DNA from: a plasmid | Length of the DNA stretch: 64,000 nucleotides | Strand: one strand, 5' to 3' | Sequence record: NZ_CP026049.1 | In this document: positions 1-64,000 of the stretch, one piece after another | Position numbering within the stretch: the first letter of the stretch is position 1 | Layout of the letters: each line of letters opens with the position of its first letter | Position numbers and translations under genes: made by a program | Notes under the pieces: generated by a model | What the model was told of the DNA's origin: nothing | Database searches by the model: none | Seen by the model: the letters and a program-made list of their open reading frames with translations, nothing else

Positions 1-29
1 TACCGCGCCCCCACCCACCGAGTTTCCCG

Positions 30-560
30 ATGAAGCAGATGACCTTCGCCGACGCCGAGTACGCTGGCAAGCGCAAGCAAACCCGCAAGGAGTTGTTCCT
101 GATCGAGATGGATCGGGTGGTGCCGTGGAAGGGCTTGATTGCTTTGATCGAGCCACATTATCCGAAGGGTGAAGGTGGCCGTCCGGCCTACCCGTTGATG
201 GCGATGCTGCGTGTGCATCTGCTGCAGAACTGGTTCGGCTACAGCGATCCAGCGATGGAGGAAGCGCTGTACGAAACCACGATCCTGCGCCAGTTTGCCG
301 GGCTGAACCTGGAGCGCATCCCCGACGAAACCACCATTCTCAACTTCCGCCGCTTGCTGGAGAAACACGAGCTGGCGGCCGGCATCCTCGCTGTCATCAA
401 TGGCTCTGGGCGACCGCGGCCTGTCGCTGCGCCAGGGCACCATCGTCGATGCAACGCTGATCAATGCGCCCAGTTCGACCAAGAACAAGGACGGCAAGCG
501 CGACCCGGAAATGCACCAGACCAAGAAGGGAAACCAGTATTATTTCGGCAGTGCGACCTG
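30..560 (+). pseudogene. IS5-family transposase, N-terminal ~130 aa intact then frameshifted/truncated
   Basis: ORF 30-665 begins MKQMTFADAEYAGKRKQTRKELF...[21 protein letters not shown], a typical IS5-group transposase N-terminus. The expected continuation ([30 protein letters not shown]) is present only in another frame (ORF 461-679 region), and the reading frame is lost by ~nt 560. Confidence 0.7.
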
Positions 561-659
561 AAAGTCGCATGGGTTTCTGTTCCGCAGGTTAACGCCCGAC
601 GGAACCGACTGTTCCACCACTCGTTCCCTACCCAGACAGGCGTGGCCGGTAACAGCCGG

Positions 660-983
660 GTCTGAAGCTCTGGGGACAATGTAACCGCCGATATTTCGGT
701 AGGTCGAACCGCGAGGCCAGACTGAATCTGCCAGCATCAAGGCGGAGAGGCGCCAGGGATGAACAGGTACCCGCCAACTGCACGGGGGTGATGGTGCTCG
801 CTTGGCGACTGGCTTCTTGCTGGAGGTTAGAGATTGCTTCGGCAATTGCCTTGGTCTGAGCCACATAGCTGCCGGATAGGTTGGCAATCACAATGCAGCA
901 ACGCGGTAACTCCAGAGCGGCGCTCATCAGGCAGCTGAGTGTGTAGGTGCTCACGGTAGCCAGCGTACCGCCGCCGATGACAG
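660..983 (-). pseudogene. unidentified gene remnant abutting the IS5 insertion point
   Basis: The minus-strand ORF 628-1149 reads through the IS5 end. Only the part below nt 984 is non-IS sequence (…IGGGTLATVSTYTLSCLMSAALEL…). No family was recognised. Confidence 0.3.
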
Positions 984-2179
<1,196 letters not shown>

Positions 2180-2979
2180 CTAAGCGTTCTGCAACTTGCC
2201 CGCAGCTGTTATTTTTACCAAAACGTCTGTACGATAAGTATGCGGAAATACGCGTGATCATGGCCGATATCTTTGAGGAGAATTACCGCTGTTACGACTA
2301 TCGGCGCCTTCACGCGATGCTTCGCGGTAACAACAGGGTTATTTCTGAAAAGGTTGTCCGCAGACTGATGGCAGAAGAGCAGCTCGTTGTTAAGCGCACC
2401 AGGCGACGACGATACAACTCTTACTGTGGCGAAATCGGCCCGGCACCGGAAAATTTACTCGCCCGGGATTTTAGTTCCTGCAGGCCAAATGAGAAGTGGC
2501 TGACCGATATTACGGAGTTCCAGCTTCCGGCTGGAAAAGTCTATCTGTCGCCGGTTATCGACTGCTTTGATGGCCTGGTTGTAAGCTGGTCGATAGGAAC
2601 ACGCCCGGACGCGACGCTGGTGAATACGATGCTCGATGACGCACTCGATACGCTCAACGAACATGATAAACCAGTGATACACAGCGATCGTGGTGGCCAT
2701 TACCGGTGGCCGGGCTGGCTCGAGCGTATCAACACCTCCGGACTTATAAGGTCCATGTCGCGCAAAGGATGCTCGTCGGATAATGCTGCGTGTGAAGGCT
2801 TCTTCGGGCGTATCAAAAACGAAATGTTCTATGGCAGAGACTGGGCGGGTATCACGCTGGAAAAATTTATCTGCTTCCTGGACAGGTACATACGCTGGTA
2901 TAACGAGAAACGTATCAAGCTATCATTAGGTGCAATGAGTCCTGTGAAGTACCGGCAGCATCTTGGGATCATAACATAA
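2180..2979 (+). pseudogene. IS3-family (IS150-group-like) OrfB transposase, 5'-truncated by the IS5 insertion
   Basis: ORF 2110-2979 contains an rve DDE core (…HSDRGGHY…SSDNAACEGFFG…) typical of IS3-family OrfB. Its first ~25 codons are IS5 sequence. No orfA is present. Confidence 0.75.
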
Positions 2980-3479
2980 CAGTCCAGGAAAACATCCGCA
3001 GCCCCCTAATAGACATTAGCATTGAGCCCCTACAATACATGTTATTGCAAGCTTAAAATGTCACCAAATTCAGCCAGTTAGAAATGTCACCTTAAGAGAT
3101 GTGAAGAGAGAGAAGTTGGTTTATGTCAGAGGAAAGCAGGCATGAATGACGTCCATGCCTGTGATGAGAGGCTATACCAATAAGCTGTTATTCCCCTTTT
3201 TTATGGTCGTGTTCCTTCAGTCCGGGATGCTTTGGCTTGTTTTCCGGAGTGACACGCCTTCTTTTATCTTCTTTGCCAGTTGATTCAGCAATCGGCTTTG
3301 GGCCAGGTTTAATACCCATAAAAATCTCCTTGAGTGACAAACAGATTCATATTTACGAACTGTGGCAGTAATGCCAAATATGAAATGAGGGTTCATGGTT
3401 ATAAAACCAACTGACGTGTTTTCAGAAGCTTGCACTCCATCACACTGCTAAAGGTAAAAAAACAGAACAGAGCAGGGGG

Positions 3480-4838
3480 CTAGCGTTTCAGACTGGCTCG
3501 GAACTCTTCAGGATTAGCCAGTACGGGGTTGATGGCTCTGAGTTGCTCCTGAACCCGGGCTTGTGCACGTCGTTTGGGCATTTTTTTACTCCTATCTCGC
3601 TTTCCCTCTCGATCCAATTCATCCATCTTGTCCTGAGCCAGTTTCAGTACAGCACCGAGCCGTTTGTTATCAACGATTTGCCCCTGGTCGATGCATTCCA
3701 GTTTATCGAAGACCTGATAATTGAGTGATCGGTAGCCATATTTAAACGCCAGCGTACCATTTGGGTAGTCGTAAACTGTGATTTTTTCACCTGCAATTCT
3801 GGTATTTTCTTCCGTAGGTTCAACGAGATATATCATCTTATCGTAACGGAAAGTCAGTGTTTTCGAGAGTTTTCGTGATTCCTGCCAAGCAAAGATATCA
3901 TCCAGATCTTCAGAGCTTTCAAGCACCGGTCGATGCAGGTCTTTGGGATATTTTGCTGGTCTGGCAAAACGACGATTGAAGTCAATAATGAAGGAATCCA
4001 GCCAGGCATTGGCATCCTCGATGCTGCTGATGCCTTCAAGCCGCATTTCTTTGATAAGTCGATCCTGAAGAGTCTGGTTTGCGCGCTCAACGCGACCTTT
4101 AGCTTGCGGGCTGTTGGCGCATATCAACTCGATCCCCAGTTCGGAAAGCACCCGGCCGAACTGAGTGATTCCAGTTGTGGTAGTGCCACCATTATTGACC
4201 CTGAAAATGCCGTGCTTATCGCTGTAGAACGCCAGTGGTTTGCCATGCTGTTCAAGATACGCGCGGGTGGCCATCATGTAATCAAAGGCTGATTCAGTCT
4301 CGCCGAAACGGAGGTGCATCAGGCGCCCAGTAGCATCATCAATGAAGACGAGCAGGCAGCATTTGGGGGCACGTCCTTCAAACCAGTCATGCGGGGAACC
4401 ATCGATCTGAACAAGTTCTCCAAGGCAGTCACGCCGGTATCTGGGTTGATGAACACGTGGCCTGCGACGTGAGTATGGGACCCAGAGTCCATCAGCCGTC
4501 ATCCATTTTCTCAGTGTTTCAACAGACACCGTGATGTTATGGCGTTCGCGCAATTTTTCTGCGGCCAGCGTTGGTCCAAAGTCGCTGTAATGATCGTGAA
4601 GTAAAGAAAGTACACGCAGCTTCAGTGACTCAGGAAGTCTGTGATTACCGGGGCGTCCTCGTCGAAGGTTTGCCAGACCTGCAGCACCAGATTCACGAAA
4701 GCGGTTCATCAAACGCTGTGTCTGACGTTCGGTCAAAGCAAGCTGATGAGCAGCGTCGCGACGGCGCATGCGCTTTTCAACAACTGACTGAATGATGTTG
4801 ATCCGACTGAGTTCTTTATCTGACATGGTCACAAGCAT
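3480..4838 (-). CDS. DDE transposase (HTH + rve integrase core; ISNCY/IS481-like), 452 aa
   Basis: It has an N-terminal HTH (…LALTERQTQRLMNRF…) and an integrase core (…LVQIDGSPHDWFEGR…CANSPQAKGRVERANQTLQ…). Element ends were not determined. Confidence 0.7.
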   Translation of the reverse strand: MLVTMSDKELSRINIIQSVVEKRMRRRDAAHQLALTERQTQRLMNRFRESGAAGLANLRRGRPGNHRLPESLKLRVLSLLHDHYSDFGPTLAAEKLRERHNITVSVETLRKWMTADGLWVPYSRRRPRVHQPRYRRDCLGELVQIDGSPHDWFEGRAPKCCLLVFIDDATGRLMHLRFGETESAFDYMMATRAYLEQHGKPLAFYSDKHGIFRVNNGGTTTTGITQFGRVLSELGIELICANSPQAKGRVERANQTLQDRLIKEMRLEGISSIEDANAWLDSFIIDFNRRFARPAKYPKDLHRPVLESSEDLDDIFAWQESRKLSKTLTFRYDKMIYLVEPTEENTRIAGEKITVYDYPNGTLAFKYGYRSLNYQVFDKLECIDQGQIVDNKRLGAVLKLAQDKMDELDREGKRDRSKKMPKRRAQARVQEQLRAINPVLANPEEFRASLKR

Positions 4839-5037
4839 CCTGATGTCTCCATGGCCTGAGGATTGGATCCTTTATGCCAGAAAAAGTGACATCACTAAAT
4901 GGGTTAAAAGTGACATCAGAATATTGGAGTTACAATACAGGTGCGCATAACAAAGATTATGTTAAATATTAAAATAAATAGCATAAAAATCAATATGTTA
5001 AGACGGTAACCAGCTACTTTCCCATTCCAGCAACCAG

Positions 5038-5774
<737 letters not shown>

Positions 5775-6043
5775 ACACACCTCTCTTGTATAGCAATTGA
5801 TATACAAGAATAACACAACACGAACGTATAGCAAATGCTATACACTTCAAAGTACCGATAATGCGTTTTATGTTAAATATCAGTTAGTTACATGAATTTC
5901 ATGATGCCCAAAAATAAATTTCTCTAAAAGTTTCTTTTAGAGTCTGGAGGCCCTTCGGCCTAAATTTTTCTGCGGTAGTCTGGTTGTGGTGGCCAGCAAC
6001 AACTGTTGGTCAGTTGCAACTGAACTGAATTGGGATCATTGAT

Positions 6044-6725
6044 ATGATGGATGATGAAATAAGCAGCTCACCGCCCCTGTGGCGTAAAATCCTCCACGGC
6101 ATCCTGGATGACTTGCTAAATTCGCTGGGATATCCGGCCACATTGCGCCGTCGCCTAAACAACGGGATTTTGCCAGTGAGTCACCCGCAACTGCGGAACA
6201 CGTTCTGGCTGCGTTCCGTGGTTTGTTGGCAAACCTGGCTCGAATACGAAAAACACTGTATTCGCTACCTGCGTCTCGGCCACGACGGTGATTATGATTA
6301 CCTCCAGCGCCATATTCCTCAGCTGGATGGGCTGATAAACAGCGAGACCTCAGAAAGTTTTTGTTGTGATATTACGGCCGTTGGGGGACTGAGTGCATCG
6401 AGTGATTGTGACCAGGAGCTCTCCAGCCTGGATGCGTTTGCGCAGCAGTGTTGCCAGGAATTGGCAATACCACTGACCAGAGATCGGTTAAACCGTAATC
6501 TCAGCCACCACGGCTTACGGCTGTCAGAGATGGTATTCAGCCAGTTTACCTGGATGCCTGCCCGGCTTTACTGGAACAATGTCGACGGCGCCCACCATTT
6601 TGCAGCAGCCCGTTTCCTGGCAACACAGTTGAGTCAGCCGGTTTCTCTGACAGGCCAGTTGAACACCTATAGTATAAATCCGCAAAAAATACGGCAGCTG
6701 ACGGCGCAGTGGGATTTGTTCCTGG
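6044..6725 (+). pseudogene. hypothetical Cys-rich protein, 3' end removed by IS26
   Basis: The ORF runs straight into the IS26 left IR at 6726. The ORF-track C-terminus (…KVSDEAAF…) is translated IS26 sequence. The protein has three CC dipeptides. No family was recognised. Confidence 0.5.
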
Positions 6726-7545
6726 GGCACTGTTGCAAAGTTAGCGATGAGGCAGCCTTTTGTCTTATTCAAAGGCCTTACATTTCAAAAACTCTGCTTA
6801 CCAGGCGCATTTCGCCCAGGGGATCACCATAATAAAATGCTGAGGCCTGGCCTTTGCGTAGTGCACGCATCACCTCAATACCTTTGATGGTAGCGTAAGC
6901 CGTCTTCATGGATTTAAATCCCAGCGTGGCGCCGATTATCCGTTTCAGTTTGCCATGATCGCATTCAATCACGTTGTTCCGGTACTTAATCTGTCGGTGT
7001 TCAACGTCAGACGGGCACCGGCCTTCGCGTTTGAGCAGAGCAAGCGCGCGACCATAGGCGGGCGCTTTATCCGTGTTGATGAATCGCGGGATCTGCCACT
7101 TCTTCACGTTGTTGAGGATTTTACCCAGAAACCGGTATGCAGCTTTGCTGTTACGACGGGAGGAGAGATAAAAATCGACAGTGCGGCCCCGGCTGTCGAC
7201 GGCCCGGTACAGATACGCCCAGCGGCCATTGACCTTCACGTAGGTTTCATCCATGTGCCACGGGCAAAGATCGGAAGGGTTACGCCAGTACCAGCGCAGC
7301 CGTTTTTCCATTTCAGGCGCATAACGCTGAACCCAGCGGTAAATCGTGGAGTGATCGACATTCACTCCGCGTTCAGCCAGCATCTCCTGCAGCTCACGGT
7401 AACTGATGCCGTATTTGCAGTACCAGCGTACGGCCCACAGAATGATGTCACGCTGAAAATGCCGGCCTTTGAATGGGTTCATGTGCAGCTCCATCAGCAA
7501 AAGGGGATGATAAGTTTATCACCACCGACTATTTGCAACAGTGCC
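6726..7545 (-). mobile_element. IS26 (820 bp)
   Basis: The 14-bp terminal IRs are ggcactgttgcaaa at 6726-6739 and tttgcaacagtgcc at 7532-7545. No 8-bp target duplication flanks the element. Confidence 0.95.
6778..7482 (-). CDS. tnpA: IS26 transposase Tnp26 (234 aa)
   Basis: MNPFKGRHFQRDIILWAVRWYCKYGISYRELQEM… matches IS26/IS6-family Tnp. Confidence 0.95.
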   Translation of the reverse strand: MNPFKGRHFQRDIILWAVRWYCKYGISYRELQEMLAERGVNVDHSTIYRWVQRYAPEMEKRLRWYWRNPSDLCPWHMDETYVKVNGRWAYLYRAVDSRGRTVDFYLSSRRNSKAAYRFLGKILNNVKKWQIPRFINTDKAPAYGRALALLKREGRCPSDVEHRQIKYRNNVIECDHGKLKRIIGATLGFKSMKTAYATIKGIEVMRALRKGQASAFYYGDPLGEMRLVSRVFEM

Positions 7546-8194
7546 GTTTTTAATGACGAAGACCTGAAACCGGTACTGTCAACCTGACTATACCAGGCTG
7601 GCATTAAACACAAGGTAACGCTCACTGCAATAAGTGAGCGCAGTCCGTTATGAGCGAATAGCGGAAGTTCACAGTTTGACAAAGGTATGATTAAAATAGT
7701 GCCTTGTTCAACAACAGGGAACAGGTCAAGAGATATATTCAATTGTTATCCAGGAATTTTTCAAAATATTATATCGAACATCATCTTTTCTTGTTTTTTT
7801 TGTTGTTCATCGTTACAAGTGAATCGAGGGATGAAAGAAAAAAATATATTTATCAAAAACATAAATCTTTCTGAAATTGCTATCCCACCTCAGATTACTG
7901 GGCTGACCTAATCTATAGATCAAGTTCGCGTTATACTTTAATGTTAGCAAAATACTAAGATGATTCTTAGGGACGACCTCTTGACGGTAGAGGAAGCGTG
8001 CATTGATTTTTACAATCACTACCTTTCGCCCCCAACCTAATCCGCGAATGATGCTTTCTGTACTTGCGCGCCTGTTCTGATACTCGCCGCCAGAGCAATC
8101 AAATTGCTGATGCTTTCTGCCTGTTCAATGCGTCTCCTGTCGTCAGCACTACTGTGCATATTTGAGTGATTTCCTCTTAAGGAGAACTAGTTTC

Positions 8195-11100
8195 ATGGGT
8201 ATAAAAGCGCAGGTGAGTATCGCGCACAAGCTGGGGTTCACATCACACCAGAATGCAGTTCCGCTGTTACGTGAGCTCATCTTGCATAATGAGTCCGAAG
8301 AGACATTTCAGGATCTGACGCTGCATCTGCGGACCGCGCCAGCCGTGCTCGAAGATAAAAAATGGAATATCGACCGCCTGCTTCCCGGTACTTCACTGGA
8401 TATCAGGGATCGGGATGTCAAACTTAATGCCAAATGGCTCGCCGAACTGACCGAAAGCGTACTCTGCGAAGTCACCATAAGTTTGTGCCAGGGTGAGGAA
8501 GAAATCTTCATTACTCATTATTCGCTTGAGGCACTTGCGAAAAATGAATGGGGCGGCAGCGCAATGATTGAATTGCTCCCTTCATTTATCATTCCTAATG
8601 ATCCGGCGGTAGATCGTGTACTCAAGGCAGCCTCTGATGTCCTTCGCCGTGCAGGCAAGAATGACGCTCTTGATGGTTATGAAAGCAAGTCGAGAACTCG
8701 TGTCTGGGAAATTACCTCAGCTCTCTGGACTGCTGTCTGCAACCTCAATATCAGTTATGCCCTTCCCCCAGCCAGCTTTGAACGGAATGGCCAGAAAATT
8801 CGCACACCAGGCATCATTCTGGAAGGAAAAGTCGCGACCTGTCTGGATACAACCTTATTATTTGCTTCAGCACTGGAACAGATTGGTTTGAATTCACTGC
8901 TAATGCTCAGTGAAGGTCATGCGTTTGCTGGCGTCTGGTTACAACCACAGGAATTTTCGCAGCTAGTGACAGAAGACGTCTCTGCGGTGCGCAAACGTGT
9001 CGACCTAAAAGAAATGGTCGTATTTGAGACAACTCTCGCGACCAGAGCCCACCCGCCTTCATTTACTCAGGCATCTGATGAAGCGTTAAAGTATCTTAAC
9101 GAGGATGTTTTTCACGCAGCCATTGATTCGCGTCGCGCGCGGATGCAGAAAATTCGGCCACTGGCTCTGGGTGTCACTCGCCTTGAAGGACAGCCTGATG
9201 CTGAGGAGGTTATTTCTCATGGGTTTGAGGACGCTCCCTCTCTCCCTGATGTTGACATTGATATTGAAACAGCTGGCGAAAAAGAAGCTGGGGGCCGGCT
9301 TGTACAATGGCAACGAAAACTTCTGGACTTAACCACCCGTAACCGCCTGTTACACCTGCCTGAAAGCGCTAAAGGCATTCGTTTGATCTGTGCGAATCCT
9401 GGCCATCTTGAAGATAAGCTAGCTGAAGGCAAACGCATTCGCATTGTCCCGCTCCCTGATCTAGAGAGTGGAGGCCGCGATGCCGAACTTTATCAGCAGC
9501 TCACAAACGAGAACCTGCGGGAAGAATACGCCCAGATTGCGCTGGAACGCGGTGAAGTCGTCTCCGCAATGGAAAAATACCGCCTCGAGTCATCCCTAAT
9601 CGACCTCTATCGAAAATCGAAAAGTGATTTGGAGGAAGGTGGTGCCAACACTCTTTTCCTCGCTGTGGGCTTCCTTAAATGGAAAAAATCCGCTGATGAT
9701 CCCAAAAGTTACTCAGCTCCACTGATACTACTGCCGATTCAGCTTGACCGTAAAAGTGTACTTTCGGGCGTGTCCATGCGTTTGCTGGAAGAAGAGCCCC
9801 GCTTCAACCTTACTCTGCTTGAACTGCTACATAATGACTTTGCTCTGACAATTAACGGCCTCGATGGCGATCTGCCCACCGATGAAAGTGGTGTTGATGT
9901 GGATGGCATCTGGAATATGGTACGGCGTGCTGTGCGCGACATACCCGGTTTCGAAGTCACCCGTGATGTCGTGATTGGCACATTCTCTTTTGCCAAATAT
10001 CTGATGTGGAAAGATCTAATCGATCGGGCACCTCAGTTGATGCAAAGTGCGCTGGTAAAGTATCTCATCGAACGCGGCCAGGACAATGCCGTTCTGGATA
10101 AGAGCGGAGAAGTCATCAACGTTGAGGAACTCGATGACAACGTCAATACGCAGGATCTTTTCCTACCGCTGCCTGCAGATTCCTCGCAAATCGCCGCCGT
10201 TGTAGCCTCTGCAAAAGGGAGGGATTTTGTTCTGGATGGCCCCCCCGGTACCGGTAAGTCGCAAACCATAGCCAATATGATCGCGCATAATCTTGCGCTG
10301 GGAAGGCGCGTACTTTTTGTTGCTGAGAAGAAAGCGGCACTGGATGTGGTCTATCGCAGGCTTGAGGCTCAGGGACTCGGTGAATTTTGTCTGGAACTGC
10401 ACTCGAGCAAAACGTCCAAGATGGATTTTCTGAAACAGCTAGAGCGGGCATGGGATGCGCGTGATCTACTGACTACCTCGGAGTGGAAGGAAGAAGCGGC
10501 CAAGGTGCAGCACCTGCGAGACAAACTCAATGAGGTTGTCCGTTTGCTCCATCTGCGCTGGCCAAATGGCTTAACGCTCCATCAGGCAATGGGCACGGTT
10601 ATCAGGGATGCAAGTAGCGCCACGCCGCACTTTAGCTGGCCTGCATCGACTTTGCATTCTTCTTCAGAGATGACTCAGTTCAGAGAGATAGTAAAACGTC
10701 TGGAGCTGAACCGTGATACCTGGAAACAGCACGGCGATCATTTTGACCTCATCACGCAGGCTGACTGGACCAATGGGTGGCAGTCTTCTCTCATTGCTGC
10801 AGCAAATTCATTGCCTGCAATCATCGATCACCTTGAAAACGCCACCGAGGAATTACTGAAGGCGACGGGAGTTACTCTGGACTCTACTGAGCCCGAGAGA
10901 CTGTCGCAACTAACTTCATTCTGTGAATTATTGACGGAAGCTTACGGCATTGATCTGAATTTCATGTTCGCACCGGATGCCACAAGCCGTATAGAGTCAG
11001 CGAATAAAGCCGTTCACCTCCTGAAAGAGATTGAAGTGACAAAGGCTAATCTGTCAGTTACCTACCCTGGTAACAGCTGGCAGTACGTTAATGCTCCGCA

Positions 11101-14086
11101 GATCAGAAACGTACTTGACGTCGCTGACAAAAAATTCTGGTTCTTTGCGACCAGTGCCCGCAAGAAAGTCATTGGTGAAGTTATCCGACAATACTCGCTA
11201 ACGTCAGCTCCCGACTTATCCGTTGATCTCCCCATTGCTGAAACTCTGCAGACATTGCTGCAACGTCTGACCGAGCTTAACTCTGTCACTTTATCCCTGC
11301 CGGGATGGGCTGGGCTGGATACCAACGTTGCACAGTTGCAGACCACCCTGGAACTTGCAGAATCTATCCGCAATTCGCTTGGTGGTTTTGCTTCTTCGCC
11401 ACAGCAGTTGGTCGAGATCCGCACTGCTGTAAAAAATCTGATTATTGATGCCAATGACCTTCTCGGTTCGCAGGGTGTTATCTCCGCCCTGACTCGGAAA
11501 CTGCGCACAGCAATCGCCAATTTCAATGATGCACAGGTTAGCTTCTGCAATCTGATAAAACCAGCTGAGGACAAACCATCGCTCCCGGCACTGCGTGACT
11601 GCGCACTCAATATCCTGCAACATCAGTCTGCTCTTAAAGCCTGGAGTGACTGGAGCCGTGTACGTGAGGAAGCGATTTCACATGGCCTGCAGCCAGTGAT
11701 CAACGCGCTGATCCATCTTAACTCAGGAGAAATAAGCGCTGCAGAGATTTTTGAAACTGCCTATTGCCGCTGGTTTGCATCGTGGATGATCGATTCAGAG
11801 CCGCTGCTGCACAATTTTGTGCCGGCTGAGCACATGAGTGATATTGAGGCTTACCGTGCTCAAACCGATCGTCTGGCCAAACTGACAGTACGCTATATCC
11901 GTGCTCGTTTATGTGGCGTCATTCCTGCAAAAAATGAGGTCAGCAAGCAGAGTGGTTTTGCACTGCTTAAACATGAACTACAGAAATCCCGTCGTCATAA
12001 ACCGGTACGCCAGATGGCAGCCGAAATGGGCGATGCCATGGCCAAACTTGCCCCCTGCATGCTGATGAGTCCGCTTTCAGTCGCCCAGTTCCTGCCCTCC
12101 GACCAAGCCTTGTTTGATCTGGTGATTTTCGATGAGGCATCACAGATTGCCCCGTGGGATGCTATCGGCACCATGGCGCGTGGCAAACAGGTGGTAATCG
12201 CCGGTGATCCCCGCCAGATGCCGCCAACCAGCTTCTTTAATCGTGCAGCTAATGACACGGACGATGATACTGAAGAAGATATGGAAAGCATTCTGGATGA
12301 GTGTCTTGCTGCCGGCCTGTATAACCACAGCCTGAGCTGGCATTACCGGAGCCGTCATGAAAGCCTGATTACCTTCTCCAACCATCGCTACTATGACAGC
12401 AACCTGATTACGTTCCCCGCTTCCGAAACAAAGCAAAGTGCTGTCCAGTGGTGCAAGGTTACAGGCGTCTACTCTAAAGGGAAAGGACGTCATAATCAGG
12501 TCGAGGCAGAAGCGATCGTCGCTGAAACGGTGAAGCGACTGACTGATAAAGAGTTCGTTGCATCAGGCAGATCGATAGGCATTATCACGCTGAATACTGA
12601 ACAGCAAAAGCTAGTCAGCGATCTGCTGGACCGTGCCAGACAGCATCACCCTGAAATTGAACCCTTCTTCCAGTCTGAACTGGAAGAACCTGTTGTGGTT
12701 AAAAACCTCGAAACGGTTCAGGGGGATGAACGCGATTTGATCATAATTAGCATCGGGTACGGCCCGACTGAGCCGGGCGCAAATACAATGTCGATGAATT
12801 TTGGCCCGCTTAATCGCGAGGGAGGCTGGCGCCGGCTGAATGTTGCCGTCACACGTGCGCGACAGGAAATGATGGTCTTCAGCTCGTTCGATCCTTCCTT
12901 CATCGACCTTAATCGGACCAGCGCCCGCGCGGTTGCTGACCTCAAACACTTTATTGAGTTTGCCCAGCGCGGCCCTGAAGCTCTTTCTCAGGCAGTACGT
13001 GGGTCTGTAGGCGGTTATGACTCACCGTTTGAAGAGGCAGTAGCAAATGGTCTGAGGAGAAAAGGCTGGCATGTTGTCCCGCAAATTGGCGTATCCCGTT
13101 TCCGTATTGATTTGGGGATCGTTCATCCGGATAAGCCTGGCGACTATCTTGTCGGTGTTGAATGTGACGGTGCCACTTACCATAGCGCAGCAACAGCACG
13201 CGATCGCGATAAAGTCCGCAGCGCTATCCTACAGGGCCTGGGCTGGAAATTACTGCGCCTCTGGTCAACTGAATGGTGGATTGATAAAGAAGGTGCACTC
13301 GACAGGCTGGATACAGCAATAAATCGCCTGCTGGAGGAATCCAGAGCAGCGGAAGCCGCACTGATTGCTGAAGCAGAAAAACAAAAGCAGATTACGCCAG
13401 TCATCGGTCACGTAACCAATGATGCCAGTGAAGACATACTGGTATCTGAAATTACACCTGTCGCTAATGATGAAGAAATATCCACGTCAGTAAACCCTAT
13501 CATCACGCCTCCCGCCGAAGTAAGCGAAGATGATGGTGGCACTGAGTTGAAGTATGCATCTACAGCTTCTCAGAATAACAACAAGCCAGCGCATGCCGGT
13601 AAGTATGTCGTTAACGATCTTCAGGAATGGCACGACAGGACAGATGCAGAACAATTCTATATCGCTGAATATGATGAGACACTTAAAACCCTCATTGAAG
13701 CGGTGGTAACAAGTGAATCACCCGTTCTGGATACAACGCTTGTGCAACGCATCGCACGTATACACGGCTTCACTCGCGCTGGCAGACTGATACGTGAACG
13801 CGTAATGGAAATTGTGGATCAACACTATCACCTTGCAGCCGATCACTCAGGTGAAAACTTCGTCTGGCTGTCCGCTGAGCAACGTGCTGACTGGAATGCG
13901 TTTCGTTTGCCTGCCACGGATAACGACATTCGCCAGGTTGACGCGATCCCTAGTGAGGAATTGCGCGCACTGGCGCTGAGTATTAAAGGTGACAATAAGA
14001 TACAGGAAATGACCCGCTCGCTTGGAATTAAGCGCCTGACCAGTCAGGCAAAAAAAAGGATTGAATCAATACTTAATGTTGTTTGA
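8195..14086 (+). CDS. giant multidomain protein (1963 aa): transglutaminase-like N-domain + DUF4011 + SF1 helicase (AAA_11/AAA_12) + Vsr/DUF559-like nuclease + DUF3320. It is an Hhe-like candidate defence protein.
   Basis: An SD aaggag sits 10 nt before the ATG at 8195. Walker A GPPGTGKS is at 10238-10261. Walker B VIFDEASQI is at 12122-12148, and VIAGDPRQMPP is at 12191-12226. LETVQGDERDLIIIS (helicase motif V/VI region) follows. VGVECDGATYH, a Vsr/DUF559-type PD-(D/E)xK motif, is at 13151-13183. The C-terminus (LVQRIARIHGFTRAGRLIRERV…) is DUF3320-like. The N-terminal block …GKVATCLDTTLLFASAL…EGHAFAGVW looks like a transglutaminase Cys/His core. Confidence 0.85.
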   Translation: MGIKAQVSIAHKLGFTSHQNAVPLLRELILHNESEETFQDLTLHLRTAPAVLEDKKWNIDRLLPGTSLDIRDRDVKLNAKWLAELTESVLCEVTISLCQGEEEIFITHYSLEALAKNEWGGSAMIELLPSFIIPNDPAVDRVLKAASDVLRRAGKNDALDGYESKSRTRVWEITSALWTAVCNLNISYALPPASFERNGQKIRTPGIILEGKVATCLDTTLLFASALEQIGLNSLLMLSEGHAFAGVWLQPQEFSQLVTEDVSAVRKRVDLKEMVVFETTLATRAHPPSFTQASDEALKYLNEDVFHAAIDSRRARMQKIRPLALGVTRLEGQPDAEEVISHGFEDAPSLPDVDIDIETAGEKEAGGRLVQWQRKLLDLTTRNRLLHLPESAKGIRLICANPGHLEDKLAEGKRIRIVPLPDLESGGRDAELYQQLTNENLREEYAQIALERGEVVSAMEKYRLESSLIDLYRKSKSDLEEGGANTLFLAVGFLKWKKSADDPKSYSAPLILLPIQLDRKSVLSGVSMRLLEEEPRFNLTLLELLHNDFALTINGLDGDLPTDESGVDVDGIWNMVRRAVRDIPGFEVTRDVVIGTFSFAKYLMWKDLIDRAPQLMQSALVKYLIERGQDNAVLDKSGEVINVEELDDNVNTQDLFLPLPADSSQIAAVVASAKGRDFVLDGPPGTGKSQTIANMIAHNLALGRRVLFVAEKKAALDVVYRRLEAQGLGEFCLELHSSKTSKMDFLKQLERAWDARDLLTTSEWKEEAAKVQHLRDKLNEVVRLLHLRWPNGLTLHQAMGTVIRDASSATPHFSWPASTLHSSSEMTQFREIVKRLELNRDTWKQHGDHFDLITQADWTNGWQSSLIAAANSLPAIIDHLENATEELLKATGVTLDSTEPERLSQLTSFCELLTEAYGIDLNFMFAPDATSRIESANKAVHLLKEIEVTKANLSVTYPGNSWQYVNAPQIRNVLDVADKKFWFFATSARKKVIGEVIRQYSLTSAPDLSVDLPIAETLQTLLQRLTELNSVTLSLPGWAGLDTNVAQLQTTLELAESIRNSLGGFASSPQQLVEIRTAVKNLIIDANDLLGSQGVISALTRKLRTAIANFNDAQVSFCNLIKPAEDKPSLPALRDCALNILQHQSALKAWSDWSRVREEAISHGLQPVINALIHLNSGEISAAEIFETAYCRWFASWMIDSEPLLHNFVPAEHMSDIEAYRAQTDRLAKLTVRYIRARLCGVIPAKNEVSKQSGFALLKHELQKSRRHKPVRQMAAEMGDAMAKLAPCMLMSPLSVAQFLPSDQALFDLVIFDEASQIAPWDAIGTMARGKQVVIAGDPRQMPPTSFFNRAANDTDDDTEEDMESILDECLAAGLYNHSLSWHYRSRHESLITFSNHRYYDSNLITFPASETKQSAVQWCKVTGVYSKGKGRHNQVEAEAIVAETVKRLTDKEFVASGRSIGIITLNTEQQKLVSDLLDRARQHHPEIEPFFQSELEEPVVVKNLETVQGDERDLIIISIGYGPTEPGANTMSMNFGPLNREGGWRRLNVAVTRARQEMMVFSSFDPSFIDLNRTSARAVADLKHFIEFAQRGPEALSQAVRGSVGGYDSPFEEAVANGLRRKGWHVVPQIGVSRFRIDLGIVHPDKPGDYLVGVECDGATYHSAATARDRDKVRSAILQGLGWKLLRLWSTEWWIDKEGALDRLDTAINRLLEESRAAEAALIAEAEKQKQITPVIGHVTNDASEDILVSEITPVANDEEISTSVNPIITPPAEVSEDDGGTELKYASTASQNNNKPAHAGKYVVNDLQEWHDRTDAEQFYIAEYDETLKTLIEAVVTSESPVLDTTLVQRIARIHGFTRAGRLIRERVMEIVDQHYHLAADHSGENFVWLSAEQRADWNAFRLPATDNDIRQVDAIPSEELRALALSIKGDNKIQEMTRSLGIKRLTSQAKKRIESILNVV

Positions 14087-14092
14087 AGGTCA

Positions 14093-14216
14093 ACCGTGTG
14101 GAAAACCACTTTTAGAGACTAATAGTCTGAAATATAGAGTCTTAATCGACCATTTTGAGACCGGATGTATTAAAGTCGATTTCTGACACCTCTTATCGTG
14201 GTTTTCCACATCACCA
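14093..14216. repeat. inverted repeat GTGGTTTTCCACA(C/T) pair bracketing an AGACTAATAGTCT palindrome, immediately 3' of the giant ORF
   Basis: aaccgtgtggaaaaccac is at 14093-14110 and gtggttttccacatcacc is at 14199-14216. TTTTCCACA is one mismatch from a DnaA box. The palindrome agactaatagtct lies at ~14117-14129. Confidence 0.5.
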
Positions 14217-14999
14217 ACATCGACCAGTTGGGCGTAATTAAGGAGTACTAACCTGCTCCCCGTATTTTCACACAGACTGCTGTTAGTTACTTCCGCTTTT
14301 GGCACAAAGCAGACGTTAAGACTTACAGCATCGGGAAACTTCTGGATGCCGCGTCAGCGGCATGGAGGCGCCAGATGAGGTTACATGTGTCTGTGGAGTC
14401 AAATGGCGCCGAAAGCCCGGCGTAGCCGGTTACCTGGCTATAAACTCTGCCACCCTACCCCCTGCCCTGATTAGCCTTAACCCGCTTACAGCAATGAAGA
14501 AGTAAAAGTAATCCCTTTTAACCCCGGTGAGCGGGCTTTACGGCGTTTACGACGTAAAGGGCGTGATTTCCGGGGCCTTAGCGGCGGCAGCTTGCTGCTG
14601 ACGCTTAGGGGGATGTTCTTCAGTTATTTCAGCGACACCAGGGAACTTAACACGGTAGCTGGCAAAGCCATACCCGCTTAAAACATCACAGAAGCCTCTG
14701 TACGCGGTCGGAGTGGACCCGACAAGGCGACAGCCGCAGTCGGGGCGTATCTCCGCGTTAGTGCCGTCAGGCGCTTACGAGCGTATACCCCGGGATTACA
14801 GCAGCACGACTTACAGCGATGAAGAATAAATAGTTACAACACTCATCATTAAAAGCGATGTCTTTCCCCGGCCTTCGGCCGGGGGCGGCGGCGCTTTTCA
14901 GTGGTGGGATGAGTTATGTAGTTACCGCTGTGCACGGAACTGAATAGTGGTCTGAGAGGGGCTCAGTGTTGCAGGACGGCGCCGGAGGTTTGTTTAAAT

Positions 15000-15476
15000 G
15001 GTTAATTGAATGCTGTAACTAAAGTGCTTGCTGGTGCTGTGCCCGCCGCTTGCCGGCGGGAGGTACTTCTCGATTCTGAGCGGCGCGGGCGTTTGCGACC
15101 GCTGCCAGCGAAGGCCTCATTGAGACTGTCCACAGGACAGACGGCGAACAGGTTTTCCTTTGAGATGAAAGAGATTCAGATCTTTAAAAGAAGTACAGAG
15201 CAGGTATTTAAAGGGAACCACGCGGTCTGTAATTCTTTCGACGGGCACCCAGGAAACGTATCGGGTGTAGCCTTGTGAATAGTTCCCTTGCAGTTAAATG
15301 TGTATAAGTAAAATCCGGTCAAAAAACCGGGGCCGGAGACCTGAAATTTCATCCACGAAAAGGAAAAATTAGGAGGTGGCCGTGGTGGCTGTTACAGGAA
15401 TGGTCAGAAATCAGGCAACTGCAGAAGACGGGCGAGCGAAAGTCTCCGGCGTCGGCCGGATAAAAAAGTGGGAGGT
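15000..15476 (-). promoter_or_regulatory. IncFII oriR region (approximate; position inferred)
   Basis: This is the region immediately downstream of repA1, where oriR lies in R1/R100-type replicons. No ORFs occur across 14.1-15.47 kb. Exact ori boundaries were not determined. Confidence 0.4.
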
Positions 15477-16349
15477 TTATATGGGCTCGGGGTACGGCGC
15501 CAGGCGGGTATAGTTATTGCCCCGGGATATCAGCATTCGTTCCGTCACACGTCGCTCCACCTCACGCTTCAGCGCGTCATGATCGCCTCTGAAGCGGCCG
15601 GTGGCATATTCACGGGTCAGCTGCTGACGAACGCGCGTCTCTATATCCTTACGCTGGCGTGAAGCATCCCGGCGAGCTGTCGCTCGCTTCTGGCCATGTG
15701 ATTTACGCTCAGCCTGGTAGCTACGAAAACGCTCGCGTACAAAACGCCAGGATTTAGCGATCAGCTCGTCCATTTCCAGTTGTGGCAGGCTCTGCTTTTT
15801 ACGCTGTTTGTTTTCCCACTCCACACGGCTACGACGCGCGGCCACGACAGCGACATCTGACACATCCAGAGCCTGAAAAAGAGCCGGCGTGAACGTCATG
15901 TCGGTCGGGATGTTACAGCCAATCTGCGGGTCATATTCCGTGGTGTAGGTGATCAGGCCCAACTCGGACATAAAGCGCAGCGCACGGGTCGCCCGCGAGA
16001 TAGAGAGATTGCCACTTGCGGATTCCGTGGCCAGCCCGCACTCGATGGCCATATTGGTAATCGAGCGCTGCACGCGATTGGCCAGCGGATCATAATGGAA
16101 GCACATTGCCTGCAGGAGCGCGTCAATTGCACGTCGACGCAGTATAGGAGGCATGCGGCGGCGCTTACCCAGTGAGCGGGCAAAGGCAACATGGATTGAA
16201 AAATCAAAGGTAGCGGTGAAGCCTTCGGCTTTGGCCATCAGCTTACGACAGAACGGCAGTGTCTTTTTGCCTTCACGCGCCATATAACGCGGCTCGGCAT
16301 TTTTAACCTGAACGTAATGAAATGAGTTTTCTGAATTCTGGTCAGCCAC
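15477..16349 (-). CDS. repA1: IncFII replication initiation protein RepA1 (290 aa)
   Basis: Its central and C-terminal regions strongly recall R100/R1 RepA1 (…[32 protein letters not shown]…WENKQRKKQ…). The N-terminus is divergent. Confidence 0.95.
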
Positions 16350-16628
16350 CGCTTCCTGCGCTTATGTTGCACGGAAGGAGTGAGCACAGAAGGTCTTGAA
16401 CTTTTCTGAGCATGAATCTATACTCCCTGCATAGAGCAACAGCTTCTATGCAGTTTTGAAAGGCCCCGTTAATCTTTTCGCTCCGCCAAGAATGAAGAAG
16501 ATTATCGGGGTTTTTGCTTTTCTGGTTCCAGGTAAATTCCCCATCCGAACCAGTTCCCTGCCACCTTGCGGCGTGGCCAGCCAGAAATCTCTAAACGATC
16601 AGTAATCTAGCACTCAAAGCCGGATGGA
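16350..16628. promoter_or_regulatory. repA1 upstream control region (tap leader peptide and copA antisense RNA expected here)
   Basis: This is the gap between repA2 and repA1. In IncFII replicons it carries the copA/copT target, the tap leader ORF and the repA1 promoter. It is not delimited at nucleotide level. Confidence 0.45.
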
Positions 16629-16898
16629 TCAAGAATGTGACGTCGTTACATCAATTCCAAGCTTCGCGGACTCCATTTCAATAAGCCTTTCAATCATTTC
16701 TGCCTGAGTAATTCCTTCACTCTCACACATGATTTGAAGCTGATTTTTAAGTGAATCGCGCACAAACACCCTCACCTCTTTGTGCGTCGTTTTTTTACGC
16801 GCAACAGCCTTCTGCTGCCGTTCTGCAGCAGAAAGTGGTTTCCCTTTTCTGTAGGGGCGTTTAGATGAGGAAGTAACTGCGTTTATGGCCTGTGACAT
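16629..16898 (-). CDS. repA2: RepA2/CopB repressor of repA1 transcription (89 aa)
   Basis: MSQAINAVTSS…KKTTHKEVRVFV…CESEGITQAEMIERLI has the same length and architecture as IncFII CopB. Confidence 0.85.
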   Translation of the reverse strand: MSQAINAVTSSSKRPYRKGKPLSAAERQQKAVARKKTTHKEVRVFVRDSLKNQLQIMCESEGITQAEMIERLIEMESAKLGIDVTTSHS

Positions 16899-17038
16899 CT
16901 CTGCCTCCTCAAGCATTTAACTAAATACCTGAACAAAGATACTACAGCTGGCCTGATGCGGCGAGTGGCTATGTTATTTTTTGTTATATAACCTAATCTC
17001 CGTTGGCGCGAAGTTCAGGTTAAAAAACGTAACGATTT

Positions 17039-17605
17039 TCAGTACGTACTCTGCCAGTCCGTTCCCTGTGCCCAGCGGGATGCCCAGTGGTTCAGGTAAC
17101 TGTGGGCGACAACCGGGTCATCCCACACGACCAGCACATTCTCTGAATTCGAACGGTCCGCAGCCCGACTGAAATTGAAAGAGCCGACCTCGGTATTGCG
17201 TTTGTCTGCGACGATCACTTTGTCATGAAGGATCGTATATACGTCGACGGTGCGGACAGGGATACCCGCGCTGACCAGCACGTTCATGGCGGCCACACTG
17301 GCTTTCCCGGTATTCGCCTTCTGGTCCAGTACTACCCTGATATCCACTCCACGCCGTTTTGCCGCAATAAGCGAGCGAGTCACCTCCGGCGACGTGAAGG
17401 AGTATCCCATCAGGCGGATTTCCTGCTGCGCTGAATCGATGGTCTTCAGGACCAGCTGCAGGGCCGTTCCTTCCGGGGAAAAGCCGGTCTCGATGGACGC
17501 GGCGTTGACTGCCGGCACTGGCGTGTAAAGCGCCAGACTGAGCAGTCCGGGCAACCACCACCGGCTGGCTGGGGTTTGACGGGTCGTTCTTTTTTCTATA
17601 CTCAT
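17039..17605 (-). CDS. nuc: phospholipase D-family endonuclease Nuc (188 aa, signal peptide)
   Basis: The HKD motif region …YTILHDKVIVADKRN… is present with an N-terminal signal sequence, as in pKM101/IncF Nuc. Confidence 0.85.
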   Translation of the reverse strand: MSIEKRTTRQTPASRWWLPGLLSLALYTPVPAVNAASIETGFSPEGTALQLVLKTIDSAQQEIRLMGYSFTSPEVTRSLIAAKRRGVDIRVVLDQKANTGKASVAAMNVLVSAGIPVRTVDVYTILHDKVIVADKRNTEVGSFNFSRAADRSNSENVLVVWDDPVVAHSYLNHWASRWAQGTDWQSTY

Positions 17606-17611
17606 ACGATT

Positions 17612-17803
17612 TCACTCCTGATGACATTCAGTGATGTCGTGTCGGTGCTTCAGAAAATCCCTCACACACCTGACCAGTTTCTCTGAATCCCGCTCCCGCA
17701 ACAGCGGAATGCCGGCCTGGCGAAGTACCTCTTCCAGCAGAATATCCCGGCGTACCCGATGTTTTTTCAGGTGCGAGGCATCATCCAGTTCGACAGCGGC
17801 CAC
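17612..17803 (-). CDS. small hypothetical ORF upstream of nuc (63 aa)
   Basis: This is only an ORF from the track. It is positioned as if co-transcribed with nuc. No family was recognised. Confidence 0.3.
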   Translation of the reverse strand: MAAVELDDASHLKKHRVRRDILLEEVLRQAGIPLLRERDSEKLVRCVRDFLKHRHDITECHQE

Positions 17804-17823
17804 AATGGCAAAGGTCGTGATAG

Positions 17824-17861
17824 GGGTCAGCTTGGATATCGAAAATTATTGTACGTTAAGG
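17824..17861. repeat. Tn3-family 38-bp terminal inverted repeat
   Basis: ggggtcagcttggatatcgaaaattattgtacgttaag begins GGGG and ends ACGTTAAG, like the Tn3/Tn1000 IRs. It overlaps the 3' end of the tnpA fragment. Confidence 0.6.
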
Positions 17862-19126
17862 CTATTTTTTGACCTTTCGACTTTAGCTGGTCTCAGCCGA
17901 CGAAACTTACCGGAAGCCGGTATCCGGTTGCTTTTCCATTTATAATCGCCTGTCAGATTGATGTGTTCCCAGCCTAACGGGGACAAATGCGACAGCAGTT
18001 GCTCGTTGATCTTCACCCCTTTGCGCTTCAGGGCATCGACCGCTCTTTCCATATAGACGGTATTCCACAGGGATATGGCAGCCGTCAGCAGCGTCAGTCC
18101 ACTGGCGCGATAGCTCTGATTTTCCGGTTTTCTGTCCCTGATTTCACCCAGCCGGTGTAGGAATACCGCACGCGCCAGCGCGTTACGGGCTTCTCCTTTA
18201 TTCAGTCCCGCCTGTACCCGCCGACGAAGTGCCGGATCGCGGAACCAGTCGAGCATAAACAGAGTTCGTTCAAGACGACCAATTTCCCTCAGTGCTTTGG
18301 CAAGTCCGTTTTGTTTGGGGTAGCTGGCAAGCTTTTTCAACATCAGGGATGCCGTCACGGTTCCCTGCTTTATTGAAGTGGCCAGACGAAGTACTTCACG
18401 CCAGTGAATTTCGATCTCTTTCAGATTCAGGCTGGTCGTTGATATCAGTGACTGAAGCGCCGGGTATTGGTCTGCTTTCCCTTTGATAAACAGCTTTTTG
18501 TCGTGGAGATCCCTGATCCGCGGACAGAACGCAAATCCCAGCAGATGCATCAGGGCAAAGACATGATCGGTGAAACCAGCGGTATCGGTGTAATGCTCCC
18601 TGATTTCCAGGTCGCTTTCGTGGTACAGCAAGCCATCGAGCACATGGGTTGAATCCCTGACCCGGCTGATTATGCAGGTGTAAAACGGGCTGTATTGATC
18701 CGAAATATGGGTATAAAACTGACGTCCAGGCTCTTGCCCATATTTCGGGTTAACCTGCCCTGCGTAGCGGCCTGAGCTGCCTGTTCTGAAATTCTGTCCA
18801 TCTGATGATGACGTTGTCCCGTCTCCCCAGAATGCCGCCAGTGGTCTTTTCCCCTGCGCGTTTACCAGCTCTGCGAGGGCGGCTGAATAGGTTTCGTCGC
18901 GGATGTACCATGCCTGGATATCTTCCAGTGATGATTTGGTGCTTCCGGGGCAGGCTTCCGCCATTTTGGTCAGGCCAAGATTGATGCCATCCGCAAGGAT
19001 GGTGGTGAGGAGCTGGCGGGTATCGGGACGGGTAATGTCATTTTTTATATGCGAAAAATGTCGGGTAAACGCCGTCCAGCTGTTTACCTCATCGAGAATT
19101 TCCGTGATTTTAGGGCGCGGTAGCAT
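17846..19126 (-). pseudogene. tnpA: Tn3-family transposase TnpA, C-terminal 426 aa only (5'-truncated)
   Basis: The sequence matches the Tn3-family TnpA C-terminal half. The upstream ~570 codons are absent. Confidence 0.85.
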
Positions 19127-19297
19127 GCTGTAAACCAGCTCTGCCAGCGGTGAAACCTGTACCGGGACGCAGTTATCCAGCGGAGAGACTTTTACTCCCC
19201 TGTCAGATATTTCGACATCGGGCAGCTCACCAAGGGCAGCCAGTACGGCAGTGACGACTGGCAGCGCTTCTGCCGGGCCAACAATCTGGCGCCAAGC

Positions 19298-19510
19298 ATG
19301 AGCCGTCGCGGGAACTGCTGGGATAATGCAGTGGCAGAATCGTTCTTCAGTTCACTCAAAAAAGAACGGATCAGAAAACGCATCTATAAAACCCGGGATC
19401 TGGCCCGGGCGGATATCTTCGATTACATTGAAGTGTTCTACAACCGGGCCCGGCGCCACAGTCATCTCGGCGGCGTCAGTCCGGAGGCCTTCGAGCAGGC
19501 CTCGTCGTGA
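19298..19510 (+). pseudogene. IS3-family OrfB transposase C-terminal fragment (70 aa)
   Basis: …[23 protein letters not shown]…FYNRARRHSHLGGVSPEAFE is the conserved IS3-group OrfB C-terminus. Confidence 0.7.
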
Positions 19511-19712
19511 GGACAGAATTTGTCTATTGTCGTGGGGTCAGTCCATTGGCTGATTATAACTGTCAAGCTGTATGGGGTCAGTTCCTTCATGGGAGAATCC
19601 TGCTTCAGCATTAAGGCTAAGCGATCGTTGTGTCAGCACTTCCCTTCCTTATCGCTTTCGTCTATTTTGGTGTTTTCGTGTGATTGTGTCTTCGGCTTTT
19701 CAATATACGTGT

Positions 19713-20522
19713 TCACATTCCGGGCTTGCCGTACTCCTCTCGTCCCCACTGCAACGCAGTATTAATCAACCTCTCCAGCAGTTGTTGCGCCTGCAGCCCT
19801 TTCTCCGGAAGATAAGCAAAGCTCTCCTCATCCATATAGCAGCACTGGGCCATTTCTAGCTGAACTGCATGAATATGGTTGACGGGATCGCCATAGTGAC
19901 GGGTGATATATCCGCCTTTAAAGCGGCCATTGAGTATCCGGCTATACTGCGGGAACGCACTGCAGCTTGCCAGCAGCGCCTGGCTGAGCTGCGTCGAACA
20001 GCTGGCGCCGTCCGCCGTACCAAAGTTCAGATCCGGCAGGCGCCCTTCAAACAAGCGCGGCACCACGGATTTGATCGAGTGTGCATCCCACAACAGCGCA
20101 TAGCCAAATTTCTCACGCAGGCGTGCCAGTTCAGCGGCAAGCGCCTGGTGATAAGGCTGCCAGACCTGTTTTAGGATCGCGTCCTTCGCCGCCGCGTCAG
20201 GCGCACCGCCCGGCACGAACAGGGCTTCGCCGTCAAAAAAGATATCGGTAAACAGCCCGGTTGTCGCCGTGCTGTAAAGCGGTTTATCATCCGCCGGGCG
20301 ATTGATATCCACCACATAGCGGGAATAGCGGGCGCATAACGTGCTGGCCCCCATGTCCGCGATGGTCTTATAGAGCAAGGGAACATGCCAGTCGGTATCT
20401 TCCAGACGCTTCGCCCTCGGCGTGAGTCCCTGGTCGACTTCGGGGGTTAATAACGTTCCCGGATGGGGCATACTGACCAGCAGGGGCAGGTTCCCCTGCC
20501 GCAAATCAAACGCCTTAATCAC
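19713..20522 (-). CDS. hutG: N-formylglutamate amidohydrolase (formylglutamate deformylase)
   Basis: The gene is 269 aa, in the FGase family. It overlaps the hutI stop and sits in a hut operon context. Confidence 0.85.
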
Positions 20523-21723
20523 AATAAACCTCCTTACCTTGATAAATCACCTGTTTCGAAAGGGAGCCTCCCAGCCAGTAGCTTAGCTCCGCCGGATGAG
20601 CGATATCCCACGCCACGAAGCTGGCCTCTTTTCCGGCTTCCAGAGAACCGCAAACTGTATCCAGCCCCAGCGCCTTCGCGCCGTTAAGCGTCACGCCAGC
20701 CAACGCCTCTTCCGGCGTCATGCGGAATAGCGTACAGGCCATATTCATCATCAGACGCAGGGACAACACCGGCGAGGTGCCGGGATTTAAATCGCTGGCG
20801 AGGGCAATCGGCACCCTGTACTGACGCAGCAGATCCAGCGGCGGTAGCTGTTTCTCACGCAGGAAGTAATAGGCGCCCGGCAGCAGCACCGCCACCGTCC
20901 CATGGCGTGCCATTACGGCGACATCTTCTTCGCACAAATATTCCAGATGATCCGCCGACAGCGCATGGTAGCGAGCGGCCAACGCCGCCCCATGCTGTAG
21001 CGTTAGCTGTTCAGCATGGAGCTTCACTGGCAACCCCAGTTCCCGGGCTTTCTGAAAGACCCGCTCCACTTGCGAGGGCGAAAATGCCAGGTGTTCGCAG
21101 AACGCATCCACCGCATCCACCAGCCCTTCCTGATGCAGTTCCGGCAGCAGTCGTTCGCAAATATAGTCAATCCAGGCATCCGCCCGCTCCTGATACTCGA
21201 CGGGCACCGCATGGGCCGCCAGGCAGGTACTGCGCACGGTCAGCGGCACTATGTCGCCTAAACGGCGGATCACCCGCAGCATTTTACGTTCGTTAGCCAG
21301 ATCCAGGCCGTAGCCGGATTTGATCTCCAGCGCCGTTACGCCGTCCCGGCACAGCTCCCGGATACGCTGCCGCGCGCTCTCCAGCAACTGGCTTTCGCTG
21401 GCCTGTCGCGTGGCGTTGACTGTACTGGCGATCCCACCGCCGCCGGCCGCGATCTCCGCATAGCTCGCCCCGTTGAGACGCATTTCAAATTCCCGGGCCC
21501 GGTCGCCGCCAAACACTGCGTGGCTATGACAATCCACCAGTCCCGGCGTGACCACCCTGCCCTGCAAATCCACCTGCTGCGCAACGGGCAAGTCCGGCAT
21601 TTCTGCCCGGTTCCCGACCCATAACAGCACTGCGCCGTCGGTCAGCATCGCGCCATCGTTAAGCAACTGATAATGCCCTGCGGCCATGGTGGCGATCCGG
21701 CAGTGGTGCCAAAGGGTATACAT
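20515..21723 (-). CDS. hutI: imidazolonepropionase
   Basis: The gene is 402 aa. It has the metal-dependent amidohydrolase signature …[11 protein letters not shown]… and typical HutI length. Confidence 0.9.
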
Positions 21724-21734
21724 GACGCTCTCCT

Positions 21735-23126
21735 TTAACGACTGATGGCGGCGACAGCCGCCGCGGACGGCGCTTTGCGCAGGACATAGTAGAGCCCCGC
21801 CGGAAGCGCCAGCCCAATGAGCCAGGAGATATCGATACCGCCCAGCATCTTCACGAATGGGCCGGAATAGAATCCACTATCAATAAACGGCGTCTGTACC
21901 GCCACTCCAACGAGATAAACCCCGAGCCCCGTCACATTCCACGCCCGATATTTCCCGTTCGGATCGTTCAGCGCCTCCATGTCTATCGCCTGATGGTTGA
22001 AAAAATAGTAATCCACCAGGTTAATCGCGCTCCACGGTGTAAAGAAAGTCAACAGGAACAACAGGAAGGATTTAAACGCCGACAGGAAAGAGTGTTGCCC
22101 GATAATCGCGATAGCGGTCGCCAGGGTAATAATCATCGCCAACACCAGCAGACGTACCGACTGGCTTACGCGCACTCGCTGCTTCCCGCAGCTGTACACC
22201 GTCGCCAGGCACATCAGGCTGCCGTAGGCATTCAGGGTATTGATCGTCAGTTTACCAAACGCGATGCTCAGATATAACAGCGTGGCAATCGCGCCGGTGC
22301 CGCCCAGGCCGACGATATAGTCCACCTCATGACCGACCAGTTTTCCCTGAGAGAGAGCGGCAGCCAGCACCCCGACGGTCATGGCGATTTGCGCGCCAAT
22401 CACCGAACCGCTCCCGACGGCGAAAAAGACCTTCCCGGGAGAGGTGCTGCGCGGCAGATAGCGGGAATAATCGGCAACATAGGGGCCAAAGGTGATCTGC
22501 CAGGAAGCCGCAAGGCCGGTGGCGGTTAAAAACGTACTCCAGCTAAAGGGTCGGATACTCAGCAGGTCGCCAATAGCCGGAAAGGCACTGATTTTCCACA
22601 GCAGGTAGATAAACGCGATAATCCCCACCAGGCTTGCCAGCTTACCCAACAGGTGGATCAACCGATAGCCGACGTAGGCGATAACCAGCGTGGCGGCAGC
22701 AAAAAGCAGAATGCCGCTGGTTTCCGTAGTATGGAAAACCGCTGAGATCGCCTGGCCGGACAGCACCGCCCCGGTGGCGATAAAGCCAAGGTACATCAGG
22801 CAGACCAGCAGAATCGGCAGGCAGGCGCCGTAGACGCCGAACTGTACCCGGCTGCTGATCATCTGTGGTATCCCCAGCTGCGGCCCTTGCGCGGCATGCA
22901 ATGCCATCACAATCCCACCGGCAATCTGCCCCAGCATAAGACCGGCCAGCGACCAGAAAACATCCCCGCCGAATACAATCGTTAATGCGCCAGTGACCAT
23001 GGCGGTAATTTGCAGGTTAGCCCCCAGCCACAGGGTGAACTGGCTAAAAATGCTACCGTGGCGTTCACCGTCAGGGATGGGTTCAATAGAACGTGTTTCG
23101 ATGTATGTTGTGTTGTTATTATTCAT
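21735..23126 (-). CDS. NCS1-family permease embedded in the hut operon (HutT-like urocanate/histidine transporter candidate)
   Basis: It is a 12-TM NCS1 permease (…[19 protein letters not shown]…). The start was moved to MNNNNTT, which has better spacing after the hutU stop. Confidence 0.8.
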
Positions 23127-23178
23127 GGCTGCACTCCGGTGAGGCGAAGGGGATACATTGCCCCCTTCGCCGGAGAAA

Positions 23179-24855
23179 TTAATCCGCAATCATTGGCAGG
23201 TTAAGTCCTTGCTCTCTGGCGCATTCAATCGCGATGTCATAACCCGCATCCGCATGGCGCATCACACCGGTGGCCGGATCGTTGCTCAGCACCCGGGCAA
23301 TACGTTCCGCCGCTGCATCGCTGCCGTCGCAGACAATGACGACGCCGGAGTGCTGGGAGAAGCCCATCCCTACGCCGCCGCCATGGTGCAGGGAAACCCA
23401 GGTCGCGCCACTGGCGGTATTCAGCAGCGCGTTCAGCAATGGCCAGTCGGATACCGCGTCGGAGCCGTCCTGCATCGCTTCCGTTTCGCGGTTAGGGCTG
23501 GCAACGGAGCCGGAGTCAAGATGATCGCGGCCGATCACGATTGGCGCCGACAGCTCGCCGCTGCGGACCATTTCGTTAAACGCCAGGCCCAGACGGGCGC
23601 GCTGCCCCAAGCCGACCCAGCAGATGCGGGCCGGCAGCCCCTGGAAGCTGATGCGCTCTCTGGCCATATCCAGCCAGTGGTGGAGGTGTTCGTCGTCGGG
23701 GATCAGCTCTTTAACTTTCGCGTCGGTGCGGTAGATATCCTGCGGATCGCCGGAAAGCGCCGCCCAGCGGAATGGGCCAATACCCCGGCAAAACAGCGGA
23801 CGAATATAGGCGGGAACAAAGCCTGGGAAGTCAAAAGCGTTTTCCACCCCCATCTCTTTCGCCATCTGGCGGATGTTGTTGCCGTAATCGAAGGTGGGAA
23901 TCTCCTGCTGCTGGAAGGCGAGCATGGCTTTAACGTGTTCGGCCATTGAGGCTTTCGCCGCGTGGATCGTCTCCACCGGGTGGGACTGCGCGCGTGCGCG
24001 GTAGTCTTCCCAGCTCATGCCCAGCGGCAGATAACCGTTGAGGGGATCGTGTGCGCTGGTCTGGTCGGTCACCATGTCCGGGCGCACGCCGCGTCTTACC
24101 AGCTCCGGTAAAATTTCCGCCGCGTTGCCATGCAGCGCGATGGATACCGCTTCTCCTTTTGCGGTATAGCGGGCAATGCGGGTCAGGGCGTCATCCAGGT
24201 CGCTCGCCTGCTCATCGACATAGCCGGTACGCAGACGGAAGTCGATACGCGACTGCTGGCATTCAATATTCAGCGAACAGGCTCCCGCCAGGGTTGCGGC
24301 CAGCGGCTGGGCGCCGCCCATCCCCCCCAGACCCGCAGTCAGCACCCAGCGTCCGCGCAGGCTACCGTTATAGTGCTGGCGCCCGGCTTCCACAAACGTT
24401 TCGTAAGTGCCCTGAACAATGCCCTGGCTTCCGATGTAGATCCATGAGCCGGCCGTCATTTGCCCGTACATCGCCAGACCTTTTGCATCAAGCTCGTTGA
24501 AGTGCTCCCAGTTTGCCCAGTGCGGCACGAGGTTCGAGTTGGCGATCAGCACCCGCGGGGCATTGTCGTGGGTTTTGAAAACCCCCACCGGTTTACCGGA
24601 CTGGATCAGCAGCGTTTCATCATCATTGAGCTGCTTCAGGGTCTCCACGATCTTGTCGTAGCATTCCCAGTTGCGGGCCGCCCGGCCAATACCGCCGTAC
24701 ACCACCAGCTCTTTTGGATTTTCGGCGACATCGGGATCCAGGTTGTTCATCAGCATGCGCAGCGGCGCCTCTGTGAACCAACTTTTTGCGTTCAGCTTAG
24801 TGCCTCGCGGGGCTCTGATTTCAATATCGCGAAAACGGGTTGCTTGTTTACTCAT
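23179..24855 (-). CDS. hutU: urocanate hydratase (urocanase)
   Basis: The gene is 558 aa, collinear with enterobacterial HutU. Confidence 0.95.
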
Positions 24856-24924
24856 GCGCTTTACCTTCTTATCTGTAACCTGTCATATGCTACTTAATCG
24901 TAAATTTTATTTTTTACGGCTTAG

Positions 24925-24938
24925 TTGTGTATACATGA
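24925..24938. promoter_or_regulatory. putative HutC operator upstream of hutU
   Basis: ttgtgtatacatga contains the TGTATACA palindrome, which resembles the HutC operator core. It lies in the AT-rich hutU 5' region. Confidence 0.4.
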
Positions 24939-25201
24939 TAAGCATATTGAGTGCCAGGTTAGTAATAAATTTATAAAACCCATAAAATACAGCAAGTTAA
25001 CATTAAATCAGAGAGGCATCCTGCGCTATACCATCGTGAACACACTGTGGTGATGTGCCATTATGGTGCAAAAATACAGCTCTCTGCCTTATTTTTGTGC
25101 ACCAAAACATCACAAAAAGATAACACCAGTGCATTTTCTATCTCGTCATGACTTCTTATCTCGCCATAAACGGCAGTACCCTATAACGGAAAAATACACT
25201 A

Positions 25202-26360
25202 ATGAATTGTTTTAAATCACTAAATAACCATCTTGTTGCGTATTTCACTGGTACTGACGCAAGCGTTTTTATTGTACATACAAGATTACCTATAGCAGAA
25301 TTTTGTCGCGTGACTCCCCTGCACTCGGGAACACCACACACAACAATCAGACGCGTGAAGACGATTACCTTCCAGAATGTGGCTGAGCACTACGACAACG
25401 GTTCGATCGAAGTAAATGGCCTTAGCCTGGTAGCACAGTGTGGCAATATTAGGGTATTTGTCGGCCCTTCGGGCTGTGGAAAACCACCTTGTTGCGGATA
25501 ATTAACCGGTTACTGGAATCGTTATGCAGGATTTGGCCCGATAACGGTTCCAGTAACCGAGCAAATGGATATCGTGCGACTGCGCCACTAAAAGTAAAGC
25601 CAGAGCCGGGGGAATTACTGGAAGTCGTCGGTCTGGATCCGCAAATCGCCAAACCTTCCGCTGACAGCTTTCCGGAGGCCAGCAGCAGCGCGTGGGCGTT
25701 GCCCGCGCCCTGGCGGCAGACCCGGAGTTTATGTTGATGGACGAACCGTTCAGCGCGGTCGACCCGGTGGTCCGCGAACAGCTGCAGGAAAAGTTTTTGT
25801 GTATTCAGAAAGAGGTGAGCAAAACCATCATTATGGTCACTCACGATATTGATGAAGCCATGAAGCTCGGCGACCTGGTCGCGGTACTTAAACCTGGCGG
25901 CAAGCTGGCGCAGATGGCCTCTCCTGGCGAACTGCTCAATACGCCGCAAAACGCCTTTGTGTCGGACTTTATCGGCAAAGACAGAGGCTATCGCAAACTG
26001 AGTTTCCACGCCTCCGACACAGAAACCGGGTTACGCAACTAGCCCTATGCCGAGCTGGACTGTTCCTTCGAGCAGGCCAATGAGATGACCATCGACCGCT
26101 GGCTGCTGGTTACCCAAAACGGCAAAGCGTTTGGCTGGTTCGACACCCATCAGCCGGCAACAGCAATTACCCACGACAACATCAATCTGGGGGCGACGTT
26201 CCACCAGCAAGGGAGCCCGTTGCGCCATTTACTGGACGCTGCACTGAGCTCGCCCAACCACCGGGCCGTGATCGTCGATGAACGGCAAATCCCGCAGGGG
26301 ACCATCCACCTCGATCAAGTACTCGACATGTGTAAATCCACGCGCAAGGAGGGAGCATGA
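25202..26360 (+). pseudogene. ProV-like ABC ATPase with CBS domains (HutV-like), multiple frameshifts
   Basis: Walker A GPSGCGK is followed by a frameshift (PPCCG*). [38 protein letters not shown] and the CBS-domain tail appear across three frames (ORFs 25202-25501, 25489-25737, 25692-26042, 26085-26360). Confidence 0.75.
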
Positions 26361-26431
26361 GATTCGATTGGCTATGGGCGCAGAGCGATTAAATCTTCAA
26401 CCTGTTTCTCTGGCACAGCTATCTCGCAATT

Positions 26432-27000
26432 GTGCAGGTAGTAATAGGGGTAATTCTGGCGCCCCCTGTAGCCTGGGGCATTCACCACCTGCCATCGGTC
26501 AAGCCGGCGATCGTTAACCTGTTTGGCATACTGTATACCATTCGGTCACTGGCGCTGTTTGTGCTGCTGCCCCCGCTGCTCTACACGCAGATTCTGGACC
26601 CCATTAATGTTGTTGTCGCACTTGCCATCGGCAGCTTTGCGCTACTGGTTTGCACCGTCTGCGACGGGCTGAACTCCGTATCGGCCGATACCCGTCAGTC
26701 CGCGGCAGCGCTCGGGTATAAACCCGCCCAGCAGTTTTTCCAGAACGACCCGCCGCTGGCCGTGCCGGTGATTCGTTACGGTCTGTGCGTTGCCGTGGTG
26801 TTTAAGGTCAGAATCGTTTCCGTCGCGGCATTAATTGGCACACCACAGCTCGGCTCGCTGTTTACCCTGGTGCTTCCTGCTGCAATTTCTGACTCCCATC
26901 ATCGGTGGGATCGCGGACAGCATCATTCTGGCGCTGCTGCTGTATATGCTGGTGGTTTACGCCACTCATCAACTCAGCAGCTGGCAACCTCAGAGAGGAT
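26432..27000 (+). pseudogene. ProW-like ABC permease (HutW-like), frameshifted and fused in-frame to the hutH remnant
   Basis: The TM-rich N-terminus (ILAPPVAWGIHHLPS…LALFVLLPPLLYTQI) degenerates after ~aa 100. Confidence 0.65.
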
Positions 27001-27571
27001 AATTATGCTTCAGGACTCGCTTAGTATACGCTGTATCCCCCAGATCCGCGGTGCGCCAACGGCGCTGGCCGTTGCGATTGCCCAGTTGAGCACCGCTTCC
27101 CAGGCCCGTTGCGACCGAATAACCAATACGCATCTCAGCGGGCTGCCGGCCTTTCTTATCTCGCCGGATTCGGGGTACTCCGGGATGATGATCCCACCCT
27201 ACGTCGCCGCTGCGCTGGCGGGCGATAACCGCAGTCTGGCCGGCCCGGTCAGTATCCACACGGTGTCCACCTGCGCCGGTCAGGAAGATCATGTCAGCAT
27301 GTGGAGGTTGCCGCCGCACGCAAAGCGCTTCAGGCGGTAGAAACGCCGTGGACATCGTCGCCATCGAACTGCTGTGCGCCTGTCAGGCGCTGAAGTTCCA
27401 TCGCCCGCTGCGTGCCGCCGTGGGCAGCGAGGCGACGCTGGAGAGAGTGCGTCAGGCGTGCCGTTTCGGGATAAAGATACGCTGCTCTACCCCGATATAC
27501 ATGCGCTACGCGCCCTGATTCATCAGGGCGAACTCAGCGCGATGCTGCAGGCATTGTGCGAAGAGGAGTGA
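27001..27571 (+). pseudogene. hutH: histidine ammonia-lyase 3' fragment, frameshifted
   Basis: …LSGLPAFL…SGMMIPPYVAAALAGDNRSLAGPVSIHTVSTCAGQEDHVSM matches HutH residues ~300-380. The C-terminal end (…ALRALIHQGELSAM…) is in other frames (ORFs 27291-27518, 27374-27571). The N-terminal half is absent. Confidence 0.7.
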
Positions 27572-27604
27572 CAACAGGCGCCGCAGATGGAGCCTGCAGC
27601 GTGA

Positions 27605-28162
27605 TTAAAGGGGAACCAGCGTGATGCGGGCCAGACGCACGCCCGGAGAGTCCTGGATAACCAGCGCCACCGCTTCATCCACCAGCAGGCTGTCGTAATG
27701 TTCCAGTAAATAGCGTTGGTCGCCGACGCTCACCCGCAACGCGGGCCCGGCATTAAACAATAACCGCAGTCCGCCCTGATACGACCACGTTCCCGCCCCG
27801 CACCAGCTTACCGTCGCCCGCAGAGCGGCTTCCCGGTAAATCACATTAAAATCCAGCAGCGGGCCGCCGACAATCTCACAGGATACGCCGCTCGCGCCGT
27901 TGAACCCCAGCGCCTGGAAAGGCGCAATCAATGCGCTGCGCTGCCCATCAATTGTCAGGTACATCCCGCCGCCTTCCAGCACGCTGATATTGCGCAGGTA
28001 GCCGGGAAATGTGGAGAACGGACCAGGCTGGCGAATGGTCGCCAGGGATATACGCCATTCATATTCTCCCGATTCCGGATAGCGGGCCACTTCGCGCGTC
28101 ACGCCCAGGCCGTTTTTCCAGGGCATTTCCGTATACAACCCGGCAGGGAGCAGACGGATCAT
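27605..28162 (-). CDS. hutD: HutD (hut operon cupin-like protein)
   Basis: The gene is 185 aa from MIRLLPAGLYTEMPWKNGLG… and HutD-like. Its ATG overlaps the hutC stop (ATGA). Confidence 0.8.
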   Translation of the reverse strand: MIRLLPAGLYTEMPWKNGLGVTREVARYPESGEYEWRISLATIRQPGPFSTFPGYLRNISVLEGGGMYLTIDGQRSALIAPFQALGFNGASGVSCEIVGGPLLDFNVIYREAALRATVSWCGAGTWSYQGGLRLLFNAGPALRVSVGDQRYLLEHYDSLLVDEAVALVIQDSPGVRLARITLVPL

Positions 28163-28920
28163 TTGCGCATGCTCCCTTCCAGACGGTAACGCGGACCGGG
28201 ATAGACCAGGCGCACGCTGGTGACGATTTTCTTCTCCTGACGGCCGGTCCACGTCCGACGATTGACCAGCAGACAAGGCGTATGTTCATCAATTTCCAGG
28301 TAAACACACTCGGCCCGCGTGACGTTGACCGCTTCAATAACGTGTTCGCCTTCAACAATCGGCGCAATTGAGGAGAGATAGGCGTTCGGCGTGATACGTG
28401 TAAAATCCTGCTGCAGGTAGTCAGGCACAACCTGCATATTCACCAGTCGGTCTTCCAGCATAACCGGTACGCCATTTTCATAATGGCAAATCAGCGAATG
28501 GTACAGACCGCAACCCTGCTGCATGCCAAAGCTGAACGCCTGCTGGGCATCGGCTTCGATTTCCGTCAGTCTGAAAACTCTGGCGTGGTGGCGATGGCCA
28601 CGGCTGACGATTTCGTCAGCGATATTGTTAATGTCCAGCAGCGCCGACTGACCGCGAATTTCGGCGACAAAAGTACCAACCCCCTGCATTCGCACCAGCA
28701 AGCCCTCCGCGGTCAGTTCTCGCAACGCGCGGTTAATCGTCATCCTGCTATAACCAAACAGCGTAACCAGTTCGCTTTCAGAGGGAACACGGTAATTCGC
28801 TGGCCATGCCCCGCTGTGGATCTTGGTTTTGATCATGACCTTAACCCTTTCATAAAAGGGGGCGGGATGTTCAAGTATCTCATCCACGGAATCCGAATTT
28901 GACAAGTCATTACGCGCCAT
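28159..28920 (-). CDS. hutC: GntR-family histidine utilisation repressor
   Basis: The gene is 253 aa. It has a GntR HTH (…LVTLFGYSRMTINRALRELTAEGLL…) and a UTRA effector domain. Confidence 0.9.
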   Translation of the reverse strand: MARNDLSNSDSVDEILEHPAPFYERVKVMIKTKIHSGAWPANYRVPSESELVTLFGYSRMTINRALRELTAEGLLVRMQGVGTFVAEIRGQSALLDINNIADEIVSRGHRHHARVFRLTEIEADAQQAFSFGMQQGCGLYHSLICHYENGVPVMLEDRLVNMQVVPDYLQQDFTRITPNAYLSSIAPIVEGEHVIEAVNVTRAECVYLEIDEHTPCLLVNRRTWTGRQEKKIVTSVRLVYPGPRYRLEGSMRK

Positions 28921-28968
28921 TAACTATTCCTCATATGCTGACGTTGTCAGTTTACTCTATGACCTGTT

Positions 28969-28992
28969 AGATGTATATATATGTACAAGTAT
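28969..28992. promoter_or_regulatory. putative HutC operator in the hutC-hutF divergent intergenic region
   Basis: agatgtatatatatgtacaagtat is a near-palindrome resembling the Pseudomonas HutC box (TTGTATATACAA-like). Confidence 0.4.
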
Positions 28993-29018
28993 ATTAGCAC
29001 TAATAATAAGGTGGTAAA

Positions 29019-30386
29019 ATGGCAGTCTGGTTGGCAGAAAAAGCGCTTTTGTCTGATGGCTGGGCAAATAACGTCGGCATAACCGTGTCCGAAGAAGGCA
29101 TCATAACCGCGCTGGAAAAGAACGCAGCGCCGAGTCCGCATGCGACGCGCATCAAAGGGGTCGTCGTGCCGGGTATGCCAAACCTGCACTCCCATGCCTT
29201 CCAGCGGGCGATGGCCGGGTTAACGGAGGTCGCGGGAAACCCGTCGGATAGCTTCTGGACCTGGCGGGATCTGATGTACAGGCTGGTAGATAAAATTACG
29301 CCAGAACAGCTGGAAACCATCGCCAGCTATCTGTACATCGAAATGCTCAAAGCCGGGTACACCTCGGTCGCCGAATTCCACTATCTGCATCACAGCAGCA
29401 GCGGCGCGCCTTATGAAGAGCGGACGGAATTAGCGCTGCGTATCGCCAGAGCAGCGAAACATACCGGCATCGGCCTGACGCTGCTGCCTGTCCTGTACAG
29501 TTACGCCGGGTTTGGCGCGCAGCCGCCCTCCGTTGGACAGCGCCGCTTTATCAACGATAGCGACAGCTACCTGACAATGTACGAGTCGCTCACATCGCGG
29601 CTGGCCGGTGAGCCAATGCAGCGTACCGGTCTGTGCTTCCACTCATTACGGGCCGTTACGCCGGAGCAGATTGGCGCCATTCTGGCATGCCATCCTGGCC
29701 AGCAGCCGATTCATATTCATATTGCTGAACAGCAAAAAGAGGTGGATGACTGCCTGGCCTGGTCCGGCGAGCGCCCGGTGGAGTGGCTGTACAACCATCT
29801 CCCCGTGGATTCGCGCTGGTGCCTGATCCACGCCACTCATCTGACGCCTCAGGAAACGATGAAGATCGCCACATCCGGTGCGGTGGCCGGCCTGTGCCTG
29901 ACCACCGAAGCCAATCTCGGCGATGGCATATTCCCCGGCCCACAATATCTGGAGAATAACGGCGTCTGGGGAATTGGTTCCGACAGCCACATTAGCGTCA
30001 GCGTCAGCGAGGATTTACGCTGGTTCGAATACGGGCAGCGCCTGATAGCCCAGCGCCGCAACCGGCTCATCGTCCCAGGCGAGCCTCACGTTGGCAACGT
30101 GCTGTATCAAGGGGCACTACGAGGCGGCGCCAGAGCGCTGGGCCAAAACATTGGCCAGCTAAGCGTAGGATATCGGGCCGATCTGGTCGTATTGGATAGC
30201 CAGAACCCCTTTATCGCCAGCGCAGAAGACCAGATGCTGCTCAACCGTTGGATCTTCGCCTGTTCATCTAATCCCATTACCGCGGTGATGACTGGCGGAC
30301 GCTGGGTGATTGAGGATGGGCATCACCATCAAGAAGAATCTGTCTCACAGGCATTTATTCAGGTAATGAAACATCTTGCAGTCTGA
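29019..30386 (+). CDS. hutF: formiminoglutamate deiminase
   Basis: The gene is 455 aa, in the amidohydrolase/HutF family (…MPNLHSHAFQRAMAG…). It is divergent from hutC, as in Pseudomonas hut loci. Confidence 0.85.
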   Translation: MAVWLAEKALLSDGWANNVGITVSEEGIITALEKNAAPSPHATRIKGVVVPGMPNLHSHAFQRAMAGLTEVAGNPSDSFWTWRDLMYRLVDKITPEQLETIASYLYIEMLKAGYTSVAEFHYLHHSSSGAPYEERTELALRIARAAKHTGIGLTLLPVLYSYAGFGAQPPSVGQRRFINDSDSYLTMYESLTSRLAGEPMQRTGLCFHSLRAVTPEQIGAILACHPGQQPIHIHIAEQQKEVDDCLAWSGERPVEWLYNHLPVDSRWCLIHATHLTPQETMKIATSGAVAGLCLTTEANLGDGIFPGPQYLENNGVWGIGSDSHISVSVSEDLRWFEYGQRLIAQRRNRLIVPGEPHVGNVLYQGALRGGARALGQNIGQLSVGYRADLVVLDSQNPFIASAEDQMLLNRWIFACSSNPITAVMTGGRWVIEDGHHHQEESVSQAFIQVMKHLAV

Positions 30387-30395
30387 CATCGAAAA

Positions 30396-30428
30396 AACCG
30401 GTTCAACGACGGTGAACCGGTTTTGTTT
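30396..30428 (+). terminator. rho-independent terminator after hutF
   Basis: A perfect 10-bp stem (aaccggttca / tgaaccggtt) with loop acgacg is followed by tttgtttct. Confidence 0.65.
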
Positions 30429-30593
30429 CTGAATGAAGTTTAAATAATTCAAATGATTTTACTAACGGGATCATGTCGGTCGTGAAGCATCGCCCCTCTT
30501 GCTTGGCTTCACTCCTTGCAATTCAGGAGGTGAATACCTTTTAATGCAGAATTACAAGTTTCTGGTTATCTCATGAATCAATATGCTATTTAG

Positions 30594-31355
30594 GGTAATG
30601 ACTCCAAATTATTGATAGTGTTTTATGTTCAGATAATGCCCGATGACTTTGTCATGCAACTCCACCGATTTTGAGAACGACAGCGACTTCCGTCCCAGCC
30701 TTGCCAGATGCTGCCTCAGATTCAGGTTATGCCGCTCATTTCGCTGCGTATATCGCTTTCTGATAACGTGCAGTTTTCCCTTCAGGCGGGATTCATACAG
30801 TGGCCAGCCATCCGTCATCCATATCACCCAAAGGGTGACAGCAGGCTCATAAGACGCTCCAGCGTCGCTATAGTGCGTTCACCGAATACGTGCGCAACAA
30901 CCGTCTTCCGGAGCCTGTCATACGCGTAAAACAGCCAGCGCTGCCGCGATTTAGCCCCGACGTAGCCCCACTGTTCGTCCATTTCCGCGCAGACGATGAC
31001 GTCACTGCCCGGCTGTATGCGCGAGGTTACCGACTGCAGCCTGAGTTTTTAAGTGACGTAAAATCGTGTTGAGGCCAACGCCCATAATGCGGGCGGTTGC
31101 CCGGCATCCAACACCATTCATGGCCATATCAATGATTTTCTGGTGCGTACCGGGTTGAGAGGCGGTGTAAGTGAACTGTAGCTGCCATGTTTTACGGCAG
31201 TGAGAGCAGAGATAGCGCTGATGTTCGGCAGTGCTTTTGCCGTTCGCACCACCCCGTCAGTAGCTGAACAGGAGGGACAGCTGATAAAAACAGAAGCCAC
31301 TGGAGCACCTCAAAAACACCATCATACGCTTAATCAGTAAGTTGGCAGCATCACC
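30594..31355 (-). mobile_element. IS1 copy (~762 bp), degenerate, with insA/insB frames broken
   Basis: The IS1 ends are ggtaatgactccaa at 30594 and ggcagcatcacc at 31344-31355. InsB-like (30609-30827) and InsA-like (31118-31300, [19 protein letters not shown]…) fragments carry frameshifts. Confidence 0.85.
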
Positions 31356-32105
31356 ATGAATAGCTAATGATTACCTAGTGGATAACTTCATTGCTCAATT
31401 GTGGTGCAAATGTTAGGTGTTTATCCCTGTAATGGGGCATGTCATGCTTACATTTTATCAACAATTGATTTCTTTGAGGATACTTTACAAAACTCCGCTC
31501 TGGTAAAACCAGCAGAGATAAAAATAACTGCTTTAAATTCAACTTTTTATGTTTTAGTGCGCAATCATGGCATGGCTAATGCAGGTTGTATATGCAGGAC
31601 TGTACATCAAATCTTTCTTACAGCTTATATTTTATGAGAAAAATCCAACAACCAAAGTAAAGGGGCGGTTATTACGATGAGTACCTTCAATAACAGAATT
31701 AAACATGATGGCTCTGACTTTGTGGTGGTTGATAACCAGAACCCGAGACTGCCGAGTACTTCAGGCGGAGGAAAAAATACATCACGATCGAAGATGATAC
31801 TACGTCATGCTTAATTAATATCTGAGAGTAGTTAATTTCTGAGGTATTCGAATCAATGATATGAGGTTTATCCCATGAGGAGTGGTGGCGTATGTCGTCA
31901 TAACACGTTTATCGTCAAGGTATCGGCACCCTAATTTATCGGGGCACTGCAAAAAAAACGGGTATTAAAGACTGAATCGCAGAAAGGCAGAAGTTTAAGT
32001 CTTCATGTTGATGACAGCAGGCGGCCTATAGCAGAACGAGTAAATGTTGCTAGCAGGCAGCGTACCGTTCAGATTATATGCTTGTAATTTTCGAAGGATT
32101 CATCT

Positions 32106-33512
32106 ATGAAACATTCCACTAGCACTGTAAAGCACACGGTTATAGAAAGACGGTCAATCGATTATGTACCTGATAATGAGCGCTTCGGCAGCGCTATGGG
32201 ACAGTTTACATTATGGCTAGGGGTTAACCTTAATATTACCGCTATTGTGACCGGCGCGTTGGCCGTTGTATTAGGCGGCGATGTTTTCTGGTCATTAATC
32301 GGTTTATTTATAGGTCAGATATTAGGCAGTATCATAATGGGGCTACAGGCCATACAAGGGCCAGCTACAGGACTGCCACAAATGATTCGAAGCCGTATGC
32401 AATTTGGTGTTTATGGCGCGGTCATCCCTCTTTTACTGGTAAGTTTTTTATATATAGGGTTCTCTGCTGGAGGCACATTGCTGGCAGGACAGGCCGTGGC
32501 AAAAATTTTGAATGCCGCAGAATGGCAGGGTATCGTTTTATTCGGTGTCATCACGATCTTGGTTGCCACCTTAGGCTACCGCGCCATACATTCTTTAGCA
32601 CGGATCGCGAGTGTGGTCGGCATCATTGCATTTATTTACATGTTCGTTGCATTATTAGCTGGCCATAATATTAGCAGTCTTCTAGAACAGAGAAAGTTTA
32701 TTCCCAACCAGTTTATCCTTTCCATTTCACTGGCGGCGGCCTGGCAAATTGCTTATGGCCCCTATGTCGGAGATTATTCACGTTACCTCCCTACGGATAC
32801 ATCAAAACTGAAAGTGTTCTTTGCCGCCGCCTCTGGAACAACACTGGGCTCTCAGGCAGCCATGACATTTGGTGTTTTTTCCGCCGCTATTGCCGGAGTG
32901 GCATTTACCGGACATGAAGTAGAATTCGTTGTAAATCTGGGGGCATCCGGTCTCGTCGCATCTTTGCTTTACTTTGTCGTAGGCTTCGGCAAAATAACCA
33001 TGATGACATTGAATGCGTATAGCAGTTATATGTCGAGTGCGACGCTTGTGAATGGTTTCAGAGGAAAAGCAACCGTCTCTGTCGGTCATCGATTTATTTA
33101 TGTATCAGCCATGATTTTGTTAGCTGTTTCCATTGCGTTATGGGGCTCGGGAAGCTTCATACACGCTTTTTCTTCTTTTTTATTATTTCTACTGACCTTT
33201 ATTTCTCCCTGGAGTGCAATTTGTCTGGCTGACTGGCAGTGGGGGCATCGTTCTAAATGCGATCTGCAGGCATTAAACGATCCACAAGGAATATATGGCC
33301 GCTGGAACTGGAGTGTAATTTCCATTTACTTCATTGGCTTATTAATGGAACTTCCTTTTGTTTCCAGCAGTATTTACACTGGTCCGATTGCAGGCTTGTT
33401 AGATGGCGCAGATATCTCTTGGTTAGTTGGCCTGATTGGCACCGGCATAGTGTATTACATTTACAGCAGAATATTGCCCCCCGCTTCTATGAAAATACAG
33501 GCTACTGATTAA
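32106..33512 (+). CDS. NCS1-family transporter (purine-cytosine/hydantoin permease-like), 468 aa
   Basis: It is a paralogue of the hut-embedded NCS1 permease (…[31 protein letters not shown]…). Confidence 0.85.
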   Translation: MKHSTSTVKHTVIERRSIDYVPDNERFGSAMGQFTLWLGVNLNITAIVTGALAVVLGGDVFWSLIGLFIGQILGSIIMGLQAIQGPATGLPQMIRSRMQFGVYGAVIPLLLVSFLYIGFSAGGTLLAGQAVAKILNAAEWQGIVLFGVITILVATLGYRAIHSLARIASVVGIIAFIYMFVALLAGHNISSLLEQRKFIPNQFILSISLAAAWQIAYGPYVGDYSRYLPTDTSKLKVFFAAASGTTLGSQAAMTFGVFSAAIAGVAFTGHEVEFVVNLGASGLVASLLYFVVGFGKITMMTLNAYSSYMSSATLVNGFRGKATVSVGHRFIYVSAMILLAVSIALWGSGSFIHAFSSFLLFLLTFISPWSAICLADWQWGHRSKCDLQALNDPQGIYGRWNWSVISIYFIGLLMELPFVSSSIYTGPIAGLLDGADISWLVGLIGTGIVYYIYSRILPPASMKIQATD

Positions 33513-33548
33513 CAGTAAAAATAATAATCCCAAATAAAGGATCCATAC

Positions 33549-35138
33549 ATGAAATATATTGTTGACCCATTTTCCGAAAAAACGTCGCTTAATACGCCAT
33601 ACAGTTTACTGCGTCATTATGCAGAAAAATGGCCTGATAAAGAAGCTCTGGTATTCGATGCTGGTAATCAACGAATGACCTTCAGAGGTTGGCTTGACAG
33701 TGTCGACAAGTTGGCGCTAGAGCTAAGTCGTCGTGGTGTAAAAGCGGGTGACCCGGTGGCTCTGTTGGCAGAAAATCGTATTGAGTGGCCAGTTGCCCAG
33801 ATTGCAATTTCGGCCTTAGGTGCGATACTGGTGCCTGTTAATACTCATTTCCGTGATAATGATCTACGCCACGTTCTCGATCACAGCCAAGTAGTTGCCA
33901 TCTTGCTGTCCGAACGTTTTCGCTCCAGCGAATATTTAGCCATGGTACGAGCGATTCATCCTCAACTCCCTAGCCTAAGAGACATTATTAACTTCGATGA
34001 TATGGAATATGAAGCGGTAATGCGCCAACCCGTTTTGGCTGAACTGACGGAGTGGGTATGGTCCCCCAGAGAGTTGGCTAGTATCCAATATACTTCTGGT
34101 ACTACTGGACGGCCTAAAGGCGCAGAACTCTGTATGGAAGGGATAATGATGAATGCCTGGGGCACCGTGCAGCGGCTGGAAGTGACGGAGATGGATCGCT
34201 GGACATCCATTATTCCGCTCTTCCACTGTGCAGGTTGCATCATGAATATTCTGGCATGCCTGACAGCTGGTGCGACATATTTGGGTATGCGTGCTTTCGA
34301 CGCCGGACAAATGCTTTCGCTGATAGAACGGGAGCGCTGTACAGTTCTGACGGGAGTCCCCACGTCCTACTTAGCGATGTTAGAGCATCCGGACAGACCA
34401 TATTTCGATCTCTCGTCTTTGCGTACCGGAACCTGCGGTGGTGCAGACTGCGATCCGAGACTTCTGGAACAGTGCGCGCGGGCGTTTCCTATTAATGGGT
34501 TGGTGCAGGTTTACGGGCAGACGGAAGCCAGCACACTGATAGCGTTAGATTACTGGCAAAGTCCCCAGCGCTTTGCCACCGCTGGCTTGCCCTTACCTGG
34601 AGTTGAAGTGCAGGTCTGCGATCCGAATACCGGAGTGGTACTCCCCCACGGGGAAATCGGCCAGCTACAGGTTCGTGGGCCAATGGTCATGTTGGGATAT
34701 CATCGAGATGCGGAGGAAACCGCTCGCTGCATCGATCCTCAAGGCTGGATGAATACGGGCGATCTCGGTCGGCTAAACATCGATGGTAGGGTCGAACTGG
34801 TAGGAGGACGCCTGCGCGATATGATCATTCGCGGTGGTGAAAATATCTATCCTGTAGAGATAGAAAATCTGCTGCGTGAGCATCCGTCGATCACTGAAGT
34901 TGCAGTCTTCGCTCTACCCGATAAATTTTACGGCGAAGTGGTAGCCGCCGCTATTGAGTCCACCAAGCCGTTATCCAAAGATGAAATAAGAAAAGCCTGT
35001 GTTGGTAAAATAGCTGGTTTTAAACATCCTGCTCGGGTCTTTACCATCGTAGAATGGCCGATGACGTCAAGCGGGAAGATCCTCAAGCGCATGTTGAAAA
35101 CCGCAGCCCTTGATGGGCAACTGAAGGAGCTTTTATGA
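33549..35138 (+). CDS. AMP-dependent acyl-CoA synthetase/ligase (529 aa)
   Basis: The AMP-binding box IQYTSGTTGRPKG and C-terminal …GDLGRL…GRLRDMIIRGGENIYP… are present. Confidence 0.9.
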   Translation: MKYIVDPFSEKTSLNTPYSLLRHYAEKWPDKEALVFDAGNQRMTFRGWLDSVDKLALELSRRGVKAGDPVALLAENRIEWPVAQIAISALGAILVPVNTHFRDNDLRHVLDHSQVVAILLSERFRSSEYLAMVRAIHPQLPSLRDIINFDDMEYEAVMRQPVLAELTEWVWSPRELASIQYTSGTTGRPKGAELCMEGIMMNAWGTVQRLEVTEMDRWTSIIPLFHCAGCIMNILACLTAGATYLGMRAFDAGQMLSLIERERCTVLTGVPTSYLAMLEHPDRPYFDLSSLRTGTCGGADCDPRLLEQCARAFPINGLVQVYGQTEASTLIALDYWQSPQRFATAGLPLPGVEVQVCDPNTGVVLPHGEIGQLQVRGPMVMLGYHRDAEETARCIDPQGWMNTGDLGRLNIDGRVELVGGRLRDMIIRGGENIYPVEIENLLREHPSITEVAVFALPDKFYGEVVAAAIESTKPLSKDEIRKACVGKIAGFKHPARVFTIVEWPMTSSGKILKRMLKTAALDGQLKELL

Positions 35139-36127
35139 AAATGAGTGTGACAGGCTATCCACATACATGCGTCTTCACCCCTGGGCCGCACCAAACAGCA
35201 GCTGCAATTGGCAACACGGGTGTGAAAGTGGTGTCGACACCAGCGTTGATCGCTCTATTGGAGGAGACCAGTGCCGATGCTGTAGCAAAAGACTTACCGT
35301 CCGGCTGGGTGAGCGTGGGAACCCATGTCGACGTACATCATCATAAACCCGCCTGGCCTTATCAGGAGGTTCGCTGTACGGCGACGTTAATTAGCGCAGA
35401 CGAGAAAAGGTTGCAGTTTTTCGTACAGGCGCATCAAGCGGGAGCATTGATCATGAGCGGTAAGCATGAACGTGCTCTAGCGCCACTCAGCCGTTTTGAA
35501 CGTGCTGATGGTAAACTGCCAGAGGGAGCTCCGCTGGAGTTTTTCTTTGATTTTCACAGCCCTTGGTGCTACCTCGCCTTCCCCCGTCTAAGAGAAATTG
35601 CCGCTGCGTACGGAAGAATGATAGTACTACGTCCCTTCCATCTGGCTAATTTGATTGACCGCATAGGTGGTCGTAGACCGTTGGATGCCTCGCCAGCGTT
35701 TGTCAACTGGTTCAAACAAGATATGCAGGACTGGGCGCGCATTCGCCGGCTGCCACTAAGTTATCATCCTAAGTTCCCGTTGCGGCCTTCACGTGCGCTG
35801 CGAGCTACCCTGTATGCAGTTGAAGAGGGGCTGGGAGAAGCATTCGCCTTCAAGGTGATGCAGGCGTATTGGTCACAAAGTCTGGATATTAGCGATGTTG
35901 CCATCTTAGGCGACTTAGCAACTTCAGTAGGGCTAGATAAAAATGCGTGCATCTCCTCCATCGGCGATGAAGCCCGGAAGCTAGCCATAGTCTCGAACAC
36001 AGATGAAGCTATTGCTCGCGGGGTATTTGGTGCACCAGCAGTGTTTGCCGATGGCAAACTGTTCTGGGGAAATGACCGCCTTGATATGATGGACACTTGG
36101 CTGGCATCTGCGGGAGAGCGCTGCTGA
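35135..36127 (+). CDS. hotdog-fold thioesterase fused to a DsbA-like 2-hydroxychromene-2-carboxylate (HCCA) isomerase-family domain (330 aa)
   Basis: The N-terminal ~120 aa resemble FlK/4HBT-type thioesterases. The C-terminal ~200 aa carry FHSPWCY…, the kappa-GST/HCCA-isomerase motif. The ATG overlaps the ligase stop (ATGA), giving translational coupling. Confidence 0.8.
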   Translation: MKMSVTGYPHTCVFTPGPHQTAAAIGNTGVKVVSTPALIALLEETSADAVAKDLPSGWVSVGTHVDVHHHKPAWPYQEVRCTATLISADEKRLQFFVQAHQAGALIMSGKHERALAPLSRFERADGKLPEGAPLEFFFDFHSPWCYLAFPRLREIAAAYGRMIVLRPFHLANLIDRIGGRRPLDASPAFVNWFKQDMQDWARIRRLPLSYHPKFPLRPSRALRATLYAVEEGLGEAFAFKVMQAYWSQSLDISDVAILGDLATSVGLDKNACISSIGDEARKLAIVSNTDEAIARGVFGAPAVFADGKLFWGNDRLDMMDTWLASAGERC

Positions 36128-36698
36128 GCCACCGACGGAGAGAAGTAGGCTAACGCTTCCTTCTCCCCACTATAGACTCAGACCAGCATAAAAGATGGGA
36201 ATTCCTATGTTATACCCGAAAAGGAGATAAGGTCGGTAAACCACCCTGCTGTCAAACTCCGTTAGGTCAAACCATTTGCCGAAAATACTACCGCAGTAAT
36301 AATTGTGGTAAATGCCGACCTAGGCAGCAGGTGTGGTGGTCGTGTTGCCCATAAAAAACCTCTGTGGTCAATGTCGTCTGGGGTCCGGCTTAAACTGTGC
36401 CGACACAAGTAACGGGAGCACAACGGAGGATGCAAGGGCGTCACCGAAGCTGCTGCAGGGTAAACAGCAGGAGGAGGCTGGGCGGTTTGACGGCGAAAAA
36501 TGAACCTGAAAACGATGGGAAGATGGCGGTTAGCGCCTTTGAAATAAACTGTGGCCGGGTTAAGTTGACAGCGTTTATGCTCCCCTTGCATCAGTCGTGG
36601 CCCGTCTATAGTAGCGGCACGTCGGTCAACGTTAAACGGGATGAATGTGGCGCGTAGCAACATCGTTGTTATTGCGTCGTTGACATTCACAAAATCCT

Positions 36699-37103
36699 GG
36701 GTAGTGCTACCAACTTATTGATTTTGTGTTAGATGGTGTTTTTGAGGTGTTTTATGGCTTCCATTTACGTGGGATCGCCATCTTGTGCTGTGACTGAAGG
36801 CGTAGACCGTAACGGCAAAAGTACTGCCGGTCATCAGCATTATCTCTGCAGGCAGTGCCGTAAGCCATGGATACTCACTTTCACCTATACAACCTTACAG
36901 TGCAGTACACAACAGAGGAAAATCATCGATATTACTATAAATGGCTCTGGATGCCGTGCCAGTCCACACATTATCGGCATTGGTCTGAACACCATTTCCC
37001 GTCGTTTAAAAAACTCAGTCCCCAGTCAGTAACCTCGCGGATAAAGGCGGGCTGGGGTGTTATTGTCTGCGTAAAAAGGGAAGAGCAGAGGGGCTACGTC
37101 GGG
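36699..37103 (+). mobile_element. divergent IS1-family element, left part only (insA-like 36754-37032)
   Basis: An IRL-like gggtagtgctaccaacttattgatt is at 36699. InsA-like [39 protein letters not shown]… is ~55% like IS1 InsA. The element is cut by the IS2-like insertion. Confidence 0.7.
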
Positions 37104-38336
37104 TGGGTTGGCTCCTATATTTCCATACACTTTTTATCACTTAACCCATTACTGGTTTGCCGCATCAGGTATTCCCGTGGCGAACGATACCACGGTGCAC
37201 TATGCGGATGCCATTCGTTATAATGCTCGAAGGATTCTGCAAGGTTCTCTACCGCTGTTAACCCATCGGGTTTCGGCATGATACTGATGTAGTCGCGTTT
37301 CATCGTTTTCACGAAGCTCTCTGCCATCCCGTTGCTTTCGGGCTACGTAACGCCGTATGTCCAGGCTCTAGTCCTACCATTCTGGCGAACTGACGCGTCA
37401 GGTGAGACCGGTAGGCCGAACCGTTATTCGTCAGCCACTCAACGGGGGATGACGGCAGGCTGCTGCCGAAGCGTCGTTCCACCGCACCCAGCATCACGCC
37501 CTGTACGGTTTCGCTGTCATATCCACCATTACTTTCCACCCTGTACAGTGCTTCACGATCGCAGCAGTCCAGGGCGAACGTGACCTGTAGTTTTTCGCCA
37601 TTATCACAGCTGAACCCGAAGCCGTCAGAGCACCACCGCTGGTTACTTTCTCCAACGGCCTCTTTCCCTGTATGCGCCTGCTTCGATGGCGATATTGCCG
37701 GTTTACGCTCAAGCAGCAGCGCATTCTGACGCATGATGAGGTATTTTGGCATAGATCACCGCCATGTCGTCAGTTTCTGATTGTCTGCGTAGCAGTGCCC
37801 ATACCCCACGATAACCATAGGTGGGCAGAGCGCCTATAACAGTATGGATATGGGGCATGGCATGCAGTTGCGCACGTGAGATCCGGAGGCAACGACTGAC
37901 GAGGCTTATTCGCCATCCTCCGGCAACAAGGGCACGTGCAGTATCCACTTTTTTGTCGGCCATATTCAACGGCTTCTTTCAGCAGCTTGTTTCCCATTGT
38001 CATCTTGCCCAGCAGGCGCTCCAGTTCTTTAATTTGCTTCATCGCAGAGTCTAGCTCCGACGCGGGCATAACCTGTTGACCAGCGGCATCGGCGGTGAGG
38101 CTGCCTTCCTGATACTGCTTGCGCCACAGGAAGAGCTGACTAGCAGCGACACCGGCATGCCTGGATCAAAGCTCTGCTGAACAATGGCGATTTTTTCCTG
38201 AACGCTGCGCCGTCTGCCCTTGTCTGGTCCTAAAACATCAATTATCCGGATTCCAGCGACTAGACTAAAAATGAGTATTAATACTATCAATAACTTAAGT
38301 GATACCAACTGTCTGAAGATTCCAGGGGCCAGTCTA
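37104..38336 (-). mobile_element. IS2-like (IS3 family) element, degenerate (frameshifted orfA/orfB, ~1.24 kb)
   Basis: The ends resemble the IS2 IRR (tgggttggctcctatatttcca…cacttaacccattac at 37104-) and IRL (rc of ggggccagtcta at 38325-38336). OrfA pieces (…[12 protein letters not shown]…LKEAVEYG…) and OrfB pieces are in several frames. Confidence 0.75.
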
Positions 38337-38366
38337 TTCATGTACGAGAATCCGGTTAAGCCATAA

Positions 38367-39332
38367 TCAACTCCGATTGACTTCTGAATTATTACTCACG
38401 TAGCCGCCATGATTGTGCTGATGGTAATGTAACGTAAACATAACCCCACCAATTAACAGCGTAATGGCGGCACTTTCCTGTAGATCCGGAATGCGCTGTG
38501 AATAGATAAAACCATATAGCAGCGCGAAAAGGGTTTCAAAAACCACCATCTGCCCTGTCAGTGATACCGGAAGACGCCGGGAACAGAGATTCCACGCCAG
38601 ATATCCCAGCCATGAGGAGACCACGGCTAACATCATGTTCGTTATCCAAAAGAGCGTTTGAGTGTTTTCCGGTAACGACAAGTCAACTGCAGAAAACCTG
38701 AATATACTGGCGATGAGCCATAGCAGTACCGAAATACATCCCGTACACAGGCCTATCAGGAGAGACCACTGGTTACTGTTGTAAGGGAGTTTTTTCAGAC
38801 AGCGGGAGTTCTCGACAGCGTAACGGCTCCAGCACAGTAATGCAGCGAAGGCACAAAGGATCCCTAGTATCTGCCGTTTTCCTTCTGTAACTTGGTGCGA
38901 GGATGTTTGTATCGCATGCAGATTAATCAGCACCACACCAGCAATGATAGCCGTCATCGGCAGCAATAATTGCCTGAAGGGCGGAGCATGCTGGTCCCTG
39001 CGACCAAGCACCGGAACCATCACAGGAATTAAACCTATCACTAAGGATGTCGCGGCAATACCGACCTGCTGTACGGCCACCGCGACGAGCAGAAAATAGA
39101 GGACATTGCTCATCAGCGAAAGACGGATTAGCGTCAGCAGATCGCGATGATGCCATACACGGGCAATGTTGCGCCATTGAGGTATAAGTAATATTGCCGC
39201 CAGTATCCCATAGGTAGCAAAGCGACCGCAGGTTAACAGCAGTGGTGAGATCTCGGGTAGCAGTACCGGTGGCAGGAAGATGAATCCCCAGCATGCGCCA
39301 GCGAGTACGCCAAATGTAATCCCTTGCTTCAT
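38367..39332 (-). CDS. EamA/DMT-superfamily transporter (321 aa)
   Basis: It is a 10-TM protein with two EamA-like halves. Confidence 0.8.
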
Positions 39333-40147
39333 GCTGACTCCTGCAATGCCGTTTCAGGTAATCTAGCCCCCGACTGGCGCTCACTCCACGACGACAAAAA
39401 ATACTGCAGCCGCGGGCTTTTCGGCTGATGGAACAGTTGCGCCGGTGCTCCCTGCTCTTCAATGCAGCCATCGGCAAGAAACAGCACCCGATCGGAGACT
39501 TTAGCGGCAAACCCCATCTCATGGGTCACAATCATCATGGTCATACCATCATCGGCAAGATTGCGGATGACCTTTAGTACCTCCCCGACCAGCTCCGGAT
39601 CAAGCGCTGAAGTCGGTTCATCGAACAGCATAATGGCGGGTTTCATGGTCAATGCCCGGGCGATGGCAACGCGCTGCTGCTGACCACCGGATAACATCGC
39701 GGGCCAGCTATCGGCTTTGTCTGCCAGACCAACCCGTGCCAGTTGCGTTTTCGCTTCGGCGTAGGCTGCTTCACGGGAGACCTTTTTAACCCGCCGCAAC
39801 GGCGTGGCTACGTTATCGAGTACCGTCATATGCGGCCACAGATTAAACTGCTGAAAGACCATACAGACGTCGCGTAAAGCCTGACGGTTTTCCTTGTCGC
39901 TTAAACGCCGGCGTTTTTCCCCGCCGAGAGGTTCATAGCCGACGTTCTCGCCATTCACCACAATGCTGCCGGAGCTATAATCTTCCAAAAAGTTAATACA
40001 GCGTAACAGCGTGGATTTACCCGACCCTGAGCCACCAATCACGCAGATGACTTCTCCGGGAGAAATGCTGACATCGATGCCACGTAGAACATGGTTTTCG
40101 CCATAATGTTTATTGAGGTTGTTAATCTCAATAGCATAATCACGCAT
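39329..40147 (-). CDS. polar amino-acid ABC transporter ATP-binding protein (272 aa)
   Basis: Walker [10 protein letters not shown], signature [15 protein letters not shown] and Walker [12 protein letters not shown] are present. Confidence 0.9.
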
Positions 40148-40151
40148 AGTA

Positions 40152-40814
40152 TTAACCTCGGCTTAATTGAGAATAAGAATAATGGCGCTCTATTTTATTA
40201 CCCAGACGGGAGATACCGATCGCGATCCCCCAATAAACAATGGCCATTAAGGCGTAGATTTCAACCATCGCATAAGTCTGGTTAGCAATGGTCATGGCGG
40301 TATTGGTGAGTTCACCGACCGTAATAATGGATAGCACCGACGACTCTTTTACCAAAATGACGCTCTGGCCAATCAATGGCTGGATAATACGCGCGAGCAT
40401 TTGCGGCCAGACAATGAAAGTAAATATTTGCCATGGACTTAACCCCAGGTCTGCCGCCGCTTCAACTTGCCCACCTGAGACAGCATTGCGACCTGCACGA
40501 AATATTTCCGCAAAATAAGCGGAACCATAACATCCCAGGCACAGTACCCCGACCTGTTGCGCCTCGAGATTAATACCAATATAGGGACCACCATAAAAGA
40601 CTAAAAAGAGCTGCACAAGTAACGGCGTGCCGCGAAACACATTAATCCATGCATGATATATTACATTAAATAAAGCCGGTTTTTGTCTTTCGAGAATAAA
40701 AAAACACAGCCCGATCGCCAGCCCCAGCAGGATACCGCCGAGACTCATTTTTAGGGTCATTAAAATACCGGCAGCAATGGCATCTTTATAGGTAAAAAGT
40801 ATTTCAACATTCAT
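40152..40814 (-). CDS. ABC transporter permease (His/Glu/Gln/Arg/opine family)
   Basis: It has TM helices and the EAA-like motif of polar amino-acid permeases. The start was set to MNVEILF (40814), which overlaps the upstream permease stop. Confidence 0.8.
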
Positions 40815-41482
40815 TGTGCTAATACCCTTTGAGCCGAAGATGAACGGTTTTTCTCTAACCTGGCGCCAACAATACTCAGCCCCCACGAGGTCAGAAAATA
40901 AAGGAGACCGCATGCCGTATAAAACTCCAGCGGCCGATAGGTGGTGGAGGCCAGCGTTTGAGTCACTCTCATCAACTCATGGACCGCCACCACCGAGACC
41001 AATGCCGAATTTTTGATAATATCGATGGTTTCATTAATCAAAGCCGGCATCATGGCGCGCAACACCTGCGGCATCTGAATATAAAACAGCGTTTGCGCTG
41101 CTGAAAAACCAAAATCTCGTGCCGCCTCCAGTTGCCCTTTTGGCAACATTTTAAAGCCAGCCCGAAGAATTTCTCCTTGAAAGGCAGCGGTATTTAATGA
41201 GAGAGCCATAACCGCCGCCAGCAATGGTGAAAGCGTGATCCCTACGGCTGGCAAAGCATAAAATATTAATATCAACTGGACCAGTAACGGCGTTCCACGA
41301 TAAAAACTGACATAGGTTTTGCAAAAACAACGCACGAGACGCCGCGGAGAGTTTAACCCCAGGCAAATTAACCAACCAAGGATCAATCCTATGACAATCG
41401 CGCTCAGCGATACAGCCAGAGTACTGAGCACGCCAATTAATAGCTGAGGGAAATAGGGAAACACCACTGAAATATCAAACAT
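40811..41482 (-). CDS. ABC transporter permease (second membrane component)
   Basis: The gene is 223 aa, a paralogous permease. Confidence 0.85.
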   Translation of the reverse strand: MFDISVVFPYFPQLLIGVLSTLAVSLSAIVIGLILGWLICLGLNSPRRLVRCFCKTYVSFYRGTPLLVQLILIFYALPAVGITLSPLLAAVMALSLNTAAFQGEILRAGFKMLPKGQLEAARDFGFSAAQTLFYIQMPQVLRAMMPALINETIDIIKNSALVSVVAVHELMRVTQTLASTTYRPLEFYTACGLLYFLTSWGLSIVGARLEKNRSSSAQRVLAQ

Positions 41483-41505
41483 ATTGCCCTCCAGTATCCA
41501 TCAAA

Positions 41506-42354
41506 TTAGTTTGCCGGGGTCGGAACTTGCTCAGGAACGGCCATAGAAAAACCCAGCCACTTCGTTTGTAGCTGCGCCAGTTTTCCCGATTTATTCAACT
41601 GCACAATGCCGTCGCTGATAAATTTGACCAGTGAGGCGCTATCCGCATCCTTTCTTCCGGCCCATGCGTACCAGGTGGCCGGGCCAAACGGTGGGCGTAC
41701 AATTTCAAACGTATCACCACGGGTCTTCACCAACGGCGCGAGGTTCGGCAGCGATTGCACAACCGCATCAACACGGTGCGCCGCTAATGCCGCATAGGCT
41801 TCGTTATAATCAATAAAGGCTTTTATTTCTTTAACGCCGTGACCGGTGGTGGGTTTAAGTACCGATGCTTCATATTCTTTTAGCACCGCAATTTGCGGCG
41901 CCCCGGCCTGGCTGGCGACAATCATGCCCTGGAGATCTTTGGCGCTATTAATGCGGCTATCCCCTTTGCGTTTCAGAATGGCCACGCTGGCGTCAGAAAA
42001 GGGAGCGGTAAAAGCAAATTTTGCTTCACGATCGCGAGTGATGGTTAAAGAGGTTGCCACAAAGTCAAATCGTTTGCTTTCCAGACCGGGTAAAATCCCT
42101 TGAAATGGAATATCCAGCTGAACCACTTTCACCCCGGGTAATCCTTTCATCACTTCCGTGAGAATATCTTTTCCCAGACCGACTATTTTGCCATCTTCAA
42201 GCATTTCAAAAGGGGCATAGCGCGCTTCGGTGGCAATCACTATTTCTTTTTTTTGCTTAATATCATCCAGTAAATCAGCCTGGGCCGTAGATATCAATAA
42301 TGGTGAAAGTTGTAAGGCAGACATTGAAAGTAATAGCCACAGTTTATTTTTCAT
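41506..42354 (-). CDS. periplasmic polar amino-acid substrate-binding protein (282 aa, signal peptide)
   Basis: It has an SBP_bac_3-like architecture and heads the ABC operon. Confidence 0.85.
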   Translation of the reverse strand: MKNKLWLLLSMSALQLSPLLISTAQADLLDDIKQKKEIVIATEARYAPFEMLEDGKIVGLGKDILTEVMKGLPGVKVVQLDIPFQGILPGLESKRFDFVATSLTITRDREAKFAFTAPFSDASVAILKRKGDSRINSAKDLQGMIVASQAGAPQIAVLKEYEASVLKPTTGHGVKEIKAFIDYNEAYAALAAHRVDAVVQSLPNLAPLVKTRGDTFEIVRPPFGPATWYAWAGRKDADSASLVKFISDGIVQLNKSGKLAQLQTKWLGFSMAVPEQVPTPAN

Positions 42355-42510
42355 CAGTGTTTCTCCGCGAGTTTGAATGACGCTGATAATATTTATTCAT
42401 TCGCTGAGCGGCGACAAACGGTGGTTTCTAACTGATAACTATTAGCACGGCTAATGGTGATTTTGGCATGAATAGTGCTTATTACAGGTTATTTAGCAAC
42501 AGAGAAACCG

Positions 42511-43464
42511 ATGATGCAACGAAAACCAGGTTTGCCGTCTCTCGACGGTTTACGCTACTTTGATGCCGCAGCGCGCAATCTCAGTTTTACCCGTGCCGCG
42601 CAGGATCTTTTTCTTACTCAGAGTGCAGTAAGCCAAAAAATTCAATCGCTTGAGCAGCAGCTTGGCTATCTGGTCTTTCACCGCACTCCCGCGGGACTAC
42701 GCTTAACCCCGCAGGGTGAACAACTGTTTATCGGAGTGCGCCAGGCCTTTGCCATCCTCGAAACTACGTTGCACCAAACCGGTGAAGAAACCCTTGAGGG
42801 CACCATAAAGATTCGGGTTATGCCGTCCTTTGCCACCAAATGGCTGCTTCCCCGATTGCATCAGTTTTATGAGCAGTACCCTATCAGCCTGGAAATTGAT
42901 GCCGATATGACGCCCGCCAATTTTAAATCTGACGCGGTCGATATCGCCATCACTCCTTTTTGGGTTGATGATAAAAATCTAATTCAACGGCATCTGTTCA
43001 ACGATGTGATCTATCCCGTGATCAGCCCGGATTTGTTGAAAACACGGCATCTGCGCAGTTACAGCGAACTCTGTGGTTTGCGCTTACTGCATGATTCCAT
43101 GCCGCAAAATGCCTATAGCACCCATTGGCGCTCCTATTTTGCCCGCCTCGGGCTCTATGACCTGAATGTCGAGGCGGGAACCGGATTTTCCCGCGCCGAC
43201 CTCGTACTCCAGGCCGCCTGCGCCGGCCAAGGAATCGCCTTAAGCCGTCACTCTTTGTGTGCGACGGAAGTGAGCAATGGCGCACTGATTCGCCCTTTTA
43301 CCGATATTGTCGAAGACGGACAGGTGTGGTTAACCTGCCCGCGTAATAATGAGAAACGGCCACGCGTTCAGGCGTTGATTAACTGGCTGACAGAAGAAAC
43401 CGCACGTCATATTGCAGAGCGAACGCAAATTCTCAGTGAATATACGCTGCATAAGGCCGGCTAA
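42511..43464 (+). CDS. LysR-family transcriptional regulator
   Basis: An N-terminal HTH …LRYFDAAARNLSFTRAAQDLFLTQSAVSQKIQSLEQQLG… is present. It is divergent from the ABC operon. Confidence 0.9.
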   Translation: MMQRKPGLPSLDGLRYFDAAARNLSFTRAAQDLFLTQSAVSQKIQSLEQQLGYLVFHRTPAGLRLTPQGEQLFIGVRQAFAILETTLHQTGEETLEGTIKIRVMPSFATKWLLPRLHQFYEQYPISLEIDADMTPANFKSDAVDIAITPFWVDDKNLIQRHLFNDVIYPVISPDLLKTRHLRSYSELCGLRLLHDSMPQNAYSTHWRSYFARLGLYDLNVEAGTGFSRADLVLQAACAGQGIALSRHSLCATEVSNGALIRPFTDIVEDGQVWLTCPRNNEKRPRVQALINWLTEETARHIAERTQILSEYTLHKAG

Positions 43465-43550
43465 TGACGGCAAATTAATAATCTCCGTTTGTAGCAAGAT
43501 ATCATTTTCCAGATGATGGCATCACGCCATTATCAACGACGGAGTTTATT

Positions 43551-44762
43551 ATGAGCATGCCAGATATTATTGAATTAGCTAATGGGCAAAAAGTTAAAGG
43601 AACGTTCAGCTCCCATGAAATGCAGCGCCGACTGTCGGGATTACGCGCCACCATGGAAGCAGACAGCATTGATGCAGTTATTTTAACCTCGATTCATAAT
43701 ATTAATTACTACGGCGATTTTTTATATTGTAGTTTTGGTCGCCAGTATGCCCTGGTGGTGACACCGAGCCAGTCATTTTTAATTACCACCAATATCGATG
43801 GAGGTCAAGGATGGCGCCGCAGCTACGGTGCAAATATCGTTTACACGGACTGGCAGCGCGATAATTATTACCGTGCAGTACGTAAAGTGGTTCCTGATAA
43901 TAGCCGGCGGATTGCACTGGAGGGCGATCATGTAACGATCGAACAGCGCGCTAAATTTTGCTATTACCTTTCTCAGACACAGTTTATTGATATTGCACCG
44001 GCGACGATGCGTATGCGCATGATTAAGTCTGCCGAAGAGATTGCGCTGATTAAAATTGGTGCTCAGGTCGCCGACCTCGGCGGCGCGGCATGCGTCGCAG
44101 CGATTGCCGAAGATGTTCCGGAGTATGACGTTGCCCTGGCAGCCACCTCGGCGATGACCCGGGAAATTGCGAAACGTTTGCCGCATGTTGAATTGCGCGA
44201 TACCTGGACGTGGTTTCAGTCTGGCCTGAATACCGACGGTGCTCACCATCCGGTGACGACCCGTCGCCTCAAGCAAGGGGATATTTTATCACTGAACTGT
44301 TTTCCCATGATTGCCGGCTACTATACCGCGCTGGAGCGTACGCTGTTCCTCGGTCAGCCTAGCGATGAGCAATTGCGTCATTGGGAGATCAACTGTGAGG
44401 TGCACCGCCGTGGGCAGGCGCTCATCCGCCCTGGCGCCCGTTGTTGCGATATCGCCGCCTCGCTTAATGAAATTTATCGCGAGCATGACCTGCTGCAGTA
44501 TCGGACTTTTGGCTATGGTCACTCCTTCGGCGTACTGAGCCACTATTATGGCCGCGAAGCCGGTTTAGAATTACGCGAGGATATTGAAACCGTTTTAGCG
44601 CCGGGAATGGTAGTCTCAATGGAACCGATGATAATGCTGCCAGAGAACATGCCGGGACACGGCGGTTATCGCGAACACGATATCCTGGTTGTCACCGAAA
44701 ATGCAGCAGAGAACATTACCCATTTCCCTTATGGTCCTGAGCATAACATTATAGAAAAATAG
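43551..44762 (+). CDS. M24-family creatinase/prolidase-like hydrolase (403 aa)
   Basis: A creatinase N-domain is joined to an M24 pita-bread domain (…FGYGHSFGVLSHYYGREAGLELRE…MVVSMEPMIMLPE…GGYREHDILVV…). It is creatinase/ectoine-hydrolase-like. Confidence 0.85.
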   Translation: MSMPDIIELANGQKVKGTFSSHEMQRRLSGLRATMEADSIDAVILTSIHNINYYGDFLYCSFGRQYALVVTPSQSFLITTNIDGGQGWRRSYGANIVYTDWQRDNYYRAVRKVVPDNSRRIALEGDHVTIEQRAKFCYYLSQTQFIDIAPATMRMRMIKSAEEIALIKIGAQVADLGGAACVAAIAEDVPEYDVALAATSAMTREIAKRLPHVELRDTWTWFQSGLNTDGAHHPVTTRRLKQGDILSLNCFPMIAGYYTALERTLFLGQPSDEQLRHWEINCEVHRRGQALIRPGARCCDIAASLNEIYREHDLLQYRTFGYGHSFGVLSHYYGREAGLELREDIETVLAPGMVVSMEPMIMLPENMPGHGGYREHDILVVTENAAENITHFPYGPEHNIIEK

Positions 44763-44798
44763 CAGATAAGCATGCCTAATGTAGAATGCATCAATATA

Positions 44799-44826
44799 TC
44801 AGCACCTTCTGGTGCTGATTATTTTG
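44799..44826 (+). terminator. rho-independent terminator after the M24 hydrolase gene
   Basis: The hairpin atcagcacc-ttc-ggtgctgat is followed by tatttt. Confidence 0.6.
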
Positions 44827-44860
44827 GCCGGCTTTGTAATATGTGTGTCATGATCTAAAT

Positions 44861-45916
44861 GGCTTTGTTGAATAAATCGAACTTTTGCTGAGTTGAAGGA
44901 TCAGATCACGCATCCTCCCGACAACACAGACCATTCCGTGGCAAAGCAAAAGTTCAGAATCACCAACTGGTCCACCTACAACAAAGCTCTCATCAACCGT
45001 GGCTCCCTCACTTTCTGGCTGGATGATGAGGCGATTCAGGCCTGGTATGAGTCGGCAACGCCTTCATCACGAGGAAGGCCCCAGCGCTATTCTGATCTCG
45101 CCATCACCACCGTTCTGGTGATTAAACGCGTATTCCGGCTGACCCTGCGGGCTGCGCAGGGTTTTATTGATTCCTTTTTTGCCCTGATGAACGTTCCGTT
45201 GCGCTGCCCGGATTACACCAGTGTCAGTAAGCGGGCAAAGTCGGTTAATGTCAGTTTCAAAACGTCCACCCGGGGTGAAATCGCACACCTGGTGATTGAT
45301 TCCACCGGGCTGAAGGTCTTTGGTGAAGGCGAATGGAAAGTCAGAAAGCACGGCAAAGAGCGCCGTCGTATCTGGCGAAAGTTGCATCTTGCTGTTGACA
45401 GCAACACACATGAAGTTGTCTGTGCAGACCTGTCGCTGAATAACGTCACGGACTCAGAAGCCTTCCCGGGCCTTATCCGGCAGACTCACAGAAAAATCAG
45501 GGCAGCCGCGGCAGACGGGGCTTACGATACCCGGCTCTGTCACGATGAACTGCGCCGCAAAAAAATCAGCGCGCTTATTCCTCCCCGAAAAGGAGCAGGT
45601 TACTGGCCCGGTGAGTACGCAGACCGCAACCGTGCCGTTGCTAATCAGCGGCTGAGCGGAAGCAATGCACGGTGGAAATGGACAACGGAATATAACCGTC
45701 GCTCGATAGCGGAAACGGCAATGTACAGAATGAAGCAGTTGTTGGGAGATTCACTGACGCTGCGTGACTACGATGGTCAGGTAGCGGAAGCTATGGCCAT
45801 GGCGCGTGCGTTGAACAGGATGACAAAGGCTGGGATGCCAGAAAGCGTGCGTATTGCCTGAAAATCCAGCCAGCTACAGGGTCGTTCGCAAGAAATCTTA
45901 TTTATTCAACAAAGCC
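44861..45916 (+). mobile_element. IS903 (1056 bp)
   Basis: The 18-bp IRs are ggctttgttgaataaatc at 44861 and gatttattcaacaaagcc ending at 45916. No 9-bp target duplication is present. Confidence 0.9.
44893..45861 (+). CDS. IS903 transposase (IS5 family, IS903 group)
   Basis: …KQKFRITNWSTYNKALINRGSLTFWLDDEAIQAWY… matches the IS903/IS903B Tnp. Confidence 0.9.
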   Translation: MKDQITHPPDNTDHSVAKQKFRITNWSTYNKALINRGSLTFWLDDEAIQAWYESATPSSRGRPQRYSDLAITTVLVIKRVFRLTLRAAQGFIDSFFALMNVPLRCPDYTSVSKRAKSVNVSFKTSTRGEIAHLVIDSTGLKVFGEGEWKVRKHGKERRRIWRKLHLAVDSNTHEVVCADLSLNNVTDSEAFPGLIRQTHRKIRAAAADGAYDTRLCHDELRRKKISALIPPRKGAGYWPGEYADRNRAVANQRLSGSNARWKWTTEYNRRSIAETAMYRMKQLLGDSLTLRDYDGQVAEAMAMARALNRMTKAGMPESVRIA

Positions 45917-46077
45917 ACAAAGGTGGCGAAAATAAATGGAAGCAGCAAATATATTTTACGTTTCATTTTTATTCCTTTAAAAGTTTCAGTGTAGATAAAA
46001 GAATGCCCGACTGCTAAAGAGGTTAAATTCTTTAGCAGGAGCATTTACAGATAAATTTATTTGTGGCAGAGAATGAA

Positions 46078-46665
46078 TTAAAGCGTCTGACTCTGTATTC
46101 GGGCACTCAGGCGGCTCTGGCGCACTCTCCGTTCACGGGCATAGTTTTCTTCTTCTGGCGTCACGGTCGCCACAATATTTCCCTGCAGGTCATACCGGGG
46201 AGCGCCAGCCTGCATCAGGGAAAGATACTCTTCTGAACGCGTCAGGCTTTTCAGGCACTTAATCACCTGTTTATGCGACAGCGGGAGGTTGCGTTGCGTA
46301 ATGTCCGCAAACAGATGATCACGCATCCCCGTCGCCAGCAGACGTGGCACATTACCGTCGAACAACTGTGGCCAGAACGCCTTCAAAGTCATGATGGCCT
46401 GTTCCGGCGGCAGCAGGCGCAGATATCGGACCGGAGGCGGTGGCTTTACCGCGTTGACCACCGGCGCAGATTCACGTGCTGCGGCTTCGTCAGCCTTTTT
46501 GGCCCGCTCCAGCTTCTCCTTCTTTACCTTCCAGGCCGGAGGCGTCGTGACCACCACCACTTTTTTACGCCGTACCACTACGGGCGTCTCAGGGGTCCCG
46601 GTCGCCGCGGTATCCGCTGCCGGCTTTCTTTTCAGACTCAGTACAGGGCGTTTTTCTTCAGTCAT
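46078..46665 (-). CDS. finO: fertility inhibition RNA chaperone FinO
   Basis: MTEEKRPVLSLKRK…TTPPAWKVKKEKL… is collinear with F FinO. Confidence 0.9.
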   Translation of the reverse strand: MTEEKRPVLSLKRKPAADTAATGTPETPVVVRRKKVVVVTTPPAWKVKKEKLERAKKADEAAARESAPVVNAVKPPPPVRYLRLLPPEQAIMTLKAFWPQLFDGNVPRLLATGMRDHLFADITQRNLPLSHKQVIKCLKSLTRSEEYLSLMQAGAPRYDLQGNIVATVTPEEENYARERRVRQSRLSARIQSQTL

Positions 46666-46806
46666 AACAAGGTTTTTTATCTGACAGGAACCAGACTATA
46701 AGATACGTGAACACGGTCAAAAGCGCATCCTTTCAGGGCGTAGGCCCCGTTTATCCTAATATTAGATGTCTGCGCAATTGCTGCCCGGACTGATGTCCGG
46801 GCTTTT

Positions 46807-47532
46807 TTACATCGAGACAACGATACCCAGCACCGCCAGATGCACGGCATAGAACATCACGAAGAAATGACGTGGCCAGAAACGTTTCACACGTTCCCCG
46901 GCAGATGAACACACCATCAATGCCAGCAGCGCAATGGTCAACCCGGCCACCGACTCACTCACGTCGTTCGGGTTCATCAATAACACCATGATGGCCCACA
47001 GCACGCCGTATTCCAGCCGTTCCGTAGCACGTTCTGCCCGACAGAGAAACCAGCCGGCGATAAGCATGCCCACCCCGGCCGCACCGTAGCTGCCGGATGA
47101 CAGCGGTATCCACGCCGCCAGGAGTGTCATGGCCAGCAGAACATATTGCCGGGAAGGCTGGCTGAACCACCGCAGGGCCTGGCCGGTCACCGCAAAGGCA
47201 AACAGAATATTCCCCGTGTACCACGGATATCCAATCAGCATAAAAGACACCTGGGCGACCAACGCCCAGCCCCACAGACTGTTCAGCTGCGACTGGCGAA
47301 TTTGGCCGTGCCGCGCCAGGTTCACCCCCCACACCAGACCGAACAGCGGAAAACATCCCCGCCCCAGCAGGCGCATGATCTCGTTATTGTGGGCCAGCAA
47401 TAAGCCTGCATGGTCGGTGACCATCAGGACCAGGGCCACCGTTTTAATCATATCCGTCTGCCCGGGCGTCCAGGTCAGGAGTGCCTGCAGCCAGCGGTCA
47501 GCGGCACTGAGGCGCATTACATGTGTTGTCAT
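46807..47532 (-). CDS. traX: F-pilin acetylase TraX
   Basis: It is a polytopic membrane protein (…MIKTVALVLMVTDHAGLLL…) in the TraX position. Confidence 0.85.
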   Translation of the reverse strand: MTTHVMRLSAADRWLQALLTWTPGQTDMIKTVALVLMVTDHAGLLLAHNNEIMRLLGRGCFPLFGLVWGVNLARHGQIRQSQLNSLWGWALVAQVSFMLIGYPWYTGNILFAFAVTGQALRWFSQPSRQYVLLAMTLLAAWIPLSSGSYGAAGVGMLIAGWFLCRAERATERLEYGVLWAIMVLLMNPNDVSESVAGLTIALLALMVCSSAGERVKRFWPRHFFVMFYAVHLAVLGIVVSM

Positions 47533-47624
47533 CTTTATGTCCTTTTTATCCCTTACATCGCGCCCCGGCAGGGTGCCCGATTTTTAATCGGGAAGGATGC
47601 CGGGGCAGACAAGCCGCAGGCGCG

Positions 47625-50600
47625 TCAGTCGCCCCCGAGCGTTTTCTCACGATTGAGATCACGAACCATATCGCGCTCCATCTGCTGCAGGCGCTCCCGC
47701 TGAAGGCTCTCCTGAGCCACCTGCTGAACGGCCGCTTCCTGTTTCCGGGTCTGTGGATCGTCGGGCAGGGTCATCTTCTCTTCACCCGGTTTTTCGCGCT
47801 CCAGACCGCGAATGACGTCTCCGATGACCTCTTTTACCCGGTCTTCAGATTCGCCGGCTTTACGCCCGTCCCCGGCCACTTCCCGGGCAGTCTGTTCCGC
47901 CTGTTTCTCCATATTCTGACGCTGCGCCTCTTCCGCGGCCCGCTGTGCCAGCACTTCTGGCGGAAGCGGAATGTCAGTTCCTGCCGCCTCCGGTGAAACT
48001 ACCGGTATCGGATCTGCCCAGACGCGTCCGCCGGTGATGGCGCCCGGATTCCAGGGGCGGTCATCGCCAGCAAGGCGCACTACCACGCCGCTGTCAGGGT
48101 TATCGCGGGCGACCCTGACGCCCTCTCCCATATTCCCGGCCAGCAGGCTCTCGCCGTTCCGGCTCCCCTGCAGCGCCACAAAGCGGGCATCTTCATTGCC
48201 CATCACCCGTCCCACGCCCCCCATCACCTGCAGGCGGCCGTCGCTGTCCGTCAGCGAACTGAGCCAGATCCCGGCTTCTTTCCCGTTCTTGTCATACACC
48301 GGCAGCGCCACGTGGGGCTGCGGATACTGTTTTCCGGGCGAAATGAATTTTCCGGGCGATATCCCCTTCGCAAGGCCGGACTGCTGCAGCGCCGCGCGGC
48401 CTGCCGCGGTTTCATTCATCGGTCGCGCACGGCTGAACAGCTGCTCCGCAGTGTGTACCGCCCGGTCATTACGCGGCGCAAGAATATCGTGCGCCGTCGC
48501 TTTCGAGGGCGAGGCATTAATTGCTTTTATCCAGCCCTCCCGGCTGTCGGTATAGACCTGAACATGCTGTTTCATACGCGATAACCCGACATAGGCGGAT
48601 TCGAAGCTGGCCATCGCTTTTCGGCCCTCCGCCACGCCCTCCAGCGCGATGGCAAACGGTTCACTGGCCCCCTGGGCCCCGTGAGCGGTAATGGCATACG
48701 CCAGATCGATATGGCGTTGCGCCTCGTCGGCCTTCGGGTTCAGTGTCCGGGAGGTTTTGCCGTCCGAAAACGTGACACTGTCACCTGAGACGGATTTTAC
48801 CTCCCACACGCTGTTGGCCACATAGCCGCGCTCCGGGTCACTTTTGCTGAAGCGCATTCGGTCCCCCTCAGACACGGTGATATCTTCCCGGCGATAGAGC
48901 GTCACGCCTTCTGCCGATGCCTCCCGGGGTGAGATAAATCGCTCCTTTCCTTCACTGTCTGTCAGGGTGATCAGCTGATTATCCTTATCCACTTTGCTGA
49001 TACGGTGGTATACGTTATCAACCAGCGCCACCGCCTCCTTGTGAGCCGTCCAGGTCGACAGTCTGCGCAGTTCACCGTCACGGATGTTACTCGTGACCAG
49101 CACCGGCAGGGTGATTTCCTCTTTGCCGGTTTCCCCGTTCTCCCGCCGAGCGTCATGGATCAGACCGTTCAGCGCCCGCCGGTCCTTATTCAGATGGGTG
49201 ATCACCAGCGTCTGCGACTGTGCCTCCGGGGTGCGACCAGCGTAGTCCTTCACCAGAGCCTCGTAGAGCGTCGCGGGCTGACCTGCCGGCACGCTTTCGC
49301 CTTTCTTCAGTGCCTCCTGAATCGCCTTCTCCTGTGCCCGCGTGAATTCCACCACAGAACTGCCCGGCGCCCAGGCGCCTTCTTTTCTCGGCACTTGCTC
49401 CGGCGTGACCTGCTCAATGGTGGTCAGGGCGCGGTGCACATCCCGGTCAATCAGGCTGTAGACTGCCGGTCGCAGCTCAGGTACCTGGCGCACAATCTCT
49501 TTCATGATGGCCACATCCGCGGCGCTGCGCTGCTGCATCAGCCTGAACGGCTGCCCCGGCGAAATGGACTGCAGCTGGTCGGTATCCCCGCTGGACACTG
49601 CGCGACCTCCCCCGGCCGCAATAAGGCTCAGGGCTTTCGCCTTGTCTGACAACCCCACCATCGAACTCTCATCGATCAGAAACAGCGTGTTGCTGAAATC
49701 GGGTGTCTGCCCGTTGCGCAGCAGCAGCAGCAGCAGCAGCGTGTCGTGGAGGAACGACGCCGTCGTCCGCGCGTCCACGCCGGCGCTCTGCATTTCCCCG
49801 ACCGCGCGATGTGTCGGCGCCAGACCGATGACGCGCGGGCGGGTCTCTTCCGGCAGCAGACTGATGGCACTCGTGACAGCCCGGAACTGGGTGGTTTTCC
49901 CCACCCCGGCATACCCCTGAACCACCGTGAACCGGTCCGGGGTTTCCAGAATCATCCGGGTCGACGCCCGCTGTCCGGCGGTCAGGCCCGTCATCAGACT
50001 GGCCGGCACGCGGTCCATCAGGGGGGCCACCGCGTCTTTGCCTTCAAGTACCCGGGTCAGGATGCTTTTCTCGGCATCCCAGGTCTGCCTGGATATCAGC
50101 AGGTCGTTGCCGTGGCCAGAAGAGACGCTCACATTCAGCAACTGCCCCGACCTGATTTGTGCCTGAATGGTCGTGTCGATATCCGCCATCGATACCTTAC
50201 CGCCCCCGGTTTCCAGCGCCGTGGCCAGCAACTGTGGCCGGGTAAACGTCAGGTCATCGCTTTCCAGCAGGGGAACGGAAAGGTGGATGGCCTGCTCTGC
50301 CGGGGTATGCAGCCCGGCCTTCTGCTGTGCGATGGCCGCATCGAGGTCTGTCTCTCCGGAACGGGCCTTCAACTGCTCCGACACCACGCTGAACGCGGTA
50401 TGTCGCGCCAGCTTCTCCATCGTGCGCGCCGCATCCTGCGCGGAGTACAGCCGGAGGTGACTTCCGCTCTGCGCCAGCTGGTTGAGTGTGGCGTTATCCA
50501 GCTCACGCTGCGTCACAGACGCAAAAACCGTTGCCGTCTCGCTGACCGACCTGCCGGGACTTTCCACCCAGCCGTGCCCGACCTCGATACCGTCGAACGG

Positions 50601-52895
50601 GCTGCTGCCGACAGAAAGCGACTGGGTGGTTTTCTGCCCGGGGCGCTGCACCGTCAGCTGCCCGTCCCCGGATTTGAGCACGGTGATGCTCTCACCACCC
50701 TTCAGCCGTGTATCGGGGATTTTTCCCAGCACGGCCAGACGCTCCCCTTCCGCCACCGGCAGTTTATCGGCCCGGAACAACGTCCACTGGCTGTCGACGG
50801 CGGAAACTTTCATATCCAGGCGCTCCCCTTCTTTGTCCTTCAGGGTCAGCATGTTGCTGCTGGCGGTCACCCGGTCAATGACAAAGCGGTCATGCTTCCG
50901 GGTCTCCGGGTCCCACCGCTCCATCACCATCCCTTCGCGGTAATAGTCCCGCACGCCCCGGCTTTTGCTGTCCAGCCACACCGGCGTCAGGGCGGTGACC
51001 GTCATCTCCTTCTCTCCGAGCACACCTTCATTTTTGAGGGTGTCGCGGATAACGCTGTTGAGCACATTCTGTTCACGCGTCCCGCTGATTTGCGCCACGC
51101 TTTCCTGTCCCTCACGCACGCTGGCGGCAAATTCCTGCGCCAGCAGGCTGTAGCGTGCCCCTTTGTCCGGCTCACTGATGATGTCTGCCGTCACCTGATG
51201 TCCACCCTGCCAGCGGTAGGTATTGACGCCGCTGTCCTTCAGAACCGTCAGCGCACTCCCCGTCCCGCTGCGTTTGCCGCTGTCAGAAAGCAGAACCTGA
51301 ACGTTATGGCGCATCGCGCCGTCGAGCAGGGAAATTGTCTCTTTCAGGCTCAGCTTCTCCGCCTGGTCAACGATAAGCGTCCCCCCCGGGATAAACGCGG
51401 TCCCGTCCTGCAGGGCGGATTTACCGGTCACCGTCTCCCCGGCCAGCCGCGCATCCCCGGCGAGAAAATCACGGGAGCGGTTATCAGCAGCAAGAATATG
51501 TACGTCGCGTCCCTGCTCCCGGGCCATGAGGGTCAGCTCGGCCACCCGCTCCCGCTGACCTGCCGCGCCACCCTGCCCGGAGACAATCCCCATCGCCGGC
51601 CGGTCCTGAGCCAGTACGCTGACCGCATCGCTGAAGGGGGCCTGACGGACAACAGACGCATCCGGCGTGACAGAGACGTGGTTCTGGCGCTGAACCTCCT
51701 GGCTCAGCGCTTTCACGGAGAGCTCATCCAGCACGTGGATATTCGAGGTGAAGAGACCTTTTTCCCGGTCAAGAGGAATAAGCTGCTCGCGCTCGATCGC
51801 CGCATCGATACCCGTTCTGGCCTGCTCAAACACACCGGGTTTTGCTTCCAGCTGGCTGACTGTGCGGGCCAGCAGGTCGGCGTAGGTGAACTGCACCTTC
51901 CGGTCGCTGAGACCGGCAATGGCTTTCGTGACCACGTCGCTGATATCAGGGCCGTCCGTTTTCACCGGACTGACTGGCGCACTGGCGAGCTCTGCTGCGC
52001 GCTTATCGGCATCCTCGCGGTAGCTGCGCATATCAAACCCGGTCTCCTTCATCGTGTTCATCCATTCCACCATCTTCTCGGCCGGATCGATGGCTGCTTT
52101 GGATTTGCGGGTATCGAGGGCGGCCACATCCCGTGACTTCAGAGAAGCGTCAGGACCCGCAGCCTCCCTGACCTCCTGAGTGCGTGTGGAAAACGGCTCG
52201 ACCGGAACCTCGTTCATCTCCCACATGCCGTGTTTGCCCACGACTTCGGTTTTGTAGCCAAGTATCTCAACGAGAGGTTTGAGCTCCTCCCGGTAGATTT
52301 TCCCGAAGGCTATCTGGTTCGCGTACACATTCTCGATAAAGCCCGTTTTCCCGACTGTATCAGTGCCAAGAGACTGCCACTTGTCCCCGTTCTGCGTCGC
52401 ATTCATGACGACGGCGTGAGTGTGCAACTGGGGCTCCTCGTTACGGTTCGTGTCGTGGGTGAATTTCGCCACAATAAGGTTACCGGTCAGCACAGTTTCG
52501 CTTTTTCCATCGGTCATCACGCGGGTGGCGGCCAGCGTTTCCACCTGCTGCAGCGCTTTTGTCACCGCCTGGTTATGGGCGTCAATAAGTCTTTTGTCTC
52601 CCCCCAACATCGCCATCACTGAGACACTTTTGGGCGCCGAAAAGGTCAGATCGTAGCCCGGGCGGTGCTTGTTGGTGCCGTCCTGCATCCGGGTCAGGTC
52701 GCTGCCGTCCGGCAGCTTTCCTTTCAGAATCTCTGTGAACACGGCCTTGTCGACCGGCTTCCCTTCCAGACCCAGTGCCTCAGCCCCTTTTCCCTGCCAG
52801 CGCTCATCCATGCTGCCGATAACGTAATAGTTATCCTTGTCCGTATAGTAGTTACCGGCGCTGCCCGCCGATTTTACGGAGCCAATCGACATCAT
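47625..52895 (-). CDS. traI: conjugative relaxase/helicase TraI (1756 aa)
   Basis: The N-terminal relaxase has Tyr motif NYYTDKDNYY and His motif HDTNRNEEPQLHTHAVV. RecD-like helicase domains follow. The length equals F TraI. Confidence 0.95.
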   Translation of the reverse strand: MMSIGSVKSAGSAGNYYTDKDNYYVIGSMDERWQGKGAEALGLEGKPVDKAVFTEILKGKLPDGSDLTRMQDGTNKHRPGYDLTFSAPKSVSVMAMLGGDKRLIDAHNQAVTKALQQVETLAATRVMTDGKSETVLTGNLIVAKFTHDTNRNEEPQLHTHAVVMNATQNGDKWQSLGTDTVGKTGFIENVYANQIAFGKIYREELKPLVEILGYKTEVVGKHGMWEMNEVPVEPFSTRTQEVREAAGPDASLKSRDVAALDTRKSKAAIDPAEKMVEWMNTMKETGFDMRSYREDADKRAAELASAPVSPVKTDGPDISDVVTKAIAGLSDRKVQFTYADLLARTVSQLEAKPGVFEQARTGIDAAIEREQLIPLDREKGLFTSNIHVLDELSVKALSQEVQRQNHVSVTPDASVVRQAPFSDAVSVLAQDRPAMGIVSGQGGAAGQRERVAELTLMAREQGRDVHILAADNRSRDFLAGDARLAGETVTGKSALQDGTAFIPGGTLIVDQAEKLSLKETISLLDGAMRHNVQVLLSDSGKRSGTGSALTVLKDSGVNTYRWQGGHQVTADIISEPDKGARYSLLAQEFAASVREGQESVAQISGTREQNVLNSVIRDTLKNEGVLGEKEMTVTALTPVWLDSKSRGVRDYYREGMVMERWDPETRKHDRFVIDRVTASSNMLTLKDKEGERLDMKVSAVDSQWTLFRADKLPVAEGERLAVLGKIPDTRLKGGESITVLKSGDGQLTVQRPGQKTTQSLSVGSSPFDGIEVGHGWVESPGRSVSETATVFASVTQRELDNATLNQLAQSGSHLRLYSAQDAARTMEKLARHTAFSVVSEQLKARSGETDLDAAIAQQKAGLHTPAEQAIHLSVPLLESDDLTFTRPQLLATALETGGGKVSMADIDTTIQAQIRSGQLLNVSVSSGHGNDLLISRQTWDAEKSILTRVLEGKDAVAPLMDRVPASLMTGLTAGQRASTRMILETPDRFTVVQGYAGVGKTTQFRAVTSAISLLPEETRPRVIGLAPTHRAVGEMQSAGVDARTTASFLHDTLLLLLLLRNGQTPDFSNTLFLIDESSMVGLSDKAKALSLIAAGGGRAVSSGDTDQLQSISPGQPFRLMQQRSAADVAIMKEIVRQVPELRPAVYSLIDRDVHRALTTIEQVTPEQVPRKEGAWAPGSSVVEFTRAQEKAIQEALKKGESVPAGQPATLYEALVKDYAGRTPEAQSQTLVITHLNKDRRALNGLIHDARRENGETGKEEITLPVLVTSNIRDGELRRLSTWTAHKEAVALVDNVYHRISKVDKDNQLITLTDSEGKERFISPREASAEGVTLYRREDITVSEGDRMRFSKSDPERGYVANSVWEVKSVSGDSVTFSDGKTSRTLNPKADEAQRHIDLAYAITAHGAQGASEPFAIALEGVAEGRKAMASFESAYVGLSRMKQHVQVYTDSREGWIKAINASPSKATAHDILAPRNDRAVHTAEQLFSRARPMNETAAGRAALQQSGLAKGISPGKFISPGKQYPQPHVALPVYDKNGKEAGIWLSSLTDSDGRLQVMGGVGRVMGNEDARFVALQGSRNGESLLAGNMGEGVRVARDNPDSGVVVRLAGDDRPWNPGAITGGRVWADPIPVVSPEAAGTDIPLPPEVLAQRAAEEAQRQNMEKQAEQTAREVAGDGRKAGESEDRVKEVIGDVIRGLEREKPGEEKMTLPDDPQTRKQEAAVQQVAQESLQRERLQQMERDMVRDLNREKTLGGD
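49719..49739. repeat. (CAG)7 trinucleotide tract inside traI, encoding Leu7 on the coding strand
   Basis: gcgcagcagcagcagcagcagcagcgtg yields …FLHDTLLLLLLLRNGQTPDF… at the position where F TraI has …DTRLQQRSGETPDF…. Confidence 0.8.
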
Positions 52896-55225
52896 CAGAA
52901 GTTCCCTCCGATCTCAATATCATCCTGCTCATCGCGGCGGTGGCTGTGATTGATATTGACCTCCTCGCGTCGCTGCATATCCCGCTGTGTCTGTTCACCG
53001 GCCAGCCAGGCGTCATAGGCATCCATATCTTCAATCACACCGTCGTCGTTCATCCCGGCCGGCAGCCTGTCCTGGCCCTGCTCTGTAGGCTGTTGCGCCA
53101 GTTCCTGCTCCGTCCCGCCTGCAGGCACAGTCGTTGCGCTGGTTGTGGATGCTGCGGTGGTAGCAACTGCAGCCGTGCCCGTTGCTGTCGCAGACCTGGG
53201 CCGGATTAACGGAACGGTCACCACTTTCGTGACCGGTGCCGCAGGCTCAGGAGTTTCAGGTGATTGACCGATCTCATCGGCAGCCGGCGTTTTGGCTGTT
53301 GCCGGTACTTTGACTGTCGCAGGCGATTCGATGCTTTCCGCAGGCTGACTTTGCTCAGGTGTATTCCCGACTTTTACGTCTTTCTCAGCTGGATCAGGCG
53401 CCGGTGCATCCGGCGTAAACAGCGCCCTTGCAAGACTACCTTCGGCTTCCCGGGCTTCCAGCAGGGCACTGAGTCGTGTATCCACCCGCGTATCGAGAGA
53501 GCGCTGAATAAATCCCTCGGCAATTTTCGGACGTGGTTTGTACTTCAGGGCCAGCTTCACGGCCGGATACGGCCCGGGCAGCGTGACATAGCAGGACAGG
53601 TCCGGGAGTGTCTGAATATCCGAGTAACTGACCAGCGTTTCACGCTCTTTTTCTTTCCCGGTCGACACCCCGTCACGTACCGGGTCAGCCCCGTAGGAAT
53701 ACTGTTCGCTGGCCTTGAGGATTTCTTTCTCACCAATTTCACCGGTAGCAAACTCGGCAATCTCTTTACTCGGGGAGCGGAAGAAGGCCCGGGTGTTCAT
53801 CACGTCAAAGAGCGTGGCGGCTGGCTTAACACCGTAGATATCTTCCAGCTGGGCATAAGACTGAATACCAAAGACATAACAGCCACCAAACTTACGGGCT
53901 TCCGGAAGGATTTCGACCAGGTCAGGTAATTTGTGAAGCGTGGGCAATTCATCAGCGAAAATCCACACGCGCCGGTTACGGTTCTCCCCCATAGCCAGAA
54001 GGCCACGAATGGCAATCGACAGCCACATCGAGATAACCGGCTTCAGGGAGGCATGGGTGTCAGCATTGGAGGAAATAAACAGCCAGCCATTGGGCCGGTC
54101 CTCACGGACACCGCGCATCCAGTCCCTGATGGTGAACGGCTCGCCGTTCTTCTCAATGCCCTGCAGGTAGCGAATGGCCTTGACGTAGTTGGTCAGCACC
54201 GCACGAATACTAATGGCGGTTTTCTCAATCTTCTCTTCCACCAGGTTCGCCGCCGGCGTGTTCTGCAGATAGGCGCGCAGCTTGTCGATTTTGATGGAGA
54301 GCATCGTATCAACCAGCTTCTCGTAGCTGCGGTCCTTGTCCTCACGCATCAGGTAGGCGCCTTCAGCAAAGATAGTGCGACCAGAGCCCTGCCAGAACGG
54401 GTCCTCTTTGGTCCCCATCGGAATAAGGGTATTAGAGATGTTGTCGAAGTCAGGCAGCGACAGACACTCTTTCCACAAATCCCAGGCGGCGCAGCGCGAA
54501 TCCAGCGGGTTGAGGATTTTATCCAGCGACGGGTCGTAATAGCTTTTGACAAACTCACAGGAGCGGTCGTAAATAATCGCCATGTCCCCCCTGGCCCGAA
54601 CGTAATTCAGCAGCCGGCGGATGACCTCGGATTTACCGGAACCGACGGTACCGTGGAGACAGAAGTTCTGAATTTCGGAGTTAAGCAATATCGGTAAGTC
54701 ACCGATTTTAATGTCGGAGGCCATACCGTCACGCTTCATCTGGCGGGCCACTTCTTTGGGCTTATCGGAAAGCTGGCGCCCGCCGGTATTCTCATCCTCG
54801 CTCTGCTGTTTACCCTGACGGCCCAGTACCCAGCTGGCGACAAAGAACGTCACGATACAGATGACGAGAGAAACCACGGCAGCGAGCACAAAACTGGTCC
54901 ACAGCTGCTCCCCACACCAGATAGTGTATTTATCGGCCAGGATTTGTTCCGCATTATATTCCAGTGATCTGCCGTAGTAATTAATCGTATAGACCGGCTG
55001 GGAGCGAATGATATCGCGCATGGGTGCCAGGGTGGTACACCACCAGTACACGCAGCCATTCACAAAGGTCTGCCAGCTGAGCCGGTACATCAGCATCAGT
55101 CCACACAAAACCCAGAAAATAATAAACAGCACATAGAATATAATATTGGCAATCTGGCCAAACATGCGAAAGCGCATATTGGCAATCTGACCACCCTGGG
55201 TCATATCCTTGGCATTAAAACTCAT
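52895..55225 (-). CDS. traD: type IV coupling protein TraD
   Basis: [22 protein letters not shown]… matches F TraD. Walker A GTVGSGKS is present. The C-terminus lacks the F QQP repeats. Confidence 0.95.
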
Positions 55226-55418
55226 AATCATTGCCCTTAAATACAAAGCGAAGAAATATTCCGGCAGCAGCCGGCAACGCCTCGCAGGCGCACAAATAAA
55301 TTGCGCACCTGTTCACCGTTCTGGAGGGTTAAACCTGATACAAAATGAATGAAAGCTGACTGGCAGGAAGACGTTCTGTCAGCATGGCCCGGAGTGTCCG
55401 GGCCCGGGAATGATTAAA

Positions 55419-56150
55419 CTACAGAATATTAGCGACGGATTTTGCCAGCTGGTCTTCAAGAACCGGCTGGGCTTCCGGGAATTTCAGATTCACTTTATTG
55501 GCGTTAGAGACAACACGTGTCTGGTATTTATGCTGATTACCGGTTTCAGTGCTGGTCTGCACTTTAGCCCCGGAGGTCCCTTGTCGTAATACCGCGACGT
55601 TATCCGTCTGCACCTGCGTTTTCGCGCGCTCTGAAATCTGCACATCGGTGATCATCGTGTAATTCACGTCTTCCACCATTGCGTCAGCCGCCATACCGAC
55701 CAGACCTGCCGCCAGGCCGACACCGAGAGTCGCGCCTGCTGAACTGGAGTTATAGGCGGTGATCCCCGCACCCAGTGCGCCCGCGGTTGCTGCACCTTCA
55801 TAACCCCGACTTAACCAGCCCTGGGTTTCACGAAGATCCATCTTGTCGGCCTTCAGGACATTCGCCTGTATCCAGTAGCCCGCCGTATCAGGATTGCTGA
55901 CTACCTGATAGCCCTTAGCAGTGACCGCACTGGTAATTTTAGACTGGAGCCCGCTCATGTCTTTATCGGAGGTATTTTTTATTTGCAGATAAACTGTCTT
56001 ATTATTTGACGGTTCAAGCCAGATTGTTTCGCTCATCTGGGTTTTGACTTCCAGATTACGCTTTTTAATTGCGGTCCCCATTGCACTACAACCCGAAAGT
56101 ACCAGTGCAGAACTGACGACCATCACAGCCATGACTTTATTAAGTTTCAT
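55419..56150 (-). CDS. traT: surface exclusion/serum resistance lipoprotein TraT
   Basis: [21 protein letters not shown]… has a lipobox and near-identity to F TraT over the mature protein. Confidence 0.95.
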
Positions 56151-56344
56151 CCTGAATCCTTGTGACATAATCAATATGAATGATACACGCTCTCTTTTAT
56201 TAAAAAGCGCGCGTTTACTATAACGAAATTTTAAAAGAAAGGGAGCAGGGAACTACAAATACAACAATCAATAATAATCAAACAAAAACTTCAGCCTATG
56301 AATAGGCTACTAAATTTGATAGTCAATAACATTTAAATAAGTTG

Positions 56345-56959
56345 CTAATCGTGCCGATCAATTCCATATGGATTTCCAGAAACATCGACATTCCCAATCA
56401 TTGGAAGACCATTCGCGGGATTGACCTCATCAATACTAAATCTAGTATGACTAACACTTTCATGAAACCACTCAGGTTCAGATACTGATGAATCAAAGCC
56501 ATCTGGAGCTACGCTAAAGTCATTCCGATTATGATTAAATGATGTTGAAGAACCACCTCCCTGTAATTCATTGGCATCAAATATATCTCTTTGCATATCA
56601 AATGATTTCAAGCTGACCACTTTACCATTACTACTTTTAACGCCATAACCATGAGAACCAATTTTTTTTAATGAAAAAAAAGCAAACTGAACGTTTAGTA
56701 TATACAAGGGGTACATAACAATAGCAAACATACAAAACACTGGACCAAATAGAGAGAAAACAGAAACAATCATTAAGCCGACAATGCTCTTATCTTTCCC
56801 CAATGCTTGTTTTTTGTTTTTACCTATCTGATAGAACGCATAGTTAAAAACAATCAACCACATCAAGGAAGCACATACCATGAAAAGAGTTTCAGGAAGT
56901 TGCCATCCAGCCAGAACACAAGACACATATTGGATCACTATCAAAAAAATAGATTTCAT
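56345..56959 (-). CDS. traS: entry exclusion inner-membrane protein TraS (plasmid-specific variant)
   Basis: It lies between traG and traT. It has a hydrophobic N-terminal half and a variable sequence, as expected for TraS. Confidence 0.65.
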   Translation of the reverse strand: MKSIFLIVIQYVSCVLAGWQLPETLFMVCASLMWLIVFNYAFYQIGKNKKQALGKDKSIVGLMIVSVFSLFGPVFCMFAIVMYPLYILNVQFAFFSLKKIGSHGYGVKSSNGKVVSLKSFDMQRDIFDANELQGGGSSTSFNHNRNDFSVAPDGFDSSVSEPEWFHESVSHTRFSIDEVNPANGLPMIGNVDVSGNPYGIDRHD

Positions 56960-56984
56960 AGCTTACCTCCTAAACCTTCCATCC

Positions 56985-59807
56985 TTATGGTTTATGCTTT
57001 TCCTGATAGTCGCGAGCCTTATTTAGTAGCTCATCTCTAGTATCAGCTCCAGGGAGCGATTTCTGCTCATCCTTTTTCCCATTGTATTCATTTTCCATTT
57101 TATTTCCTTCCGATTTATGATTATTTTTCAGGTCGGTGTGTTGTCCTTTCACGTCATCTCCCTGATGCTGGATTCCCTGATGTGCATCCTGATGCGCCTG
57201 TTTGTTTTGAGACACCATGTTATCAACCGTTTGTACCACATTATCCTTAATACCTGCGTCCTTAGTCATGGCATCTATTGACCCTGAATGCTGCGCATAA
57301 TCAGATGTAACAGTGTTATGTCCCCCACTGCCTGACACTCCCGGCATGTTTTGCCCAATACTTCCTCTCGCCTCCTGATAGGCGCCATCAACTTTAGGCT
57401 CTACCTGCTCTTTAACAAATTCACGGGCCAGCGCTTCTCGCTGTGCAGCCACTTCCGGCGAACTGGTATTTGTCAGGATAGCTTCCGCATTCTGCGGAGA
57501 GCGCTGTTGGACAAAGTTTGCAAACTGCTGCGTCAGATTCTCGCTCATCTGGCCACTCATGCTTTCGGTACGTGACGCCATTTCACTGAATTCATGGCTG
57601 CGTGTACGGCTGTTTGTATATTGGTCGTAGCTGTTTTTCGCACTTGAAAGTGAAGCAGAGAATTGGTCCACGCGGGAGCTGGCATTATTATCTGTCGCAT
57701 TTCCTGATGTGCTGGTTTTCTTGCTAGTAAGGTAATCAGAGGACTCTCTGAAATCTTTTACTGCCTGACTACTGGTATCATGATTATCAGTATTTGTTTT
57801 ACGACCGGATTCACTAACATTGTCTTGTGAGCCCGAACTCGCAGTACCGCTTACTGAAGCCCTTACACCGCCTTCAATATGTCCACCATTTCCAAATAAC
57901 TCCATGCCACCCTTCATACTGGCACCGCCATACATTTCGCCGGAAACAGCACCTTTAACTGATTTATCCATAAGCTGACTAAATGCTTCATCTCTACTTA
58001 TGTGGTTTGATTTAGCATATGAATCAACAGCATTCCACATTTTGCTTTTCGCCATCGAATCCTGCGATGATTCGGTATTATCGGCCCCGGTGGTGGTTGA
58101 CGCGCTGGTTCCCATATTGGTGCCAAACTGCTTCAGGCGGTTCCAGGCGCTCGTTACGCTGCTGTTATAGCCCTGCAGTGAGCTCTCTGCCTGGACGTCA
58201 GATTCACGTGCCATCTGCTGCTGTGCACTGGCTATCTGTCGGCCAACATTGATATCCACTGGGAGTTTTGACATGGCGCCGCTGCTGTCCCAGACCATCG
58301 TTCCATCCCGGGTCTGCGTACCCATGCCACCGTTCCCCAGTTGCCGGGACATCTGCCCAAAGGCTGTGTTGCTGTTGGTGTTCCAGCTGTTTCCGCTGAC
58401 ATTATCCGTCTGCATATTTGAGAACGAGTAATTCCCGTCCACCACACTGGATGAAGCCTGCGACGTGGAGCTGAGACCGGACGAAGCAAAATGGCTGTAC
58501 GCGCTGGAGAAGCCCGCTCCCATGCTTTTGATCATCGCCCAGGTTAACGGAGGGATCATCATGGAGATGTAGCCCGCGGTCGTGGCAATATCTGAGTTCT
58601 TCAGTTGGAGCTGAGAGAGCTCGGACAACACCACTGGTACGCCATTCTGTTTTGCATAATAAGCCATCGCACTGTTCAAAATGGCATACAGCAGGGGCCA
58701 TGACTGCAGCCACATCAGGGCATAAATGTACCCTTTCAGCACCTGCATCGTCATCATGTTGAACATGGCGGCCATCACCATGATTGGAAACAGACCAATC
58801 ATAATTCCCATCACTACCGTCTGCATCATCGGCAGGGAGCGTAACGCCTGGTGTCCCATAGTCGCCTGGGCCAGGCGCTGCTTTTCCAGCGAAGAGGTGT
58901 TAGCAATGTTGACCAGGCTGGCCGTATCCCCGCTGCGGGCCGCATAGCTCTGTATAGCGCTGCGAAGGGCATTCATGGTGACGTTCTGACGGATAATCTG
59001 TCCCGCACTCTGCCCGGAGCTGTAGAAGTAGTTATAGGAATCACCGATCATCTGGCTGAACAGTACGTCCGAATTAGGTTTTCCACCAAACAGTTGACGA
59101 ACGTAGTAGCTCCAGGTTTTCCCGCCAGTCTGGGTATCCAGCGCCAGAGCTGCCTTCAAATCCCGTGAGGCTTCCTGGCAGGTCCTGAACTGATTGTTTT
59201 TATCAAACACCCCGCGCAGCGGGCTGGGATTTGAAAAAATAATGGTGTACGGATCTGGGGAGTTCAGTAGTTCTTCAAACGAGTATTTATGGTTCAGGAA
59301 AATATCGCCCATCACGCAGTTCTGCACATAGTCGGAGAACAGAGTGGTAATCTCCGGGTTCTGAGAGATAAAGTCGGTACTTTTTGCCACCAGATTACTG
59401 CCAAACAACATCCCCGTCTTGCTGTATGTCACGCTGTCGGGCAGCGAGAAAATCATCTCATAGCCCTGTATCAGGGCGTTCCCGACACGCGTGGTGAGTG
59501 ACGCGGGAATAGCCAGACCTATCGGGACGTTGTCGACCTGATAGACCTGAGAGACATTGCTGTAATCGATAATCTGCACAGGTTTACGAATGACGACCAG
59601 CATCGAGACCAGCGTCAGGGCAAACACCCAACCAACCAAATCCATGATGTTATGCTTTTTCACCCAACTGCAGGCGACAATCAGCACGGAAAAGGCGATA
59701 CACATTTTCTCGATGGAAGACCAGGTACCGGTACTCATGAAAGCAGCAATGGCATTCAGGTTTCCCCGAAACCAGTCCCCGCCGGCTATCGTGTAGATTT
59801 CCAGCAT
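56985..59807 (-). CDS. traG: mating-pair stabilisation/entry-exclusion protein TraG (940 aa)
   Basis: It is collinear with F TraG, including the low-complexity C-terminal domain. Confidence 0.95.
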   Translation of the reverse strand: MLEIYTIAGGDWFRGNLNAIAAFMSTGTWSSIEKMCIAFSVLIVACSWVKKHNIMDLVGWVFALTLVSMLVVIRKPVQIIDYSNVSQVYQVDNVPIGLAIPASLTTRVGNALIQGYEMIFSLPDSVTYSKTGMLFGSNLVAKSTDFISQNPEITTLFSDYVQNCVMGDIFLNHKYSFEELLNSPDPYTIIFSNPSPLRGVFDKNNQFRTCQEASRDLKAALALDTQTGGKTWSYYVRQLFGGKPNSDVLFSQMIGDSYNYFYSSGQSAGQIIRQNVTMNALRSAIQSYAARSGDTASLVNIANTSSLEKQRLAQATMGHQALRSLPMMQTVVMGIMIGLFPIMVMAAMFNMMTMQVLKGYIYALMWLQSWPLLYAILNSAMAYYAKQNGVPVVLSELSQLQLKNSDIATTAGYISMMIPPLTWAMIKSMGAGFSSAYSHFASSGLSSTSQASSSVVDGNYSFSNMQTDNVSGNSWNTNSNTAFGQMSRQLGNGGMGTQTRDGTMVWDSSGAMSKLPVDINVGRQIASAQQQMARESDVQAESSLQGYNSSVTSAWNRLKQFGTNMGTSASTTTGADNTESSQDSMAKSKMWNAVDSYAKSNHISRDEAFSQLMDKSVKGAVSGEMYGGASMKGGMELFGNGGHIEGGVRASVSGTASSGSQDNVSESGRKTNTDNHDTSSQAVKDFRESSDYLTSKKTSTSGNATDNNASSRVDQFSASLSSAKNSYDQYTNSRTRSHEFSEMASRTESMSGQMSENLTQQFANFVQQRSPQNAEAILTNTSSPEVAAQREALAREFVKEQVEPKVDGAYQEARGSIGQNMPGVSGSGGHNTVTSDYAQHSGSIDAMTKDAGIKDNVVQTVDNMVSQNKQAHQDAHQGIQHQGDDVKGQHTDLKNNHKSEGNKMENEYNGKKDEQKSLPGADTRDELLNKARDYQEKHKP

Positions 59808-61177
59808 CAGAGGCTTCCTCCGAAGTGATAGTTATTCTGGTAGCGGGTCATCATGCGGGCAGAGACCTGCTGACGCATGTAACTCATCTGCCGGTCAACA
59901 ACCAGTAACGCGTCCTGCTGGACCTGGACACGTTGCTGGAAGGCGGCAATCTGCACACTGGCCTGGTTCAGGTTTTCGAGGATCATATCCATTGTCGACT
60001 GGGGATAATTCCCGGTTGCGACCATTGCGCGGGCCTGCTGGATCAGCTCCTGGATGTACTGCAGCAGAATGTCGTAGCCGATATAGTCCGTCAGCTGGTA
60101 GATAAGCGTGTTAGATACGCCCAGCATCTGCGGGTCGACCAGGTATTTGAATACCGGGATGGTGGTGCTGGAGATGAACCCTTTCTCCTGCTCCGTGAGT
60201 TTTTCATCCGCCACAGCCTTATTCTGGATACTACTCAGAAGGGTGGAGATCTGGTTCTTGAGCGCCTTGTTTGCAGCGATGGTGACCGTGGCGTCGGCGA
60301 CAACCTTGAGGCACTTATCCGAATCATTGCAGTGGTAAATCCTGGCTGTCCCGCCCTCCATCATTGCCTTAATCAGGTCCTGGTCCGTAGTGCGTGCCGG
60401 CAGCGGCGTAATTTCACTGTTTTCGCCAAAAATAAGGGTGCCGGTTAGTGTCATCACAAACTCTTTCAATTCCTTGTTGCCATCAAAGAGGCGATTTTTT
60501 GACAGGGCATTCCACATGACATTGATGTTCTTCATGACCCGCTCCTTGTCCTTGTCGCTGGCTTTGTCCTGTACCTTGTCCATCTGCCCGCCCACCGAAC
60601 AGCCCTGCCGAGAAGCAGCCCAGTCCGAGAAGATGTTGCTCTCGCCGGCGATGTCCTGGCAGACTTTCTGCTGCGCCACCTGAGTGCGAGGAAACAGACC
60701 GCCCACAATGCCCTGTGCGGCCTGGCAGGAACTGAGGTTCATGCTGTTGATGTCGCTGGCCATCTTCTGCAGAAAATCTTTCGCGGTTTTAATCTCAGGA
60801 ACAGTCGTCTGCAGTGCCAGATCAAAAAAGTAACCAACGGAATTACTCATAATTTGTTTGCCGAATCGCTGTATCTGCTCGCTGTTGATAAAGGAGAACG
60901 AGCCCAGATACGCATCGATACCACCGCAGCCAGCGTTAATATCCGGCAGGGTCATGCTGACCAGTTGGATGGTTTTCACCTGCGTCCTTGCATACAGCGA
61001 ACCGCCGGAAGCGTAACCTGCCGCCTGCCCCTGCCAGACTTGTGGCTGAGACGTATTGGAGGCAAACCCGAGCTTATTGAAGAAGTTGTTCATGTCGCCG
61101 TTAACATCTGCGGCCGCCGTAAATGACATCCCCAGCAACATCCCGCAAAGCACTGATAATGGTTTACGAATGAGCAT
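59807..61177 (-). CDS. traH: pilus assembly protein TraH (456 aa)
   Basis: It has a signal peptide and TraH family length and position. Confidence 0.9.
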   Translation of the reverse strand: MLIRKPLSVLCGMLLGMSFTAAADVNGDMNNFFNKLGFASNTSQPQVWQGQAAGYASGGSLYARTQVKTIQLVSMTLPDINAGCGGIDAYLGSFSFINSEQIQRFGKQIMSNSVGYFFDLALQTTVPEIKTAKDFLQKMASDINSMNLSSCQAAQGIVGGLFPRTQVAQQKVCQDIAGESNIFSDWAASRQGCSVGGQMDKVQDKASDKDKERVMKNINVMWNALSKNRLFDGNKELKEFVMTLTGTLIFGENSEITPLPARTTDQDLIKAMMEGGTARIYHCNDSDKCLKVVADATVTIAANKALKNQISTLLSSIQNKAVADEKLTEQEKGFISSTTIPVFKYLVDPQMLGVSNTLIYQLTDYIGYDILLQYIQELIQQARAMVATGNYPQSTMDMILENLNQASVQIAAFQQRVQVQQDALLVVDRQMSYMRQQVSARMMTRYQNNYHFGGSL

Positions 61178-61592
61178 GAGGCCCTCCTTCTTTCATTTTA
61201 TTTTTCCGTCCGTGGACGCGGTTTAAATATCGCTGGAAGCTTTTTTCAAAGGCATACTCAAACCAGAAAGCCAGTTCAGCCATCAGTACTCCCAGCAAAG
61301 CCGTTGCCAGACAACCAATGGAAAGTGAAAAAAGAATAAAGGGCACGAAATACATCAGGGCATTCAAAATATCCATTACGTTCTTTGCCGTCCCCAGTTT
61401 TTCCGGCGGGGTTAACAGGTCAGACAATAAACCGAAATACGCATGGCTTCCCCACCACAGGCACAATCCGGAAAAACCAAACATAAAAGCGAGACAATAA
61501 TAAACATCGAATCTCTTTTGCCGTGATAGCTTCAGGCGTTTATTTCTTTCCAGTACGGGTAACGAAGAATATATTTTGTTGAGACTATCCAT
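61164..61592 (-). CDS. small membrane protein in the trbJ/trbF position (142 aa)
   Basis: It is a single ORF where F has trbJ+trbF. It has 3-4 predicted TM segments and overlaps both neighbours. Confidence 0.5.
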   Translation of the reverse strand: MDSLNKIYSSLPVLERNKRLKLSRQKRFDVYYCLAFMFGFSGLCLWWGSHAYFGLLSDLLTPPEKLGTAKNVMDILNALMYFVPFILFSLSIGCLATALLGVLMAELAFWFEYAFEKSFQRYLNRVHGRKNKMKEGGPHAHS

Positions 61593-62181
61593 TATCAGGT
61601 GCCCCCATCATCTGAAATACCGTATCCATTCTGGCCATAAACCCCTGCGCATCGGTGGCGCCCTGCAGAATCGGATAGGCCGCCAGCGTATTCACATTCA
61701 CCAGAAACGTGGTCGGGGTAGCCACCGGGATATTCGGGAAAAAAGTCTGCATCACCTCGGGAGGTACCGGCAGGGCTTCAGGGAACGCCTCGTCCCCCTG
61801 TCCGTCGATCGTATAAGAGAACACCGAGAATCCGTATTGTCCGGACAACTGCTTCAGCACCGGGTCAAACTTATGGCAGTACGGGCAGTGCCCCTGCATA
61901 AACAACACCACTTTCCAGTCGCTGAGATTGACCTGTTTGCCGTTGCTGAGCCGGTACCATCGGGCCTGAGAGACCGGCTTCACGGCAGCGGGCACGCCAG
62001 AAGATGATGCCGGCACCGTGCCTGTTATACCCTGTGGGTCCCAGAGGGATTTTACTTCATCGAGCGTCCCGGCCCAGGTCACGGGAGAAAGTGTCAGCAG
62101 CAAAGCAACTGTTGTGATACCCGTCTTAATTGTCTTCAGGTTGCTTTTCACGGGCCTTCTCCTGTTTTTCAGCTTCAGCAA
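61585..62181 (-). CDS. trbB: periplasmic thiol:disulfide isomerase TrbB
   Basis: The thioredoxin-fold CPYC motif (…FMQGHCPYCHKFDP…) is present with a signal peptide. Confidence 0.85.
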   Translation of the reverse strand: MLKLKNRRRPVKSNLKTIKTGITTVALLLTLSPVTWAGTLDEVKSLWDPQGITGTVPASSSGVPAAVKPVSQARWYRLSNGKQVNLSDWKVVLFMQGHCPYCHKFDPVLKQLSGQYGFSVFSYTIDGQGDEAFPEALPVPPEVMQTFFPNIPVATPTTFLVNVNTLAAYPILQGATDAQGFMARMDTVFQMMGAPDNG

Positions 62182-62362
62182 TCAGGGCATTCAGAATTCG
62201 GTATCCACCAAATATCACCATCCCCAGTCCCAGGATCTCTCCGACCTGAACCGCCATCTCAGGCTGTTTTCTGACGAGCCGGGCTATCAGGTGGAAAAAC
62301 ACGCCAACCGCCAGCACCCACATTCCCGTAATATCCAAATCGGGGAATCGAATCTTTCGCAT
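62126..62362 (-). CDS. traQ: pilin chaperone TraQ
   Basis: MRKIRFPDLDITGMWVLAVGV… is like F TraQ. The start was chosen at the internal Met. The longer ORF is 62126-62404. Confidence 0.7.
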   Translation of the reverse strand: MRKIRFPDLDITGMWVLAVGVFFHLIARLVRKQPEMAVQVGEILGLGMVIFGGYRILNALIAEAEKQEKAREKQPEDN

Positions 62363-62372
62363 GACATACTCC

Positions 62373-63125
62373 TTAAAAATTGGGTTTAAAGTCGCTGGAG
62401 ACATAGAGGAACTGTTTCGCCAGGTCGTCCTGACTGATAAAGCCGTAACTGAGGGGTTTCACCTGACCGCTTTTCGGGTTGACCAGCATCATCGCGGGGA
62501 AGAACTTCACACCAAGCTGTTGCGCCTGCCCCTGGTCCGTCCGGCTGTCGGGCAGCATGGGGTTGATGACACCATCGACCGAGACCGGTATCACGCTCAG
62601 TCCGTAGGTTTCACGGAAGTTTTTAATCACCTGAACCAGCTGGCCATCGATCGCCTCCCGTCCGCGGTAGAAGAACATCACGCCATAGTGCTGCGCCAGA
62701 CCGGAGATGGCTTTACGCTGTTCGGCGTAGTCGGCAGCCAGCTGATTCTTCACCGTGCCGTTGTAGTGGCTGTACTGCAGGTTGTAATCGAGCTCCGGGT
62801 TTTCCAGCATGGCCTTCTTCGCGCTCATCGAGAACAGGCCAGCCTGCTGCGTCCAGTAGTTCTGTAGCCGAAAATACTTCACGAAATTATCAGATGAGGG
62901 GTAAAGAATAGCCTCGTAAAGCGAGCGCTTTGTGGCCGCCTGCAGCTGCGCCAGCTTCTCCAGGATGTCCTGCTTTGCCGGTGGTGGCGGTGGCGTGGCT
63001 CGCGTCTCCGGGTCTGGTCTTTTCAGCTTCTCGTTGTACCACTGCCAGCCCGCATCTTTCGCCCAGGCCGGCATCAGGGTGCAACAAAGGCACCCCGCCA
63101 GTATGGCGGCATGTAGTTTTCCCAT
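62373..63125 (-). CDS. traF: pilus assembly thioredoxin-like protein TraF
   Basis: The gene is 250 aa. It has a signal peptide and TraF family features without a CXXC motif. Confidence 0.9.
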   Translation of the reverse strand: MGKLHAAILAGCLCCTLMPAWAKDAGWQWYNEKLKRPDPETRATPPPPPAKQDILEKLAQLQAATKRSLYEAILYPSSDNFVKYFRLQNYWTQQAGLFSMSAKKAMLENPELDYNLQYSHYNGTVKNQLAADYAEQRKAISGLAQHYGVMFFYRGREAIDGQLVQVIKNFRETYGLSVIPVSVDGVINPMLPDSRTDQGQAQQLGVKFFPAMMLVNPKSGQVKPLSYGFISQDDLAKQFLYVSSDFKPNF

Positions 63126-63147
63126 AATGAATACCTTTATGACTTAA

Positions 63148-63474
63148 TTAATTCGGCTGGCGCGAAATATGTTGATAAACGCTGTATTTATCGAGGCTGA
63201 CTGTTTTCGTTTCCGGGTCAGTGCGTCCCTGAAACTGGAAACCGTGGCAGTAGAGTGTCAGATTATTCATTGCTAATGCCGTACGCTCGCCGTTCCTGAT
63301 AACCCACGCAGCCTGCGAGCTCCTGTCACACTGAATACCCCAGGCCCGGTTGGTGGCCAGAAACGCATTAATCTGTTTATCCCGCCACAAGCTGTAAGAC
63401 ATGACGCTGACCAGAAAAACGACAAACACAGCGACAAACGTCATAACCAGACCGTACGCTTTTTTCTCTTCCAT
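63148..63474 (-). CDS. trbE: TrbE-like small inner-membrane protein
   Basis: The gene is 108 aa with one N-terminal TM helix. It sits immediately upstream of traF, as in F. Confidence 0.6.
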   Translation of the reverse strand: MEEKKAYGLVMTFVAVFVVFLVSVMSYSLWRDKQINAFLATNRAWGIQCDRSSQAAWVIRNGERTALAMNNLTLYCHGFQFQGRTDPETKTVSLDKYSVYQHISRQPN

Positions 63475-63517
63475 GAATTCTCCTGTTTTATTTGCTGAGG
63501 AATAAAGCGCCTCTCTC

Positions 63518-63703
63518 TCAGGGTAAAAGCCGTCTGGCTATAATATTGAGCAAAATAATAAAGAAAAGAGATGGGACAATAACGAAAGAATTATCACCCG
63601 TAAACAACCTGGCTATGGTGGTCATCAACAGTACAATCACGATAATTAACCCCGCAATTCTGTACCGAACCTTTAGTTTTCCAGACCAAGATTTCTTTTT
63701 CAT
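63518..63703 (-). CDS. small hydrophobic ORF (61 aa) abutting the IS903 end
   Basis: This is only an ORF from the track. It could be a remnant of the gene cut by IS903. Confidence 0.3.
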   Translation of the reverse strand: MKKKSWSGKLKVRYRIAGLIIVIVLLMTTIARLFTGDNSFVIVPSLFFIILLNIIARRLLP

Positions 63704-63708
63704 TTCAC

Positions 63709-64000
63709 GGCTTTGTTGAATAAATAAGATTTCTTGCGAACGACCCTGTAGCTGGCTGGATTTTCAGGCAATACGCACGCTTTCTGGCATCCCAGCCTTT
63801 GTCATCCTGTTCAACGCACGCACCATGGCCATAGCTTCCGCTACCTGACCATCGTAGTCACGCAGCGTCAGTGAATCTCCCAACAACTGCTTCATTCTGT
63901 ACATTGCCGTTTCCGCTATCGAGCGACGGTTATATTCCGTTGTCCATTTCCACCGTGCATTGCTTCCGCTCAGCCGCTGATTAGCAACGGCACGGTTGCG
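63709..64000 (-). mobile_element. IS903 second copy, inverted relative to the 44861-45916 copy (runs off the window)
   Basis: ggctttgttgaataaata at 63709 is followed by the reverse complement of the IS903 right-end sequence (…gggtcgttcgcaagaaatct… seen at 45880-45916). Confidence 0.85.

Follow-up and report, generated by a model that had tools for sequence, protein, structure and literature searches.

A plasmid-borne ProA-family gene uniting a transglutaminase-like fold, a split SF1 helicase and a Vsr-type nuclease in one chain

The 64,000-nucleotide stretch of the plasmid record NZ_CP026049.1 analyzed here (hereafter the window) carries, between an insertion sequence and an IncFII replicon, one very large gene, and the locus raises the question of what this gene encodes, to which family it belongs and whether it serves the plasmid, the host or defence against phages. 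The plasmid records searched list the gene as a “DUF3320 domain-containing protein” or a “DNA helicase”, and a better reading appears to be that of a ProA-type defence gene, one that is real and well formed, yet already known.

The gene and its flanks

The proA-type gene occupies positions 8195-14086 (+) and consists of 1963 codons and a stop. According to the sequence-only reading, this is a single unbroken 5.9-kb frame with a good Shine-Dalgarno sequence, and so it is: the frame starts with ATG, its translation contains no internal stops, and AGGAG, read directly from the sequence at 8180-8184 (+), lies 10 nt 5′ of the start codon. The product is identical to WP_004118855.1 (100% match in tblastn), and RefSeq places the start of the gene in identical plasmids at this ATG, too. 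The window gene is a full-length and apparently functional copy.

The location between IS26 and the IncFII replicon was also described correctly. Upstream of the gene, a copy of IS26 (820 bp, 6726-7545, -; ORF 6778-7500, -) is bounded by exact 14-bp inverted repeats at 6726-6739 and 7532-7545; it forms the left edge of the segment common to other plasmids and is annotated in the matching records. Downstream lie the IncFII repA ORF (15477-16349, -) and the CopA RNA of the replicon (16431-16519), the latter being the only Rfam match over 6.5-17.5 kb, a region that includes the empty leader. Adjacent to IS26 and cut by it is the 3′-end remnant of an IS110-family element (7546-7658, +), which is 99% identical to the end of a further IS110-family element; other plasmids carry an intact IS110 transposase upstream of the gene. 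The remnant is followed by a non-coding region (7659-8194, +) that is AT-rich at approximately 7700-7950 and 100% identical in other plasmids of the lineage.

Of the leader of about 35% GC proposed previously, the AT-richness is confirmed (GC of 0.374 over 7500-7999), whereas the part from 7546 to 7658 is not leader but the end of the IS110-family element. The possibility that the AT-rich leader serves the family as a conserved regulatory element was considered and rejected: it is not shared with a 76%-identical Enterobacter orthologue, for which upstream similarity sets in no more than 32 bp ahead of the start codon, and its first 113 bp are the IS110 remnant. Matches in scans for promoters, upstream of the gene, and for terminators were not above the shuffled expectation.

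Domain architecture and the N-terminal module

The domain order that had been claimed, namely an N-terminal module, DUF4011, a split helicase, a Vsr/DUF559-like nuclease and DUF3320, is correct; Pfam searches gave matches to each of DUF4011, AAA_11, AAA_12, DUF559 and DUF3320. The protein begins with an Ig-like, all-beta sandwich domain (aa 1-115; 8195-8539, +), predicted with pLDDT above 93, which is followed by a domain of the transglutaminase/papain-like fold (aa 116-320; 8540-9154, +) with the candidate triad Cys216 (codon 8840-8842, +), His242 (8918-8920, +) and Glu278 (9026-9028, +). DUF4011 (aa 375-545; 9317-9829, +) is matched over the full profile, positions 1-158, with an E-value of 2.2e-43. 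The first part of the RecA-like domain 1 of the SF1 helicase (aa 663-750; 10181-10444, +) includes the Walker A motif GPPGTGKS (aa 682-689) within an AAA_30/AAA_19 match at aa 663-724, and is separated from the remainder of the helicase core (aa 1262-1563; 11978-12883, +) by a long insertion (aa 751-1260; 10445-11974, +) without Pfam matches. The remainder comprises the C-terminal part of AAA_11 (aa 1268-1346) and AAA_12 (aa 1365-1563) and contains the motifs VIFDEASQ (aa 1310-1317, with the Walker B DEASQ at 1313-1317), GDPRQMPP (1337-1344), QGDERD (1509-1514) and VTRAR (1552-1556). The two Walker motifs were previously placed at about residues 682 and 1310, some 600 residues apart; the actual distance is 628 aa.

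The helicase is followed by a PD-(D/E)xK-type endonuclease of the Vsr family (MTES_1575/DUF559; aa 1612-1709; 13028-13321, +), recognized by PF18741 (1.9e-34) and by DUF559 (PF04480, aa 1655-1708), with the motifs FRIDLG (1636-1641) and VECDG (1655-1659). An acidic, low-complexity linker (aa 1710-1819; 13322-13651, +) is variable, with column conservation of 0.14-0.37, and leads to DUF3320 (aa 1820-1868; PF11784, 1.8e-12) and a C-terminal tail, together spanning aa 1820-1963 (13652-14083, +). The DUF3320 region has been described as consisting of wHTH DNA-binding modules (PMC3710099); this C-terminal region is missing from family variants of approximately 1,710-1,760 aa.

Conservation was assessed among 67 full-length proteins. 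The mean column conservation of the helicase insertion is 0.37-0.60, compared with 0.8 in the motor, where K688, S689, D1313, E1314, Q1317, G1337, D1338, Q1341 and R1385 are invariant; the same holds for R1637, D1639, E1656, D1658 and H1663 of the nuclease and for C216, H242 and E278 of the N-terminal module. Because of this invariance, the three centres (C216/H242/E278, K688/D1313/E1314/Q1317 and D1639/E1656/D1658) are, judging from the alignment, under purifying selection. When the full protein was searched against the sequences in the PDB, the motor produced generic matches to Upf1, IGHMBP2, Nam7, Sen1 and Dna2, and no solved structure of ProA or Hhe was among the matches.

The earlier transglutaminase-like reading is upheld for aa ~120-320, and the Cys and His of this region are conserved. 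The predicted structure has the alpha+beta fold of papain and transglutaminases. A fold search with a model of both N-terminal domains returned HAP2, GH2 domains and the sandwich domains of TG2 and FXIII, which was misleading because the Ig-like sandwich confounded the matches; a model of the domain alone resolved this, with best matches that include 3kd4 (BDI_1141, a putative protease), PNGase, TglA, PeiW and LapG. Of the putative catalytic residues, Cys216 and His242 lie in the motifs TCLD (aa 215-218) and GHAF (aa 241-244), respectively. In the predicted model, Cys216 occupies the N-terminal end of a helix and His242 the beginning of a beta-strand, an arrangement shared with active enzymes of the papain and transglutaminase folds. 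Sequence similarity to known families is low. No Pfam transglutaminase-like model matched the window protein significantly, Pfam searches with aa 1-370 alone gave a single chance match (LpqN), and a profile of 62 N-module sequences found nothing in the PDB; among homologues, sub-threshold matches to PF04473 (28 of 62, best E-value 0.0012) and PF01841 (9 of 62, best E-value 0.012) recur.

Family, distribution and likely role

By its sequence, the window protein is a member of the ProA family, already catalogued and not new. It matches the NCBIfam equivalog NF058533.1 (“anti-phage protein ProA”) with 2223.8 bits against a cutoff of 1500, aa 15-1947 being aligned with positions 2-1903 of the 1903 in the profile, and contains the features of ProA: an N-terminal module with conserved Cys and His ahead of DUF4011, the SF1 and Vsr motifs, and DUF3320. 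The same model gives 2081-2201 bits to five homologues that come from Enterobacter, Pseudomonas, Verrucomicrobia and an actinobacterial MAG and share the domain order.

The exact protein was found on 337 contigs, and the gene is present, at a nucleotide identity of at least 99.7%, on 17 plasmids of Klebsiella, Raoultella and Enterobacter; no homologue, near or distant, was detectable at the nucleotide level in 5,426 complete E. coli genomes. The family as a whole (3,536 clusters at 50% identity) is represented in at least 579 of approximately 185,000 species genomes (~0.3% or more) and is essentially absent from phage genomes (3 of 50,697 records). Most homologues are chromosomal and reside in unrelated contexts. 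All-against-all clustering of the ORFs within 6 kb of 80 loci revealed no conserved neighbour, no ORF family being present in more than eight of the loci, and when the 148 nearest ORFs were scanned with PADLOC and Pfam, no family turned up more than three times. The association of the family with defence islands is weak, which counts against a defence role: the nearest neighbours are mostly housekeeping-type genes, with sporadic occurrences of Hachiman, Lamassu, type I R-M and GmrSD. Neither the flanks of this plasmid lineage contain a methyltransferase nor does one recur beside the 80 homologous loci. Eight of the 80 loci are truncated, and copies disrupted by IS elements exist and are kept on otherwise intact plasmids. 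The distribution of the family is that of a sporadic, accessory, mobile, single-gene system.

Taken together, the window gene probably encodes a stand-alone anti-phage protein of the ProA family, an ATP-driven, modification-independent helicase-nuclease. An anti-phage phenotype is suggested by the curated NCBI name and by homology to Hhe (31-38% identity, motor and nuclease only); literature searches turned up no primary experimental work on either ProA or PDC-S37. The likely target would be DNA. In such a scheme, the Upf1/Dna2-like SF1 helicase, with DUF4011 before it and a variable insertion of ~500 aa within it, would be powered by ATP to load on DNA that is invading or replicating aberrantly and to travel along it, the C-terminal wHTH modules (DUF3320) would aid DNA binding, and the Vsr-type endonuclease would be the effector that cuts the DNA. 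As the gene has neither a methyltransferase gene nor a partner gene at its side, discrimination would be modification-independent and is probably triggered, as has been reported for Hhe, by activities of phage DNA metabolism. The Ig-like sandwich and the transglutaminase-fold domain, predicted to be catalytically competent, would most likely act as a module of peptidase or amidase type, with a role in regulation or as a second effector.

Several other explanations have to be weighed against this one. The protein could be a plain member of Hhe, the family of Gao et al. 2020, with additional, non-essential termini; the two share the order of DUF4011, split SF1 helicase and MTES_1575 nuclease and the above level of identity, and the PADLOC model of Hhe (PDLC02194) scores 600.6 bits on the window protein. 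However, the NCBIfam equivalog of Hhe (NF042953.1, cutoff 2000) is matched with only 825.4 bits in three stretches, far below the score on ProA, whereas a true Hhe from a Klebsiella plasmid scores 2735 on the Hhe model and 1131 on that of ProA. Moreover, Hhe begins at DUF4011 and has neither the transglutaminase module nor DUF3320, and the invariance of the catalytic residues implies that the N-terminal module is not dispensable. Both the cutoffs of the models and the architecture refute membership in Hhe, and this explanation is very improbable. A function in plasmid maintenance, competition or entry exclusion tied to the IncFII replicon, in place of phage defence, is improbable as well. Some helicase-nuclease systems are known to act on plasmids, and in this lineage the gene is located ~1.4 kb from IncFII repA/oriR. 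This linkage is nevertheless lineage-specific, given that hipBA and umuDC are found downstream of the gene in one other plasmid and that a Tn3-family element intervenes between the gene and repA in pOSUMEAT1, and the IS-disrupted copies on intact plasmids indicate that maintenance does not depend on the gene. The idea of a maintenance module put forward earlier thus finds no support, because the homologues are mostly chromosomal, in unrelated contexts and among unconserved neighbours; the proximity to the replicon is incidental.

Distinctly improbable, too, is a housekeeping-type helicase-nuclease of DNA repair or replication, comparable to Dna2 or AddAB and carried on the plasmid by chance. 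The resemblance of the motor to Upf1, IGHMBP2, Sen1 and Dna2, the placement of the nuclease in the Vsr family of repair endonucleases, the predominance of non-defence genes among the neighbours of family members and a large DUF4011 gene of P. aeruginosa, reported as a conserved core gene that flanks a defence hotspot (PMC10250203), all speak for such a role. The sporadic presence in a small fraction of species with none in E. coli, the horizontal movement on conjugative plasmids, the frequent pseudogenization (the truncated loci and the IS insertions), the addition of toxin-type nuclease domains, HEPN and DEDD exonuclease, in related forms, and the curation of the family as defence by both NCBIfam and PADLOC argue against it. 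A further alternative concerns the transglutaminase-fold domain itself, which, like its counterparts in Rad4/XPC or DRC7, might lack catalysis and serve as a scaffold or for the binding of DNA or protein, leaving the protein with two enzymatic activities only. Compared with the transglutaminase-/papain-like cysteine peptidase superfamily, the domain falls below the Pfam thresholds, the Cys-His spacing of 26 residues is short, and the putative third residue is Glu278 where Asp is canonical. A scaffold is somewhat unlikely: full or almost full invariance of Cys216, His242, Glu278, Thr279 and Asp218 among modules that are only 44-76% identical in the 67 proteins would be unexpected for a decayed site, the secondary-structure positions of Cys216 and His242 in the predicted model are those of active enzymes, and active enzymes are among the best fold matches.

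For the preferred reading, that of a ProA-type defence protein, it can be tentatively suggested that the Cys216-His242-Glu278 domain is an active protein-modifying enzyme (a peptidase, deamidase or transamidase) that serves the system as a sensor or switch. If so, cleavage or cross-linking of phage proteins, or processing of the variable linker of ProA itself, could license the helicase-nuclease, and a protein-directed activity would be coupled to a DNA-directed effector in a single polypeptide, a coupling that is undocumented for Hhe-type systems in the literature found. The purpose of an invariant cysteine-peptidase-like domain inside a helicase-nuclease immune protein is the question that this gene raises; it is generic to thousands of proteins of the family rather than peculiar to the window copy, which, being intact and naturally mobile, is a convenient allele for probing the role of the domain. 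The IncF plasmids that carry the gene in Klebsiella, Raoultella and Enterobacter are conjugative, some of them with carbapenemase genes as well, and plasmid-borne defence can spread phage and drug resistance jointly, which is relevant to phage therapy against these hosts.

Comparison with ProA, PDC-S37, Hhe and MTES_1575-type proteins

ProA is a sister of Hhe and of the PADLOC candidate PDC-S37. With ProA itself (NF058533), the window protein matches end to end, and no differences are detectable in the sequence. PDC-S37 (PDLC05009), the best PADLOC match (1180.8 bits, aa 368-1961 against positions 9-1531 of 1550, for a model that has no curated cutoff and does not cover the N-terminal module), has DUF4011, helicase, Vsr nuclease and DUF3320 in common with the window protein. 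The PDC-S37 profile and its example from a Ralstonia megaplasmid nonetheless begin at DUF4011 and lack the ~350-aa Ig-like and transglutaminase-fold module of ProA; the Ralstonia protein scores 1799 bits on PDC-S37 and 1519.8 bits, barely at the cutoff, on ProA, with which it aligns from aa 375 to aa 1944.

Hhe is, like the window gene, a single-gene system found on IncF plasmids of Klebsiella, and combines DUF4011, a split SF1 helicase and an MTES_1575/Vsr nuclease with an ECDG motif. The alignment with the Hhe from a Klebsiella plasmid shows 31% identity over aa 464-878 and 38% over aa 1141-1702 of the window protein, that is, in the motor and the nuclease, whereas the N-terminal module and DUF3320 lie outside of Hhe: aa 4 of the latter aligns with aa 355 of ProA, and Hhe ends shortly past the nuclease. 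The layout of the window protein thus differs from that of Hhe by ~355 extra N-terminal residues and the DUF3320 C-terminus, and also by the helicase insertion (630 aa, compared with ~930 aa in Hhe). The sequence-only reading of an Hhe-like, single-gene immunity protein hence stands as a general idea, but not as an assignment to Hhe. The defence conferred by Hhe covers lambda, T3, T7 and PhiV-1 and is abolished by the nuclease mutation E1731A (10.1101/2022.06.16.496414); the apparent triggers are DNA-metabolism genes of T7, co-expression of which is toxic (10.1101/2024.10.10.617714). The Glu of the IECDG motif in the Klebsiella Hhe, to which E1731 of the E. coli Hhe tested probably corresponds, aligns with E1656 in the VECDG motif of the window protein, one of the invariant residues.

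The combination of three activities in a single polypeptide, which the sequence-only reading put forward conditionally, is not new: it was already described, with the same logic, by Anantharaman et al. 2013 (PMC3710099), who identified giant proteins with transglutaminase, SF1 helicase, Vsr and wHTH domains by comparative genomics and predicted for them, in the absence of a modification subunit, modification-independent restriction and possibly protein cleavage. As in the window protein, the transglutaminase-like peptidase, the SF1 helicase, the MTES_1575 Vsr REase and the DUF3320 wHTH of these MTES_1575-type proteins are joined in one chain. The actinobacterial representatives, which have two wHTH, carry an additional N-terminal HEPN RNase, and another variant of the family bears a DEDD exonuclease in place of HEPN, whereas the window protein, in which Pfam detected no HEPN domain, begins with the all-beta sandwich.

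Domain architecture and family assignment of the proA product

The gene at 8195-14086 on the plus strand comprises 1963 codons and a stop in one open frame. An AGGAG (8180-8184) lies ahead of its ATG start, and the same ATG is chosen by RefSeq in identical plasmid copies of the gene. From its N- to its C-terminus, Pfam detects in the product DUF4011 (aa 375-545, 2e-43), an SF1 helicase in two halves, with Walker A in the first (AAA_30/AAA_19, aa 663-724) and Walker B in the second (AAA_11, aa 1268-1346), then AAA_12 (aa 1365-1563), an MTES_1575 Vsr-type restriction-endonuclease domain that overlaps DUF559 (aa 1612-1709, 2e-34) and DUF3320 (aa 1820-1868). The two Walker motifs, A at 682-689 and B at 1310-1317, are separated by 628 residues. 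The sequence-only reading had described an uninterrupted 5.9-kb frame with a good Shine-Dalgarno sequence, the same domains in the same order and motifs at these positions; the gene is real, intact and was correctly dissected.

Membership of the protein in Hhe, the known single-gene antiphage family to which the same reading had likened it, is refuted by model cutoffs and architecture. The protein matches the NCBIfam equivalog NF058533.1, "anti-phage protein ProA", end to end (aa 15-1947) with 2223.8 bits (cutoff 1500), whereas on the Hhe equivalog it reaches 825 bits, below the cutoff of 2000. Among the PADLOC models, the candidate system PDC-S37 ranks first (1180.8 bits) and Hhe second (600.6 bits), but the PDC-S37 profile starts at DUF4011 (aa 368), so that the N-terminal module of the window protein lies outside it. 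The product of a gene labelled hhe by PGAP on a Klebsiella IncFIB plasmid (2735 bits on the Hhe model, 1131 on the ProA model) showed 31-38% identity to ProA over DUF4011, the motor and the nuclease only. In this protein DUF4011 begins at residue ~30, residue 4 pairs with ProA residue 355, and DUF3320, present in the window ProA, is missing. A "DUF3320" protein of a Ralstonia megaplasmid is of the PDC-S37 type (1799 bits; a borderline 1519.8 on the ProA model) and lacks the N-terminal module of ProA.

There are thus three related single-gene families: Hhe, which consists of the core only (DUF4011, motor, nuclease), PDC-S37, in which DUF3320 is added to the core, and ProA, in which a sandwich/transglutaminase module precedes the core and DUF3320. 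Judged by the cutoffs passed and failed and by this layout, the window protein belongs to ProA. Five distant family members all score above the ProA cutoff (2081-2201 bits). A shorter form of ~1,710-1,760 aa (loci L013, L015, L037, L038, L041, L071, L073 and L078) stops just past the nuclease and covers only profile positions 2-1720 of 1903, and hence is devoid of the linker and DUF3320; it still exceeds the cutoff (2081 bits for L013). One family representative (P0219, 2336 aa) carries an RNase_T/DEDD 3'-5' exonuclease domain (aa 14-158) ahead of the sandwich/transglutaminase module, and N-terminal extensions of 100-165 aa with no domain assigned are found in others (P0145, P0178, P0273, P0211, P0220, P0226).

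The N-terminal module and the three catalytic centres

Residues 1-350 have no Pfam match within the whole protein and only a chance LpqN match when aa 1-370 are searched alone, and a profile search of the module against PDB sequences likewise gave no match. A homology search with aa 1-370 retrieved 271 relatives, and in an alignment of 62 of these C216, D218, H242 and E278 are invariant. The AlphaFold2 model of the module built with this alignment (pLDDT 93.4) comprises an all-beta sandwich (aa 1-115) and an alpha/beta domain (aa 120-320). Because the fold matches of the two-domain model were mainly Ig-like sandwiches, with TG2, FXIII, protein 4.2, PNGase and DRC7 already present, aa 116-330 were modelled separately (pLDDT 93.7); this domain matched a bacterial TGase, PeiW, LapG, Rad4/XPC, TG2/TG3/FXIII and arylamine N-acetyltransferases. 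The transglutaminase-like PF04473 is matched weakly, below threshold but recurrently, by 28 of the 62 homologues, and PF01841, also below threshold, by nine. In the model, Cys216 opens helix 216-229 and His242 opens strand 242-248, as in active enzymes of the transglutaminase fold, where Cys is located at a helix N-terminus and His at the start of a strand; by analogy of GHAF...FETT with GHAW...DPT, the invariant Glu278 may be the third residue of the triad. The transglutaminase-like identity proposed for the N-terminus is confirmed as a fold assignment by the fold search with the domain model, the recurrent weak Pfam matches and the Cys and His, which are invariant in this alignment and in a larger one; there are strong indications that the active site is preserved.

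The larger, MAFFT alignment includes 67 full-length proteins (44-76% identity in the N-terminal module). Its invariant positions are C216, H242, E278 and T279 in the transglutaminase domain, G682, K688, S689, D1313, E1314, Q1317, G1337, D1338, Q1341 and R1385 in the motor, and R1637, D1639, E1656, D1658 and H1663 in the nuclease. Conservation peaks in the motor and nuclease (about 0.8), takes middle values of 0.71-0.76 in the transglutaminase domain, is low in the insertion at aa 751-1260 (0.37-0.6), and drops to its lowest values in the linker at aa 1710-1819 (0.14-0.37).

Distribution and genomic neighbourhood

The exact window protein (WP_004118855.1) is common in databases, being encoded on 337 contigs. 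In PLSDB, 17 plasmids from Klebsiella, Raoultella and Enterobacter carry proA at no less than 99.7% nucleotide identity, and the gene was not found in any of 5,426 complete E. coli genomes. No fewer than 579 species-representative genomes encode the N-terminal module; they come from Pseudomonadota, Verrucomicrobiota, Bacteroidota, Acidobacteriota, Gemmatimonadota and Actinomycetota, among others. The module is also present in 3,536 clusters at 50% identity (850 at E<=1e-30), almost always at the N-terminus of proteins of 1,700-2,400 aa. Many of the closest chromosomal homologues come from Pseudomonas species other than P. aeruginosa; in every isolate of the latter, a large, conserved DUF4011 core gene is reported to flank the defence hotspot cDHS1 (PMC10250203). 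The family is essentially absent from phage genomes. An 11,434-bp 'Bacteriophage sp.' contig from human faeces (MT836269.1) contains a ProA-like gene (5445-11300, 34% identical) that takes up half of the contig; either a bacterial fragment was mis-binned here, or this is a rare copy carried by a phage. On Klebsiella plasmids, Hhe is far commoner than ProA: tblastn with ProA matched 244 plasmid records, and most of the matches listed are ~35% identical and labelled hhe. In NZ_AP018754.1 (1-3151), a genuine hhe lies directly downstream of two DUF262-domain (GmrSD-like) genes, with which it forms a small defence cluster on Klebsiella IncFIB plasmids.

A complete single frame, no shorter than 1,700 aa and as long as 2,437 aa, is found in 66 of the 80 best species-level loci and a truncated frame in eight, the remainder being cut by contig ends; the truncated frames suggest recurrent pseudogenisation. 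These eight (L008, L029, L036, L049, L054, L061, L062, L074) have frames of 335-1080 aa, some with further fragments downstream, as in Enterobacter hormaechei (L008, 602 aa). In the K. pneumoniae IncFIB/IncFII plasmids CP094888.1 and CP095469.1, an IS21-family element (ISEc10 istAB) is inserted ~2.2 kb into proA (~4400-6800 of the locus in the former, L086); the gene is otherwise identical, destroyed and without an annotated CDS.

In the window, a complete 820-bp IS26 (6726-7545), whose 14-bp terminal repeats match perfectly, directly adjoins a 113-bp 3'-end remnant of an IS110-family element (7546-7658), identified by comparison with related plasmids. Downstream of proA are the IncFII repA frame (15477-16349, minus strand) and a CopA-like antisense RNA (16431-16519, plus strand; RF00042, 78 bits, gathering score 60). 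The sequence-only reading had placed the gene between IS26 and the IncFII replicon and behind a low-GC stretch, which agrees with these features and with a GC content down to 0.37 around 7500-8000. In this plasmid lineage the upstream neighbour is the IS110-family element, cut by IS26 in the window; since relatives have an intact IS110-family transposase gene at the same place, IS26 deleted the transposase and DNA farther upstream. The downstream neighbour varies among plasmids (IncFII repA, a Tn3-family element or hipBA/umuDC), no neighbour family is common to more than 8 of the 80 loci, and none occurs in more than three among the 148 nearest ORFs; defence genes (Hachiman, Lamassu, type I R-M, GmrSD and PDC candidates) are no more than occasional neighbours. 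With no recurrent neighbour family, proA is a stand-alone gene and its placement beside the replicon is incidental, so that the proposed replicon-linked maintenance module is not borne out and a role in plasmid maintenance or plasmid competition finds no contextual support. Large minus-strand ORFs of 1756, 783, 940 and 456 aa at 47625-61177 resemble F-type TraI, TraD, TraG and related genes in size and order, and relatives of the plasmid are typed as conjugative (MOBF/MPF_F), so that the transfer region is probably part of the window.

Proposed mode of action and comparison with known systems

ProA unites in one polypeptide an Upf1/Dna2-class SF1 motor and a Vsr-type endonuclease, both intact, with C-terminal DUF3320 (wHTH) modules and an apparently preserved Cys-His-Glu site in the transglutaminase fold, and neither a partner gene nor a methyltransferase was found in the plasmid flanks or among the neighbours of the 80 homologous loci. 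ProA would act on invading DNA as a modification-independent, ATP-dependent translocating nuclease. A housekeeping function in repair, conceivable for a helicase-nuclease, is disfavoured by the sporadic distribution, mobility and pseudogenisation of proA, and the curated family name and homology to Hhe point to an anti-phage phenotype. Protection by Hhe extends to lambda, T3, T7 and PhiV-1 and is lost on mutation of the nuclease-site Glu (10.1101/2022.06.16.496414), the counterpart of which in the window protein would be E1656 by alignment; phage DNA-metabolism functions are the apparent triggers of Hhe, which is toxic when a trigger is co-expressed (10.1101/2024.10.10.617714). The domain with the transglutaminase fold probably has enzymatic activity (peptidase, amidase or transamidase) and would serve as a regulator, sensor or second effector; a non-catalytic scaffold is possible but disfavoured by the invariant residues.

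The ProA family is already curated as anti-phage and is also a PADLOC candidate, and its architecture has been in print since 2013, when giant proteins were described in which HEPN, a transglutaminase-like peptidase, an SF1 helicase and an MTES_1575 Vsr DNase are joined to wHTH domains (Anantharaman et al., 2013; PMC3710099). The wHTH domains of these proteins overlap DUF3320, and modification genes are absent beside them; it was proposed that invading DNA is recognised directly via the wHTH domains and that protein cleavage by the transglutaminase domain provides a further line of defence (PMC3710099). Unlike these giant proteins, the window protein has no HEPN domain.

Follow-up and report, generated by a model that had tools for sequence, protein, structure and literature searches.

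HCCA isomerase uses glutathione to interconvert a ring-closed cis-enone and a trans-aryl-enone, and cinnamoyl isomerases isomerise the double bonds of thioester chains that are bound to a carrier. The chiral inversion of 2-arylpropionates (ibuprofen) involves an acyl-CoA ligase, an alpha-methylacyl-CoA racemase and a thioesterase. In 1999, Hug, Dunkerson and Hunter reportedly described a bacterial 'cis-urocanic acid isomerase' activity. This isomerase is known only as an activity of skin bacteria such as Micrococcus luteus (PMC5988872). The literature searched names no gene for a bacterial enzyme that isomerises cis-urocanate. The cinnamoyl moiety of nonribosomal peptides is built with cinnamoyl isomerases as key enzymes (PMC12532209).

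The gene trio and its fusion protein

The window, i.e. the whole stretch of 64,000 nucleotides that was analysed (plasmid record NZ_CP026049.1), carries a gene trio with the following features:

31396-32105, plus strand: AT-rich upstream region (39% GC), within a conserved 4.74-kb core
32106-33512, plus strand: NCS1 permease (468 aa; Pfam Transp_cyt_pur/NCS1, E 1.7e-47)
33549-35138, plus strand: AMP-forming acyl-CoA ligase, ANL superfamily (529 aa; Pfam AMP-binding, 6.9e-88, and AMP-binding_C)
35135-36127, plus strand: fusion protein, thioesterase and isomerase-like domain (330 aa)
35192-35479, plus strand: FlK-type hotdog thioesterase domain of the fusion (aa 20-115; Pfam FlK, 2.1e-25)
35534-36097, plus strand: kappa-GST/HCCA-isomerase-like domain of the fusion (aa 134-321; Pfam DSBA, 6.6e-39)
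36128-36698, no strand: spacer of about 570 bp 3' of the fusion gene, common to Klebsiella plasmids and missing in Pantoea

The initial annotation had called all of these genes correctly: the three reading frames and the 4-bp overlap (ATGA) of the ligase and fusion genes were confirmed, and the Pfam domains agree. The proposed role of the permease is substrate import, and its sequence shares 51% identity over 445 gap-free residues with the NCS1 permease of the plasmid's own hut operon (21735-23126). The nearest solved structures to the ligase are feruloyl-CoA synthetase, MenE and 4-coumarate-CoA ligase.

One possibility to be checked was that the fusion is a frameshift artefact of two genes. 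However, the fusion is genuine, and its FlK-hotdog plus DsbA/kappa-GST architecture is found across more than 120 protein clusters (42-63% identity); all of the 120 best matches have it. In two metagenome-assembled genomes (L063, L065), the two parts, thioesterase and DsbA-like, adjoin in different reading frames, which reflects either separate genes or a frameshift. The AF2 model of the fusion protein has a mean pLDDT of 93.9, with a low-confidence linker at about aa 120-133, and Foldseek matched this predicted structure to HCCA isomerase at a TM score of 0.87 and to FlK at 0.83-0.89.

Like the fluoroacetyl-CoA thioesterase FlK (PDB 3KX8, 3P2Q; rmsd about 1.5 A), the N-terminal part has a predicted hotdog fold and keeps the Thr-Glu-His triad: Thr42/Glu50/His76 of FlK align with T35/E43/H69, and E43 and H69 are invariant. 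It differs from FlK in its sequence (about 30% identity), in the attached isomerase domain and in having no link to fluoroacetate. The C-terminal part shares the DsbA-like thioredoxin fold of the HCCA isomerase NahD and the kappa-class glutathione transferases (PDB 2IMD, 3FZ5, 1R4W; TM 0.80-0.87). As in these enzymes, a catalytic Ser in D-x-x-S-P-[YW] replaces CxxC (here S142 in D-x-H-S-P-W, HSPW), and the cis-Pro motif (FGAP) and the G-x-D-R motif (G-N-D-R, GNDR) are conserved. In contrast to them, the domain is part of a thioesterase fusion that is coupled to a CoA ligase, and its presumed substrate is therefore an enoyl-CoA thioester rather than a free keto-acid. The position of Asn53 of GSTK1 is taken by a near-invariant R180-R181, and therefore the use of glutathione by the fusion is not assured. 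The genetic context also differs from that of NahD, being hut instead of naphthalene degradation.

The cinnamoyl isomerases of cinnamoyl-lipopeptides belong to the same HCCA isomerase/GST-kappa family (IPR014440) and likewise concern an aryl-acrylate-type moiety. They are, however, actinobacterial and biosynthetic, act on carrier-protein-bound polyenes and have motifs of their own (PRxYFSLRSPYSW), whereas the present module is proteobacterial, CoA-based and catabolic. With 2-arylpropionate inversion it shares the three steps of activation, isomerisation and release at the cost of ATP, but that pathway epimerises C-alpha with an unrelated racemase, whereas the isomerisation proposed here is geometric and would be carried out by a GST-kappa-type domain.

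Whether the three genes stand together by chance had been left as a question, and the trio proved to be syntenic in Pantoea, Pseudomonas, Paraburkholderia and Caballeronia, with at least 11 other species involved. An orthologous ligase (47-98% identity) lies directly upstream of the fusion on the same strand in 30 species, and this constant pair is accompanied by transporters of three unrelated types (NCS1, NMT1-type ABC and LIV-type ABC). Permease, ligase and fusion almost certainly form one conserved functional module with a 4.74-kb core at 31396-36135. In line with the initial annotation, which did not recognise it, the trio is not a described pathway; there is no NCBIfam equivalog and nothing was found in the literature searched.

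Insertion sequences and the hut cluster of the plasmid

Upstream of the trio, the window holds a hut cluster, and insertion sequences lie on either side of the trio:

19713-20522, minus strand: hutG (annotation of the collinear plasmid pC52_001, as for the next three)
20515-21723, minus strand: hutI
21735-23126, minus strand: NCS1 permease at the HutTu position
23179-24855, minus strand: hutU
26972-27488, plus strand: C-terminal remnant of a histidase (HAL family; tblastn with MIO-bearing HutH, residues 332-504 only)
27605-28162, minus strand: hutD (annotation)
28159-28920, minus strand: hutC (Pfam, annotation)
29019-30386, plus strand: hutF (Pfam, annotation)
30393-30430, plus strand: hairpin and U-run after hutF (RNAfold -17.6 kcal/mol, then UUUUGUUU)
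30594-31355, minus strand: degenerate IS1 of 762 bp (not 768 bp), IRR at 30594, IRL at 31355 adjoining the cargo
36699-37103, plus strand: divergent IS1-family left end with an InsA-like reading frame, 74% to IS1A, IRL adjoining the cargo
37104 to about 38340 (right limit approximate), minus strand: degenerate IS3-family element (ISEc36/IS2-like)

The genes between 19713 and 24855 all translate without stops, and Pfam matches in the hutD-hutC-hutF region were GntR+UTRA and HutF_N+Amidohydro_1. In Pseudomonas, hutTu encodes the urocanate transporter and adjoins hutU (PMC8034625). An intact hutH is absent from this cluster by tblastn with MIO-bearing HutH; the related plasmid L072 has an intact hutH and an ABC transporter at the position of the remnant.

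The insertion sequences had been identified exactly, coordinates included, in the initial annotation, which also suggested that inverted copies could move the trio as a unit. A degenerate IS1 and an IS1-like end are indeed present, but they are debris and no intact pair. The left IS1 is 96.4% identical over its full length to the intact IS1A copies of a Pantoea plasmid, and its insA is frameshifted (60-aa reading frame at 31118-31300). The right element is a 405-bp fragment that lacks its outer end and is cut off at 37103 by the IS3-family element. Target-site duplications were found neither at either insertion sequence (left IS1 flanks GCTATTTAG / ATGAATAGC) nor around the pair, nor in the related Pantoea piersonii plasmid p174224. 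Both IRLs point at the cargo and therefore cannot bound it as a transposon.

A still mobile IS1 composite transposon of 6.5 kb that moves the trio as a unit is thus very improbable and already largely refuted for this window. The region does resemble such elements (e.g. Tn9) in having IS1-family sequence, inverted, on each side of the cargo; the same core occurs in three plasmid contexts, and p174224 has an intact IS1A copy on each side of it. Here, however, an end is missing, reading frames are broken, duplications are lacking and the boundaries vary among relatives: the common sequence spans 31356-37857 in Klebsiella and 31396-36135 in Pantoea, where an IS3-family element begins 8 bp past the fusion-gene stop codon. 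Moreover, the K. quasipneumoniae plasmid L002 has a 1.3-kb degenerate IS3-family element between IS1 and the module, which is missing in the window. This difference is consistent with an IS1-adjacent deletion here, but it may alternatively stem from an insertion in L002.

Homology with Kp52.145 plasmid II begins precisely at 31356 and, judging from this alignment, the left IS1 is a rearrangement breakpoint, at which the module was joined to the plasmid hut cluster. Since the same core stands beside other insertion sequences in related plasmids, it was shuffled among Enterobacterales plasmids through IS-mediated events and not as a defined transposon. The hairpin after hutF is probably a terminator, so that the trio would not be co-transcribed with hutF. 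A convincing HutC operator for the trio was not found within this window (weak half-match at 31585-31598). With the IS1 breakpoint, the terminator and the lack of such an operator, the hut adjacency within this window is secondary.

It is unlikely, though conceivable, that the module on these plasmids is a silent or decaying passenger, of no present use after the loss of its regulator and native promoter. No lysR, hutC or tetR gene is attached to the enterobacterial module, and no lysR remnant was found in the upstream region; the IS breakpoint lies 750 bp upstream, a promoter scan returned nothing exceeding chance and the ligase is frameshifted in Kp52.145 plasmid II. Yet the three reading frames are intact here, the proteins are 97-100% conserved across Klebsiella, Raoultella and Pantoea plasmids, and the 710-bp upstream region is conserved together with them.

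Histidine utilisation genes beside the pair in other genomes

Hut genes lie within 8 kb in 9 of the 30 species with the ligase-fusion pair, compared with a roughly estimated chance rate of about 2% per genome. In Alcaligenaceae, Comamonadaceae and several Alphaproteobacteria, the pair is found within hut operons or next to them. In Neopusillimonas, hutU and the pair diverge from a perfect HutC operator (TTGTATATACAA), an operator for which PMC12977541 gives the consensus TGTA-N2-TACA. In Aestuariivirgaceae and relatives, an operator is followed by hutF-hutH-ligase-isomerase with gaps of at most 35 nt, and in Rhodoligotrophos the hut cluster and an ABC transporter-ligase-fusion operon are 1.4 kb apart. 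Hydrogenophaga taeniospiralis and a Comamonadaceae genome have ABC transporter-ligase-fusion-hutU-hutD-hutI-hutF-hutG on one strand (gaps of at most 93 nt) and no hutH in these operons; a substrate that needs ligase and fusion would therefore enter the pathway at urocanate. From this gene context, we consider it likely that the module is linked to Hut and urocanate, and we infer that it may be an accessory of the Hut pathway, turning an imported compound into trans-urocanate.

The module could instead serve the catabolism of an aromatic, hydroxycinnamate-like or nucleobase-derived acid, the hut neighbourhood being coincidental, which we regard as rather improbable. The ligase resembles feruloyl, 4-coumarate and o-succinylbenzoate ligases, the DsbA-like domain resembles the HCCA isomerase of the naphthalene pathway, and the hut adjacency in the window is IS-mediated. 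In Pseudomonas, Paraburkholderia and Caballeronia, the trio is accompanied by a LysR regulator of its own and does not adjoin hut genes; in the first two genera the cassette stands alone in mobile regions. However, genes for aromatic ring cleavage, beta-oxidation or nucleobase catabolism are not conserved beside the pair in any of about 80 loci, none of which supports the hydroxy-aromatic or nucleobase-derived substrates put forward in the initial annotation. Chance is also hard to invoke for at least five lineages with independent hut embedding and HutC operators, and the nearest paralogue of the permease in the window is the hut permease.

Proposed reaction sequence

The general idea, already suggested before, that a substrate is activated with CoA, isomerised and released is plausible, and with a ligase, an isomerase and a thioesterase, isomerisation would be the sole net chemistry available. 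As best explanation we tentatively propose that cis-urocanate is taken up, activated with CoA, isomerised from cis to trans with the help of a thiol and hydrolysed to trans-urocanate. Import would be by the NCS1 permease, which is closely paralogous to that of the hut operon, and the ligase would use ATP to form cis-urocanoyl-CoA, by which the unreactive acrylate would become a Michael acceptor. In the kappa-GST/HCCA-isomerase-like domain, a thiol (probably glutathione at Ser142) would attack the beta-carbon, the bond would rotate and the thiol would leave. The fused FlK-type thioesterase would then cleave trans-urocanoyl-CoA, and free trans-urocanate would pass to HutU-HutI-HutF-HutG, the net reaction being the isomerisation of a carboxylic acid driven by ATP. 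The same net reaction, from cis- to trans-urocanate feeding histidine catabolism, is that of the bacterial cis-urocanic acid isomerase, but the enzyme of skin bacteria may well be unrelated to the present module.

Gene context and family chemistry make cis-urocanate itself a possible substrate, though not one to be assigned with confidence. In an alphaproteobacterial clade, the isomerase domain is present without any FlK thioesterase within 8 kb, and the scheme does not account for CoA release there. Remoter fusion homologues (40-45% identity) lie beside PhyH dioxygenases and not hut genes, which means that the family as a whole does not serve a single substrate.

Somewhat doubtful, but worth weighing, is a Hut-linked module with another substrate that yields urocanate or urocanoyl-CoA, such as an adduct between urocanate and a thiol (glutathione or cysteine), thiolurocanate that stems from ergothioneine, or an imidazolepropionate with a beta substituent. 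In that case, the kappa-GST-like domain would be a thiol-dependent lyase or transferase and no cis-trans isomerase. The hut context fits such substrates as well as cis-urocanate, and many thiol-dependent eliminations are catalysed by GST-fold enzymes. At one locus (L059), the gene directly 3' of the isomerase gene encodes a HAL-family paralogue that lacks the MIO motif, and ergothionase-type lyases likewise lack MIO. Yet this paralogue was seen at that locus only, no desulfurase or further enzyme is conserved beside the pair, the characterised proteins nearest to the domain (HCCA isomerase, cinnamoyl isomerases) are isomerases, and the candidate compounds are rarer in nature than cis-urocanate.

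Because the module is conserved and lies inside the hut operons of many bacteria, it probably converts an isomer of urocanate to ordinary urocanate, the best candidate for this isomer being cis-urocanate. The new element is its tie to histidine utilisation, and the hut neighbours are the key to its substrate.

The three genes and their protein families

The module encodes an NCS1 permease, an AMP-forming ligase and a fusion protein, in which an FlK-type hotdog thioesterase is joined to a DsbA-like domain. This gene content had been proposed in the initial annotation, and both the open reading frames and the Pfam matches bear it out, as do our searches for the coordinates and identities of the neighboring IS elements. 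The reading frames of ligase and fusion share an ATGA overlap.

Features of the module and its borders
30594-31355, minus strand: IS1, 762 bp, 96.4% identical to intact IS1A; IRL at 31355, insA frameshifted, both ends present
32106-33512, plus strand: NCS1 permease, 468 aa; Pfam NCS1, E 1.7e-47
33549-35138, plus strand: AMP-forming ligase, 529 aa; Pfam AMP-binding, 6.9e-88, plus C-terminal domain
35135-36127, plus strand: fusion protein, 330 aa; FlK-type hotdog domain at aa 20-115 (2.1e-25), DsbA-like domain at aa 134-321 (6.6e-39)
36699-37103: divergent IS1-family left end, 405 bp, 74% identical to IS1A; stops at 37103
from the cut at 37103 to about 38340: degenerate IS3-family element, which cuts off the right IS1-like element

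The permease matches the Pfam family of NCS1 transporters (PF02133) with 162.7 bits (cut-off 23.5) over profile positions 1-440 of 440. The NCS1 subfamily models of NCBIfam scored below their cut-offs for this protein, and no NCBIfam equivalog was found for any of the three proteins. The ligase matches the ANL superfamily (PF00501, 295.5 bits; PF13193, 47.8 bits) and has 130 relatives in the PDB at E<1e-20. The nearest solved structures are those of feruloyl-CoA synthetase, o-succinylbenzoate-CoA ligase and 4-coumarate-CoA ligase, and from its domain make-up the protein is predicted to be an ANL-superfamily acyl-CoA ligase.

The N-terminal part of the fusion matches PF22636 with 89.2 bits and keeps the FlK triad, with T35, E43 and H69 aligning with T42, E50 and H76 of FlK. 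E43 and H69 are invariant among 76 sequences, and the predicted fold of the hotdog domain superimposes on FlK at about 1.5 A (Foldseek TM 0.83-0.89). The C-terminal part matches PF01323 with 134.1 bits, and its relatives include 3FZ5 (E 2e-27) and NahD (2IMD, 5e-20), with a Foldseek TM of 0.87 to both structures. In the motif D-F-H-S142-P-W, S142 takes the place of the DsbA cysteines (S-P-x-x vs C-x-x-C), and the cis-proline motif F-G-A-P and the G-N-D-R motif are both present. In the aligned sequences S142, P143, F298-G299-P301, G312 and D314 are invariant, and N313 and R315 are nearly so. By fold and motifs, the C-terminal domain is a homologue of kappa-GST and HCCA isomerase, a family to which cinnamoyl isomerases also belong (PMC12532209). 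It differs from GSTK1 in carrying a nearly invariant Arg180-Arg181 at the position of GSTK1 Asn53, and glutathione is an uncertain candidate for its cofactor. In the AlphaFold model of the fusion (pLDDT 93.9), residues 120-133 form a flexible linker between the two domains.

We found the 330-aa fusion to be identical within a cluster of 118 member sequences and to occur on at least 1000 contigs. The best 120 homologue clusters (42-63% identity) span Pseudomonas, Paraburkholderia, Comamonadaceae, Alcaligenaceae and many Alphaproteobacteria, and all of them contain both domains. The possibility that the fusion is a frameshift artefact of two separate genes, which the initial annotation had left for checking, is thereby excluded. 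The family comprises 831 matches at E<=0.001, which the databases label 'DsbA family protein' or 'HCCA isomerase'.

Recurrence of the genes and their association with hut loci

A locus scan with one genome per species yielded 67 loci. Gene content at high-GC loci was taken from tblastn and precomputed gene calls, and antisense ORFs of the greedy caller (cluster 'c2') were treated as miscalls. The initial annotation had asked whether the three genes stay together elsewhere. The order permease-ligase-fusion was also observed in Pantoea septica (97%), in Paraburkholderia oxyphila and Caballeronia jiangsuensis, and in several Pseudomonas species, whose permease/ligase/fusion proteins are about 72/69/62% identical. 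In all of these except Pantoea septica, a LysR gene that is transcribed divergently accompanies the full trio. In Pseudomonas as well as in Paraburkholderia and Caballeronia (Burkholderiaceae), this LysR-controlled cassette is not close to hut and is often embedded in integrative or transposon-related regions. Taken by itself, the ligase-fusion pair occurs in 30 species, where the two genes are adjacent on the same strand and mostly overlap.

Relatives outside the Enterobacterales repeatedly carry the ligase-fusion pair as part of hut (histidine/urocanate utilisation) loci. Hut genes were found within 8 kb in 9 of the 30 species that have an adjacent orthologous ligase; with 7 pathway genes among some 5000 in a genome, chance would by rough estimate account for about 2%. 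In Hydrogenophaga taeniospiralis and one Comamonadaceae genome, a three-gene NMT1-type ABC transporter, ligase, fusion and hutU-hutD-hutI-hutF-hutG follow each other on a single strand with gaps of at most 93 nt, without hutH and with a TetR gene facing the run; at these loci (L075 and L078), ligase and fusion are co-operonic with hutU-D-I-F-G. Hydrogenophaga sp. Root209 carries ligase-fusion-hutC and then hutU-hutH, and in Rhodoligotrophos defluvii an operon of LIV-type ABC transporter, ligase and fusion lies 1.4 kb from hutC/hutF and hutI-hutH-hutG-hutU-hutD.

The HutC operator consensus TGTA-N2-TACA has been experimentally established (PMC12977541), and the operator is present at the relatives' loci L013, L059, L061 and L067. 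Neopusillimonas maritima carries hutI-hutG-hutF-hutU on one strand and ligase-fusion on the other, and the 170-bp gap between them contains a perfect operator (TTGTATATACAA); the neighboring ABC transporter and hutC have another operator between them. At L059, L061 and L067 (Aestuariivirgaceae/Rhizobium-like), an operator precedes an operon hutF-hutH-ligase-isomerase, with gaps of at most 35 nt in L059. Both called copies of hutH (L059, L067) carry the MIO motif. Directly downstream of the isomerase gene, the Aestuariivirgaceae operon of L059 contains a HAL-family paralogue (8612-10111) that lacks the Ala-Ser-Gly MIO motif (SSVGAADL); this paralogue may point to a further input into Hut besides histidine.

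Transporter type varies by lineage (NCS1, NMT1-ABC, LIV-ABC) and ligase plus fusion remain constant, which is what one expects of an uptake-plus-conversion module. The hutTu gene encodes a urocanate transporter in Pseudomonas (PMC8034625), and in the window the NCS1 permease of the hut operon occupies the hutTu position. The module permease shares 51% identity with it over 445 residues without a single gap.

Two variants of the arrangement were observed. In Alphaproteobacteria (L050-L069), the isomerase-like domain is a stand-alone protein of about 200 aa directly after the orthologous ligase, and no FlK thioesterase was found within 8 kb of these two genes. A distant fusion clade (40-45% identity; L023, L027, L030, L033, L038, L041, L065 and others) comes from marine and sponge-symbiont MAGs. 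Here, a PhyH-type dioxygenase gene precedes the fusion and a 30%-identical CoA ligase is encoded on the opposite strand, and some loci add genes for a homocysteine S-methyltransferase, a methyltransferase and an EamA transporter. This arrangement suggests a separate CoA-dependent pathway that is likewise uncharacterised. Since these distant homologues adjoin PhyH-type dioxygenases and a 30%-identical ligase, the wider fusion family appears to handle other CoA esters too.

Plasmid setting and mobility of the module

The window comes from a large plasmid of the IncFIB/IncFII type from the Klebsiella/Raoultella group. Over 7 kb, plasmids such as pNY1A and pC52_001 match it with 100% identity, and 44 plasmid records span 80% or more of the region. 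About 120 further Klebsiella plasmid records match the query at 90-95% identity, a number of query matches and not a module count. In coordinates taken from the collinear pC52_001, the stretch 880-17605 holds lacI-lacZ-lacY, an IncFII repA with its leader peptide, a phospholipase D family gene and a TerB-N/ATPase/DEAD-helicase trio, which might be a defence system.

To the left of the module lies a Pseudomonas-type hut cluster (19713-30386) with hutG-hutI-NCS1 permease-hutU, then hutD-hutC and then hutF; to the right follow a DMT transporter and an amino-acid ABC system. Between 24856 and 27604, histidase and ABC transporter have been lost, with a HAL-family C-terminal stump left at 26972-27488; in a related plasmid (L072), hutU and hutD are separated by four ABC-transporter genes and an intact hutH. 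In its present state, the hut cluster of the window is predicted to use urocanate, not histidine.

Inside the window, we found no regulatory link of the module to hut. A strong hairpin terminator after hutF and the IS1 stand between hutF and the trio, no lysR remnant was detected upstream of the permease, and a consensus scan for promoters and terminators gave nothing above shuffled expectation. A 3-mismatch operator site at 31585 is not statistically meaningful (4 matches window-wide vs 1.46 expected by chance). In Kp52.145 plasmid II and a K. quasipneumoniae plasmid, 83 bp separate the module from a perfect operator-like TGTATATACA on its left, but this sequence sits at the right edge of a 1.3-kb IS3-family element and resembles the terminal repeat of this element, and we do not claim it as operator. 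A promoter-like site (31342-31371; TTGGCA, 18-nt spacer, AATGAT) extends across the boundary between IS1 and module (31355/31356) and precedes the permease by 735 nt; the scan as a whole did not exceed chance. The AT-rich region upstream of the permease, which is 96% conserved with Pantoea, holds a 45-codon ORF (MSTFNNRIKHDGSDFVVVDNQNPRLPSTSGGGKNTSRSKMILRHA, 31677-31814) after a purine-rich stretch; it may encode a small protein or a leader peptide, or have no meaning at all. An Rfam scan of 26000-42000 gave CRISPR-DR61 at 26816-26852 as sole match (28.1 bits vs a gathering threshold of 38, E 0.33), probably by chance.

The initial annotation had suggested that inverted IS copies could move the module as a unit. 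This reading does not hold. A working IS1 composite transposon requires two IS copies with intact outer inverted repeats, but the right element ends at 37103 without its outer end, the ORFs of the left element are broken and both IRLs point to the cargo. No 8-10-bp target-site duplication flanks either IS or the pair; the 9-bp flanks of the left IS1, GCTATTTAG and ATGAATAGC, are unrelated. In Pantoea piersonii p174224, the core and its neighbors lie between two intact, directly oriented IS1A copies, around which target-site duplications, a check proposed at the outset, are likewise missing. Nor does the same bounded unit occur at different sites: the shared span is 31356-37857 with Kp52.145 plasmid II vs 31396-36135 with Pantoea, and the IS neighbors differ. 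Missing right end, broken left ORFs, unrelated flanks and inward IRLs together rule out a working transposon.

Instead, a 4.74-kb core (31396-36135) was found in three plasmid settings. In the window it stands beside hutF, behind IS1. In Kp52.145 plasmid II it has no hut genes nearby, and homology begins exactly at the IS1 edge (31356) and ends at 37857. Pantoea plasmids have an IS5-family fragment upstream (seen in locus L003) and an IS3-family element downstream of the module. Among 209 records, no plasmid joins hutF directly to the module without IS1. From these varied settings and IS neighbors we conclude that the Enterobacterales module is IS-shuffled cargo and that its place beside hutF is secondary.

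Several details accompany these rearrangements. The degenerate 1.3-kb IS3-family element lies between IS1 and module in the K. quasipneumoniae plasmid (L002, 8962-10270); in Kp52.145 plasmid II (L071, 10710-12014) it immediately precedes the module. Its absence from the window would fit a deletion next to IS1 or else an insertion in the K. quasipneumoniae plasmid. In Kp52.145 plasmid II the ligase is frameshifted near residue 180 (L071, 14206-15779), and permease and fusion are intact. The spacer of about 570 bp between fusion and IS1-like element (36128-36698) has no recognisable content and is common to Klebsiella plasmids; in Pantoea it is replaced by an IS3-family insertion 8 bp past the fusion stop codon.

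A candidate route for cis-urocanate

An operon that pairs a ligase with a thioesterase would be futile unless the thioester is altered between the two steps. The other catalytic unit is the isomerase-family domain, which is physically fused to the thioesterase, and the net reaction would therefore be an ATP-driven isomerisation of an imported carboxylic acid. Since hutH is missing from the co-linear operons, the module product would enter the pathway at urocanate. Trans-urocanate has a natural isomer, cis-urocanate, which is made from it by UV light. HCCA isomerase interconverts a ring-closed cis-enone and a trans-aryl-enone by glutathione addition.

Genes, conservation, genomic setting and catalytic motifs are direct observations; substrate, thiol cofactor and order of steps we infer as follows. 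Imported cis-urocanate would be converted by the ligase to cis-urocanoyl-CoA, the CoA thioester making a Michael acceptor of the unreactive acrylate. Isomerisation would then give trans-urocanoyl-CoA, and hydrolysis would release trans-urocanate to HutU. We tentatively put forward, as a real possibility to which we lean somewhat less than to its opposite, that the genes for the ligase and the FlK::kappa-GST fusion together encode a cis-urocanate isomerase system that depends on ATP and CoA and acts via urocanoyl-CoA. Carrier proteobacteria, including plasmid-bearing Klebsiella, Raoultella and Pantoea, could then consume the UV-made, immunosuppressive cis isomer through ordinary Hut. A weak point of this proposal is the alphaproteobacterial clade in which ligase and isomerase-like domain have no FlK thioesterase for CoA release within 8 kb. 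The missing regulatory link to hut in the window, the LysR-controlled cassettes away from hut and the distant homologues beside PhyH-type dioxygenases also weigh against it. Of the interpretation in the initial annotation, the logic of CoA activation, isomerisation and release stands and the substrate class is now narrower, but the transposon reading has fallen.

Cis-urocanate is the main photoproduct that UV light forms from urocanate in the skin, and it is a mediator of the immune suppression that UV induces. Across a searched body of 8 million papers, 'urocanoyl-CoA' and 'urocanate isomerase' were absent, and no paper tied HCCA-isomerase-like or FlK-like proteins to histidine utilisation. 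The term 'cis-urocanic acid isomerase' appeared there only in citations of Hug et al. 1999, with no gene assigned; that study reportedly described the activity in skin bacteria without a gene. Where skin bacteria consume cis-urocanate, recent work cited in PMC12471417 holds urocanase-positive strains responsible.

The module is widespread, uncharacterised and assembled from known enzyme families. It provides a concrete, testable candidate for a cis-urocanate isomerase gene, a small but long-standing gap, and is carried both by plasmids from clinical Klebsiella, Raoultella and Pantoea and by the chromosomes of many proteobacteria from soil and water. If the proposal is true, it would add a new accessory branch to a classic catabolic regulon, urocanoyl-CoA would be a new metabolite and the widespread FlK::DsbA-like fusion family would obtain its first physiological role. 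If the substrate differs, the conserved Hut link would still mark an unrecognised input to the Hut pathway.
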